Below are positions 1 through 64,000 of a stretch of DNA of 64,000 nucleotides, piece by piece. The notes beneath the pieces were generated by a model. The model saw only the letters and a program-made list of their open reading frames with translations, made no database searches and was not told where the DNA came from. The stretch's first letter is position 1. Every line of letters starts with the position of its first letter. The position numbers and the translations under genes are program-made. The DNA is from Selaginella moellendorffii (taxonomy: Eukaryota; Plantae; Lycopodiophyta). The stretch spans positions 420,657 to 484,656 of the forward strand of contig NW_003314346.1 in NCBI RefSeq assembly GCF_000143415.4, read 5' to 3'.

Positions 1-921
1 GTTCCCGAGACGTTGGAACCGAGCTTGCAGTTGGCGGCAGCAGTACTTGCCGAGGTAATCAGCCTACACTTGATGTTGTCTCATGTTTTTTTTGCATTGT
101 TGTATATATCTAGGCAAAACTTCCCGCATCTGAAATAGCCTCCACTATAAACGAGTTTCGATCAAGACATCTTGCAGAGCTGACAGAGGTACCATTTCCA
201 GTGCGTATTCTTTTTCACTTCTTGTCTTTCTGTGCGCGTGCAGCTTACCAAGAAAAGTGGTACATCTCTTGGCTATGGCTTCTCCCAAAACGTTGGAGCG
301 AAACCAAAGCAAAGCAGTGCAGGCAAGAGTGAAGACGATGGCTCCCCAGACCGTAGGTTCGAAGGTGTCATCGCAGTTCCTTGAGTTGGTTGTTAATATG
401 TAATTGATGGAAAGCGATGGCCTAAGATATTTCTCTCGAGCTTTAGAAAGCGTTTGTTCGCGGGGACAAATCACTCGTCACTGGGACCGTGTTGGAGAAA
501 ATTCGCAGTTTAAACCCAGAGCGAATTCAAGGCGCGATCAAACACCATGACTTCATAGCGCGTAGGCGAAGATGGCGATGGCGGTGCAAAAGCGACAACA
601 AGCAGTCGACAAAGACGTGCAACTCACTTTCCTTCCCTTTTTATGTTCATCCCAGATGAACGACATTTTTATCTTCCCTTTGGTGGAGCGTCAATTAGAG
701 GAGAGATCATCACATCTTGGACCTTGTCAAAGCTCGCCTCATGGTGATCAAAGTCGGGCGAAGCCGTGTCCAACTTGGCTCGAGATCGTGGATCGAGACA
801 CGAGCAGTCGCTGGTCGCTGTTGAATTGGACATTTATAATCGAAGTGAAACATGTCAGAGAAAGAACCCTCCTGGAAAGAAGAAGTATACTCTTGACAAG
901 TAGGCCATCCATCGTGATCCA

Positions 922-2016
922 TCAGTCTGTAAACCTGGAAAGCTTGGGCCATGGAATCGACACCGACGTTTGTCTCTGGTAACTCCTGTAAGCTGCCGCT
1001 CTCGACTCTTTCGCCAGCATTCTCCTCTCAACCATGACCGTGACGCAGGCGAGGCAAGCACTGTTGATCACGGCCCCCAGCATCGTCCAAGAGAAGCCCA
1101 GCCTCGAGCCAAACATCGCCAGCCCCCACCACCATAGCTGCTCGCCGAAGTAGTTTGGATGCCGGGAGTAGCGCCACAGACCCTCGTCCAGAACCGCGAC
1201 TGGCTGCGCCCCGCGCTCTCTCCGGAGCTTGTTGCTGCTCACAAAGCTGTGGAGCTGGGTGTCGGCAATGCAGGCGATGGAAATCCCCGCAACGCAGAGC
1301 ATGGCGATGGTGGTGTCGATAAGGTGGTGCCATGGAAGCTGGCTTTGGAAGACGGCATAGACGGGAAGGCAAATGCCCACCAGCAAAACCTTCGCAGAGA
1401 AAGGTGGCGTCAGAAAGAACAGCGCTAGAGGAGTTACAGTACCTGTTGCGAGACGTAGACTGCGAAGAAGGAAATCCACCACCAGTGACGGCCGAACCGC
1501 TCGCGCATCTCCGCAAACCTCCAATCCTCCCGGGCTCCCAGCTTCCAATCCTCCCGCCGGAAGTACGAGTGCGTGATCCTGGCGCTCCACACCCAGACGA
1601 GCGCGGTGACTACTCGCGATCTCACCGGGTCGGACTTGGCGGAGGGATGCGCCGCCAGGAAATGCGTGATCAAGACCGGCAGGAAAGCCCAGTATGGGTC
1701 GATGAGCTAGATCCAAACAAGACAAGGAGAATGAGAGTGGATCGAAAGGATGAACGGTGGCTAACTTTACCCAAGTGCTCCCTTGGACGAGGCTAATGAT
1801 CCAAAACACCACATTGACATTGACAAAGAAGAAAGCATTGAGAAGTAGCAAAGGATGGGCTGCCGCGCTCCACACGGACAGTGACTTCCTTGCCACTGGT
1901 GGCGGTGGCGATGGCGATGGCGATGGCAGCGGCGGTGGGCATCCATAGAGAATCCAAGCGTACGCGACGATGGTGGGAAGTAGGACGAGTGACGCCACGC
2001 CCGAATTTCCCCCCAT
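922..2016 (-). CDS. DUF1295 family membrane protein (steroid 5-alpha-reductase-like), 3 exons
   Basis: Spliced product has LIDPYW, REDWRF and GLWRYSRHPNYFGEQLWWWG motifs plus a C-terminal Y..YQ..TS..IPW. GT-AG introns at ~1770-1707 and ~1442-1390. Start taken at MGGNSG (2016). Confidence 0.9.
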   Translation of the reverse strand: MGGNSGVASLVLLPTIVAYAWILYGCPPPLPSPSPSPPPPVARKSLSVWSAAAHPLLLLNAFFFVNVNVVFWIISLVQGSTWVKLATVHPFDPLSFSLSCLDLAHRPILGFPAGLDHAFPGGASLRQVRPGEIASSHRARLGVERQDHALVLPAGGLEAGSPGGLEVCGDARAVRPSLVVDFLLRSLRLATGTVTPLALFFLTPPFSAKVLLVGICLPVYAVFQSQLPWHHLIDTTIAMLCVAGISIACIADTQLHSFVSSNKLRRERGAQPVAVLDEGLWRYSRHPNYFGEQLWWWGLAMFGSRLGFSWTMLGAVINSACLACVTVMVERRMLAKESRAAAYRSYQRQTSVSIPWPKLSRFTD

Positions 2017-2212
2017 AGCTAGGGTAAAAGGCTCCACTTTAAAAACCATGGACATGTTCTTGCCATTATCCCAGCGCCAGTACAGTTTAAAAAACGTTTC
2101 AACCAGCGAGTTTGAGGCCATCCCTTCCTTTCTCCTCAATTCTCTTTCTCCCCGTGAGCTTTGACTTCTCGCGAGTATCAAAGAGCGAGTGGAATCACTG
2201 CAAGTTTGCTCA

Positions 2213-2797
2213 ATGGCATCTTCTTCTTCCTCTTCCTCTTCCTCTTCCTCTTGGAGTAGTGCAGGAGCCATGGCAGCAGCAGTAGCGATCCTGGCACTGG
2301 CAATGAGCTTCCTGGCACTAGATCTTCCTCGAGTGACCGCTGCCTCGAGCAAGGTCCCGCGGCGCCTCCAGTTCTTCATGCAAGACCGGCAGCTCATCGC
2401 CAACAACACTGGCGTGGAGGTGGCGGCGGAGGGCGGCAATCTCACGCGCTACGACTTTGGGACCGTCTTCGTCATCGACGATCCCATCACCGAGACCACT
2501 TCCAACACTTCCAAGGTTGTGGGAAGAGGGCAGGGGATGTACTTGGTGGAGTCGCGATCGAATTTCCACTTGCTCGTCTCCTTCTCGGCGTATCTGGAGA
2601 ACCCACAATACAATGGGACGATCGTCTTCCACGGCTCGTACAAGGCGCTCGAGCCCACCAGGGAGCTCCCAATCATCGCCGGCACTGGGGATTTCCGGGG
2701 GATCACGGGCTATGCGGCCGTCACCACGCCCGTGAATCTGGGATTGTACGTCGTGCTTAGCTTCGATTGCTTCATCTCCTTCCTCCGCTACGAATGA
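2213..2797 (+). CDS. Dirigent protein (secreted), intronless
   Basis: Hydrophobic N-terminal segment, then FGTVFVIDDPIT, VVGRGQG and RELPIIAGTGDFRGITGYA dirigent motifs, with several N-x-S/T sites. Confidence 0.93.
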   Translation: MASSSSSSSSSSSWSSAGAMAAAVAILALAMSFLALDLPRVTAASSKVPRRLQFFMQDRQLIANNTGVEVAAEGGNLTRYDFGTVFVIDDPITETTSNTSKVVGRGQGMYLVESRSNFHLLVSFSAYLENPQYNGTIVFHGSYKALEPTRELPIIAGTGDFRGITGYAAVTTPVNLGLYVVLSFDCFISFLRYE

Positions 2798-2942
2798 CGG
2801 GATCCTCTTTGGATCATCATCCTCAAATATTCTATAAACTTGTTTGGATTGGAGAGATTGGAATATGCTTCGTCTCCAAGTAGTTTCGCGTGTTTGTGTG
2901 TGTACACTTTTTGGAATTTAGGGTCTTACGCTCTTGCGCGCG

Positions 2943-5900
2943 ATGGACAGCTCCAGCGGGATGATCCCGTGGAGGCCGCCGGGGCCGGATTACGAGCCCA
3001 GCCCCAAGGTGCGGCGTGAGGAGATGGTTGTGAAGCGCTTCGCCGAGGAGAAGAAGCGCCAGGTATGAGTGATCGCCGGTGTCCAGGCCATTGCCTGAGA
3101 GAAATGTGGTACTCCAGGAGAAAGCGCGGGATGCGTATCATAGGATGAAGCTCGCGACTGCCCTTGAGATGAGAGAGCGGCAGCACAAGATCATTTATGA
3201 TGTGAGAAGATCTTCTTTGCACGCTTCTCCAGCTCGACTTCTCCTGTGATTTCATTCCAGGAGTTCCAAAAGAAGCTGGAAAAGAGCCGGTTACAAAAGA
3301 CATATAACTTCGCTGTCTATGCTCACTTAAAGGCAGGTCGTTCGAGTTTCTTTTGTCGCTCACGAGTTTATGCTTGTTGTATCTAGGATGCCTGGAAAAA
3401 TGCGGAGCAGCTCGATCTGGCATCCTTCATTGTGGTGGATCAAAGGGTCTGTAAGTTCTCTCCAAATCAACTTACAGAACGAAAGATTTTACAAAGGTTT
3501 TATTAAGTTCTGCTCTGGAGTTGATGATTTCTGAGCATCCCCGGTCTTTTGGCAATTTCAGGATATAACAAAGCGAATGTATGGCAAAGAAGGTGTAAGC
3601 GAAAGCACGAGAGATGACATACAAGCCTTTGAAAGTAAGGGATACGAACTTGGAGCGGAGCCCAAGGTGGAAGCTGTTGATCCAAAAGCCAAAAAGCCGC
3701 CTCCGTCAAAAGGGAAAAAGGAGGGACCTCCTGCCGTTTTTGATCCTGCTGTTATTGCCCAGGTAAGCTTTACCTACATGTCTGCTCCCATTTTATTGTT
3801 TTTAAACAGCAAGGGAAAGCTTACCTTGAAGATGTCAAAGCTCGGAAGGGTAGGGAGGATGCTGGCAGATTTCAGCATCGTCAAGACATACGAAAGGTAG
3901 AAACGTCATGTTTTTGTGCTGATGCTCTTAATCATTCTGTTTCCTGTAGGAAGAACTGGAACAACTGGAGAGGCAAAAAGAGGCAGAAGAAGCTAGGAAG
4001 AAAGAGGAGGAAGAACAGACTGTCCAAAAGAGACTGGAAGAAGAACTTCGGCAAGCTGAAATTCTTCGAATGCAGGAAGCTGAGCTAGAGAGCATGCTTG
4101 CCTATCGAAGGAACTTCGAGTTGCAAATAGCCGAGCAGAGGCAACGGGAATGGGATGCTGTTCTTGCTCGTGACAGGGAGTTGCTCATAATGATGCGGCA
4201 AGACTGCTTTGATGAAGTCGAACACGAGCATCAACTTGTGGAGGTGCTTGAGTGACTACATTGGCTTTAAGCTTAATGTTTTTCTGATGCAGGCAGAAAA
4301 GAAAAGGAAAGCCGAAAACAGGAAAACGAGGCATAGGGAGATGTGCCGGGAAGTCATTCTTCAAGTAAGCGACTAGTAACAAGTAATGCTCTTGTTAACA
4401 TGGTCGCTATGTTCTCAGATTACAAGTCTGGCTGAGAGCCGGGCTTGCTATCGGGAAAGCACTAATAGTGACCTTCCTATGCTGGAATGGCGCGAGTGGC
4501 AAACGCTGTTTGTGAAGGGGGCTATTATGCCGAGTCCATTATGCAGCGATATAATTTCTACCGAGTCACAAACGGAAGAGGAGAATCGCATCGCTGACGA
4601 GGTAAATAGCGAGAGGCCCGGATAACAATTCTTATACCATATGTGTTCACAGGCTGCTGCAATGGAATACTTCCAAGAACAAGGTGAATGGAATGGAGTT
4701 CAGCCGATTGGCAAGAACAAAGAGCTTGGGATTATCTTGCATATTATTCACACAATGGCGGATGTTCCACCAAAACCGCTGCCCATACCACACTCCTCTG
4801 AATGGACGCTGAAGCTGGCAACCGTTGGAATTCCATATTCAGGTTCATGTTTGGTAACAGTTCGTGTTTTATTCATCACTTATCACTTACCACAGGGAGG
4901 TCGACTATTGCGACAAAAATCGCCACCGAATTTGGTATCAAAACAATTGAAATGGATAAAATTCTGGCTGCTGCCATAGCAGAAGCCGAAGCAGGTATAT
5001 TTATATATCTATGTTGTTACTGTTAGTGTTAACGCTTTAGTTTGTAGAAGAAGCAAACCAACCAGTCAACGCGGAACCAGCTCCAGAGACACCAGCTCCG
5101 GATACTCCAGCGCCGGTTAACGAAGTTGAACCTTCGACAGTTCCAGCGGAAGGTGCCCCAAGCCTTGTTGAAACTGTAGAGGTGCAGCCAACACCACCCC
5201 CGCCACCAACTAAGGCGCAACTGGGAAAAGCTGCCAAACAGTGCAAGCAACAGGGACAACAGGTATGTTCTAAAGCTAAAGTTTGTTTTACACAACAGCT
5301 TGTTTTAATCAGGTACCAGACGAAGTGATGGTGACCTTGCTTGTCATGACCATAAGCAATCTTCACGCAACTGGTATTTACTACGTTGGAAGCTTGAAAT
5401 AACAACAGCTCTATTTCTCAGAGGATGAAAAAGCTCCACCCAAGAAACCTCCTCCCAAGGACAAGAAGGGCGGGAAAGGTGCCGAGCCTGAAATAAACGT
5501 CACAGGGTTCATTCTAGATGGATTTCCAAACACTGCTGGGCAAGCGGCGGCACTTGAAAAGGCTTTGACAGGACTTGACTTTGAGTTTACAGCTCGACAC
5601 GAGGCGGAGGCATCTGTATTGGCACCTCCGCCCCCTATTGTAAGTGCTGCGTTAAAATGGTCTCTGCTCTAACTGAAAAACTTCCAACAGATAAAGGTAG
5701 ACAAGTTTGTTTCAGGCCTCGATGGTATCTTTCTAATGGAATGTCCAAACGAAGAAAGAGCTCTGAACAAAGCATTAGGAAAGCGTGTCGATAGCAAGAC
5801 TGGCTTGTTCTATCACCTTGATTACGATCCACCTCCGCCAACTGATAAGACGTACGTATTGAAAAGTAATTTCTTGACGCCAGTATAACTTTTGTCTACT

Positions 5901-8900
5901 ACAGTGGTATTGCTTCGCGCCTGCAACCTGTCGAAGAACCGGATCTAGCCCGTATTAGAATTGTGGAAGGGTTGCACCTCTGGCCGGCTCTAACGTCGTG
6001 GATGAGCAAGTTCTTAAACGCCTTCTGGGTTGGTATGGAGGAGCATGGCAAAGTGAAACCAGAGGATGCGAGCAACGTAGTAAAGGACTTCGTTGCTGCA
6101 AGAGTTCAGGCCGACGCCGCGGCTGCAGCCGCTAAAGCTGCAAGAGAAGCCGAGGAGGCTACGAATCTCGCATTGGGAGAAACCGAGAAGGCAAAAGTCG
6201 GGTGTGATATTGCTAGCAAACAGCTGTACTTCGCCAAAGTTGGCGAGATCGAAGCGGCAGCAGTGCTTGAATCATTTCCCGCTGATCCTTTGGCTAAAGA
6301 GACTCTACGGGTGAAAGCAAGTACAATGGCTGGCCAGAAACTCAACGAGGCAGTAAAAGCTTTAAAGGAGATCCAAAACGCTCTGGAAGTTACTCAAAAG
6401 GCAGCTGCTCAGGCTCAAGAAGCAGCAACGAGAGCACAGGAAGCAGTCGGTGGGGCAGATGCTTGTTTTCAAGCAAAAGCCGATGCAGAAGCGGCAGCAG
6501 AAGCCGCAAAACAAGCCGCTTCGCGGGCCAGTGTTGCATCTCAAAAGGCTGGTTTTGCTTTTGAGGCTGCATCGTCTGACCTTGCCAAAGTGGAAAAACC
6601 AGAAGAAGCAGCTGCAAAGGGTAAACAACCGGAAGAAGCACAGGTAAGGCTAGACTTTTTTATTTGTCGATGTTGTATCTTACGTTTACTATGTCTGCAG
6701 GATGTTTCTTCAGGCGAAACAGCAGCTGCTGCTGAACCTGCTCCCGAATATCCAGAAATTGATCTAAGCACCGCAGGTTTTTGTTCGATTGTTCTCTTTG
6801 CCGTTTCTTATGTCTGTATTTGTGCTTTGCAGTTACCTTCCATTCAAGCTGGAAGCAAATAGAGTCCCTCTACTTCTCATGCCTTAAAAACCTCTTTCAT
6901 AGCCTTAGAGTGGAACGTGTCAATGGACGTAATATCCTGCAGGAGGTATGTTTAGATGCGCACCACGGCTGTTCTTTTACAGGTTGCTGAAATTTGTGCA
7001 GATCAAAATGAATTTTGGAGTGTTCTTGAAGAGGCCAGATAATAAACAAAAGACCTTCGATGATTTTCAGGTGACGCCCTTCACATGGCTGCATCCCAGT
7101 CAAAAGTAACTTCACTTCTACTTCAGGCGAAGTATAACCGGATTGAAATCGACCAACGTCGTCAACCGAAGATGAAGCAGACTCTGAAGAAGACGGTGGA
7201 CGACCTTGCAAAGCAACTTCGTACTATTTGTGACCAGAGGCTGAAGGTAAGCCTATAAATTTGAACTTGTGGTGTTTGTAAACACCAGTTTACAGGAAGC
7301 TCAAGAAAACTGCAAAAAAGTACTCGCTGATTGGATTGCGCAAAGAACGTCGTCGTGTATCTCTCTCTTCACCAATTTGATTCAAACAGAAGTGAGTTTT
7401 TGTCTAGATTCTCGTTCTAGCTTTTCGTACTTTTTCCTGGTAGATTGACACGCATCTGCAAACTTGTGCGTTTCTCCATGAAGTTTACTTCAGAAAGCCG
7501 AGCTCGGCTGTCATGGAGACTTTTAATCCTGTGAGCAACCTCGTAGAAACCGCGCAGGTTCCTCCAAAGACTTTTCCTGTCCCCGGATGGATTCCGGGAG
7601 TCACTGCTTCTTCTCCTCAGATTTCTCAGGTATGTATTTTTCGTCGGGTTGCCTGCATTCTCTATAACTTCTCCCGGCTGTAGATTGTTACAAAAGCTCT
7701 CTTTTTAATCGATGGAATAATAAAGGCAGCGACTGATCCTGAACTGGACAATCGGGCGAAGGCTGGAGGGAAGTCGAAGCCGCCTCCGGCAAAATCAAAA
7801 CCCGGAGAAGGAGATGGTCAATCACCTGGTCCATCGGCTATGTTGCGGGAACATGAAATTATTCAATCTCGGCTTCAGTTGCTTGGTATCACTGTCTTTT
7901 GGAACTTCCTTGCTGCTTGTCTGATATGATGAATTAAACTTTATTCTGTTTGATGGTTGGCAGTGCAGCAAGCAAGGCTTGCACATATATGGGGGAGTTG
8001 CAACCACTGGTTAATGGTTCATCGGCACGCATGGAAAAGTGGATGAACGATTGCAACAAGGTGTGTCTATATTTTATTGTTCTGACTGATACCTGAAGGG
8101 ATCTAATGTAATGCAGGTTGAATCTGAGATTGTTACGGAAGTCATTGAGCTTTCTAACGAGGCTGTCGAGGAAGCAATTCCTCTGTGGTACCAAATGAAC
8201 TTAGATGGTGGAGAGCTTGTGATTAATGAGGAACATATGATGGTGGTAAGTTTCCTTAGGCTTATCATGCCATTCTAGACTTACTAAATCCTATCTAAAT
8301 TGTCATTGAAGGATCCTCCTCCACAATTGGCGGTGCAACCGGTGATTGACGTAAACAAATGGCACTTCAAGCTTCTTCGTAATCTTGTGGAAATTCTACG
8401 GACCATGTCGCTTGCAGGTACGTGCTGGAAAAATGTAATTTCGATCTCTTACTGTGCTTCATGCTTCCAGGTTACATAGAAACGGAAAAAGCTACATCAA
8501 CTTTACTACAGGCGGTCCAAACCGCACATGCACAGGGAAGAGAAGACGTTGAGTTTGCTCAAGTTCCACACCTTCCAGCAACCAAGGGGAGACCATTTGG
8601 ACCATTCCAGATCTGGCTGGACTACACGAACAATGTTATGAAAAAGGTTTTCCACAGACTAGGATTTTCCCGCGCAACCATCTCAACGTGACGTTCTGCA
8701 GGTTCCTCCGGCGAAAACTGAGGCCGAGACTGTACAGATATTAGACTGGAGAGCGTTGATAATGACGCTAGCGGATATACATTTCAATGATTGCATTTCT
8801 GCATCGAGTGTCGAGAATGTCAAGCAAGTCTGCAGCTGTGAGTGCCTTTTGTTATCCTCAGTAACGTACTCTAACGAGCTCTTGCTGCAGTGCTTGAAGA

Positions 8901-10054
8901 AACAAGCAAAAATACAGATGGTTTACTAAGCCTGGAGAGCTTTGTCAGCGTCCCATTCTGGTTTGATCAAGGTACTACACTGGCGACATACACCACAGAA
9001 ACCGGATCACCGTGTACCATTTTGCAGCTGTTAATCAAGGAGCTGCTGACATTGGGACTGAGCTCAAGACGCTTGCCTATCAAATGCTTGTGCTCCCTCC
9101 GCTTCAGCCAGAAGCAGTAGAGGCGCCTCCAGAAGCTCCGGAGCCGGCAGCAAAAGCCCCTGAACCCACACCTACACCAGCAGCTGCCACGCCTCCCATT
9201 CCATGGCAGAGGCTGGCACTCTACTTCTGCAGGGACGCAGACAAGGAAAAGGCACTCTCGAAGGTGTTTCAAGTGCTTTTGGGCATGGGGTAAGAGGCTG
9301 GCCGTGTATGCTCTCTTGATTAACACCGCAAATCCTCGCTGCAGGTCGGATGTTCTAGAGCTGAGACCTGAACAGTTGCTGCAAGCGATCTACCACTTAA
9401 GCTTGGATGAAGCCTCGACATCCGGGTGCCTTGCCTGGGCTCCTCAAGACATCAGAGTGAGTGCCTTACGTAGTATCTACGACCATTTACCTTGTTTTCT
9501 TGTCTCAGGAACTCATACTGAAAATCAAGAGCGAGTTGGCACCTCAGGCCGTGGACGAAGGCGATGACGTTGATTCGGACGGAAGCCAGGGGAGCGGGAG
9601 GCTGTGCACAAGAAGCACGGTAGCGCAGCGAGGCTCTAACCTCAGCGAGCAGACGAACATCACAGTGCGAGACTTTGGCGTGCCGGAGAACGCCTCCCTC
9701 ACCGAGGTTCTCACCGAGGCATCGTCCATCAAGGGGGGCAGGGACGAGACGTGCTCGGAGCTGAGCGACCAGGCAGTGGAAACCATCCAGCAGTTCCTGG
9801 ATGCGTTGAGCGCCACTCCGCGCGAGGAAGCGGCCGCAGGAACGAGCCCAGCGATCCTGCCGCCGGGAGAAGTGGTGGAGCGCCAAGTTTCGGTCAAGGA
9901 GATCTTGAGCGCGCAGTGCGCTGCAAACCTGTGCTCGATCTTACTGGAGAACTACTGCAGCAAGCAAATCCATGTCATGAACGTGAAGAAGGCGGACGAG
10001 AGCGAGAGCGAGGGCAGTAGGCCCAAGGAAGAATTCGCGCCCTTGGCGCCATAA
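2943..10054 (+). CDS. SPEF2: Sperm flagellar protein 2 / central-pair protein CPC1-like (adenylate-kinase-like domain), many short introns
   Basis: N-terminal coiled coils, P-loop VGIPYSG(R)ST, GFILDGFPNTAGQAAALEKALTG and lid-like GKRVDSKTGLFYHLDYDPPP, followed by a long C-terminal region. Exon boundaries only partly resolved. Confidence 0.8.
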
Positions 10055-11199
10055 TTTAAATTCAAACCCAAGCTCAGATATTAGGGTTCTTTTTCCTAGT
10101 GTCGTCTGAGCGAGTAAATTCAAATAGCATCGAATTTGGGAGTGACGAGCAGCGGCCAATCATGAGACATATGCGTTTCTCTCACGGATTCAAAAACAGG
10201 CGAGATCTGCCCACTAGCAATGTGCTGATGTCAAGAAGATAAAGGCGAAGTACAACAAAGATAGGTGGAATAGTTGAGAAAAGTATCGAATTCCACCTCC
10301 AAGTAGTTTTTATCTACAACACAGACGGGAAAGTGAATGGTGTGCGACAAATGATTTTGAAGTGTGGCGACAGGAATTTCACTGTGAAAGGCTCAGCAGG
10401 CAAGAGTCTGGCATCACCCTGTTTGATTTCCTTATTTAACTGGTCGAGTGCTTGTCTGGACTTCTCAATGCCAAGCTTGCATATGTTGCTGGTTGAAGGC
10501 CTGATGCGTTGCCTGCATTTCGTCGACATGCATGGTGTTGAGGCTCAACAATCCGAGCATACAGGAGACGACACTTTCCTTCATCAGGAGCCACGTTGTC
10601 GCTCTGTGCTTCTGGCCATCCATATGTCCCTACCATCTGATTCATCTGCATGCGCCAGGCTCTACAGCTGCTAACATGCCTGCTTCCACACTCCTGGACC
10701 TAGAATGGCAGCTAGTGTCGCGCCTGCAGATCCTGCTTCATCGTCCGTGACTCAGGGTTTATAATGGAACGTGCCAAGAGAGATGGAGATGAATTGCACA
10801 CAAGTGAACACAAGCCAATGCCTTGGGGAAGACCCCTAAGGTCTGTTCGACAGTGGAGAGTGGCAAAGAGTGAGAGATGATGTCCAACCCACACATCTAA
10901 TATTTATTTCAATTATACCAACTCATTCTATTGGTGATTTGTAATAGCACTATTGATTGTTCTGGGATTATGAGTGTCTAATTACCCACACTATACATAA
11001 AAAGAAGTATGAAATAGGGTTATCTTAAACCAACACTTTTTTATGTACGTATACACTGTCCAATATCATAATCATTATATCAAACATTTGCTTTAAGATA
11101 ATCTTACCATAAATTTTTTTTCCAAACCTTATACTATGCTTCTCCGTCCATACTAAGATATATATACCAGTCATACTTTATATTAAACCTTATGATTAA

Positions 11200-11362
11200 G
11201 AAAACAAAATTATCGGTTTTATATCAAAAACCATTAAACCATTAGAGTCTATCAATCTTGGCATAGACAATAGACCTCAATTTTTCTTACGACTTTAAGT
11301 GACTTACTCAAAGTAATGTATTGCTTGGAATTATGAAGATTTTAAATTTTAAAGGGCCGAAG

Positions 11363-11395
<33 letters not shown>

Positions 11396-12720
11396 TGAAC
11401 TAAAAAATTCAAAACGTTCTTATAAGATGAAGCCTACTTATGCTGCATAAGTTTTACATGTTGGATTTGAATTTATCCTATAGTGGTGCTAATTGGATAT
11501 CATCAATAGTTATTGTACCTAAGAAAATAGGAAAATTATATTTATGTGTAGATTTCAAGTGTTTAAATGAAGTAATTAAGTGTGAAGCATTTCCCTTACC
11601 ATTTTCTGAAGACTTACTTAATAGTGTAGCTGGTCACGAGATGTATTCTTTCCTTGACGCTTCTTGAAATATAATCAAATCCTTGTCAAACCAGCTGATC
11701 AACACAAATTGCATTTTATTACACCATAGGGAGCATTTGTTTACATAATTATGCCTTTTGGCATGACAAATTTTCCATTAAAAAAACAATAGAAATATTT
11801 TATGATTACTTACTTGACTTATAAAGGTTTTTATGGATGCCTGTAGAGTATATAGTGGTAAAAACAAACATTTACAATGCCTTGAAAAATCTTTAATACA
11901 TTGTAGAGAATTTGGCTTAGGCTTAAATCCTGGAAAGTGTTCATTCTTTATGGAAGCATAGAGCATCGAAAATCAACAATTATGCCATCTTTAAAGATAA
12001 TATAGCTTGGTAACACTTTAGACTTAATCTCACAAACATTAACAAGTCTTGCACAAAGATATGACATGCAAATAGAATTAAATATGTCACTAAATTTATG
12101 ATAAACTTATTCACATGCTTAACAAAAGCATCTAGTCTTGTTCCACCAGACAGGTCCATTTAGAAGTGGACGCATTTGATACCCAAACTTACTAAACCAT
12201 TCGCATAGTTTTTACTGCTTCAAGAGTTTGAATTTAATATTATTCATAAGCTAGGTAGACAACATATTCAAGTAGATAACTTCACTATTAGTATCAGTAT
12301 TCATGACAACTTACCAGGTGCAACTTTTTTCAAGCTACACCAACTTGAGATTGGCAAAATATTTGTCAATTCTATTCCCACAAAAATATGCTACACTAGA
12401 CCAACATAAGGCATTTATTATACCATATACACCCATAGCAGACAATACAAAAGATGGACAAGAAAAAAGATGTTGCATACAAGCTTTAAACCAAAATGCA
12501 ATATTGCAAGAAGCCTATGCACTTTGTGTGACATCACTGCATGAAAAATTTATCAAGCTAGCCTTAACACTTTTTAAGGATTATCACAACCTTTCCAAAG
12601 CTTGTGACCTAAGCAAATACAACCTTTTAATTCCATGTTACCTCTCATACCATTATCTCAAAATTGATACATACTTATTTACTTGACTATGCCACTAAAT
12701 GGGTTGAGGTTGTCATTGCT
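11200..12720 (+). mobile_element. Highly degenerate Ty3/gypsy pol remnant (RT to integrase)
   Basis: RT-like WISSIVIVPKKIGKLYLCVDFKCLNE..FPLPF, YSFLD and MPFGMTN; integrase-like DYATKWVEV near 12690. Many stops and frameshifts, AT-rich. Confidence 0.85.
11363..11389. repeat. (TA)n microsatellite
   Basis: About 13 TA units within the retroelement remnant. Confidence 0.9.
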
Positions 12721-12759
12721 TGCACTCTTATTTGAACACAAATATTTATTATAATGTAG

Positions 12760-13319
12760 AACCGAGTGAATATTCTATATTCTGCCACATCAGCAGTAGG
12801 TCGGCATTAGAAGTCAAGAAGTTCAAATGGATGTATGCAATCAACAAGAATAAAGATGACTGCCGTTAATATCACCAAGAGCCCAAGTTATGGCAAAATG
12901 GTGATGAGAGGCTGTGCCATCTACAACAGGCGAGAGAGTAGCTCAAGAATAAGAACCATCGACACTGTACTGCAAAACTAGACTTCAGTAGTTCTTAGGT
13001 GGGTGTTAAGTTTGCCCAATTTTCACTGGTGCACTGCCCCAACTGTTGCAGCGAACAACACAGGCAGAATTCCAGGTCCAATGAAAACCTAACACCCACT
13101 GGAGTTTGGTTTTAGCAACCCTGTTGCTGATGGTTTTTGTTCTTGTGCTGCTCTTTTGCCTCCTGTCAACCAACGGCATAGCCTCTCATTGATACACCTT
13201 AACATTGCCGTAGCTCGGGCACATTTCCTCTTGGTGATCTTAACAGCATGCATCATTATTTTTGTTGATTGTGTACGCCTACTGCTGACGTGGCAGAATA
13301 TAGAATATTCTCTTGGTTT
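12760..13319. repeat. Long imperfect inverted repeat (fold-back 1)
   Basis: GAATATTCTATATTCTGCCACATCAGCAGTAGG (from 12768) is the near-perfect reverse complement of CCTACTGCTGACGTGGCAGAATATAGAATATTC (ending ~13310). Pairing continues inward, with indels, to ~13030/13075. Confidence 0.85.
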
Positions 13320-13626
13320 ACACTTAACCTCAAATTTTCATTAACCCAAAAGATCAAGCTTTACCTTACACTTTAATCCATTCCCTTCACACACCATCAC
13401 TGTTAACTTTGTGCGACAGAGAAGGATACCAGGCCTGGTGAGATTAACATCCATCCATTTTCTTCACACACCTAACCTTAAGCCTCAAGCTTAAGCTTAA
13501 CAAGTCCACTAAATCTTATTCTATCCTCTAAAAATTCTTCTTTCCAGGATTCCACCTTCGAGTGTTCTATGGAAGCTTAGGGTATGCCAAAAGGGAACAG
13601 TGGTGAATAACTTAAGTGCCTTGTTT

Positions 13627-14018
13627 GTCACATGGTTTCTTTAGGAACAATGGCACTCCAATTTCAAATCCAAGGCCAAAGCAACTTCACCACCTTCACC
13701 ACCACTGGATGTACTCACGACTCTACAATTCCAGGTGTTCCTTGACGTTTATGGCTTCCCCTAAGTCCATGGAAGCAATTGTCAAGTCATCACATCTTGT
13801 CATCTCTCAAAGGCCATCCCATTCATTTTGGACTTAAACTCTTGTTATGACAAAGATGTGATGACACAATTGCTGGAACTTAGCCATCACGATGCTTGAA
13901 GGTGTAATCGTCAAGGCTTGGAAATGTAGAGTTGTGAGTCCATCTATTAGTTACTTTGGCCTTAAGGGATTCAAAATTCGAGTATCGAGCACAAGTTTCA
14001 TTAGTTCCACTATGTGAC
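13627..14018. repeat. Long imperfect inverted repeat (fold-back 2)
   Basis: GTCATCACATCTTGTCAT pairs with ATGACAAAGATGTGATGAC; ACTCACGACTCTACAATTCCA with TGGAAATGTAGAGTTGTGAGT; AAGGCCAAAG with CTTTGGCCTT; GTCACAT with ATGTGAC. Confidence 0.8.
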
Positions 14019-14717
14019 TTAGAAGAAGCGCAAACTTCTGTATAGTGCCTATTGCCGTTTCAGAATCTAGTAAGGGCTCTGCCTTCCTGGGAGTGAATGA
14101 AACAAGGCCTTGCTCCTCTAGCATGTCTCAACTCACTACAATCCTGCTATCAATTCCCCATCCCTGTCCACTTCAGTCTTCAAAATAGAAACCTTGGTAA
14201 ACCCGAAGTTTCGTTGATAATTGTTATATTGCCATTCTGAAAAAACTGTGGGATATCCCTTAGATCTCCGCTAACTCCGCTAGACTCTATCAAGTGCTCT
14301 GCTGTGTATGATGCTCACCACCCAACTGTAAAAAACACTGTGGCTTGACCACCGAGCCTCTGATACTAATGTAAAACATGTGGGATCCAAGGCAAGCAGG
14401 TTCTCCGTAGTACCAAACAGATAAGTCCTGGACCCGCTCCCATAGTTCCCACCCATGAATACATGTTTCATCCCTAGTACAGCATCCCATTCTACTCAAT
14501 AACCTAAGTTGATGCAGAGTTCAAGATCCGAATTAATTTACAGAACCACCACTTGCACAGAAGAATCTGGATAACCTCTATGAGGCATGGGGACAGCAAA
14601 ATGCTTGCTCATTGGAAGTCAACTTCAAGTCGCATGCATTGTAGTTTGTTGTTGCTACAGTCACGAAAGGAAATTTTTTTCGCACCTTTTCACATGATGG
14701 CTCGAATGCTAACAGCA

Positions 14718-14848
14718 AGGCAGTGGAAACCAGAGAAGAAGTGGTGGAGCGCCAGGGAGATCTTGAGCGCACAGTGCGCTGCAAACTTGGACGAGCTTGG
14801 CGCCATAGTTTGAATTTAAACCCCAATTAAAAAGACATTAGGGTTCTT
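14718..14848 (+). pseudogene. Deletion-collapsed duplicate of the SPEF2 last exon and 3' flank (source 9771-10091)
   Basis: Colinear blocks AGGCAGTGGAAACCA, AGAAGTGGTGGAGCGCCA, GGAGATCTTGAGCGC.CAGTGCGCTGCAAAC, CTTGGCGCCATA and ATTAGGGTTCTT are shared with 9771-10091. Confidence 0.85.
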
Positions 14849-15371
14849 GAGCTCTCTAGGGCTTTCGTCCTCTACGCCAGGTATGTGATTTCATGATCGC
14901 GGCAGGCAGAGCGCTGCCCTGCACGTTGCATTTACATCCTCCTCCTCTGAATCTAAACCTAGGCCGTTTCCCCTCTCTTTCGCTCATCAATGCGCCGTAC
15001 CGTTTCCTACCTGAGAAAAGAGATCCAAATCCAGCCTTGAGTGCCTTGGTTTCGCTCTGGATGCTGGGATTTCTCGTGAATAGGGTAATAGTGGTGATGT
15101 TTCCTTTTCCTTCCTTTGTCAGCCAGGCGATGGCCCTTCTTGCTTGCCTTGGAGGGAGGGCTTTTTGGGCTTAGTTTAATCCAATGCAGGTGTTGTGTGT
15201 AGCAGGGCATGCCTGTCAGTCCCCACTGGCTAGGCCCAGTTATCCGCAAAAACCTTTGCTTGCTTGCTCGCTCCATTTCTTCCTTGATCATGCTAGGCTA
15301 GTCGTAGATTTCAATCAACCAGAGCGTGCGAGCGAGCAGAGCTTGCGCGTCGAGTTGGGTCAATTGGTCCC

Positions 15372-16736
15372 ATGTCCCGAGTGGTTCCCATGGCTTCTTA
15401 CAAGCACCATCTCTCCAGGCAATGCATTGCCAGAGAGCAGCAAAGAGATCGGCCGAGCGTCAGGTGTGCCAATTTCGTGTGCTTGATTGGGTTGCTTGCG
15501 TTGGGCATTCTCGCAATCAGCTTGTCCTCGCTCAGGGTCGTGCTAGGCTATCCGCATCGCCACAAGCTGCAGCGCAGTGGCAGGCTAGATCCCCAGGAAT
15601 TGAATAGAACCTTGTTTTTGCAGTCGATCCAGGATCCTTGGACGCCGGAGGAGCTTCACAGGCTCAACCTCTTGCTGGAAGGCGATGGCGATGTGGTAAA
15701 TCTGGAGCTTGTGAGGCGGCGGTGGCAGCGTGACATTCCAGAGGCGGCCTCGAGAGCCAGAGCCGCCAGAGCAGCAAGCATCGATGTGGATTCGTACTAC
15801 CGTCACGACCACCGTCCCAACTCGGGCTATAGACGGATCTCGGCTAGAGGGTCCAGGTTGCCGGTGGAGCTCACTCATCCTCGATACTCCACGCGTTGGG
15901 CGGAAGCGTCTCAAGCTCTACGCTCGTGGCTGAGGAAGAAGAGGTATGATCCCAGTGTCATGAACGAGCTGGTGGATCAAGTGAGTGCTCCTATCGTCAA
16001 GGTTCTCAATTCATCAGCAACAGGCTCTAGCGGGCGATTCCGGCAGTGTGCTGTGGTTGGAAACAGCGGCATCCTTCTCAACACCAGGTATGGATCTTTC
16101 ATCGACAGCCACGAAGCAGTGTTGAGGCTCAACAATGCCAGAGTCACAGGTTTCGAGCAGCACGTTGGATCAAAGACGACGCTCTCCTTCATCAACAGCA
16201 ACGTTCTAGCTCTGTGCTCTCGACGTCCGGGTTGCAATTGCCATCCATATGGATCCAGCGTCGCCACCGTCGTCTATATGTGCCAGGCTCTACACTTCGT
16301 CCACCTCAAGCTCTGTGGCTCTCTCATGACCGATATGCCGCTGCTCGTCACTGATCCCAGATTCGATGCTCTGTGCATGAGAATTGTCAAGTACTACTCG
16401 CTCAAGAAGTTCTTCCAGAGCTCCGGCGCTGCTGCTTCGGCCAGCGACTCGATCGAGCACTGGAAACGCATGCACGACGGCTCATTCTTCCACTACTCGT
16501 CTGGGATGCAAGCGGTGATGCTTGCGCTGGGGATATGCGACAGTGTGAATATTTTCGGATTCGGGAAAGCTGCCACCGCCAAACATCACTATCACACAAA
16601 CCAGAGAGGAGAGCTCAACCTTCACGACTACGCGGCAGAGTATACACTCTACCAGGATCTCGCCAACAACAAGTCCAATCCTTTTCTAGACGAGGCCTCT
16701 GGATTCAAGTTACCGGCCGTCAGGGTTTTCACATAG
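15372..16736 (+). CDS. Glycosyltransferase family 29 (sialyltransferase-like / GALT29A-like), type II membrane protein
   Basis: N-terminal TM, sialylmotif L (CAVVGNSGILL..G..IDSHEAVLRLNNA), motif S (SSGMQAVMLALGICDSVNIFGFG), HHYH and HDY..E. Probable 5' UTR intron at ~14881-15189. Confidence 0.95.
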   Translation: MSRVVPMASYKHHLSRQCIAREQQRDRPSVRCANFVCLIGLLALGILAISLSSLRVVLGYPHRHKLQRSGRLDPQELNRTLFLQSIQDPWTPEELHRLNLLLEGDGDVVNLELVRRRWQRDIPEAASRARAARAASIDVDSYYRHDHRPNSGYRRISARGSRLPVELTHPRYSTRWAEASQALRSWLRKKRYDPSVMNELVDQVSAPIVKVLNSSATGSSGRFRQCAVVGNSGILLNTRYGSFIDSHEAVLRLNNARVTGFEQHVGSKTTLSFINSNVLALCSRRPGCNCHPYGSSVATVVYMCQALHFVHLKLCGSLMTDMPLLVTDPRFDALCMRIVKYYSLKKFFQSSGAAASASDSIEHWKRMHDGSFFHYSSGMQAVMLALGICDSVNIFGFGKAATAKHHYHTNQRGELNLHDYAAEYTLYQDLANNKSNPFLDEASGFKLPAVRVFT

Positions 16737-16823
16737 ATAGATAGAGTCGAGTCACCAGGTTCCGGTAGCCTTCTTTCTACGAGAGGAAGGAAGTGAAAGG
16801 TAAAGGTCGGGCGGAGGCTGGAA

Positions 16824-17501
16824 ATGCAGGCAAAGCAGTGGTGGCAGGTCTTGGGCTTAGCGGTGCTCCTACTCTTTCTCTGCAAGATGTCCGTCATGGT
16901 GTTGGACAAAGAGCTCCACCAGCAACACTTTAGCATTGGCAGCGATACAGATGCAAGCCTGGCGAGGCTCTCCAGAAACCCAAGTCAAGACAAGCGAGGA
17001 TGGCTGCTCGATCCTCTCAAAGCTGCTGCTCAAGCCGGCCTCTCAGGTAGGCTACTATAGGAATAATGGTGTGTGTGTAGCTTACTTTCATTCTTTCCCA
17101 GGTGGAGCGATTGAATGCACAGCAGTTCACGCAGGAGAGATACAAGTAGGGGCCGTTCGTGCCAATCATCGGCATCACTTTTGCAACGAGACGTTTCTCC
17201 TGTGGAATGCTCGAGCGTTGTTTCGTGTAAGTTTTGTGCGATCGATCTTATAAACCCGGTTGGAGCTGATATAACTTATCTTTCTCTTTTTCTTTCTCTT
17301 CCACAGCTGGAGAACGCATTCATGGACAATGGATATGCGCAGGCTGTTGTTGAGGCTGGCGAGGTATCAATCGCCGCTGCGCCGGCTGGCCGGGCACATG
17401 CTTTGGCAAATATTGACAGGCACAAGACGCTCTTTTTTTTGGCGTGTCAAGACAACCCCGAGAATCCAATGACAGACTTTCGGATATGGGACGATCTGTG
17501 A
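16824..17501 (+). CDS. Membrane-anchored RmlC-type cupin (CapF/WbjC/FdtA-like), 3 exons
   Basis: N-terminal hydrophobic anchor, cupin motif 1 RANHRHHFCNETFLLW, motif 2 APAGRAHALANID and C-terminal NPENPMTDF. Introns at ~17047-17101 and ~17227-17306. Confidence 0.75.
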
Positions 17502-17726
17502 CGAAATGAAAAAGCCCAAGACAAAAACTCTCTTGGCTCTCGGTCTTATTTTTTATAGGATGAAGCAAGAATCGTCGGTGGCGTCTCTCCGTGGCCGCGG
17601 CTTCAAGAATTGTGACACCACAACCCGAGAGAAAGAAATTCTTCTCTTTCTTTTCTTCTACTAAGGAGATGGATGGATCGTTTTCGGTAATAGAGCTTGG
17701 GGTAATCAATCGAATCGGGTCGGCGA

Positions 17727-18791
17727 TCAGCATTTGAGTGTCAGCAGCGGGATGATGCCTCGTGTTCGCTTCAGGTACGCGACGTAGTCACTGTAGTGCA
17801 TCGTGTAGAGTGAGCTCTGGTAGCGAGTGATTCTAAAGCGCCTGCGCAGTGACTCGGTTATAGGACCCATGAATCCTGCTTTTCTCACCAACGAGTCCAC
17901 AGTTTCCACCTTGGTCCAGCCTGGAAAGATTGCTTTTTTCTATGGTCCTCTGGAAGAAAACAAAAAACAATCTCACGTACCTTCCTGAGCCGAAACTTCT
18001 GGCAAATAAGTGGCACTCCTACGTAAGTTATCCGGATCAGTGAACTCCAAGATCATCCCATGCTTCCCAATCTGCGGGAGTAAAATCAGTAGCAATACCA
18101 CCGGAGCAAAATCAATCAACCTCTCCCTAGCTACGAGGCAAGAAGAGAAGAATAAAACTATGCAAGAAAGCAAACAAGCCTCCCAAAAGGCTTGCAAAGA
18201 AGAAAATTTAAGAAAAATGCACCTCCCAATCTAAATAATTGGCTGCTGATTCATAGTCTGTTAGAATGGACACGGTACATTCCAGGAAAGGAATCTCCCG
18301 GGCTTGAATCGGAGGGAAGCGCCGGTCGCGGAGCGCACTGAAACATAGGTAGAGAAGAGGTCAACATCCTTCCACTTATTTTTTTCACATCTTTTCGCTC
18401 GAAACTCGGCTACCAAACACTAGCTAGCAAGGAAGGCATCCACTTAAAACCATAAACAAAAGGTGCCATGACAAGACTCTTTCACGCCAAGCAACCAAAA
18501 GAGCGCACCTGGTCAATGCGTAATCCTTGAAGCCAGTGATCAAGCAGCGAGCTTCCAGCGTCCCGATGCATCCTCGCAAGCGAGGCTCTCCACCATTCAC
18601 AACTTTCTTCCAAGTCACGAACAGTGGGCTGCATGGAGAAAATGGAACGTGAAAGAGAGAATGGCAAACAATGCCATGAACACTTACTAGTTCCCTTCCT
18701 CGAAGTCCGGCGTGGGAATCACATCTCCGGTGTAGTGGGCGACGAGAGTATCGAAGCAATAGACGGCCATCTCCTTGCTAGCGGAGACCAT
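17727..18791 (-). CDS. AMMECR1-domain protein
   Basis: MAVYCFDTL, PLFVTWK, RLRGCIGT, SALRDRRFPPI, SATYLPEV and ITRYQS motifs across 5 exons. Confidence 0.95.
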
Positions 18792-19270
18792 GGTGCTGCT
18801 GCTCCTGCGCGTCCGATGATGTTCGGAACCACGCCCCTAGCCACGCCCCAACCATAAGAAAAAAAAAAAGAGGAGAAAAAAAAGAGAGCAAGACTTCACT
18901 CCCCTTCCACTCGACTTGAGAATCACTCGCTCACTCGCTCGCTCGCTTCTACGCACGCAAGAACAAGCAAGAAGCAGCAGCGGCAGGCATCCCTACCACT
19001 TCCGCAAGCCGCCTCTTCTTCATCAACAACAAGAGCCGCCGCCACAAATGCCTGCTGCTGCTGCCGCCACCGCCGCCGATTCGCGCGCCGTCGTCCTCCA
19101 CCCGAGCGCCGTGGCCGCAGCAGCGCATCAGCCTCTCGTGCTAGGGCATCATCGCCATCGCCATGACTGGCGAGCGCACAGCAAGCAAGCCAAGCCCTAG
19201 AAAAAAGAACACGACAAGTAGAGAATCTAATTTGACGAAAGAAAGGAATAAACCTCTTTCTCTCTCCTTT

Positions 19271-21361
19271 TTAAAATGGCCTCATGCTACTAGCTTGCGC
19301 GATGAGCGCCTCGAAGACCTCGGCCCTTTGGTTCCCAAAGGTACTCCGGCAAAGCTTGTAAGCCACCTCTCTCACCACTCGCAATGGCCCTTCGTCTCTC
19401 ACCACCGCCGACGATTCCAAGTACTGCCGCAGCTCCATCACTTCCCCGCACTGCATTATCAGCGATCGCCAGTGCCCCGGCACCGTCTCGTGCAAGCAGC
19501 TCACCAGATCCTCCCATGGCGGCACCGTTTGCATGAAATCCTCGAAGAAGTCCGACGATGGCATCCCGGCCAAGTAGGCCAGCGCGTACGAGGCGCGCAG
19601 CAGCGTGTCCGCGCTCGCGCTTCCCTCCGCCTGGAGCCGCACGGCTAGCTGCCCGAAGCTCGCGCACGCCGGGAGAGGACCGGGCACCTCCCCGGCCTCC
19701 GCCGCCGCGTTGATCTCCCGGAAGGCCTTGTCGTGGAGGAAGTTGAACTGCTCGTTGATCCTCCGGAAGGCCTTCTGAGAGCCGCGCTCGCTGGAGCAGC
19801 GGCGGCACTGGCACTGGAATCCCCACCGCTGGCACATCTCCTGCCGCGCGTGGAACGGCACCAGCGCGTCGAAGTATGGGAGAGTGATCTCCTCCCCCTC
19901 GCCGATGTCTCGAGCCGCGTGGACGAAGAGCGCTCGCCCGACTTCCAGCCGCGCGGCATTCGGACAGCACGAATGGTTGATGAAAGCCGGCAGCGGCCAC
20001 AGTCCGCATGACTTGGAGTTGAGGATGGCGTCGGCGCTGTTGCACATACCGTCGAGCTTGTGCCACAGGGACTGGCCGAACGAGAACTCCTTCACCACCT
20101 TGCGGACGCTGTCCGTGTCGATCCTGACGTCGCCATTGTTGTCCTGGTCGAAGGTCTCGGAGTACCAGCGGCTGTTGGGACGGAACAAGTCCAGCGACGG
20201 GATCTTGGTCGACGACATGAGGCTGCTCAGCTGCTGGAAACTCCGCCTCGAGCATGCCACTGCCGCCATGATCTTGGCCACCAGGTCCTCCTGGAGTGAT
20301 GTCGCCTGGCAGCTCGGTGGAGAATCGCTGTAGGCTACTGCCAAGGCATTGGTGACGAGCAGCGTTTCTCCAGCCTTGACGCTCTCGGTGACGAACAGGC
20401 CTCGACCGGAGGCAATGGTGGACTTCCGGATTGCCACGGGGCCGACGTAGTCCGCGCAGGTGGGAGCTCGGTCTCGAGCTCGGCCAGCGATGAGGAAGCC
20501 ACTGATGTCGAAACTCCCGTGCTTGCTCTGCTTGATACTCGTCTCGCACTGCTGGATGAGGCCTCCCATATGATCTCTCGACATCTCCGCCGCCTTCTTC
20601 ATGCACGCCAGCGCCATCTCGTACTCGTGGAGCCCGTGGAGCGCTCGGGCTTTCCGGCAGTGGCTCTTCACGTTGGAGAGATCCAGCTTGAGCGCGTTGT
20701 TCGAGTCAGAGAGCGCTTGCTCCGGATTTCCAATCCTCAGCATCGTTTCAGCTCGGTTGGAGAGAGCCACTGCCATCACCTCGCGAAGATTGGAGCTGAG
20801 AGTGATGCACTTTGTGTAAGCTTCCGCAGCACCGATCCAATCCTTGGACGCGAAGAGCTTGTTGCCTTCCATCTTCAGCGACGCGGCGCTGGCCTCCTCG
20901 GAGATGGGAGCTGGAAACTCACCGCTCGAGTCGGGTACTGCCAACACCCTCTCGATGTTGAGAAGATTGTCCACACGCAGCACCAAAATCCCTCCTTTCT
21001 CCCGCTTGAGCACCGGCTCCTTGATCGCCACTCTCATCCCCACTGGAAATCTCTGCTTCACGCCCGCATTGCTCGTGTTAGAGACCGCCACATTGTACAC
21101 GGACAGCAGCACCGCGCGCTCGCTCGCGTCTTCCAGCACCGTGTGGATGCCCTGGCTCTTGAAAGCCTCGCCACACAGCGTCCCAAAGAGCGCACACCCT
21201 GTGTGATGCTTCCCCGGCTTGAGATCCGCGAGTCCGATCGGCTGGAGCTTGTGGAGTGGCGGAGCTGCTGGCTGCGACATTGGCTCCACGGCCACTGCCC
21301 CGATCTTACCTCGCGTCGCGTGGATTTCCAGCACGCGTGCCTTGGTCAGCCATTCCTCCAT
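19271..21361 (-). CDS. TPR + SET domain methyltransferase (ATXR1/SDG35- and fungal TPR-SET-like), intronless
   Basis: TPRs (LKMEGNKLF..., ALSNRAE...), SET GRGLFVT, FINHSCCPN and GEEITLPY, post-SET FQCQCRRC. Confidence 0.9.
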   Translation of the reverse strand: MEEWLTKARVLEIHATRGKIGAVAVEPMSQPAAPPLHKLQPIGLADLKPGKHHTGCALFGTLCGEAFKSQGIHTVLEDASERAVLLSVYNVAVSNTSNAGVKQRFPVGMRVAIKEPVLKREKGGILVLRVDNLLNIERVLAVPDSSGEFPAPISEEASAASLKMEGNKLFASKDWIGAAEAYTKCITLSSNLREVMAVALSNRAETMLRIGNPEQALSDSNNALKLDLSNVKSHCRKARALHGLHEYEMALACMKKAAEMSRDHMGGLIQQCETSIKQSKHGSFDISGFLIAGRARDRAPTCADYVGPVAIRKSTIASGRGLFVTESVKAGETLLVTNALAVAYSDSPPSCQATSLQEDLVAKIMAAVACSRRSFQQLSSLMSSTKIPSLDLFRPNSRWYSETFDQDNNGDVRIDTDSVRKVVKEFSFGQSLWHKLDGMCNSADAILNSKSCGLWPLPAFINHSCCPNAARLEVGRALFVHAARDIGEGEEITLPYFDALVPFHARQEMCQRWGFQCQCRRCSSERGSQKAFRRINEQFNFLHDKAFREINAAAEAGEVPGPLPACASFGQLAVRLQAEGSASADTLLRASYALAYLAGMPSSDFFEDFMQTVPPWEDLVSCLHETVPGHWRSLIMQCGEVMELRQYLESSAVVRDEGPLRVVREVAYKLCRSTFGNQRAEVFEALIAQASSMRPF

Positions 21362-21385
21362 TGGGAAAATGTAGCTCCTATCTTA

Positions 21386-21394
21386 AACCCTAAA
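21386..21394 (+). promoter_or_regulatory. Telo-box (AAACCCTAA) in the 60-bp divergent gap
   Basis: Exact AAACCCTAA between the TPR-SET start and the MnmA start. Confidence 0.5.
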
Positions 21395-21421
21395 AATGTG
21401 GAGGGAGGAAGAGCCCTAAAA

Positions 21422-23407
21422 ATGGCGCTCTCTCCAGGCGCTTGTGGCTACCAGGTCAGTTCGCGGGCATTTCATTGTGAGCCGCGAAATCGTCGTCTTC
21501 TCTCCGGATGCTCGATTCCACGGCAACGACGATGGCAATGCTCATCGCTGGGAATTGAAAATCCGGTCTTGTCCGAGGAGAAGAAGCAGCGTACTCTCAC
21601 ACATTCTCCGATTTTGGAGTGGAACGATGCCTTGAGCTGCTGCGAGCCTCATGGCCAGCACAGGCTGAGAGTAGCAGTGCTCGTGAGTGGAGGAGTGGAT
21701 AGTAGTGTGGCATTGCGGCTACTCTGTGGGGCTGGACACTCGTGCACTGCCTTCTATATCAAGATCTGGTTCCAGGTACTAGAAATTTTTTTTGGATTGG
21801 CAGAGGCATTGACAAAATCTGGCTCGCTCCACAGGAGGATTTCCAAAACTTCTGGTCGTCTTGTCCATGGGAGGAAGACTTGAAGTATGCTCAAGACGTG
21901 TGTGACGAGGTTCGCTTTGTTTTTGTTCCTTTCTTTGTGGTTTTCTTATTGGACGATTTTTTGTTTGTAGGTGGGAGTGAAGCTGGAGATCGTTCATTTG
22001 ACTGATGTCTACTGGAACAAGGTTGTCTCCAAATGCATCACGGAAGTTCGGGCTGGGAGGACTCCAAATCCTGATATCATGTGCAACACCGTTGTGAAGT
22101 TTGGTATGGACTGTTCTTTGAATTTCCTTTGCGTATACTAAGCCTGACAACCAGGTGCTTTTCTGGATCACATTGACAGGACTAAGTTCGATCGAGTTGC
22201 CTCCGGTCATTATGCTCGAGTGGAGCGGTATGTGGATGAACAGGGGACAATACGTGCACGACTAATGCTATCAAAAGATGAAGTAAGGCTCCAGCTCTTT
22301 TCGCGCTTTTGCTTTTGAGCGAACTGTTGATATTGCAGGTCAAGGACCAGACTTACTTTCTCTCGCAGCTCTCGCAGGAGCAACTGGGATTTCTTATGTT
22401 TCCTTTAGGCAGTCTGGCGAAGGTGAGGATCTCGACTTTTTCTCTTTTCACTCGCAAGTAACTCGAATGCTGGCAGCCTGAGGTCCGTCAACTTGCTCAT
22501 TCTCTGAATCTTCCAAACAAGGATCGGAAAGATTCACAAGGCATCTGCTTCCTTGGCAAGGTTCGTTTCTGCTGGTGCCGTCTCACAATGTCTCTTTGAT
22601 GGACGGGTTTTACAGGTCAAATTCAGTGACTTCATATCCAGACACCTTGGCGAAAAGGAAGGTCTTCTCATCGAGGCCGAGACCGGAAAAACAATGGGCA
22701 AACACAAAGGATTCTGGTTCTACACAATCGGCCAGAGGCGTGGTATTAGTCTCTCACACGGACCGTGGTACGTTCTCAAAAGAAATTTTTTCCCCCCCTC
22801 ACTGCAGTCGTGTCGTGCAGGTACGTTGTGGCAAAGGACTCGGAGAAAAATCTGGTTTATATTTCAAGGCATTACTTTTCCGGGGATAAGAAGAGACGAA
22901 ACTTCTACGTTGATAATTTGAGCTGGTTTTCAACGATACCCGACCCCAGTTGTCCGATAAAATGCAAGGTGGGATTTTCTCGTTTTCATCGTCCTTGTCG
23001 TCGATTTACCAGGAATTCCGTGGCCCCAGGTCCGTCACGGTCCCAGTTTTCACGACTGCGAGCTCGAGTTTGAACGGGAGAAGCAGGGTGCTCGTGTGAA
23101 ACTGCTACACAGCGATCAAGCTCTAGCAGCCGGTCAGTACGCAGCGTTTTATGCTGGAGAGACTTGCCTGGGGTCTGGCATGATCACGGAGTCGATGGAC
23201 GATTTAGAGTCGTGCACAGTCTCCGCTCGAGCTTTGGAGGATGGTAGAACAACACTTGGCGTGGTGAAGCAAGACGAACACACTAAATCGCTGCCACTCG
23301 GGACTACTGTGGCACGGCTGATCGTGGACAAGCTGCTGGTGCCATCTGTGAGGAAATTGGAGCAGATTCTCGCTAAGATCTTGACACACCACCACAGTGA
23401 TCCATAG
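21422..23407 (+). CDS. mnmA: tRNA-specific 2-thiouridylase, organellar
   Basis: Transit-like N-terminus, then [49 protein letters not shown] and GQYAAFY. Confidence 0.95.
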
Positions 23408-24434
23408 CTCGAGCCGGATTGACTCGACAGGCGCAGCGAAGCAATGGTCTTCTGTCCTCTGGCGTTGGGATTCTCCAAAGGCTGCTAGACGCGCCGGCTG
23501 GCTGCTTCAAAGTGAGTGACGTATCCTTTTTCCTTTCGTTTCCTTCTATAAAGTAGCGAAATCGCTCGTCCATTTGACTAACAATGGACGTTTTGCTGGT
23601 ACCTCGAAACTCGAGTGTGTCAAACAGATGGCAAAGACATGGGCCCTCGCTCGCCACCGAGCTGGAAAGCAAGCTATAAGCGAAAGACTGCTAGAAAGGC
23701 TTTGAGACAATCCATCAAGTTTACCAAGTAAGACTTGTTCGTCTTCGTTGTTTCAGTTAACTGTTCCATGGCCGCCATTAATAGTTTTTGTGAATGCAAG
23801 AGAAAGAAAAGAAAAAGAAATTTTCTTCGGAGATCTCAACGGAAACAAAAGGAAAGAACAAGAGCTTCCTAACGACCGATCCAAGGCAACGATTGCATCT
23901 CCGATTCTCCAACAGCATCGATTGTCAGCAGCAGCAGCGCAAGAACACGACGCGACGCGACGGGCCTTCTTGTTCTTGGTGGAGGGGCGCATTTCCATTC
24001 CCGTCCATCGCCATGGTTCGTTATGGCTAACCTTCGACACACCAAGAAATAGGCCGCGCAGCGGCACAAAACGAGAGAGAGAAAAAACAAGACGAACGAA
24101 CTCAAACCAAACCAATCCAAATGGTTTTATAAAATTCCATTCCTCTATCCGACCCCGATCCCGATCCACAAAAACAGTTTCTATGATTGATCGATCAATC
24201 CGAGACACACAGTCTCTTTGCATTTCAAGGAGAAACCATAAATCTTTACAAGACAAACGCGTTTGTGTGTGTGCCAGCCAGCCAGCCATGGCCTCTCGAT
24301 CGATCCATCGATCAAACGAAGATTAGAAGGAAAAGAACAACCATCTTATCTTCTTCTTCTTCTTTCTGTTCCTCACGGCACCTACAGGATGCGTGAATGG
24401 ATTCATCTCACTCTCTCGACTCTCTGCTGCTAGA

Positions 24435-25571
24435 TCATGTGAGCAGATGCATGAGCTTGGCAGGAGCAGCGATTTGCGGCTCCTCGGAACAAGGCGGAGG
24501 CTGATTCAAGTCGAGAAATGGAAGCGGCTTGGTGGATACCGGAGGAGCTGCCTCGGCATCGATAACGGACGAGGAGGAATCGCAGTCGCTCTGATATGTG
24601 GAGCTCTGCTGGATCGCCTTCTGCTGCTCCGGCTCTTGTGGCTGCAAGCAAGGAGAAGATTTGACGAGCCACGCTGCCTGATGGTGGTGATGATCCAGCG
24701 CCGCTAGCGCCACGGCCGACGAAGAACTAGTGTTGTGGGTGGTAGCACCAGTCCTCATCTTCTTGGCGTCGGGAGCAAAAGCCTGGCGAGCGAGGGGGAG
24801 CGATGGCGGCGAGGAATCCACCGGCAGCGCCTGGGGGATGATCAAGGATCGCTTGATGCCATGGCCGCTGTTGTTGGCGGAGGAGCAGATGGGATGTTGG
24901 TGGTGGAGGAAGTGGAGTGGAGTAGCCACCGGGATGGCCTCGAATGGGCCTCGGCAAGGGCGGAAGCTTGTGATGGTGGAGATGGCGGATTCGTGGCCTC
25001 CTCCGGTCTGGACTGATGGGTGATAGCGCTGCTGCTGGTGCTGGTGCTGGTGCTGGCCATCGTCCACGATCTGGATCATGGACGAGGCGAGGTCGGGCAT
25101 TCCTAGATTCAGATCCACAACGCTGGAGGCCCGCCCGGATCCAATCATCCTGCTCGGCCCCCTCCAGGACGAGAGATCGCTGGCGACGGGCAGCGCCAGC
25201 GGCGGAGGAGGGCGGTGGTGGATCAAGTGGTGGTGGTGCTGCTGCTCGTACTTGGGACTGCTCCAAGATTCCACGGTGGAGCTCTGGCTGGTGCTCTGAT
25301 CATCGCAGGGCGGGGTGAAATTGGTCTTGGCCTTTGCTCCGCGCAGCGCCCGGGCTGCATTGTCGTAGGCCCGCGCCGCCTCCTCGGCGGTGTCGAAGGT
25401 GCCGAGCCACACGCGAGTCTTCTTCCAGGGATCCCTTATCTCCGCCGCAAATCGCCCCCACGGCCTTTTCCTCACGCCCCGGAAGTGCGCCTCCTTCACC
25501 GCCGCGCCGCCGGCCGCCACGGACTTGATGCTCGCCGCCGCCTCCTCCGCCTTGAAGCCACCCATTCTCAT
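24435..25571 (-). CDS. AP2/ERF transcription factor, EAR-motif repressor class (group VIII)
   Basis: [57 protein letters not shown] and C-terminal FLDLNQPPP. Confidence 0.95.
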
Positions 25572-28054
25572 TCCTTTCGATTCGTCAATCCAATGAATGG
25601 AGGAATGGATGAATTCGCTCGCTTGCGCTTGCTCGCTCGCTGCTCAGCAGCTAGCTCGCTAGCAACCTTCCAGATCGAAGGGATCGGCCGACCCGATCGG
25701 GCAGACCAAGAAGAAGCTCGATTCCTAGAGAAACTCTCTCCGCAAAGAAGAAGAGAAACGCTTCAAAGACCCATGAAGAACCCTAATGCTCCAAGCGCTA
25801 AATTTTATTTTAACCGCAAGGGAGGGATTTCCCGGGCGTGCGTGCGGCGGCGGCGGGAGGGCCGGCGAAACGGCCGGCCGCATGCGGACGGCGCGGCGGG
25901 CTAGACCTAAAATGGCGCTGGCGGATCGGACGACCAAGATTTGTTTCGTTGCGGCCGTCAATGGTCAAAGCCCGGCCGTCAGGCCGGCCACGGTGCAGCG
26001 CGGACAGTGACGGGTGCCGACCCGAGGTGGGACCGGACTGGCATGACGGGCGGCGACGGGCAGATCCGGCATAATCGTGTGCTCGCGCCGCCGCGCCCGC
26101 CCTTCAATGCGCGGCGCCGTCCAGCCCGGCCGGTCCCACATGCATGGCGGTATTTTCTTTCATTCCTTTTCGCGTCTTTTGTTTAGTCGGAAAATAGTTT
26201 ATCTTTTCTCCCATTTATGCCCCAGGCTGACATGGATGGCATTGGTCGGTGATGATGCATGTGGACTCGCAGACACGTGGCGTGCCCGGACTTATGGGCC
26301 CCATGCCCCCATGTCACACTCTATACGGCTACTCACCGGCTGCTTTTTCGCGCGTACCTTCATGGAATCATTCCGCCGCCCCCACCAGAGGTGCTGATGC
26401 CAGCATGACCATGGCCACAAATCAGACATGTGACCACGCATGTCCGTACCAGATCCATGCCTTCTCGGAGAAGAGGTCTTGTCTGCCAGCATCCGTGGCG
26501 GCGCTGGCGGCAAAAGACCAATAGAGTAACCTAAATTTTTGGATTGAAAAGAGAGGACGGCATATGCCGCCTACCCGTGAATCACGCCCTTGCAGAGTGC
26601 CGCCATCCGTACACGCACAACGCCGGCGGTGCTGTTGTCACGCGCCAGGGGTGCATCTGTTTTACCCCTTGGTCACCGACATTACGGTCTTCACTTCACT
26701 CTTCAGCTTACCTACACATTACCTCACGTAGAAACTCGAGAGCTTGAGAATGGAGGGTCCCATCCCATGGGTATGCCCATGCCATATCATTTATCCCATG
26801 GCCGTCCACGGTCCATCCATGCATCCATTCTATCCCTCCCAGCCGTTTTCACCACTTTAAATTACCGTGTCCTCGGGGGTCCTCCTAAATTAATTTTCCC
26901 TCCCATGCAACAGCAAGTATGGTAGAGGTTATGATTTTCTTTGTTGTTAATGTTCCCTTGTGCAGGTACCACACGCCCGAGGTTTACTCCTTAAAAACCC
27001 TTTAATCTCGGTAACGATACCCTTGATTATGAAACGGATTAAGCCTTTAGCCTTCGTTTAGAAAAACCATCCCGATCCCGCCATCGCCACTCAAACAAGG
27101 AAATGCCGGCAGTAGAGGGACCGGGCGTGCCGTTTGCCGGGAATCCCCCGGGTAGTGTGCAATGCATGTTGTCACAGCGCCGCCACCCACGCACTGGGGC
27201 GGTGGGGCTGCAGCAGCAGGCAGGGCACTGCACTGTACTGCAGACTGCATGACCACCGCCAGCCACCTCCCTCCCCACCATAGATAGCTGAAAATCCCTG
27301 TCCAGTACTGTATTATACACTTATATGTGCTGGGCGTAGGGTAGAGCGTATAGCTCGCCAGACAGAGAGAGGCCTCGCGACGTCTGCCTAGGCTCTAAAT
27401 ACGTCTTGGTTAAAGTATGTATGAAGTATGAAGACGAGGGGCCCGGGTGATTTGCAGGCAATCATCATGTGGTGATGCATGCGGTTTGTATGTTTGACGG
27501 CCACCTACCTAGTGTACGGCCCCTGCGGTGGCCCCACGTGCCAACCATCTGATTTTCGCGGCTCTTGCGCACCGCGCGGGAAGGTGTTACTGGGCTGCGC
27601 GCAGGATGACCACACGGCTGCCGCCTGGCACAAGCGCACGGCAGCCACGTACGACAGCCTTTCAGGTGCCCACCCGGCCGCCGGCCGGGCTTGGCAGGCC
27701 GCGGTCAAACGCGTGGAATCGACGGTTGGGATGTCTGCTGACATGGACAACAAGACTGGTGAAAAGACGGCGGGAGTGGCGGCCGCCGTACGGATGGCCG
27801 CCACGCGTCGCCATGGCTGTGAGCCGGCGTTCGTGGCCCAACGCCCGTGCGCCTGTCGGCGACCTGTCGGGGGAGAGGGAGTGTTTTCGATTCGATTTGA
27901 TTAGGCCCCGCATTTTTTTTTGGCTTGTGACACATTTTCCTAAATTGTGATTGATGCACACCCTTACCATTATCCTTTTGTCTATATTTCTTGTCCAATA
28001 GAAGCCCGCAAATTGGTAGTGTTTGGCGCAAAACGTTAAAACTAGCCATGCCTT

Positions 28055-29638
28055 TCACTGAGCGATGGCATTTGCGAGCAGCACATACGCGGACCCATGC
28101 CTGGAGTCGAGTCCAAGAGCACGACCTGCGACCTCGGCCCCATAGCCAGCATAGCCAGATTGTTGGTGGCTAATGCAGGAACTTAGCAAGCATCTCCACT
28201 CGAGCGCATCGGGCTCAAAGGGCATGTTGAGGATGAGATCCCTGGCGTGATCCAGATGCCCGGCACGCGCAAACAAATCGATCATACAGCAAAAATGCCG
28301 CTTGTTTGGGACCAAACCAAAGTCCATGGCCATGGAAATGAAACAGGCAACACCACGCTCCACATTTCCGCTGTAGCTTCTCGCAATCAAAGCGAGAGCG
28401 AAGCAGGACTGGTCGGGGAAAAACTCCGCCTTGATATGATCAAAGGTGTCCAGCGCTTCGAGTATGTGCCCGGTTTGAGCATAAGCAGCAAGCATCACGC
28501 TCCACGATACCAAGCACCGCTCAGGCATGGATCCGAGAACAACACTCGCAAGCTCAAGGTGTCCATTTTGCGTCAGGGCTGACAAAAGAGTGTCCCAAGT
28601 TACTTGGTCCCGAGCGGGCATTTCGTAAAACAAGGCCTTCACTTCTTTCACATGTCCATGTTGAGCATACGCTGCAAGTATCGAGTTCCACGACACAAGA
28701 GTTCTCTCTGGAATACTATTAAACATCACCTTGGCCTCTTCCACGCGGCCGCCAAGAGCATATCCCGAAAGCAACGCCTCCATGGACACAACATTCCTTT
28801 GTGGCATGCTGTTGAAAACGTCCTCGGCGAGCTCCAAATGCCCGTTTTGGGCATATGCAGAAAGCAGAGCCGTCCACGCTATGAGATTTCTCTCCGGCAT
28901 GGCATCAAAGGTATCCCTTGCTTCGCGAACTCGGCCCTGTTGTGCATATGCAACAAGCATTGCAGTTAACGAGACGAGGTCTGCCTCTGGCATGTCTTCA
29001 AACACGCTCTCACAGCCTTGGATATTTCCTGCTTGCGTGTGGGCGTGAAGAAGAGCCGTCCATGCCAGGAGATTCCGCTCGGGCATCCTATCAAACAGCT
29101 CTTGGGCTCTTTGAAGATGATGATGTCCACTCTGGGCATACGCGTCGAGCATCACAGTCAAGGCTATTAGATCCAGTTGTGGCATCGAATCAAACATCGC
29201 TTTCGCGGCATCAACTTGGCCGTCTGATGCAAATTGTGCTGCAACTGTCGTCCACGATATAAGATCGTGTTCTGGCATTTGATCGAGCAAGCGCTTTGCT
29301 ATGTAAAAATACCCCGCTGCGGCAAATGCTTTTATAATGGCTGTCCACGACACCAAATCCCACAGCGGCATTGAGTCGAACAGAGCTATGGACGCTTCGA
29401 GGTCGCCAGATCTGGAGAACGCGCCGAGAAGGAGATTCCAAGATATAAGATTCTTCCAAGGCATCTGCTGAAAGACGGATCGAGCTTGCCGAGAATGCCC
29501 GTTCCTGGCATACACCGAAATCATACAGTTCCATGACACAACGGAGTGGTGTGGCATTGAATCAAACACTCTCTTTGCTTCGTGGAGATTCCCATTTCGG
29601 ACATACTCCGAAAGAACACGGTTCCAGTCCTGGAGCAT
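28055..29638 (-). CDS. PLS-class pentatricopeptide repeat protein with truncated E domain, no DYW
   Basis: Tandem ~31-aa repeats (F..MPERNL.SW.ALL.AYAQ.G), HFCCMIDLFARAG, MPFEPD and terminal SAYVLLAN. Confidence 0.93.
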   Translation of the reverse strand: MLQDWNRVLSEYVRNGNLHEAKRVFDSMPHHSVVSWNCMISVYARNGHSRQARSVFQQMPWKNLISWNLLLGAFSRSGDLEASIALFDSMPLWDLVSWTAIIKAFAAAGYFYIAKRLLDQMPEHDLISWTTVAAQFASDGQVDAAKAMFDSMPQLDLIALTVMLDAYAQSGHHHLQRAQELFDRMPERNLLAWTALLHAHTQAGNIQGCESVFEDMPEADLVSLTAMLVAYAQQGRVREARDTFDAMPERNLIAWTALLSAYAQNGHLELAEDVFNSMPQRNVVSMEALLSGYALGGRVEEAKVMFNSIPERTLVSWNSILAAYAQHGHVKEVKALFYEMPARDQVTWDTLLSALTQNGHLELASVVLGSMPERCLVSWSVMLAAYAQTGHILEALDTFDHIKAEFFPDQSCFALALIARSYSGNVERGVACFISMAMDFGLVPNKRHFCCMIDLFARAGHLDHARDLILNMPFEPDALEWRCLLSSCISHQQSGYAGYGAEVAGRALGLDSRHGSAYVLLANAIAQ

Positions 29639-29686
29639 TGGATCAAGCACACGATCACCATCGCCGTGAGAGCAACGATCACGCTT

Positions 29687-31002
29687 CTAGCTAAGACCCA
29701 TGACGGGTCTTTGTTGCTGCCCTTCTTCCTCGTACTCGACCTACAAAAAGGAGAGCGCGTGAGAAAATTCCCCAAGGAAGAAGGAACCACGCACCTCAAC
29801 TGTTTGCCGCCTCTTCTTCTTTGGAAGAAGAGCACCCTCTTTACGCTTCCGCCTTCTATCGTCATCGCCATCGTCTTCCTCCTCCTCGTCACTGCCATCG
29901 CTGTCGTCTTGAGCGTCATCTCCATCGTTCTCGAGCATATTCATGGCTGTGAAGTCTTCGATATCATCCTCTTCTTCCAGCTCGTCATATCCTTCTACAT
30001 ACTCTGGCACGGGCTCTTCTTCTTCTTCCTGGAAAGAGAAAAGAAACGGAAAAACTTGGCAGTGAGCAATGTTTGTCTGGAATGTCAGCTACCTCTTCTT
30101 CTTCTTCCTCTTCTAGTTGCGTGTCATCGAGAACTTTGTTGTAGAGCTCGGTTGGGAAATTGTATATGTCACCGTAAGTACCACTTTGAAGCCTCTGGAG
30201 CAGTTCTTTCTCGATCGCCTGAAACAACGAGTGTTGGTTCTAAGACATGGAAAGAAAACCAATGATCTTGTTGCAATTACCCTGTCAAGAACAGCCGCAA
30301 CTTCAGCTTTCGCCTCCCTACGGGCCTCCCTCTTGACTTGCTTTGCAGGCATCGTCACAAGCTTTTCACTGCAGTGAAGGAGCGCACGAAAAATCCGTAA
30401 GAGAAGAGATTGAGGCAACAACTATACGAACTTGTTTTTCAAGGCGAGCCTGCGCATTCGGATCAAATACTGTGTCATTTTTGTGAGACGCTGCTTGTTT
30501 TTGTGTACCAAAAACTTCGGCCAATGTTGCTACAAGGAAAAACCATAGATTGAACCATGAGCAGAGTGCTAAAATCCATCTAAAACATACCAAATGCTTG
30601 TCAACGAGCTCCAGAGCTTTCGCATAGTTCTTCGGAAGCTTCAACCTTTCCCACAGCTTATTTGGAGTGTGTGCTCTCTCTATACTTTTCATATAGAGAT
30701 ACAAAACCCCTGAGAAAAAACGAAAGAAAATAAGTTGTTTTGAGAAGAAAGAAGAAAGAGCTTGCTTGCCTTCGTGTTCCCTAATTGTGGCATATCGACT
30801 GTTGGCAAGAGGACAGGAGCTGCGATTGCAAAGCCCCGTGACATTGTATTGATTCCGGCAGAAACTCTGCGTCTGGGTCCTGCATTTCCGATCGATCGCA
30901 ATTGAGAGAGAGATCCACCGGCGGCAATCGATTCGCTTACTTGGCCCGGAAGCTACACTGGTTGTGATTGATCACCTGCCATATCACCTCGTCGTGCTGC
31001 AT
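29687..31002 (-). CDS. MAK16: Ribosome biogenesis protein MAK16
   Basis: [53 protein letters not shown] and [19 protein letters not shown], with an acidic tail. Confidence 0.96.
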
Positions 31003-31016
31003 CCTCGCTTCGCCTT

Positions 31017-31047
31017 AAACCCTAACCCGCCAGCGAGTTTAGGGTTT
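31017..31047. promoter_or_regulatory. Two opposed telo-boxes between MAK16 and CBR
   Basis: AAACCCTAA at 31017 and TTAGGGTTT at 31039. Telo-boxes are typical of plant ribosome-biogenesis promoters. Confidence 0.55.
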
Positions 31048-31220
31048 ATGCCGTACATATATGACCATGGGATGGATGGTACGGACGATCGGCTGAATGG
31101 TAGGCAAATCACGTGGGAAAATGGTCGGTAAGGTTTCCTGGCCGTCCGATTTGATCGACTGTGGAGAAGAAGAAGAACACACCCTTTCTGTGGGAGAGAG
31201 GACGAAGCGCGAGGAGGGAG

Positions 31221-32654
31221 ATGGGGAGCGCGGAGCTCGCGACGCCAATCTTTCCACTCAGCGCCTTCAATGTCAGCGTTGGCGTCGCCCTGCTCTCCAT
31301 CGTCGCCGGCGCGTTGTTCTTGTGGATTTCCAGCCGCCGCTCCAAGAGTGAGTGATTCTTCCTCGGATTTCTTCACAGATCCGATGCGCAAGGCATTCTT
31401 GTCTCGAATCTGTGCGCTCGCGAGTTTAGGTCGTGAGGATGTTTACGTTTTTTCTGGCTCTTTTTTCCTTCCAGGGGCTTTGGATCCCGAGAAATGGATC
31501 GATTTCAAGCTGGTCAAGAGGGTCCAGGTTAGCCCCAACGTTACCAAGTTTCGATTTGCATTGCAGACTCCAACCACGATTTTGGGACTTCCAATCGGCC
31601 AGCATATGATGTGCCGGTAAGAAAAATTCCATCCCTTCGCGATCCTTGCTCACGCATTGTGTTTTTCTTTGCTCGCTAGTGGTAAAGACCGAGATGGAGC
31701 TGATGTGATCAAGCCTTACACACCGACGACGCTGGATTCGGATGTTGGTTACTTCGAACTCGTTGTCAAGGTGTGTTTCTCCTCACCAAACGAGCGAACG
31801 TTCCATGTCTCAAAAGAAACTTCTTGCAGATTTATTCTCTAGGACGAATGTCTTACCATTTTAGCGAGCTCAAAGAGGGTGACTACTTATCGTGCAAAGG
31901 ACCCAAGGTGAAGTGATTTCCTTCCATAGCTTCCTTCTCAACAACAGGAATTTTGCAAACAGGGCCGCTTCACTTACAAGCCAAACAAATTCAGAGCTTT
32001 CGGTATGCTTGCTGGTGGTTCCGGCCTGACTCCAATGTACCAGGCAAGCCCTCACGTTTTCTAGCCTCAGATACGAGCATGAAATTATGTTTCTACATTT
32101 CAGGTGACTCGGGCCATTTTGGAGAACCCGGCTGACAAAACAAAGATCTTCCTCATCTATGGGAACGTGACATATGACGATATATTGCTCAAGGTAAAGT
32201 GCTTTTGTGCTTTCTATCATCGAGCGCGGTCTTGTCACTCTTGTCTTTTTTACAGGAAGAGCTCGACAGCATGGTAAAGAAATTCCCGGGCCGCTTTGGA
32301 GTGTACTACGTACTAAATGACGTGAGTTTCTCAGCTCCACACATCGCAAAATCTCTTTTTTCTCAGCTTAAGTGCAACTAACTTGTTCTTACTTTCTCTC
32401 GGTCCAGCCTCCTGCAGATTGGAGTGGTGGCGCAGGCTTTGTAACAGCGGACATGATCAAGACGTACTGCCCAGCTCCTGCCGATGATATCCAGGTACGT
32501 AGCACGAGAAGAATTCAAAAGCTAGAAGCGATGACGAACTCTATTTTCTTTCAACAAACAGATTTTGAGGTGTGGACCTCCTCCGATGAACAAAGCGATG
32601 GCCACACACTTGGATGCGCTCGGCTACTCTAAGGAGATGCAATTCCAATTTTAA
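31221..32654 (+). CDS. CBR1: NADH-cytochrome b5 reductase
   Basis: N-terminal [34 protein letters not shown] and CGPPPM, ending in FQF*. Confidence 0.93.
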
Positions 32655-32772
32655 AAAGCGACCAAGAGCGCCTCTAATGATAAACAAGAACCATTTTTTT
32701 GCCTCTCTCTCTCTCTCTTGCTCTCGAGTAATAGGGCTATACACGGCAATGCAAAACCCAGAGCTTGGGTTT

Positions 32773-34943
32773 ATGGCGACTTCCTCGCTCGCAACGCTGG
32801 CGAGGCCAAAAGGTCTTGTAAGTAGAACAAATCTTAGTTTTGTGGATCCTGGAAGGGACTACCTAGGTGCTAGCCTGTGGTGCAAACAAAGGGGAGCTAG
32901 AAAATCCTTGCTAGTGTGCGCGGATGCCAAGAAGATCGCGATTGGCGAGCAATCTCGACTGGCTCTACAAGCCGGGATTGACAAACTGGTGGACGCGGTT
33001 GGTGTCACACTGGGACCTCGAGGTTTGCTTTCTCTGTTGGAAGAGAACTTTTTTTTCAAGTGGTTTTTCTACAGGGAGAAACGTTGTTCTCGATGAGAAG
33101 GACAAGGATATACCCAAAGTCATCAACGATGGAGTAACAATCGCAAAGATGATTGAACTTCTAGACCCAATGGAAAACGTTGGAGCTTCACTCATCAAAG
33201 AGGTCTGGCTTCTTTCTCTTCGTTTCTTCTAAACTTCTGCGAATCATACTCATAGGTGACGATGAAAACGAACGATTCCGCGGGCGATGGCACCACCACG
33301 GCAGCTGTTGTGGCAAGGGAACTTGTCAAGCTCGGCCTCTTAAGCGTATCTTCCGGTGCCAATCCTGTTGCTTTAAAACGAGGAATCGATAAGACGGTCT
33401 CGATGTTGGTAGAGGAATTAACACGAAGATCGCGGCCCGTCAAAGGCCACAACGATATCAAAGGTATGCTCGGTGGTGTTTTCTAAAACTTGTTGCTTAC
33501 TTTGCTCGTTCCTCAGCAATCGCGACGATCTCTGCTGGTAACGACGATGCTGTCGGGAAAATGATAGCGGACGCTTTGGACAGAATTGGTCCGGATGGGA
33601 TCCTTTTGATCGAATCGTCGTCAACTTTGGAAACTTTTCTCGTGATCGAGGAGGGAATGCAGGTATATGTTTCGTACGTGTTTCTCTTGTTTGCGTTCTT
33701 TGCTGAGACGACTTAGCACATAACAGTAGTTTGACAGGGGCTACATCTCCACAAGCTTTGTCAACAATCAATCCAAGTCGACCGTGGAGCTTGAAAACGC
33801 GCGCGTCCTGGTGACAAACCAGAGAGTTTCATCAGCCAAGGATGTAATTCCAGCTCTGGAGAAAGTCACACACCTGGGCACTCCATTGCTCGTTATAGCC
33901 GAAGACGTAACAGGAGAAGCACTGTCCATGCTCGTTGTCAACAAGACGAGGGGCGTTGCGCAGGTTGCTGCTGTCAAAGCTCCAGGCTATGGTGATAGGA
34001 AGAAGGCCCTCCTTCAAGACATTGCAATCTTCACAGGTTTGCTGCTCTTCCATTTTCTAGGAGGCACTTGACGTTTCTTTCTTTTGTAGGTGCCGAGTTT
34101 CTGGCTGGTGAGCTAGGATTGCAACTTGAAGACTTGACGATCGATCAGCTTGGTGTTGCAAAGAAAGTTACAATCAAAGAGAAGTCGACGGTCATTCTGG
34201 CTGATGATGCTACCAAGGGAGAGATCAAGGCAAGAGTTGCTGAGATCAAGAAAGACCTGGAGCTGTCAGACTCCGCATATCATTCCGAGAAGCTAGCAGA
34301 GAGAATCGCAAAGCTCTCTGGTGGAGTGGCTGTTATCAAGGTTTGTAGCAACACATATCTCTCGAGAACACGCTCAAAGTCTTAGAAGCTGTCTTTTTAC
34401 AGGTTGGAGCTGCGACGGAGGCGGAAGCCGAAGATCGAAAGCTCCGGCTTGAAGACGCAAAGAACTCCACTTTCGCTGCTGTCAAAGAGGGAATTGTTCC
34501 GGGCGGAGGAGCGGCCATGGTTCACTTGTCAGCGGCTGTTGCAGGCATCAAGGAGAGTCTAAGCGATCCTCAAGAGAAGCTCGGTGCTGATATCGTGCAA
34601 AAGGTATGGCAACCTTCGCTGGTGGCTTGGCTTTCACTCTCTTTTCCAGGCACTTTTAGCTCCGGCAGCTTTGATTGCCAGCAACGCGGGCGTGGAGGGA
34701 CAAATGGTGGTGTCAAGAATCCTCGAGAGCGAGTGGGAGTTTGGCTACAACGCGATGACGGATAAGTTTGAAAACTTGGTTTTGGGCGGAGTGGTGGATC
34801 CGGCAAAGGTGACGAGGTGCGCTCTCCAGAATGCGGCGTCTGTGGCGGGCATGGTGTTGACAACCGAGGCCATCGCCGTGGACAAAGTGAGAAAGCCAAA
34901 GCCCAAAGTCCCTCCCGTCCCAGGAGTAACGGACCAGCTATAA
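32773..34943 (+). CDS. CPN60A: Chloroplast chaperonin 60 alpha subunit (probably alpha-2 type)
   Basis: Transit peptide, [44 protein letters not shown] and [12 protein letters not shown], with C-terminal KPKPKVP. Confidence 0.93.
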
Positions 34944-35135
34944 TACTTTGTTCCAAGACAATTTAGAATTCGCTCACGAAGCATAGTTTATTGTGTTGAC
35001 TTAATGTATACAATAGCTGGAAAAATTTGCTGTGGTGAGATCGCTGGCCTATTGATCTTGGCCTTTTGCGGTTGATCTACAATATAAATTACAAATGCAG
35101 GCTCCTCGGCTGTAGAGAGGTAGCAGTAGTTGAAA

Positions 35136-35647
35136 ATGTTCAAGTCTAGTTTGATCTTGACAGTATTGGCTGTGGTGATCTCTGTAAGTTATCCTGCTTG
35201 TTTAGTTTCATTCATCCTGTTTACGTTTTGCAGGCTTCTGGATCATCTGATGATACTCCTGGATACAGCCATGAAGATCACGGCCATCACGGTGTAGCTA
35301 CGGAATTTTGCACTGGTAGTTTCTTGGATACGTGCAGTCTGAGCTCTTACGACCAGAAAGCCGGAGTCCTCGCCGCAAGATGCACCAAAATAGATGGCAC
35401 GAAACAAAACACGACACTCCATGTCAAGTCTTGCCCTTTGCACGTCCGGAGCTGTACGTTTGATTCGAGTTGCGGAGACTTCAGCTGCAAGCGTCGGGAC
35501 GGTCGGGCAGTGGATGTGACCAAGCTTGCCACAAATATCAATGGCAGGCTGATTTGCTGTGCTCGCCCTCAAGCGCAAGCTCCCATCTCGCCTCCGGCCC
35601 CGGCGCCGGCTCCTTCCGCTAAGAAGCATAAAAGAATTCCATATTGA
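35136..35647 (+). CDS. Secreted cyanovirin-N homologue (CVNH-like lectin) with Pro/Ala-rich basic tail
   Basis: Signal peptide MFKSSLILTVLAVVIS|ASG (intron 35184-35233). Repeat 1 is GSFLDTC..GVLAARC..DG and repeat 2 is F..SC..CKRRDG..NINGRL. Confidence 0.7.
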
Positions 35648-37461
35648 TACTAAAGAGAAACAAAATGTTTTCCTAAAGTTCTAAAGAAAAATAATGTTTT
35701 TTGGGTTTTAGATTTGGGGGCCAACTATGGTGTTGTGTACTTGATGCTATCCTCTAAACCATGGTAAAGTTGGCCATAGAAACTTAGCCTCAAGAACCAC
35801 ACAGTCCGCTAGAGCCGTTGAGGGTCGATTTGGAGGTACCGATACAAACACTAATATTTCAAGCTCTCCCCTGAGAAATGGTTATATGGTAGATTCTAGC
35901 TTAGGTTAGTTTCCATTTTGTGTTGCGATGTTCTCTGTCTTCTCATTTTAATCAAGAGTTTAGAAAGATCACAACCTACTCGATGCTATCATACCTCCTG
36001 TAGAGGATGGTGTAGATTGGATCGTGGACAGAAATCTTAAAGAGCTGGATGCTCACGTAGTATGCAGCAGTGACACTGGAAAGAGCTTACATTTAGAATC
36101 TTGTGGAGTTGAGGAGAAAAGCTAAGAAATGTAAATACCTTCCAAAGCAAACCAGGAGAACTATCCATATAATTCTGCTCACGACACTGTCTTCTTTGTA
36201 CCAAACCCAGCACTGCACGAAACACAGTTAGTCCACTGCAATTAAAAGAAGCTAGAATCTCCTCTCTCACGCCAAAAATGAAGACTAGAATGTAGAAATC
36301 CAGCAAGGTCTCCTTCATCCACCTGAGAAACCAAAAGCCGAATCAACTGGAACGAATTCCAGATCCAATTCACTCACGGTGTGAGGAGCTCCATCCTGAA
36401 CGGCGATCCATCCGTGACGCAAGTATAAGCAATCGTCGCGGCCAAAATCGTGCCCAGTGCGATGAATCCCACCCTCGCCAGAACCACGCCTCCCGCCATT
36501 GACGAAAAATGCTTGCGGCCCTCAACAGCCCACGTATATGCAAATACAAAGCGATCCTGGAATATGCCCTACAAGCTTTTGTGACCGATCGACTGCTCCA
36601 CAGAAGACGAGGCTTCCCGGAGGCCACTCATGTCTGCTTGAGAATGGTCGCCACTGCCAGATGCCTCAATTGCGGGTGTAAGCTTGTTCTTCGTCAAGAT
36701 TTGAAAAATCTTTCCGAGAGCTTACGTTCCTGGCTCGAGGGGCGGCTCGAGCCTGGCCGTCAATGACCAAGCTCTCGCTCTAGTACTGCTTGAAAGTCAA
36801 TGCTGGCTTGGCATAGAGATGGCAAGATGGAGACCGCGACTTTGACAGATCAGTCAAGGCCGGCCCAAGGTTGATCCAGCAACAAAGGTGGTCATTGCCA
36901 AGAAGAAGATGACCTTGGATTGGAGGCCCTGGCGCACTCGATGTACATGGACGATCCGAAAGAAGTTAACAAGACCAGCGTTGTCCTCGCTCCGAGTCCT
37001 GTCCATGTTGGGTAAAACAGCACCTCGGCTTGGTCAGTCCACAGGGACGCACTTACACATCAGCTGCTAGCGACTTGAGAGCACAATATGCATCTTTATG
37101 TGCCCACTGTGAAGTAGAGTGCTCGTTATCGCCAGCACCACCTTTACATGGTGGCACCGCAATGGATAATTAGAATATCTTCCTTTGGGAATTCTCGACA
37201 CTTGTTTTGGAATCCTGGAATGCCGTATAGAAGCGTCCCATTGGCAGGCCGGAAGATTGCTGTCTCAGCAACGGATTAAACGTGGGGAAAACCATGTCCA
37301 GCTCTGGCGAAACTCCAAACCTAACATACAAAGTGGGCCTGCTTGTGCCTTCTCAAGAATGAGCACGAGCTAGAAGAATAAGTAGTAGCTTGTTCCAAGC
37401 ATTATAAAAAAGTGTCGAGCACCTTGATAAGGCCAAGGTGGAGCAGCATTTAGAAAAGGAA

Positions 37462-38991
37462 ATGGCGAGCTTCCTCAACGATCGATCCACCACCTTGAGC
37501 AGCAGCGGCGTTGGAGCAAGAGGATGCTGGATCGCCTCCAAGTCAAGGCCTGCCACGAATTTCAGGTACCAGCTCCATAGCTCTGCGTGGAAGGCCACTG
37601 CATTATCGCCCACCAAGAGGATCCAGCGCGAAATCCCTGGCAGCTATGGCCTCCCTCTGCTCGGATCCATCTCCGACCGCTTCAACTATTTCTACTTCCA
37701 AGGCGCCGAGGAGTTCTTCCGGAGCCGAGCTGAGAAGTACCAGAGCACAGTGTTTCGCGTCAACATGCCCCCGGGGCCGCCATTCTTCCCAGATCCCCGG
37801 GTGATCGTGCTGCTGGACCAGCAGAGCTTCCCAGCTCTCTTCGATGTCTCCAAGGTGAGCAAGCGCGATGTCTTCACGGGAACTTACAAGCCCAGCGCCG
37901 ATTTCAATGGTGGCTATCGCATCCTCTCCTATCTCGACGCGGATGAGCCCCGCCACGCCCAGATCAAGGCCTTTTGCTTCGACATGCTCAAATCCAGGGC
38001 CAAGAGCATCGTCCCCGGGATGGATTTCGCGGCGTGCCGCTGCTTCGATCGCTGGGAGAAGGAACTGCGAGCCAAGCAAGCCCCTGAGCTCATTTCCTCG
38101 ATTGAGGAGATCTGCCTGGCGTTCCTGACGAGAGCCCTCATGGATCACGACGCCACTGGAGCATCCGGCCTGAGCACCGAAACTATCAAGAAATGGCTCG
38201 CTCCACAGATTGCTCCAGTCGCCCTTCTCGACGCCATTCCTCCGCCCATCATGGAGCTCCTCCACGTCGTCCCTCTCCCCTTCGCTGTCGTCAAGAAAGA
38301 CTACGAAGCCATCGTCTCCTACTTCTCGGCCCACAGTACCGCGCTGCTCGACCTGGCCGCGACGCACGGCGTACCGCGCGACGAGGCACTCCACAACCTC
38401 ATCTTCATGGTCTGCTTCAACACTTTTGGCGGGCTGATCCGCTTGCTGCCGGAGGTAGTCCAGCGCGTCCACGAGAGCGGCGTCGCCAAGGAGCTCAGCA
38501 ATGAGGTGGCGGCAGCGGTACGCGACGCCGGCGGGCGGCTTACCGCGCGGTCCATTGACGGCATGCCGCTGCTCCACTCGGTGGTGTACGAGTGCCTGCG
38601 CTTCCAGCCGCCGGTACCGTTCCAGTATGCCCGCGCGCGCCAGGATATGGTGATCGAGAGCCACAAGGAGGCGTTTCGCGTGAAGAAGGGCGAGATGCTG
38701 TGTGGATTCCAGCCATTTGCGACGAGAGATGGAGTGGTGTTTGATCGACCCAACGAGTTCTTGCCGCGGCGATTCATGGGCGACGATGGAGCAAAGCTTC
38801 TCAAGTACGTCCTGTGGTCCAATGGCCCCCAGACCGAGAACCCCAGCGTGGATAACAAGCAGTGCGCCGGGAAGGACTTCATCATCTTGGTCACTCGCCT
38901 CTTCCTCGCCGAGTTCTTCCTCAGGTATGAATCGTTCCAGCTCGACGGCCAATCCATCAAATCGCTCTCGCGCCGATCGCCATCGACGTGA
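37462..38991 (+). CDS. CYP74 family P450, allene-oxide-synthase-like, intronless
   Basis: IPGSYGLP, STVFRVNMPPGP, VFTGTY, LSYLD, CFNTFGG, ECLR..PPVPFQY, WSNG and NKQCAGKD. Confidence 0.95.
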   Translation: MASFLNDRSTTLSSSGVGARGCWIASKSRPATNFRYQLHSSAWKATALSPTKRIQREIPGSYGLPLLGSISDRFNYFYFQGAEEFFRSRAEKYQSTVFRVNMPPGPPFFPDPRVIVLLDQQSFPALFDVSKVSKRDVFTGTYKPSADFNGGYRILSYLDADEPRHAQIKAFCFDMLKSRAKSIVPGMDFAACRCFDRWEKELRAKQAPELISSIEEICLAFLTRALMDHDATGASGLSTETIKKWLAPQIAPVALLDAIPPPIMELLHVVPLPFAVVKKDYEAIVSYFSAHSTALLDLAATHGVPRDEALHNLIFMVCFNTFGGLIRLLPEVVQRVHESGVAKELSNEVAAAVRDAGGRLTARSIDGMPLLHSVVYECLRFQPPVPFQYARARQDMVIESHKEAFRVKKGEMLCGFQPFATRDGVVFDRPNEFLPRRFMGDDGAKLLKYVLWSNGPQTENPSVDNKQCAGKDFIILVTRLFLAEFFLRYESFQLDGQSIKSLSRRSPST

Positions 38992-39432
38992 TCAAGCCGA
39001 GCGCACGAAGGACATGCCGACGTGCTTCGTTGGGCGGCTGTGATTCGGGCCCATGGTCGTTGACTTTGTTCTCGACCGTCCAGATTTGGGATCTCCTGGA
39101 TGTTACATTGTAACTTGCTGCTGGCCACAATGCAAATATACTCCAAATGCGAATAGAAACTTGGTATTCTATTAGCTCACGTCCTTAATAGAGTACATTT
39201 TTGTTTGATGCGAGTATTGGTGGTGTTTCACTAGCAATGATAGAAGAAAAAAGAAGAACTCGATGTTGTGCGTGCCACCAACACGGCCAAGTTGACAAAA
39301 ACTCCACCATCCAGCTACATATGTTTCGAAAAAAAAGTCGCCATTGTCTTGAGAGATCGCTGTACATTTTTTCCCTGATCGTGATTATTGTCGCACACTA
39401 AGCGCTCGTCGAGACCGCTTTGCCTTCGAAGC

Positions 39433-41181
39433 CTAGAAGAGCGCAAGGATCTTCGCGGTGGAGAAGGCGAGCAGTGTAGTTATCAAAACCAAGCCGGATC
39501 TGAGCTGCGAGCTTGCACTGGGTAGCCAAGGATACAAGTCTGGATCCGGCAGGACGCACTCGTCTCCGTTGAAGAGCACCCTGTGAGGAAAAGCCCATCC
39601 CTTGCTGAAAGTGAAAGCATCGCCCTTTTGTAAGAGGACCTCCGACTGGACGTTTCCCATTTCCCCGGCTTGCATGAGCATGTCGTTGTAGAATTTGATC
39701 CCCCAAAACATTGCCGTGTCATCTGTGATTGAAGTTAGAACATCTTTGTGATTCTAGCAAAGCTCCATTCACTTACTGATTGATCCATAGGCTTGCAGTG
39801 GCCTGTACGTAAAGCTGAATGCCTCGGTCAAGTTGTTGAAATTGGGATGCTGGACAACCAAATTCCACTGCGTGTAGTTCTTGACGTGACGGTTTGTGAT
39901 TGTGACTTTGGCTCGCCAGTAGTCCTTGTAGTTGATTTTGACGTGCCAGTGGATCTTGATCGGACACATATCGGACGAGCAGAAGAGCTGTGGATGTAGC
40001 GGCTGGTTTTTGGTGATGGAAGAGCTGGAGGTAGCGCCAATGCCCGTGGAGACCACGGGAGGTAAATAGCTGTCATCGCTGTTACAAAGGAAAAAACACA
40101 AGAGATGAGATACAATCGATTGATTGCTAGGACGGACTAAGTGACTTACGGATCAAAGCACATTGGAACTCTAGGCTGAGCTGACTGTGTGACATTCGGC
40201 TTGCAATTGCACGCACAGTTTTGGCAAGGAACAATCTTCTCGTTGTAAAAGGACGAGAAGGAAACGCAGCACGTCGGAGCCCTCTGTGCCAGGTACTGGG
40301 AGTACGAGCAAGTCACGTTCCAAGTCACTGCGCCACCACCAAAGTTCGTAAGCGAGCAAGAGCAAAAGAAACGAAAGAAGCAAAGAAAGAGTGACTCACT
40401 CAGAGCTTGTGTGTGTCTCCGACCATCCGCGGATGGAAACAAGCTGGCTTTCACCTTCTTAGCCGGACCGCAAGTGTATCCCGGGCCGGGTGTCCGAATC
40501 GTGAAGTTCTTTGGAAGCTGGACGGTGGTGTTGGAAGTCCCAGCTTGGCCGACGATAACTTGAAAGGATGCCACAGACATGGTCGGGTCCTGCGCCAGCG
40601 ATCCCAAAACTCCTCCTCTACAGCAATTGGCGACTTGCATACTGTAAGGCACCCCGGGAAGAAGGTCCACGACGGTGGGATCGCGCTTGCAGCAGTGAGG
40701 GATGTTTCCCTTGAATTTGGAGCAGTCGCCCTGCATCGTTGCTTGCGCTCCCTGCATTCCCCAAATCACTTCCTTCTTGGCCCAAGTCCATCCCAGTGTC
40801 CATCCGGGCGTCTCGATGTGGCGGTATTGCTGGTAGTTGTACATGGTCACCAGTGCCTAGAGAAGAAGAAATCCCGGGTTAGAGGCCGTGAAAGAGAGAA
40901 AGAACTCGAAATTTCGGAAGAAATGTGTGTGGAAGAGAGGGATCCCGAGAACTTACGACATAGCCATCCGCGGACCAGCTCATTACATCCCACTTGATCG
41001 TGATGTTGCCGTTTGGATCCAGGGGATCGAAAGATTCTGCGCAAGAACACGGCATGGAGGAGCATTGCTCCATCTCTCACCCAAAGATCCATGGATTTTT
41101 TTTCTTACCGGCTGGATGCGGCATCCAGAGGAGCAGCGCCAGGGCTAGAATGGCGATGTGGAGCTCCATTCGCGTCCACAT
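39433..41181 (-). CDS. COBRA-like GPI-anchored cell-wall protein
   Basis: Signal peptide, DPLDPNGNITIKWDV, GWTLGWTWAKKEVIW, NCCRGG, CCVSFSSFYN, HWHVK.NY..YWR.K and GWAFP.RV.FNGD.C, with a hydrophobic C-terminus. Confidence 0.95.
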
Positions 41182-41562
41182 TGCCAGATCTGGGAGGAGT
41201 GCCGCCATAGCCGAGCCAGAGGAAGAATGCCTGCCCTGCAAACCCCCAAAATTTTTTCCACCAAAGCAGCCTTATGTTTTAAAAATTTAATACCTCTCAA
41301 GATTCTATTTAACACAATGCTTGCGGGTGGAATATTCGACGAGCTACCGGCTACCGGCCGGTTGGTGAGCTGTTGCTGTGACGTGCCAGCGGACGCACGA
41401 CGAGCGCAGGATATTCCTATGGCTCCTTGGCGAAGCTTCCCTTCGCTAATAAAACACGTTATTATCAGCAGGATTATATTAGAGGATTGGACAAAAATGT
41501 CTAGCCATCAATCAATTTCACTGCATCGACATTATAGTTTTACATAAACTGCGATTTCTATG

Positions 41563-43219
41563 CTAAAGCTTGAGCTTGAATTTCTTTGGAGGATACGTAT
41601 AGGCCTCGTAGTTGATGCTTTGGCCCAGGATGCTCAGCCTTGTAAAAGCGCCGATCAAATCCACCTGAGCAATAGATTGTTAAGTTATATCTTCCGGAAA
41701 AACTTTGTCGAGATGATCTTACCTCGTAGTCTGTTTGCGATACGGTCTCTCTACTGTCTTGATACTTCTTCACCCATCGTGCTAATTCACTGTCTTGTGC
41801 AAGTTTCGCGTCCATGGCCGCTTGATCTGTGCCGAGAAACGCTGACAATACTGCAACCTGATAAGCAGAGCTAGCACGCTATCAAAAACTTCGAATGAAA
41901 AGATTTCTACGTGAAAGTTACCTGTCTTGGTCCCAAGCCGACTTTGGAGAATCTGTTCGTGATCTCTGCTATCGGAGCTTCTTCCCACAAAAGAACTCGG
42001 CCTTCGGGATCCGGTTCTAGTTTATCCGAGCGCCCGAATTGCTTGTCGAAAAATCCCCACTAAAAGTTTACAAAGAACAATGTTATCAGCGTCGGCGACA
42101 GCCATTTTCATTATTTCATACCTGACCATTTGATCCATAGGCATTGTAGAGAAAATTCCCCTTCTCTTCGTTGCCACCACACTTTTTGATAGCGGCATCC
42201 AAGAACGTTCTCTTTGCCGCAGCTTGTCCTGTGGAGAAGAAACAAGTTCACGGACTTGAACGAAGAAAACCAAAAGATTTTTCTTGCCTCCGATTTGAAT
42301 AAGATCGGCCCATGAGATTGGTCCTCCTTTGGATTCTTCATCGATCTCTTTCTTGAGCCCCTCGAGAAACGTTACCGCCGAGTCGAGCTTCACGTTTTCA
42401 GGTCTTTTCAACTCCTCGCTACAGAATTTAAAGCCTCAGTATGAATGGAACGAAAGAAATCCTGTAAACTTGATCACCTCAGACGTATGGAACCATTCGG
42501 ACCTCCTGTTTTGGTTTCCTGTTGACGAGCCAGCCAGCATGAGCTACCCACGAAGAAAAAGAAAGAGAAAACCATTGTCTCGATGATACCTTATCATAAG
42601 TTATCGCGTCATTCAACGCAAGCCGCAGAAGAAAAGGAACAAGTTCCGGATTTTCCTGTAAGCACAAACTGACATTCCAAGTTGCACGAAACTGATTATA
42701 ACCAGAAAGAACACCTTGATCGCCTTCGCTAGCTTCACTTTGATTTTTCCTGTACACTCACAAAGAGGTAGGATTCAGGAAAATTTTGTCTCACTCACCT
42801 AGAAAATCGGCACGCTGTGATCTTTGAATCAGATCCGCTGCCATGGCATTGTCTGTCGATGCAATCCCATTCCAGGAGCCAAACTATCAGCAAAAGTAAA
42901 AGTGCTGCTAAAAAATCAGGCAAAGAAACTCAATGGCCGGCCGGAAGTTCTTACTGCCAGACTTGTAGATGACAATCCCACAAGAACCTCTCTCCGGCTC
43001 ACATGAATGTGAGAGTTATCACTAAGCTGGCATGTAGACGAGACCACCTGCGAAGAAAAGCCATCTACATTGTCGGCTATGGTCGAACGAACGGAGTAAA
43101 CCCAACACTACCTGACGAGAACTCGAGCACCTGGTCCTGTGCGAGAAAGAGGAGACGCCTCTCAGAGTGGAATCCATAGAAATCGCCGAGGAAACAAACG
43201 TGGAGCCCCGTGACACCAT
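41563..43219 (-). CDS. TL29: Thylakoid lumenal 29 kDa protein (APX-like)
   Basis: RR-type lumen targeting, ADLIQRSQR, LALNDAITYDK, GGPNGSI, SKGGPISWADLIQ, YGSNGQWG.F, SRETVSQTDYEVDL and INYEAYTY. Confidence 0.92.
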
Positions 43220-43372
43220 ATATCTCTTTCTCTGTAGGTAACTCGCCACAAACTCCGTCAGTCAAAAGCATATCCAAGAGATGAAAGAGAAGTGCTACTT
43301 ATCGAGAACTGTCTGGCGAGCCAAAGCTCGAGCATCTCCATTTTTTTCCCGAAACAAACCTGAGACTACTCA

Positions 43373-44842
43373 CTACTGCCAGTCCCAAGCGCAGGGAGTG
43401 TCATGGAGGTGCATCTCTTTGCACCAGTGCTCCGTGATCTTGTAGGGAGCCTCGGATCTAACTCTGGTTTCCCAGGAGCGCCACAACATGTCACACTTCT
43501 TCGCCAGTCCAAACCGAACGGGATGAAGCTTGACACGCCCCGGAAAAGCTTGCAAGAGCTCCCCAAACGCGGCTGGGAGTTGCGGCCGAAAACCAGCGGG
43601 CTCGCCCTTGAAAACGAAGCCTTCCAGCTCGAGCATCGTCACGCAATCGTTGGTTCTCATGAGCTTCCACAGAAAATCTATCTCGTCGCTCTCCCAGGTG
43701 ACACCACTGCTAGCGTAAATCGACTCGATGTGGACAACTAATGGCGTGTGCCTCCACCTCCAATACTCCAGGCCCAGTACCTACAAGAACACGATGATAA
43801 GTTGGCAACCAATCAAGAAAGGTAGAAAGGTCACCTTGATTGTTCTATGAGCGACTCGTAAAACTTCGAGGCCCTGGAACCTCTCCAAAAAGACTGCGAG
43901 GTTGATGCAGCGAGGATGAAACTCGTTAGCGCTCGTGACGAGCAGGCTCAGGCTCAGTTCCTTGATGCCTTCCACTCTCGATGGGAATGGCGCGAGACGC
44001 TGCATAACATTCTCGGGGCTGCGGAAGGACGGAGAGATGGTGAGCGACTTGAGCTTGCGTGACGAGTGGCACAGCCCCCGGTGGCGCACACCTCCATCCA
44101 AGAGCACCCACTCGACGTTGCATGTAGCGCTCTGGAGTTCCACGCACGGCACGGCGCTGACCAAGAGCCACCGGAGCTTGGGCATGTCGATGGCGAGAGA
44201 AAAGATGGCAGCAGCGCTGCCACCGCAAGTGGAGATCTGCAGGCAGTCGAGACTGTGGCTCTTGAGAAGGTATGTCCGAGGCCGCGTCGCGACGACCGTT
44301 CTCACGCGCAAGAACACGAGTGAGGGGCAGTGCTCGAGGAGCCGACTCACCCCAGAAGCGCGACATCTTGCAACAGTGCAATAGAGGAGATTGGGTAGCA
44401 GCGGCGGAGCCGAGGTTGGAAGCTTGGTGCTAATGCTGGCGTGGATGTGGAGGCATCGCAGCTGCTGGCACGCGGAGATGCTGGACCAGAAGCCCTCAAA
44501 CGTTTGCTTGGGAATGCCGTGAATGGCGAGCGAGTGGAGAGTTCTCCCGATCACTTGTAGCCAGTGAGTGGAGCTGATATTATCTGCATCGCACAAGAGG
44601 CGTTTGATTTCTAAGAAGTGGAGGTTGCTGCCATGATCTGGATGGAACCAGTGAATGAACTTTTCCTCGGTAGCAGGGCATAATAAATCCAAGCAGAAGT
44701 GAGTGACGCGCCTTGCCAAATCCTTCCACCTCTTGCTTACCAGAGCACAGCAATGCAAATGACGTGAGGCGAGTAGCCACGACATGATCCGCAGTAGCAA
44801 CTCATCCGGGAGATCGTCCAAGCGCCTCCGACTCTGTGCCAT
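43373..44842 (-). CDS. F-box protein with LRR/RNI-like region, 2 exons
   Basis: N-terminal LDDLPDELLLRIMSWL..C.LVSKRW followed by L..L.L repeats. Intron at ~43833-43781. Confidence 0.85.
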
Positions 44843-44998
44843 GGATGTCTCTGCCCTAACCCTAACGCAAGGTGGAAATAGTTAGTAAAATATAGAACTC
44901 GAAACATTAAACAGGAAATATCAACCGTTAGATTAAATATACGTAAACTAAACATTCTCCGTACAGTACATACTTAAGAATATTTGATTAAACCTCTA

Positions 44999-45986
44999 TC
45001 AATACAAGCACAAACGAAGCCTGCCTTCCACAACACCGTTGTGAAAATGGAGCCTGTAGAGCTCCCAAAGTTCTTTTCTGTATAGAACGCATTAGAGCAT
45101 ACATAAATGTAAGAGCACGCACACACACACACACAAACCTGACTTGAGGAACTGTGAAGAGCGTCAATCCTTTGGCATCCTTGTGCATGTCAAAGATGAG
45201 CAAGGAGAGCCGTGAAAGCCCCAGAGCGCCGATGTCGATCAGCTTCTTGAGCCTGAGAACAAAGGAAAGGAATTCTAATCACAAGAAAGAGCTTGTTTGC
45301 ACAAAGAAAAGGAAGAGACTGACCGGCTCGGTGTCCCTGCGGCAATATTGACTCGTTCTTTCAGCGCTGAGACTTGCTCTTCCACCTTCAAGTGTTTAGC
45401 GAAAAGCTTCCCAGGCTTGCATTCTTTTGTCAAACTGGACAAGTTCCTGGAAGGATTCGAGCAAAACCAAGTTACATAAGAAAGAAACAACGCAAAACAT
45501 ACATACTTGAGAAGACTGACACAGCGTACTGCGGAACTGCTCACAATGAGAACAATCGGGCTTCCTGGCTCCAAATCTCCAAGAGCTCCACTGCACAGAG
45601 AGCTCTCCCACGAAGATCCAACAATGCCTTTGATAACCGAGGCCAGGTTCTCAATGCAGTGATCCTGATTGCTGGGAATCTCAACCATCGCATCGTCTAC
45701 AAGAAAAGCTAATCAGATGCTAATAAGAAGGAAGAAAAGGAAAGAATGGCCTGGTTGGCCTACCTGGGAGAGCTCCCATCTCCAGAGAAGACAAGACGCT
45801 ACTGTGAACTGCTCGAAATGTGGAGAAGAACCAGGACGATTGATCCCGAGGAGATTTGAACTGGATATCGTTTCTATCTACCGGCGCCGCTGCTGCTTTT
45901 GATGGAGCATTGGATTTTTTCGTGATCTTCGACTTGGTAGCGACGCCGATCGGCCGGTGCTCTCGCCTCTTCTTCGTCTTCTTCAT
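44999..45986 (-). CDS. CMS1/CMSS1-like 90S pre-ribosome protein
   Basis: GSPIVLIVSSSAVRC, KLFAKHLKVEEQV, AAGTPSRL.KL and D.H.DAKG.TLFT.PQV, ending in LRLCLY*. Confidence 0.85.
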
Positions 45987-46159
45987 CCCTGGAATATTTT
46001 TGCCCTAGAAAACAGACGATCCTCGTTACCCTTGTTGACGTGGCAACATCATAGCGGGTGTATAGAGCTTAAATCTACGACTCACTATCTGCCACGTGTC
46101 GCAGAAATAGGGCTCTTGCTGGGATTTAGGGTTCTTTGGTCAAGGGGATTTTTTGGGCG

Positions 46160-47511
46160 ATGGAATCACGGGAAGTGAGCGTCTCGTCACTGCAATTTGC
46201 TTGCAGTGATCGCGCCGATGAGAATGTCGCTACTGCTGAGAGGTAGTTGAATACGTGCGTCTCGCTTGAATCGCATTTTCTATGATGGTAATATCAGGCT
46301 CGTTAGGGAAGCGCATTCGCGAGGAGCAAATATCATCCTTATCCAGGTACTGTGAAGCGTTTAATGCGTTGCGAGGATTTATGCTGTGAAAAAATTTTGG
46401 ATCAGGAGCTCTTCGAGGGATACTACTTTTGCCAGGCGCAAAGAGAGGACTTTTTTTTATGTTCCAAGCCGCGAGAAGGCCATCCAACAATCCAAAGGTT
46501 TTTTCCCTTGTGCTAGGATTTTTGGAGAAGAAAGTTTCGGTTTTCCAGGATGAAGGAGCTGGCGAAAGAACTCGGAGTCGTGATTCCTGTTAGCTTCTTC
46601 GAGGAGGCAAACAATGCACACTATAACTCTATTGTTATCATAGATGCCGATGGAACGGACCTTGGGCTCTACCGAAAATCTCACATTCCCGACGGCCCAG
46701 GTATGCATGAATCAATGTGTTTCACAGAATCGTTTCATCTTTCGCCTTGTGCAGGATATCAAGAAAAGTTTTATTTCAACCCCGGAGACACAGGCTTCAA
46801 GGTCTGTTTCTCTCCTCCACTTCTCGTAACTCCGTTTTAAAAACTTTGGAAAGAGAACAGGTTTTCGATACCAAGTTTGCTAGAATTGGTGTGGGTAAGT
46901 GACTGACTGACATTTGGGATTTGTCTGACGCTAGTTTCTGGGTGTGTGAAGCTATTTGTTGGGATCAATGGTTTCCAGAAGCAGCGAGAGCCATGGCTTT
47001 GATGGGAGCCGAGGTGCTGTTTTACCCAACAGCCATCGGTTCCGAGCCGCAAGACTCGGGCCTAGATTCACGAGAACACTGGCAGCGAGTGATGCAAGGA
47101 CACGCTGGAGCCAATGTGGTACTACACTACGCTGCTCTCTCACTTTCCTTTCATTCGATTTGCTGTTTTCCACGAAGCAAACTCTTTGCAGATACCGCTT
47201 GTTACCTCGAACCGAATCGGAGTGGAAGTTGTAGAAACCGAGCACGGAGCCAGCAAGATAACATTCTACGGGCATTCCTTCATTGCGGGTAAGAGATTCT
47301 TCCTTCGTGTTTTTTCCCTTGCCCACGGCTGGAACTTATTGCAGGACCAACCGGAGAGATTGTGGCAGAGGCCGATGACAAAAACGAAGCGGTTCTCGTG
47401 GCGAAGTTCGATCTAAATCAGATCAAGCTCAAGCGCCAGAGCTGGGGAGTTTTCAGAGACAGGAGGCCGGATTTGTACAAGGTGCTTTTAACGCTGGATG
47501 GTAAAGTTTAG
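46160..47511 (+). CDS. NLP1: N-carbamoylputrescine amidase (nitrilase-like protein 1)
   Basis: QELFEGYYFCQ, YRKSHIPDGPGYQEKFYFNPGDTGF, ICWDQWFPE, YPTAIGSEP, MQGHAGAN and FRDRRP. Confidence 0.96.
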
Positions 47512-49114
47512 AACGCATGCTCTCGAAATATTCATGGAACCGATGTTTTAATTCATTAGAATTAGAGACTCCTATGAATAAATGAATTCCCAACATATGA
47601 AGGTCAACATTATGTTCCTTTGTATTATTGTACTATTAATATAGTAGAAATAAAAAAAGAAAGAATGCCACCAAGAGGAGATTCAAGCGTGACCCCTTTC
47701 ACAAGTAGGTGAAGTTTTTCATGGTTCACCTGGAAAGCTAAGTGGTCATTTTTAAGGTCCAAAAGTTTTACTGCTACAAACTTCTTCCAAACCTGTGGTG
47801 GTGTCAAGCTATAGTTCCAGCTTGATTGTCTTCAAATATCCTAAAACAGATTGAATGAAGATAACAGTCCAATATAGTGATCTAGTTGGTGAGTAGGAAT
47901 GAGCCATCCCATCTTTCTTTGCTCCAGGAGAATTGGGAGTATCTGTCAATGCCTTGTTCATCCACAAATTTTATAAACATCACACTCTTTTCTCTTCCCT
48001 GAAGAACATATGTCCTCAGTCAGTGGAGCTTGATAAGACGAAACAATTAATCAAGAAGGACGATCATCATCTTCTTGATTTGGAGCTTAGTGCAATAGTT
48101 AGCATAAATGGGGGTTACAATTTAGATAAATTTGAGAGCAAGTTTACAATAATTATATCTTAAAATAGTCCCCCGTCCAGCATTCTAGTGGATGTATAGC
48201 GTGCCACATCTCATATACATGAGGTGGTGACCTTTAGATGATCACACTTACAAAAGGCTGTGCAGCACAAACAAAAGAAATCATCGTATATATCTACCAT
48301 ACAAGTAGTGGTGAAGAAAAAGCTCTATCTATCCCAAAAACTTTTATTTCTAGATTTTTCATGAAGAACATTTGCTAGGAAGAAGTCCCAAATATTAATG
48401 GGACTTAGTAGAAGTCCCAAATATTAATGGTGTACTTAGTAAATTAACTTTAATATGGTTATGGTAAATAATTATGGTTAGAGATGATAAAAAGCACTAT
48501 AATTATAAATTAAAATATTTAATAAAAAATAATGTTCTTAGAATATTCTCAAACACTATAATAGCTTTGCTTAATCGGCAAACAAAAAATGGTAATTTGA
48601 AGATGCTAACAAAAGTTACATTGAAAAATGAGGTTTAATGCAAAAGATTATTATAGTTGCCAAACAATGTTTTAGGAACAAGATTGATCATTTTATCATT
48701 AGGTTTAAGAATATACTAGATAATAAAAAATTTAAATAATGATTGATAAAATGATATATTAGAAATTAAAATATTATAGAATATAATTATTTAAAAAATT
48801 ATTATTTAAATCATTTTAGTTAAGTTAAAGTAATAATTTCTTAAAACATTTTACTATAGTATAGCTCTGTTTATTAAGGATACTGCCACAAAACATTGAT
48901 GCATTATATTTTTAAACAATATTAAAAGAAATGATAAAAATTATTGAATGTCTATACTAGATAAAAATTATTATAAAATTATCCCAAATTTATAGAATTG
49001 CTACAAGTGGAGCACTAAAAAGTATATATTTTTAATAATTTACTTAAATAATACGTTATGATTTATAATTAGGTATTAATATTTTTTGTTCTTAATTAAA
49101 ATTTTAACTAAGAT

Positions 49115-49521
49115 ATGCTAGCTTTTAAAAAATCTTTGGTTTTCATATTATATTTTTAAGTATTTATTCATGCTTTAGTGCACATATACAAGTATTTATT
49201 TTTAATAGAGTAGGTGATGAACTTGAGCTTCATTGTAAATCAAAAGATGATAATTTAGAAATACAATTTATTAAAGATAGATCAAACTTCATGTTTGAAT
49301 TTAACACAAGATGGATTGGATATACTTTATTTTGGTGTGATATAAAATTTAAAGGGGAATTACATGGAAAATTTAATGCTTATGACCAAGGATCACATGA
49401 ACATTATGAAGAATTTGAAAAAATAGAATGGTATATATTTGAATATGCAATTTTTGAAACTCATAAAATTTATTATAAAGATCAATGGTCTTCACCAATA
49501 AGAAGGTATAATATTATCTAA
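49115..49521 (+). pseudogene. S-protein homologue (SPH, self-incompatibility S1 family) with a frameshift near the start
   Basis: Frame 1 reads IIFLSIYSCFSA-HIQVFIFNRVGDELELHCKSKDDNLEIQFIKDRSNFMFEFNTRWIGYTLFWCDIKFKG..FNAY..W.I. The ATG at 49115 (MLAFKK) is out of frame by 1 nt, with an A-run at ~49127. Confidence 0.75.
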
Positions 49522-50697
49522 ATATGAAAAGAAAAAAAATAAAAGTGATTTAATTTTTCTTTCAATTCTCCAAAACTATTTTGTATGAGATATGAGAATT
49601 TATAGAATTTGTAAGAAACATAAAGTTAATTTTTCCTATAAAAAATTTATAAATAAAAATCTATTTTAACTTATAATACTTATAAATAATATTCTCTTAA
49701 TCAATTAGGACCAGCCTTTGAATATTTATTATGATTAAACTTTTAAATATTTTAATTTTTCAAATAGATTATACCACAACTTTATATTGAAGAGGAATAT
49801 TATTATTTAAAATTCTCTATATCTACTATTAAATAATATTTAATTTTATAAAAATAAGTAATAAACATTTTAAGAGTCTTTTCCTATGTATGGGTAAGTA
49901 TCATTATGATTATAAGCTAATATGTTTTATTAATAGTTAAGATAATAATCTACCCTATATATTGGGTAGGGTTTGTGTATAAAAGTTTAAAATAAAAATT
50001 ATTTGATAATATTTTCTATATGTAAATTGTTCAAAATTAATAACTTTTGAAAATTATTCAGTTGTGTATAAAAAATTAATCTTAATTTTGTGACGTCCAA
50101 GTGTACAACTACAATACCATATACTAATATTGGTGTAATAGGAATTTTGGTAGCCATCAGATAAATTTCAATTTGAACTACTTGCTATTATATATAAACT
50201 AGAGTTTTTGGGCTAATTGATATGCACATTTTCTATATTCTATACACTCACATCGGTAGAGATTTTTGATTGTCTTTGAGGAGTGCTTGGATTTTGGATT
50301 TTGGTTTAGATTTAGTATTTGCATCGTCTAGATTTAGCTTTTTCCATTTCCTTTCTTTTGTTCTTTCCTTTCGGGGTTTTGGTTTAGATTTAACTTTTGC
50401 GGTGTCTAAATCTCCCTTTCCTATTAGCTTTTTTTCATTTCTTTTCTTTTGCTCTTTCTTTTTTGTTCATCTTCATGCCAGGTCAGCAATCTCCTTCTCT
50501 TTTGACTCTAGAGTAGCAATTGGTACAATTGTTTGATGTTATGCGATTGCAATTAAACAACCAAACTCATTAATAGTGGCATTTAGGGCATGTGGTACAA
50601 CTCCTCCTATTATTGGTGCTAATCCTCACATTCAATTAAAGTTCTTTATAGAAATCCTAGGGATGGTTCAATCACTTTATGGTGATTGCTATATATC

Positions 50698-52456
50698 TGT
50701 AAGCAATTAAATTTTCCATTCTACTTTAATCATTTAACCACACTTCCAACCACTTGGAAGAGTCTCACTCACCACCTCTATAAGTCTTATTCCGGACTTG
50801 GGGCTAGCTCGAGAATGGCATCCCTGCTACTCAACCTTTACACTTGGTCCAAGTGCTCTATGTGTCTGATCCTATTATCGACACGCAAAGGTACCATTAA
50901 CATATCAGTTTGTTACACTAAGGCCATACCCATCCCACTTGGTCACACCGGTGGTCTAATGCCACTTGCATCATAATCCTATCTCTCAAAGACTGAGGCA
51001 ACTATCCATGAGTGATCATCCCAGATCCATTCTTTAGCATCTTAATGATGCCCACAGACATAGGGGATAACCTTCCCCAATATCCCTTTTCCAGTCCCCA
51101 CCAAGTCCCTCTTTGTCCATAGCCGTGTTTGCCACTACTGCCACTAGATCAAGGCTCATAGGCCCAACCACTAAGTCCTACTGTCCTCTAAGACTTTCTC
51201 ACCACATGACCATATGCTTAGTCATAACACTAAAGGATTGCTCCTTTTCCTTTCCATAGTCTAGGACTTTAGGATGACATTTCGGAACATTGTGGCCCTA
51301 TGCGGGCCTCATGGGTATTCTCCCCGCCTTCTGCTTTTGGGTGCTCTAGCCATGGGCTTAGAGCAAGGTTCCATTGAGCCATGCTAGGTATCCAAGTAGG
51401 TAGTGCCACCTATGCTTAGATTGGGAGTATCGATCATTCGATCTCCCGGGGGAACTAGAGCCGGATCTTAAACACTTCNNNNNNNNNNNNNNNNNNNNNN
51501 NNNNNNNNNNNNNNNNNNNNNNNNNNNNNNNNNNNNNNNNNNNNNNNNNNNNNNNNNNNNNNNNNNNNNNNNNNNNNNCTTGTTTGTCGGTCTGTATTCA
51601 CTCTAGCCTTGGGCCTCTCAGTGGTCATCTCATCACCCAACAGTAGGGTATGGCCTTCCTAGGCCAAACTGGCCTTTCCTGGCAAAACTGACTCCACTAG
51701 GGTCTTTAGGGTCCAACTCCCACACTCTCCCTTCTATACTTTTGGAACCCCTTGCAGCCCTCCCCCCCCCAGGGGACGATTGCTTTTGGCTTTTCACTCA
51801 CCAGCCCGTATTAGTATTCAGACTCAGACTCGGTCTTGGACTTGGTCTCAGTCTCAGTTTCGGTTTCGGTTCCATCTTGGACTCCATCTCAAACTCCATC
51901 TTGGGTCCATCTCGGACTCCATCTTGGGTCCATCTTGGACTCCATCTTAGGTCCAACTCAGACTCCATCTCGGGTCCATCTTAGGTCCATCTAGGACTCC
52001 ATCTCGGGTCCATCTCAGGTCCATCTAGGACTCCATCTCGGGTCCATCTCGGGTCCATCTCAGACTCCATCTCGGACTCCATTTGGGGTCCATCTCAGGT
52101 CCATCTTAAACTCCATCTCAGACTCCATCTTGGGTCCATCTCGGGTCCATCTTAGGTCCATCTCAGACTCCATCTTGGGTCCATTTCAAACTCCATCTTG
52201 GGTCCATTTTGGGTCCATTTCGAACACTTCCATGTGTCATATGTTGGTCCTCTTGTGTCCCTTTTCTAAAAACTCACTTATTGCTCGCTTCGTGCTTATT
52301 CCTCGAGCACTTCGTTGGGAGTTCCACTCCCACTCTCGACCTTTCAAGTCAAAGTTTTTAGTCCAAACGTTTTATGCTCATTTGGCTTTCAGTTTGGCCA
52401 CCACTTTGTGGTGCCCTTTCGACTCCACTTTGGGGCTTAGGGATTTGTGTCTCACA
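50698..52456 (-). mobile_element. Solo LTR with 5-bp TSD ATATC, inserted in an older gag-like remnant
   Basis: TG...CA ends and ATATC at both 50693-50697 and 52457-52461. Reverse-complement homologue of 56803-58699. Contains an N gap. Confidence 0.9.
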
Positions 52457-52461
52457 ATATC

Positions 52462-53420
52462 ATTCTTGGGATAATACTCAATGTTTGTGTGAGTTTCCCA
52501 TGTGTCTCCAAGGAATGATGCTGTAATGGTACAATGGTTTGAGCACAGCCACTCATGAGGATTAGAGTATTCTCCTGAACATCTTCAAATGCACATTCGG
52601 ACATGCCAACAATTGTGATGATGCATTTTAACAATTGCATCGTTTTCGTCAGTGATGCAATTTAGCTTCATTTCCGAAGCCTCTTGCTTTGTGTAGAGCC
52701 AAATATGTCAGAGTGGATCAAGCTGGGAATGTTATGGCCAGCACTTCGTCAAGATCTTGTAGGATTTATGCATGCATTTGCTCCAACCACTTTTGATAAT
52801 GCCCTTTGTTTGGCACAACGTTATAAGATGTCACTTCTTCCACTTCTCGTTACATGTTCTTCAGCTCCACTTCATATGGGAGATGTGTCACAAATGTGAC
52901 TTTGGGTATTGAAAATTATCTATCAAAATTTTCCTTATTGCCACAATGGCAGGAGGTTAGTATTGCTAGTTCCTTTTATTAGCCCCTCTTGTTTAAGTGT
53001 TAGTTTATTGGGTTTAGCACCTATACTTAGCCAGATGGACATAAGGTAAGAATTCCTATGTGTTTCTAGCTGAGCATACTCATTCTGGCTCTTAGTTATC
53101 TTTTGCTTTGTTTTGCACTGGCTTGATAAGAACCCTCACATATTGAGACTAGTCCCTCAATATTGCTGGATGATAGCTTATCGTGTCTGCTAAACACCCT
53201 CGCTATCATGCCCTTTGTGTTAGTCTCATTTCGGTCCCAAATGTTATTTATGGAAAGTGTCTAGATTCGTTCATTTGGCATATCTACGAAATGTAGAGAT
53301 TATCCTGAACACAATGGTGTTTGTCTTCAAATTCACAATCTAAAGACATTCCATATTTAATAAATTTTGAGCTTGTCCCAGAGACTAACTCTTGATATTA
53401 AAGGAGGCTTAGGGTGAAAA
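52462..53420 (+). mobile_element. Degenerate retrotransposon gag-like remnant
   Basis: Fragment LRQDL...APTTFDNALCLAQ resembles gypsy gag. Many stops. Confidence 0.4.
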
Positions 53421-53520
53421 NNNNNNNNNNNNNNNNNNNNNNNNNNNNNNNNNNNNNNNNNNNNNNNNNNNNNNNNNNNNNNNNNNNNNNNNNNNNNNNN
53501 NNNNNNNNNNNNNNNNNNNN

Positions 53521-54055
53521 AGCCTAATTCCATTCCATGCTAGCTGGTGGAGTACCCATGTCCTCATATTAGGCCACTGGTATGCCAATATAGCGCCAAA
53601 CTCCGTTTGGCTCCATTTTGCGTGTTGGTCTTGGCATTGAGATGCTAATTACTCTAGGACTATTCCAAATTGCTCTATGCCATTGTCCCTTCGCTCCTTG
53701 GGCTATATGCTCGGGAGTCATTCCATGCTCCAGTATCATCACTTTTTGGCTTCATGCTTGGGAGTTTGGCACCATTCCTTTATTTAGTGACCCAAGGCCT
53801 TGAAACTTGAGTTCCACACCATTGTCCTTTGGACACATGGCACATGGAGGGTTTAGGTTCCGCTTCATGGTTATCCTATAGTAAAACACCATAGGATAAA
53901 TGTAAAAACCACATGCACTATAAGATGGTCATGTTCCAATAAAGGTTTATATTACTACTGCTCGAGTTCAAGAACAAGGGTGAGGACGTGATATTTGCTG
54001 CATGTGATGAAGTTGGTCACACTTATTGGTGTTATTGGCATTTTTAGGATTGACA
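53521..54055 (-). mobile_element. Probable second LTR-type insertion truncating the integrase
   Basis: Integrase homology stops abruptly after LGLVE, where minus-strand TGTCAATCC begins. The other end is in an N gap. Confidence 0.5.
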
Positions 54056-56802
54056 TTTCCACAAGTCCCAAATGACTTACCCAATCGGTCTGGTCTCTTG
54101 AGACATAGCATCGCAAATAATCCTCCAGCTGCCTATTCACCCTTTCCGTTTGTCCGTCTGTCAAGAAGTGTTAGTGCCGACAACTTGACTTAATACCCCA
54201 TACCTGTCTGTGGGTGATAGGCTGTGTTGAATTTCAACTTGGTGCGATACTGTTCTATGAGAGTCCTCCAGAACCTACTGGTGAAGATCTTATCTCGATC
54301 TGAGATGATCTCTTCCGGTCTTCCCCGTACTCGAACCACTTGTTCGAAGAATAGCTTCGCCACACCTTCCGCATCCACCTCCATTGTGGTGGGTATGAAA
54401 TGTGCCATTTTCGAAAATCGGTCCACCACCACAAATATCGCATCAAACCCTTCGCTTGGGGGGAGTCCCGTGATGAAGTCCATCGTAAGACATTTCCACG
54501 GACAATCTGGAGTTGGGATGCTTTGCAACAAGCCCCCACTAGCCTTAGTCACGGCTTTTACCTGCTGACATGTTGGACATGTCTTTACATAGTCTTGGAC
54601 GTCCTTAGCCATATCTGGCCAATGGTACTTTCTCTTGAGTAAGCCCATCGTCTTGGGCACTCCGCCGTGTCCCGCAAGAGGTCCGTCATGACACTCTTCT
54701 AAGGCCACCTTCCTTAGTTCCCCTTCTGGAACATACACCCTCGTTTGCTTGTAATAGATGAGTCTGTTGCGTTCCGCATAGCCCGTTTTTTCTTCCGTTG
54801 GCAGCTCACCTCTTTGGTGAGCTTCCCGTGCCTCTAGATTCCTCAGCAACACTTCTTGTGCTAGACCATCGTTCTCACATGTTGTCCGCACATCGTCCCA
54901 GAAGGTTGCTGTTGCGCTGGATATTGCCAACCTCAAGCTCGCTTTTCGACTTAGCACATCCACCACGATGTTGCTTTTCCCAGGCTTGTACAGAATCTTG
55001 CAATCAAACTCAGCCAAGGCATTGGCCCACTGACCTTGTTTCCCTCTCAGGTCGGGCTGTGACAAGAAGTGTTTCGTTGCCACATTGTCCGTGTAAACCT
55101 TGAAGTGTCTCCCAAGGTAGTGTCGCCACTCCTTGAGCGCCTTGACCACCGCAAACAATTCCTTCTCGTGGGCAGGCCACTTCCGTTGAGCCTTGTCCAA
55201 CTTCTTCGAGAAGAACGCTACCGGATGGTTGTGTTGCTTCAAAACTGCGCCCAACGCAAAGTCCAAAGCATCCGTTTCTACCTCAAAGTCCTTACCAAAG
55301 TCTGGTAATGCCAATACGGGAGCCTTCCTCAACTTCCCTTTGAGGTGGATGAATGCCGCCTCGCATTCCGCTGTCCACACCATCTTCCCTTTTCCTGTTT
55401 GGTCCGTTAAGGGCAAGGTTACTCTCGAATAGTGTCTGATAAACTTTCGATAGTAGTTGCATAGCCCCAGGAATGCCCTCAACTCGTGTACATTCGATGG
55501 TCGCTCCCATTCCTGGATCGCTTGGACCTTCTCCGGGTCCACCTTGAGCCCGTCTTGGCCCACCACATGCCCGAGAAACTTTACCTCTTGTTGAGCAAAG
55601 TCACATTTGCTCTCTTTAGCATACAGTTTGTGTTCCCTTAGTTTCTCAAACACCTTCACCAAGTGTTCGGCATGCTCCTCTAGCGTCTCGCTATAGATCA
55701 GGATGTCGTCGATATAGACGACCACGAAGTGATCCAGATAGGGTACAAAGATGTGGTTCATTAGCGCCGAAAACGTTGCCGGCGCATTACATAGCCCGAA
55801 GGGCATCACCAGAAACTCAAAGCTCCCATATCTCGTTCGACAGGTTGTCTTCTCGACGTCTTCCTCGACTACCTTGATCTGGTAGTATCCTGACCTTAGG
55901 TCAATCCTCGAGAAGTATTTTGCCTTTCCCAACCTATCGAATAGGTCCTCAATCCTTGGCAAAGGGTACTTGTTCTTCTTTGTATACTTGTTGAACAACC
56001 AGTAGTCTATGCACATGCGCATAGATCCATCTTTCTTTTTCACAAATAACACCGGCGCCCCATACGGCGACTTGCTCAACCTAGCATACCCTTTGTCCAC
56101 CAACTCCTCTAGTTGGCACTTGAGCTCCTTGAGTTCTTTTTCGTTCAAACGATAAGGGGGACGAATCACCGCCTCAGCACCCTCGACCAGCTCAATCTTA
56201 TGTTCTATCGGTCGTGCTGGGGGCAGCCCCGCCGGTAGCTCCTCTGGCATGGTATCCTGGAATTGGTCCAACACCCGCTAGATCACTAAAGGTACTTCTT
56301 CCGTTCCCGTCTTTTTGTCACTCTTCACCGAGAGTAAGCACAAAAAGGCTGCTTTAGTTCCTTTAGTGAGTTGTCCTCTCGTGGACACCAGGTTTAAGCA
56401 GGAATCTTTGGCCTTGGTTTGCCCTACCTTTAGATCTTGGGCCTCCACCCTAGATCTTCTTCCTTGGGTATTTGCCAGTACCACAAGGTTTCTACCTTGT
56501 CCATGCAGGGCTACCACAAACCGATTGAACCAATCCATTCCGAAGATCATGTCAAATCCCACCATATCGAACATGGTGAAATCCATGTCCACCTTCCAAG
56601 TCCCCACTTCGACTCTCGCTTGTTGAAGTACCTCATCGGTGCTTTGGCTACCTTGAATAAACTCTATAGTCCTTGGTTCACCTAGCCGCTGCACCGTTAG
56701 TCCAGCTTGCCGGACTATGTCTGCAGCTACAAAATTATCTGAAGCACCCGTGTCAATAAGGATCTTAACAAAGCTACCTCCGAGCTTTCCTCGGAGGGCT
56801 AG
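54056..56802 (-). mobile_element. Ty3/gypsy pol (PR-RT-RNaseH-IN), interrupted on both sides
   Basis: Protease LIDTGAS, RT YIDD, RNaseH ETDA..EKEL..YTD, integrase H..H..C..C, MDFI and ISDRD. One in-frame TAG at 56278-56280 and a 46-nt insert at 54158-54203. Confidence 0.95.
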
Positions 56803-57039
56803 TGTGAGACACAAAATCTCTAGGCCCCAAAGTGGAGCTGGAAAGGGTGCCACGTGGTAGTGGCCGAAGTGAAAGCCAAACAAGTGTAACACGTTTGGAC
56901 TAAAAGCTCTGACTTGGAAGGTCGAGAGCGGGAGTGGAACTCTCAACAAAGTGCTCAAGGAGCGAGCACGAAGCGAGCAATAACCAAGACTCCAAAAAGG
57001 GACCCAAAAAGGACCAACACATGACACGTGGAAGTGTCC

Positions 57040-57642
57040 GAGATGGAGTCCGAGACGGACCCTAGTTGAAGTCCGAGATGGACTCGAAGTGGAGTCCGAT
57101 ATGGAGTCCGAAGTGGAGTCTGAGATGGAGTCCGAGAGGGACCCGAAGTGGAGTCCGAGGTGGACGAAGACGGAGTCCGAGATGGACCTGAGATGGAGTC
57201 CGAGATGGAGTTCGAGGTGGACCGAGACGGAGTCCGAGATGGACCCGAGATGGAGTCTGAGATGGAGTCCGAGATGGACCCGAGATGGAGTCCGAGATGG
57301 AGTCCGAGGTGGACCGAGACAGAGTCCGAGATGGACCCGAGATGGAGCCCGAGATGGACCGAGACGGAGTCCGAGGTGGAGTCCGAGATGGAGTCCAAGA
57401 TGGACCGAGACGGAGCCCGAGATGGAGTCCGAGATGGAGTCCGAGAAGGACCCTAGATGGAGTCCGAGGTCGAGACCAAGACCGGGACCGAGACCGGGAC
57501 CGAGACCGAGACCGGGACCGGGATCGAGACCGGGACCGGGACCGAGACCGAGGCCAAGGCTGAGACCGAGCCCGAGCTCGAGTCCGAATCCGAGTCCGAG
57601 TCCGAGTCTGAGTTCGAGTTCGAGTCTGAGTTCGAGTCTGAG
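57040..57642 (+). repeat. Tandem minisatellite inside the LTR (GAGATGGA[GT]CC 11-12-mers, then GAGACC/GAGTCC 6-mers)
   Basis: Directly visible. A shorter, decayed version lies at ~51815-52220 in the solo LTR. Confidence 0.95.
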
Positions 57643-58606
57643 AGGGTGAAAGCCCAAAGCGTTCGTCTCCCAAACCCTGGGGGGTTTGGTGAGCTCCAAA
57701 AGTATAGTAGGGGGAGGACTACAGTGGAGCCAGTTTGGCCAGGAAAGGCCAATTTGGCCCAGGAAGGCCAGACCCAGTGTTGGGTGATGAACTGACCACT
57801 GGGAAGTCCAAGACTAGAGTGAATACAGACCGACAGGCGGGGTAGCTTGGTGAAGTGTTCAAGAGCTGGCTCTAGTTCCCCCGGGAGATCGACTAGCCAA
57901 TGCTCCCAGTCCAAGTGTGGGTGGCACTACCTACTTGGATACCAGGCGTGGCTCAACGGAACCTCGCTCTAAGCCCATGGCTAGAGCACCTAAAGGCAAA
58001 AGGTGGGGAGAGTACCCAGGTGGCTCGCGTAAGGCCATGGTGTTCCGAAATGTTGTCCCAAAGGCCTAGACTGTGGAAAGGAAGAGGAGCAGTCCTCCGG
58101 GGTAATGACCAAGGACACAGTCGTGTGGTGAGGAAGTCCCAGAGGACCGTGGGACTTAGTGGTCGGGCCGGTGGGCCTCGATCTAGTGGTAGTGTTGGTG
58201 AACACGGCCATGGGCAGAAAGGGACTTGGTGGGGACCAGAAAAGCGATATTGGGGAAGGCTATTCCCCATGTCTACGGGCATCCTAAGGATGCTAAGGAG
58301 TGGATCTGGAATGATCTCTCATGGACGGATGGTCCAGTCCTTGAGAGACGGGATTTTGATGCTGGTGGGGTTAGACCACCGGTATGACCAAGGTAAAGGG
58401 GCATGGCCTTAGCGTAACGGGCTGGTATGTCGGTGGTACCTTGGGGTGTCGGTCTTGGGACCGGACACGTGGAGCACTTGGACTAAGTGCAAGGGATGAG
58501 TGGCATGGATGCCATTCTCAGGGCTAGCAAGTCCCAAATCCTGAATTGGACTTAAGGAGGTGGTGAGTGAGACCCCTCCAAGTGGTCGAAGGTGTGGTTA
58601 AGTGAC

Positions 58607-58699
58607 TAAAGTAGAATGGAAAAATTAGTCGCTTACATAAAGTAGAATGGAAAAATTAGTCGCTTACATAAAGTAGAATGGAAAACTTAGTCGCTTACA
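58607..58699 (+). repeat. 3 x 31-bp tandem repeat of the LTR 3' terminus
   Basis: TAAAGTAGAATGGAAAA[A/C]TTAGTCGCTTACA at 58607, 58638 and 58669. Confidence 0.95.
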
Positions 58700-60606
58700 A
58701 CTTGGTATCGGAGCTGTTCCTTAGTCCGACTTTTATTGGTGCTAAAGTATATCACCATTGATGTTGGCATCAGAAGGTCCTAGGAGTGGGCTTATCCTTG
58801 AGGAGTGGCATGTCGAGAGGACATGGCTCTCCACTCAAGTTCATGTGTGAACTTCGGCACAATGTGGTGGATAGAAAAGGGCCAATAATGGAACGACTTT
58901 GGGATCTTGGGAACAGTATAAGGTCTCCTCAAAGAGCTGAGGATGTGATCCAAATGAGTGTTTGACGCAACAAACGGGCTAACGTAGTTGTGATAAACAA
59001 CTATAGTTGGGATCACGGAAAAAATAAAGACTCCAAAGCAATAAAGGAGTCACAAGATTATCCTCATATAGTTGAGGTTGGTGCTCATGAATGTGAGACC
59101 AGAAGTAATGACCGTGGGAGGTCAAATACGGAAGAGGGCTCAAGTCCTTGACATGGTAGCCGGGGCTACCTTTAATAAATGCTGGAACAACCCAAGGAGT
59201 TGGGGGTGTACTTAGAGATGAGTTGGTATTCTCATCACATGGACAAGTAGCCCTAAGGGGCAAAGGTTGCCCCAGAGAACAAAATCAAGTGTCAAAGCAA
59301 CACTTGTGAAAATAGTCCTTTTGAGTGAGGACATGAATGCAAGAAGTGTATTCTAGTGAGCTAGTGCCCGACAAGTAGGACCTTACGGGCCTGTGGATTA
59401 ACCAAGTCCAAAACTGCTGGATGACTCAAGTAGAGTCAAGGAATGGTCCTAAAGGACTGATGGAAGCATTTGGACTGAAGGATGGGGGGGATCATAGGAT
59501 CCAAAGATGAGAATAGAGGGTATCTCATCGATGGCGAAATGTGTCATGCTAAAGTCATGAGAAGGGTTTTCCCAAAAAGAAAACAACTTTGAAACAAAGT
59601 TGTGTGTGACTTCTATGGTGCAGTGCTAACAGATGGTTGGCATGAGAAAGAGTGGTATTGGTCTTGGCAAAGACTTAGACACAAAGAAGAAGTGTCATAG
59701 AGGTAGGCTCGTGGAGCCGATGGTGTGGAGACACCAAATGTGCCAAGGTGTGATACCTTGAGGCTATGTTAGTGGGTTCATGAGAACCCCTTGCCAAAGG
59801 AATCCCAATGGAAATGGGAATGGCATACCCTAAGCTGCAGAGCATGCCGTTGGAGTGTGGTGACCTAGATAATGATGGAGGTGTGGAAGCATCAGCAATG
59901 AGTTGTAGGACTTGACAATTATGAGGCAACTAAGCAAGAGGTGCAAAATAATTGGTTAAACGGGTAGAAGGTAGCTACCCAAGCCTTCTTAATGGCATAA
60001 GGAAATTGGATATACCCTTACGGGGGATAAGTTGTTTATGTTGCGATATAGTAAGTCAATGTCATGAAAGGAAATACTCATTGTCAAGGAAGCCGTCATT
60101 GGGACACCTGAACACTCTAGAACACCAGGAGGTGGTGTTTGATGTCGCGAGGGCAATAGATAAGGCCCAAGGGACTAAGTCCCTAGCGAATGATGGATAG
60201 AAGGTGCTATCCAAATGTCCAAGGTGGCAGAGACAGGAGAAGACTGTCTACTCGAATTGGACAAAGCCAAAAATGGAATTTTGGCAAGGCTAGCGATGGG
60301 CATGTAAAGGCCAATAAGCAACAACGTAATCTCGGTGTGTGGGATTATAGGGTGAGCATACTTGGATTGAGGAACCACTCCCTAGGCTATCGGGTAGGTT
60401 CATCCCTAAGAATACTTGCCAAGGCATGATAGAAAGTGCAAAACTATCCTCCTGGTCTGAAGGAGAATGACCGAAGGAAAGGTGTGAAGCCAAAAGCAAG
60501 AAGTATGGGGGTAGAACCAAACCATAGGAATAGAAGGGCATAATCAAGGTTGGTTATGCCAGCTGGGAGTGGAGAATCAAGTGGGGGCTCGAGGGTGTTG
60601 CCGCTA

Positions 60607-63600
60607 GGGGCGCGGACCATACTTGAGCTCACGAGTTGAAGAGTTGAGCTCACGAGTTGAGCTCAATTTTCAATTGTAATTTAGTACAAACATTATAAAT
60701 TTTAAAATTTTAAGGTTATGGCGAACCTAATAATTTAATAACTCTCTATATATTATATAGATAAAAATGTTCTAAAGAACACATTTTGTTCTAATAATTT
60801 AAATATTTACTACATGCAATGATAGGGACATTTGTTAGAACATAAAATAAAATGTTTGAAAAAAGAGTATTCTTGTCACTTCTTTAAATTTGTACTCTAT
60901 GCTTTTTGGCTAGTAAATGTTAGGTTTGTCAGAATTAAAAAATTATTAAATTTGAAATAAGATTCTATGTGAAGCCATATAACCGTTTGAAAGGAAAAAA
61001 AATAACCGTTGATGTAAGCTTATTGCATATAAAAGAAAGACTTGGTTCTTTGTAGAATACATTCTTGAGGGGTTTGTCGTAGCATACTGTCTAGAATTTA
61101 TAGATCTTCATTCACACTCTCATTCGAAAAAAGGGAAATACACCTACAAATGTCTATGGGTTCTAGTGTTGGTAATTTTAACTCTCACAATCTTTCTTCC
61201 CAGGGCTCAAGGGCTAGGAGATGCAATAACTATCCCATTGCACAGCATAACCAAATCACACAAGAGAATGAAAGAGAGGATAGTGAGGATAGTGATCATG
61301 AGTTGGAGATAAATGCAATGACAGAGGGTGCAACAAATTGGGTGAAAAAGAATGCCCTCTTACTTGTTTTAGAAAAATGCAATTCTGCCACTTTCAAGAA
61401 GTGCCCCATATGTTTTCTAGCGTCTGGTGGAAACAATGGCAATGATCAGTATGATGGTATATATGCTCTTGCGACACACTGCAACATCACGCACCCGAAA
61501 GACTACCATGAAATCTTTTTTGAGATGGTAAAAACAGAAATGGAGACACACGAGTACTATGAGCAGTATTGCGAGAAGAACACTCGGAAGCATATAAAAT
61601 GAAAAGTGAAATGAAAAAGCACATTTGTATTAATTATATAAAGTATAATAAGTTTTATTGATAGAGAATAAACATCGATAGTGTTGGAGAAATTTAATTA
61701 GCTCCAAAAGTTTTTTGCAACTCAGCAATAGTAAGGCTTGCTTGGTGTATATGAATATCCACTTTAGGATCCTGGTGCAAGATGTTGATGAAGATGTAGT
61801 ACATATGCTTGCAAGGAGCATATGCCTTCCCATGTTCCTCGCGCTTCGTAAAGTCTGGACATGTGCAAGAAGGAAAGTCGTGAATGGCAATTGTGTACTC
61901 TCCACCTTCTGTTTTGACTATGTACTCCTTTGCAAGCATAGTGATGTACTTCGTAGAGAGAATCTCACACTCAAGTGTTTGAGCCAAGTTTATTTTACCT
62001 TGCTTCTGCTTGGAGACGGTACCAATAAATTTAACTGCTTTACCTTTTCGTGCTGGCCTCCTGTGCATCTCTGTAGGAATAGTCCTGCTCCTGTCACTCA
62101 TGTCTCCAACTCTCCTCTCGAGATTAAAACCAGATTTCTCAAGGTTTTCAATCTCATCCGAGGTGAGCGCGACCCCATTAGCAACCGGCCATTCTTTAGG
62201 TACTGCATCAGGTTTAGTCATTATAGTGTCTTCAAGCCGCTTCGTATGGTTGGCGTCGGTGTTGCAACAATATAGCCAGCACCATCTTGAAAATCCTGCT
62301 TGCTTTCGTTCCCCATAGAAACATGGGGCTGGAACAGAAGCAGATTTTTCACCACGAATCCAGGCCCAACACTTGCCCCTCGGAAGCATCCCCACACACC
62401 TTACATTTGATTTTGCTGGCACACGTCGGATTGCCCATTGCTTCGGCTCCACACTACGGTAAGCAATTTCAACCTGTTGCGATGCACTCTCTTCATCAGC
62501 CACTTGAGGTGGCTCAGTCCGAGAGCGGTGTCTTGGAGCAGAATGGTACTCGACATCAGGCCTGTGGGAGCTTTTTGCTCCAAGGTCCGTACCAACATCT
62601 TCCCTAGCAAAGGAAAAACGACGCTTTGAGCGAACAGTCTTCATATCACCAATAGAAGCTCGGGGAGTGTACTCCATAGATGTGCCACGGACCACTTCCT
62701 CAACTGCAGTTGCCACTGTTCGGGCGGGTGGAGTTAATTTTCTCTTCATCCTATCATGTAACATCTCAACAGAAGGCCCTGTTNNNNNNNNNNNNNNNNN
62801 NNNNNNNNNNNNNNNNNNNNNNNNNNNNNNNNNNNNNNNNNNNNNNNNNNNNNNNNNNNNNNNNNNNNNNNNNNNNNNNNNNNNNNNNNNNNNNNNNNNN
62901 NNNNNNNNNNNNNNNNNNNNNNNNNNNNNNNNNNNNNNNNNNNNNNNNNNNNNNNNNNNNNNNNNNNNNNNNNNNNNNNNNNNNNNNNNNNNNNNNNNNN
63001 NNNNNNNNNNNNNNNNNNNNNNNNNNNNNNNNNNNNNNNNNNNNNNNNNNNNNNNNNNNNNNNNNNNNNNNNNNNNNNNACCATGACTTGAGTTGTGGTA
63101 GGCAACTTATGTTTGTATGGCCATCTTCATGCCACCACATTCGGATCTCATTTGCTTTTGCCTCATGCTCTTCTTCAGAAGGTGCAACCTACCATTGTTT
63201 GCACAACTCCTTAAATATTGATTGAAACTCTGGCTTGATAAGGTGGCAGTGCTGGTTTAGGCTTTGAGCCCAATGGAACTCACAAGTCCTCTCACGACCT
63301 TCCAATGGTTGACCATTCCCAAAAACTGCTCGGATACCATTCCAGTTTGCACCAGCCCCATCTGCCATGAAACCACGAAAGTTTGCAGGCTTACCAGTCC
63401 GCTTTAGGACAATATCAGAGAGGGACTTCCAAAATATTTCCTGTGCTGTCTGGTCTTGTACTTTAAACTCTGCTGTCGCAATTGTTAAATTACAACGTAG
63501 CCTATAAAAACATAAATATTATAACAATTTCAATATAATGAGAATAAAAATTACCTTGGATCATATACATGAGCTCCCATGGTTGTCCAACCGGATACAC

Positions 63601-64000
63601 GCTCCATATGGTCAAAATGTACCCATGCATTTGCAAGGTCACTGGACCCAAACATGTCCATTCGGGAGACAAGATCTACGCCAGAGGCAGGGCCCATGGT
63701 AGACATTTTGAAGACGAAGGGGCGCTCTTGCTCATTCACAACTTGGTCTGGAAACAAACTTTCGTGGATGAACTCGTATGGACAAGTCCGTTTCAATTCA
63801 AGGATGGAGTCAATTTTTGATTGCAACTTCCCCTCTCGAGATTCACACATCCAAGATTTTATCCTAAACAATATAATGTAAGAAAAAATTATTATTATAA
63901 CGTATGAAAAATAATGGATGTACCTCCTTAGGCTAGTAGCAAGTTGTACTCCTCGTAGTAAGTCCCACAAGCTAGCCTCGTTTAGTTGAGTCTTTTGGCA
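60607..64000 (-). mobile_element. Mutator-like (MULE/SWIM) DNA transposon running off the window
   Basis: Spliced transposase with HFDH, GFMADGAGANWNGIRAVF and CEFHWAQ, plus SWIM CTCPDF..CKH in 61694-62764. In-frame TAG at ~63190. Putative G-rich terminus with TTGAGCTC repeats at 60607-60665. Confidence 0.75.
61150..61602 (+). CDS. 150-aa zinc-finger protein (zf-XS-like) carried inside the MULE
   Basis: Intact ATG ORF, TATAAAA ~120 bp upstream, an acidic patch and CPIC-x-YDG..LATH-x-H. Confidence 0.55.
   Translation: MSMGSSVGNFNSHNLSSQGSRARRCNNYPIAQHNQITQENEREDSEDSDHELEINAMTEGATNWVKKNALLLVLEKCNSATFKKCPICFLASGGNNGNDQYDGIYALATHCNITHPKDYHEIFFEMVKTEMETHEYYEQYCEKNTRKHIK

Follow-up and report, generated by a model that had tools for sequence, protein, structure and literature searches.

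LTR retrotransposons copy themselves via RNA and introns are normally lost on the way, which is the basis of the classic intron-loss retrotransposition assay. The locus analysed here, a retrotransposon fragment within a 64-kb stretch of Selaginella moellendorffii DNA (the window), carries a 46-nt segment resembling a spliceosomal intron inside its integrase, and raises the question of whether this segment is an intron inherited by an element family, an inert insertion, a gain private to one copy or an error of assembly. We consider it probable that the insert is a true U2-type spliceosomal mini-intron, fixed and heritable in a very high-copy Ty3/gypsy chromovirus family, most likely SM1-Galahad.

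The insert and the integrase reading frame

The element copy in the window is a dead fragment of 2.75 kb, which lies on the minus strand at 54053-56802 and is truncated at both ends. Its parts, numbered by window position, are as follows.

54204..56802, minus strand: upstream coding part, comprising protease, reverse transcriptase (RT), RNase H, integrase zinc finger and the integrase core as far as YHPQT plus the first letter of a split Asp codon
54204..54208, minus strand: GACAG at the exon end, with a second GACAG at the insert end (54162-54158)
54158..54203, minus strand: GT..AG insert (putative intron), 46 nt, 57% A+T
54190..54192, minus strand: TAA terminating the unspliced frame, four codons into the insert and before the integrase catalytic Glu
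54053..54157, minus strand: remnant of the next integrase exon, in translation the last two letters of the Asp codon followed by GQTERVN...

With slashes marking the boundaries of the insert, the minus strand reads ...TAT CAC CCA CAG ACA G/GTATGGGG...GGCACTAACACTTCTTGACAG/AC GGA CAA ACG GAA AGG GTG AAT. The 5' site is GTATG (54203-54199, in the context ACAG/GTATGG), the 3' site is CAG (54160-54158, in the context TTGACAG/AC), and a CTAAC branch motif at 54174-54170 places the branch A 13 nt from the 3' end; the insert thus agrees with the extended U2-type consensus AG/GTAWG ... YAG/ and also has a CTRAY branch motif. It lies in a Ty3/gypsy integrase, where it splits HPQT/DGQTE by interrupting the Asp codon, one codon before DGQTE. 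If the insert is read through, the protein continues as ...HPQTGMGY and then meets the TAA, which is the end of a 694-codon ORF (54190..56274). Because the exon and the insert both finish in GACAG, the boundary of the excised segment can be drawn at six equivalent places. The preliminary description of this DNA had given the span 54203-54158 with its GTATG start, branch site and CAG end, the unspliced stop at 54190 and the GACAG at either end, and all of these were borne out when the sequence was read again.

Such motifs are not rare. A count of the pattern GTRHG...CTRAY...YAG, with a length of 40-70 nt, on both strands of the window returned 25 mini-intron-like segments, compared with 30.6 +/- 6 in shuffled sequence, and therefore the motif pattern alone is not beyond chance, nor is there any enrichment in the window that would be a sign of a host intron type. 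On the element strand about 0.6 such segments would be expected by chance over 2.75 kb, and one, this insert, is present. The weight for an intron is carried instead by the exact fit of the insert to a gap in the protein alignment and by the read evidence. That splice-like motifs arise by chance around once per 4-5 kb of strand also lends something to a different reading, in which an inert insertion of 46-47 nt disrupted the integrase of a founding element and was carried along by a family mobilised in trans with the integrase of related elements, for example SM2-Galahad, any contig lacking the insert being from an older subfamily. We regard this as unlikely, for reasons which begin with the protein alignment.

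Seven intron-less relatives, with 35-55% identity by tblastn, align to the fragment in two blocks, one from about 56826 to 54205 and the other from 54170 to 54051, and by the tblastn coordinates their residue numbering is continuous across the insert, with no residue missing or extra. In one of them (P0029) residue 897 ends at 54205, residue 898 corresponds to the split Asp codon and residue 899 starts at 54155; the two alignment blocks seem to overlap by three residues, since the last letters of the insert likewise encode Thr-Asp in frame, a consequence of the GACAG repeat. From this colinearity it follows that the insert is a 46-nt interruption of an otherwise colinear integrase, and the earlier claim that its removal restores the integrase motif is upheld by the gapless residue numbering of the relatives.

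The nearest relatives in the databases, at approximately 50% identity, have an uninterrupted HPQTDGQTE, and the sister family SM2-Galahad is described as having one ORF; on the strength of these comparisons the insert is a lineage-specific gain within this element lineage. A search of protein databases for sister copies (380-1207 aa, 128-406 aa) found only relatives of around 50% identity, from Closterium, legumes and metagenomes, the family itself being absent from that collection, and a scan of the metagenome contigs with the exact exon/insert boundary pattern gave 0 matches. Several relatives of about 250 aa end at one and the same spot, and an intron at another site was considered for these and rejected. 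The JGI metagenome contig L001 carries, at 4640-5300, a gypsy element which is around 50% identical and has an unbroken HPQTDGQTE, a dead copy without the intron; its integrase ORF is closed by a plain in-frame TAA, at a position occupied by Gln in sister proteins, and other related ORFs, several in number, stop there too.

The insert in DNA and RNA-type sequence data

The insert was followed in DNA-type contigs (X1, 210 Mb of contigs), in RNA-type contigs from two different studies (X16 and X18) and in raw RNA reads (X23). The RNA type of X16 is a guess, based on its transcriptome-like make-up of 26 Mb in 72,000 records with long contigs of low depth; the DNA contigs of the family shatter into pieces of about 120 nt.

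In X1 the summed depth is ~0.6-1.0 million along 54023-56842, and the family is therefore extremely abundant. The middle of the insert is spanned by at least 23 distinct DNA contigs. Of the 46 insert positions, 40 fall in the bin 54164-54304, whose depth of 844k compares with 872k for the next bin; from this, simple arithmetic gives about 780k for the insert, the same as for the exons. At the centre of the insert (54179-54183) the depth decreases to 30k-100k, with three different 1-nt insertions at the same place, presumably reflecting indel or length variation among copies which clips the alignments. An error of assembly or sequencing, such that the 46 nt would be absent from real DNA, might be suspected in a gapped scaffold with runs of N at 53421-53520 and 62784-63079, but the insert is crossed by those DNA contigs, at least 23 in number and from another data set, and by one RNA-type contig, and an artefact is scarcely credible.

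That RNA-type contig, record 14 of X18, covers 54053-54342 unbroken and retains the insert in a 47-nt form, with one extra letter and one substitution; the insert of the window copy is thus 1 nt shorter (46 vs 47 nt). In a second contig, record 9 of X16 (1083 nt, depth 9.4), letters 1-326 match 54204-54529 and letters 327-431 match 54053-54157. What this contig lacks is exactly 54158-54203, the joint being read from its aligned pieces and the RNA nature of X16 being only guessed. The two contigs share differences from the window at 54098, 54227, 54258, 54319 and 54328 and therefore belong to one subfamily, and we infer that the form lacking the insert is the product of splicing.

The inert insertion introduced above gains from the fact that the insert-less form is represented by one contig only, from a library whose type is guessed, and SM2-Galahad, reported with one uninterrupted ORF, provides a source of integrase in trans (PMC3350952). 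Against it, the absent stretch is bounded exactly by GT..AG and its absence restores the frame residue for residue, whilst the insert-less and insert-bearing contigs have the same flanking variants. Further, the joint 54204>54157 is not found among the best-supported X1 DNA joints listed (depths 270-1021, some joints being uncounted at this depth) in a family whose depth is near a million, although rare intron-less DNA copies may exist. Nor would a functionless insert that breaks the reading frame be expected to keep its GT, branch motif and AG in so large a family. The raw RNA reads have little bearing on the matter: 237 X23 reads aligned to the window, of which 235 are partial matches to a tandem array at 57266-57688, and only one or two lie on the pol region, too few for a junction count or for a ratio of spliced to unspliced RNA.

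As to the origin of the insert, the preliminary description had offered two readings: a family-wide heritable intron, or an intron gained de novo in a copy that is still young. The former has a good probability, being supported by independent DNA- and RNA-type contigs with the insert and one RNA-type contig with its exact removal. The latter, by which 41 bp of filler DNA and a 5-bp duplication of GACAG would have been left in the window copy alone by a repaired break or an introner-like element, is very improbable. It does draw on the GACAG with which exon and insert both terminate, but the CAG of this repeat is splice consensus and is to be expected at both sites, so that only two further letters match, a coincidence of roughly 1 in 16; as a sign of a target duplication the repeat is weak evidence. 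The copy is, moreover, old and truncated and not young, and the insert is present in many other contigs, from independent runs, that differ at many flanking positions and include the 47-nt version.

The suggestion that part of the insert is local filler DNA resembling 59340-59374 proved right in that one exact 10-mer is shared, but the likeness is at chance level and filler DNA from there was rejected: the best local score of the insert elsewhere in the window is 23, compared with 23.6 +/- 1.8 for shuffled inserts, and 40 of 60 shuffles reach 23. No second copy of the insert beyond chance was found within the 64-kb window; an introner would be expected to have many near-identical copies in unrelated places.

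The fragment, its neighbours and its family

The Pfam matches in the fragment are RVP_2, RVT_1, RT_RNaseH, Integrase_H2C2 and rve, the last four on the ORF just upstream of the insert and the aspartic protease on the preceding ORF, which gives the domain order PR-RT-RNaseH-IN with a main ORF that ends within the integrase. An in-frame TAG at 56280-56278 (minus strand) lies between the protease and RT parts. Downstream of the insert the integrase likeness stops at about 54051 by tblastn and the copy breaks off at 54053/54052, and when the integrase C-terminus and a chromodomain were looked for across the window neither was found. Beyond 54053 the X16 and X18 RNA-type contigs continue for over 255 nt in sequence that differs from the window and stays in the integrase frame, as in the relatives. 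In the window the place of the remaining integrase is taken by repetitive DNA (53600-54052, summed DNA depth 56k-400k), which is followed by the gap of 100 N at 53421-53520.

A second intron starting at GTAAGT (54080-54075) was considered and rejected, as these letters are the codons Val-Ser within a stretch aligned to integrase. The fragment differs from the RNA-type contigs of its family at 3-6% of positions, and most of the listed differences between X1 and the window are carried by nearly all of the contig depth, from which it follows that the window copy is an outlier of its family. It is an old, truncated relic and no longer performs any of the splicing roles proposed below.

At its other end the fragment meets a different repeat, which is not part of the finding.

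56803..58637, minus strand: adjoining repeat, ending ...CA at 56803 in the manner of an LTR end

The matches of DNA contigs and of RNA-type contigs end at 56803, from whichever side they approach it. A splice at this position was rejected, since the DNA contigs show the same break and the same run-on letters and the junction is therefore one in DNA with another repeat. The repeat has an inverted second copy at 50698-52459 (76-81% identity by blastn), 4.3 kb away across the N gap; the two stop at the same terminus, at which the flanks of other genomic copies vary (loose-end agreement 0.49). The ORFs upstream of 56803 were examined as candidates for gag and contain neither a Pfam gag domain nor a zinc knuckle. 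A tandem array of 11/12/23-nt units (GAGTCCGAGATGGA-like), at 57036-57646 within this repeat and at 51818-52235, creates long low-complexity ORFs in several frames and so inflates an apparent gag-protease ORF of 473 codons (56278..57699), which was rejected as a chimera of the array and the protease. An abundant transcript matching 57266-57688 (X16 depth ~210; hundreds of X23 reads) has 20-30 nt in common with the array and then diverges into unrelated sequence; this RNA resembles the array in a short repeat, is otherwise unrelated and does not represent expression of this locus.

Elsewhere in the window a weak reverse-transcriptase remnant, a decayed retroelement, is seen at 11461-11955 on the plus strand (25-47% identity to gypsy RT, E down to 6e-12). 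The following host genes were recognised by Pfam.

925-2445, minus strand: DUF1295
15372-16733, plus strand: GT29 sialyltransferase-like
19274-21361, minus strand: SET/TPR
24438-25571, minus strand: AP2
28058-29650, minus strand: PPR
37438-38988, plus strand: P450
43784-44842, minus strand: F-box

The AP2 and SET/TPR ORFs are exact matches to annotated proteins, and at 90% identity or more they cluster with nothing but S. moellendorffii RefSeq proteins (375 and 336 aa) from another contig, which is probably the other haplotype; the host genes thus place the window in this species.

The description of SM1-Galahad, a Ty3/gypsy element of S. moellendorffii, fits the family. It is present in hundreds of copies of ~95% likeness with no intact copy among them. 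An ORF of 3885 bp covers PR, RT, RNH and core Int, and downstream of it lie two short ORFs (316 and 309 bp), with the chromodomain in the last; its LTRs exceed 1 kb and have poly-G tracts, and its PBS is complementary to tRNA-Met (PMC3350952). The sister family SM2-Galahad is reported with one uninterrupted ORF (PMC3350952). The family in the window has the same host, the gypsy domain order, a very high copy number (the X1 depth of close to a million) and a main ORF that terminates within the integrase. The main ORF and two short ORFs of SM1-Galahad are just what would result if its integrase held two introns that went unrecognised, a point of difference being that the word intron is absent from the main text of its description (PMC3350952). 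Judged by these described features, the window family is most likely SM1-Galahad. The fragment itself ends at 54053, so that the downstream short ORFs and the chromodomain are missing; it is also without LTR or PBS, with no run of nine or more G nearby and only PBS-like matches with one mismatch, elsewhere in the window. An intron of 46 nt fits the host, if the comparison is confined to the literature, in which the intron-length distribution of S. moellendorffii clusters with those of fungi and is sharply unlike that of other land plants (PMC6157073).

A proposed role for splicing and its relation to known systems

If the insert is an intron, the unspliced RNA would encode protease, RT, RNase H and an integrase that ends before the catalytic glutamate, and a complete integrase could be encoded by spliced RNA only. 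The DNA copies keep the intron and the RNA that was reverse-transcribed must therefore have been unspliced; the packaged template would then presumably be the unspliced RNA. Splicing would create two pools of transcripts, one serving as template and the other as integrase-competent mRNA, and would set the dose of integrase, as in Ogre, and by this analogy a regulatory role for the splicing of the intron may be proposed. The fullest form of the model, in which packaging and reverse transcription are confined to intron-retaining RNA and active integrase comes from spliced RNA alone, is put forward tentatively, as a possibility that we hold with clearly less confidence than the existence of the intron.

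The exceptions to intron loss among plant elements that are named in a recent review are the legume Ogre elements and the Gag splice of Ty1/copia elements (PMC12786077). With Ogre, also an LTR retrotransposon, the Selaginella family would have in common a spliceosomal intron which persists in the DNA copies and interrupts the polyprotein, so that the whole protein can come only from spliced RNA and the copied template must be unspliced; both forms appear to be present. However, the intron of Ogre lies between protease and RT, whereas the Selaginella insert lies in the catalytic core of the integrase; the insert is 46-47 nt, compared with an average of 172-274 bp for the Ogre intron region (PMC6317226); and the element is chromovirus-like, from a lycophyte, and not of the Tat/Ogre lineage. 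Unspliced Selaginella RNA would still give RT and RNase H and would be without complete integrase only. The Selaginella element would work like Ogre but, with its intron at a different position, is not a member of that group.

In EVADE, other Ty1/copia elements and BARE it is likewise the splicing machinery of the host that sorts transcripts into pools of different coding capacity, but there the full polyprotein is encoded by RNA that stays unspliced, and splicing takes out Pol and raises Gag (PMC12786077, PMC3735527). In the Selaginella element the arrangement would be the opposite: the unspliced RNA would be integrase-defective and splicing would complete the integrase. The short direct repeat at the exon end and intron end (GACAG) is also reminiscent of introners and of introns gained by repair of breaks; in contrast to introners, the insert has, as far as tested, been handed down in a retrotransposon family and has not dispersed through host genes. 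A search of the literature found no report of a lycophyte chromovirus with an intron in the catalytic core of its integrase. The case comes from a lineage and a host other than those of Ogre, and its intron site withholds only the active site of integrase.

The window copy is one more old witness to the inheritance of this intron and adds nothing on activity. A second independent case would show that retention of an intron through selective use of unspliced RNA is a recurrent strategy, and would explain why no intact copies of SM1-Galahad have been described; annotation pipelines for transposable elements that assume uninterrupted ORFs would misjudge intron-bearing families as dead. If the splicing model is true, an Ogre-like strategy arose independently in a chromovirus, within the integrase catalytic core, and the host spliceosome, acting on mini-introns of host size, would determine how fast one of the most abundant elements in Selaginella integrates.
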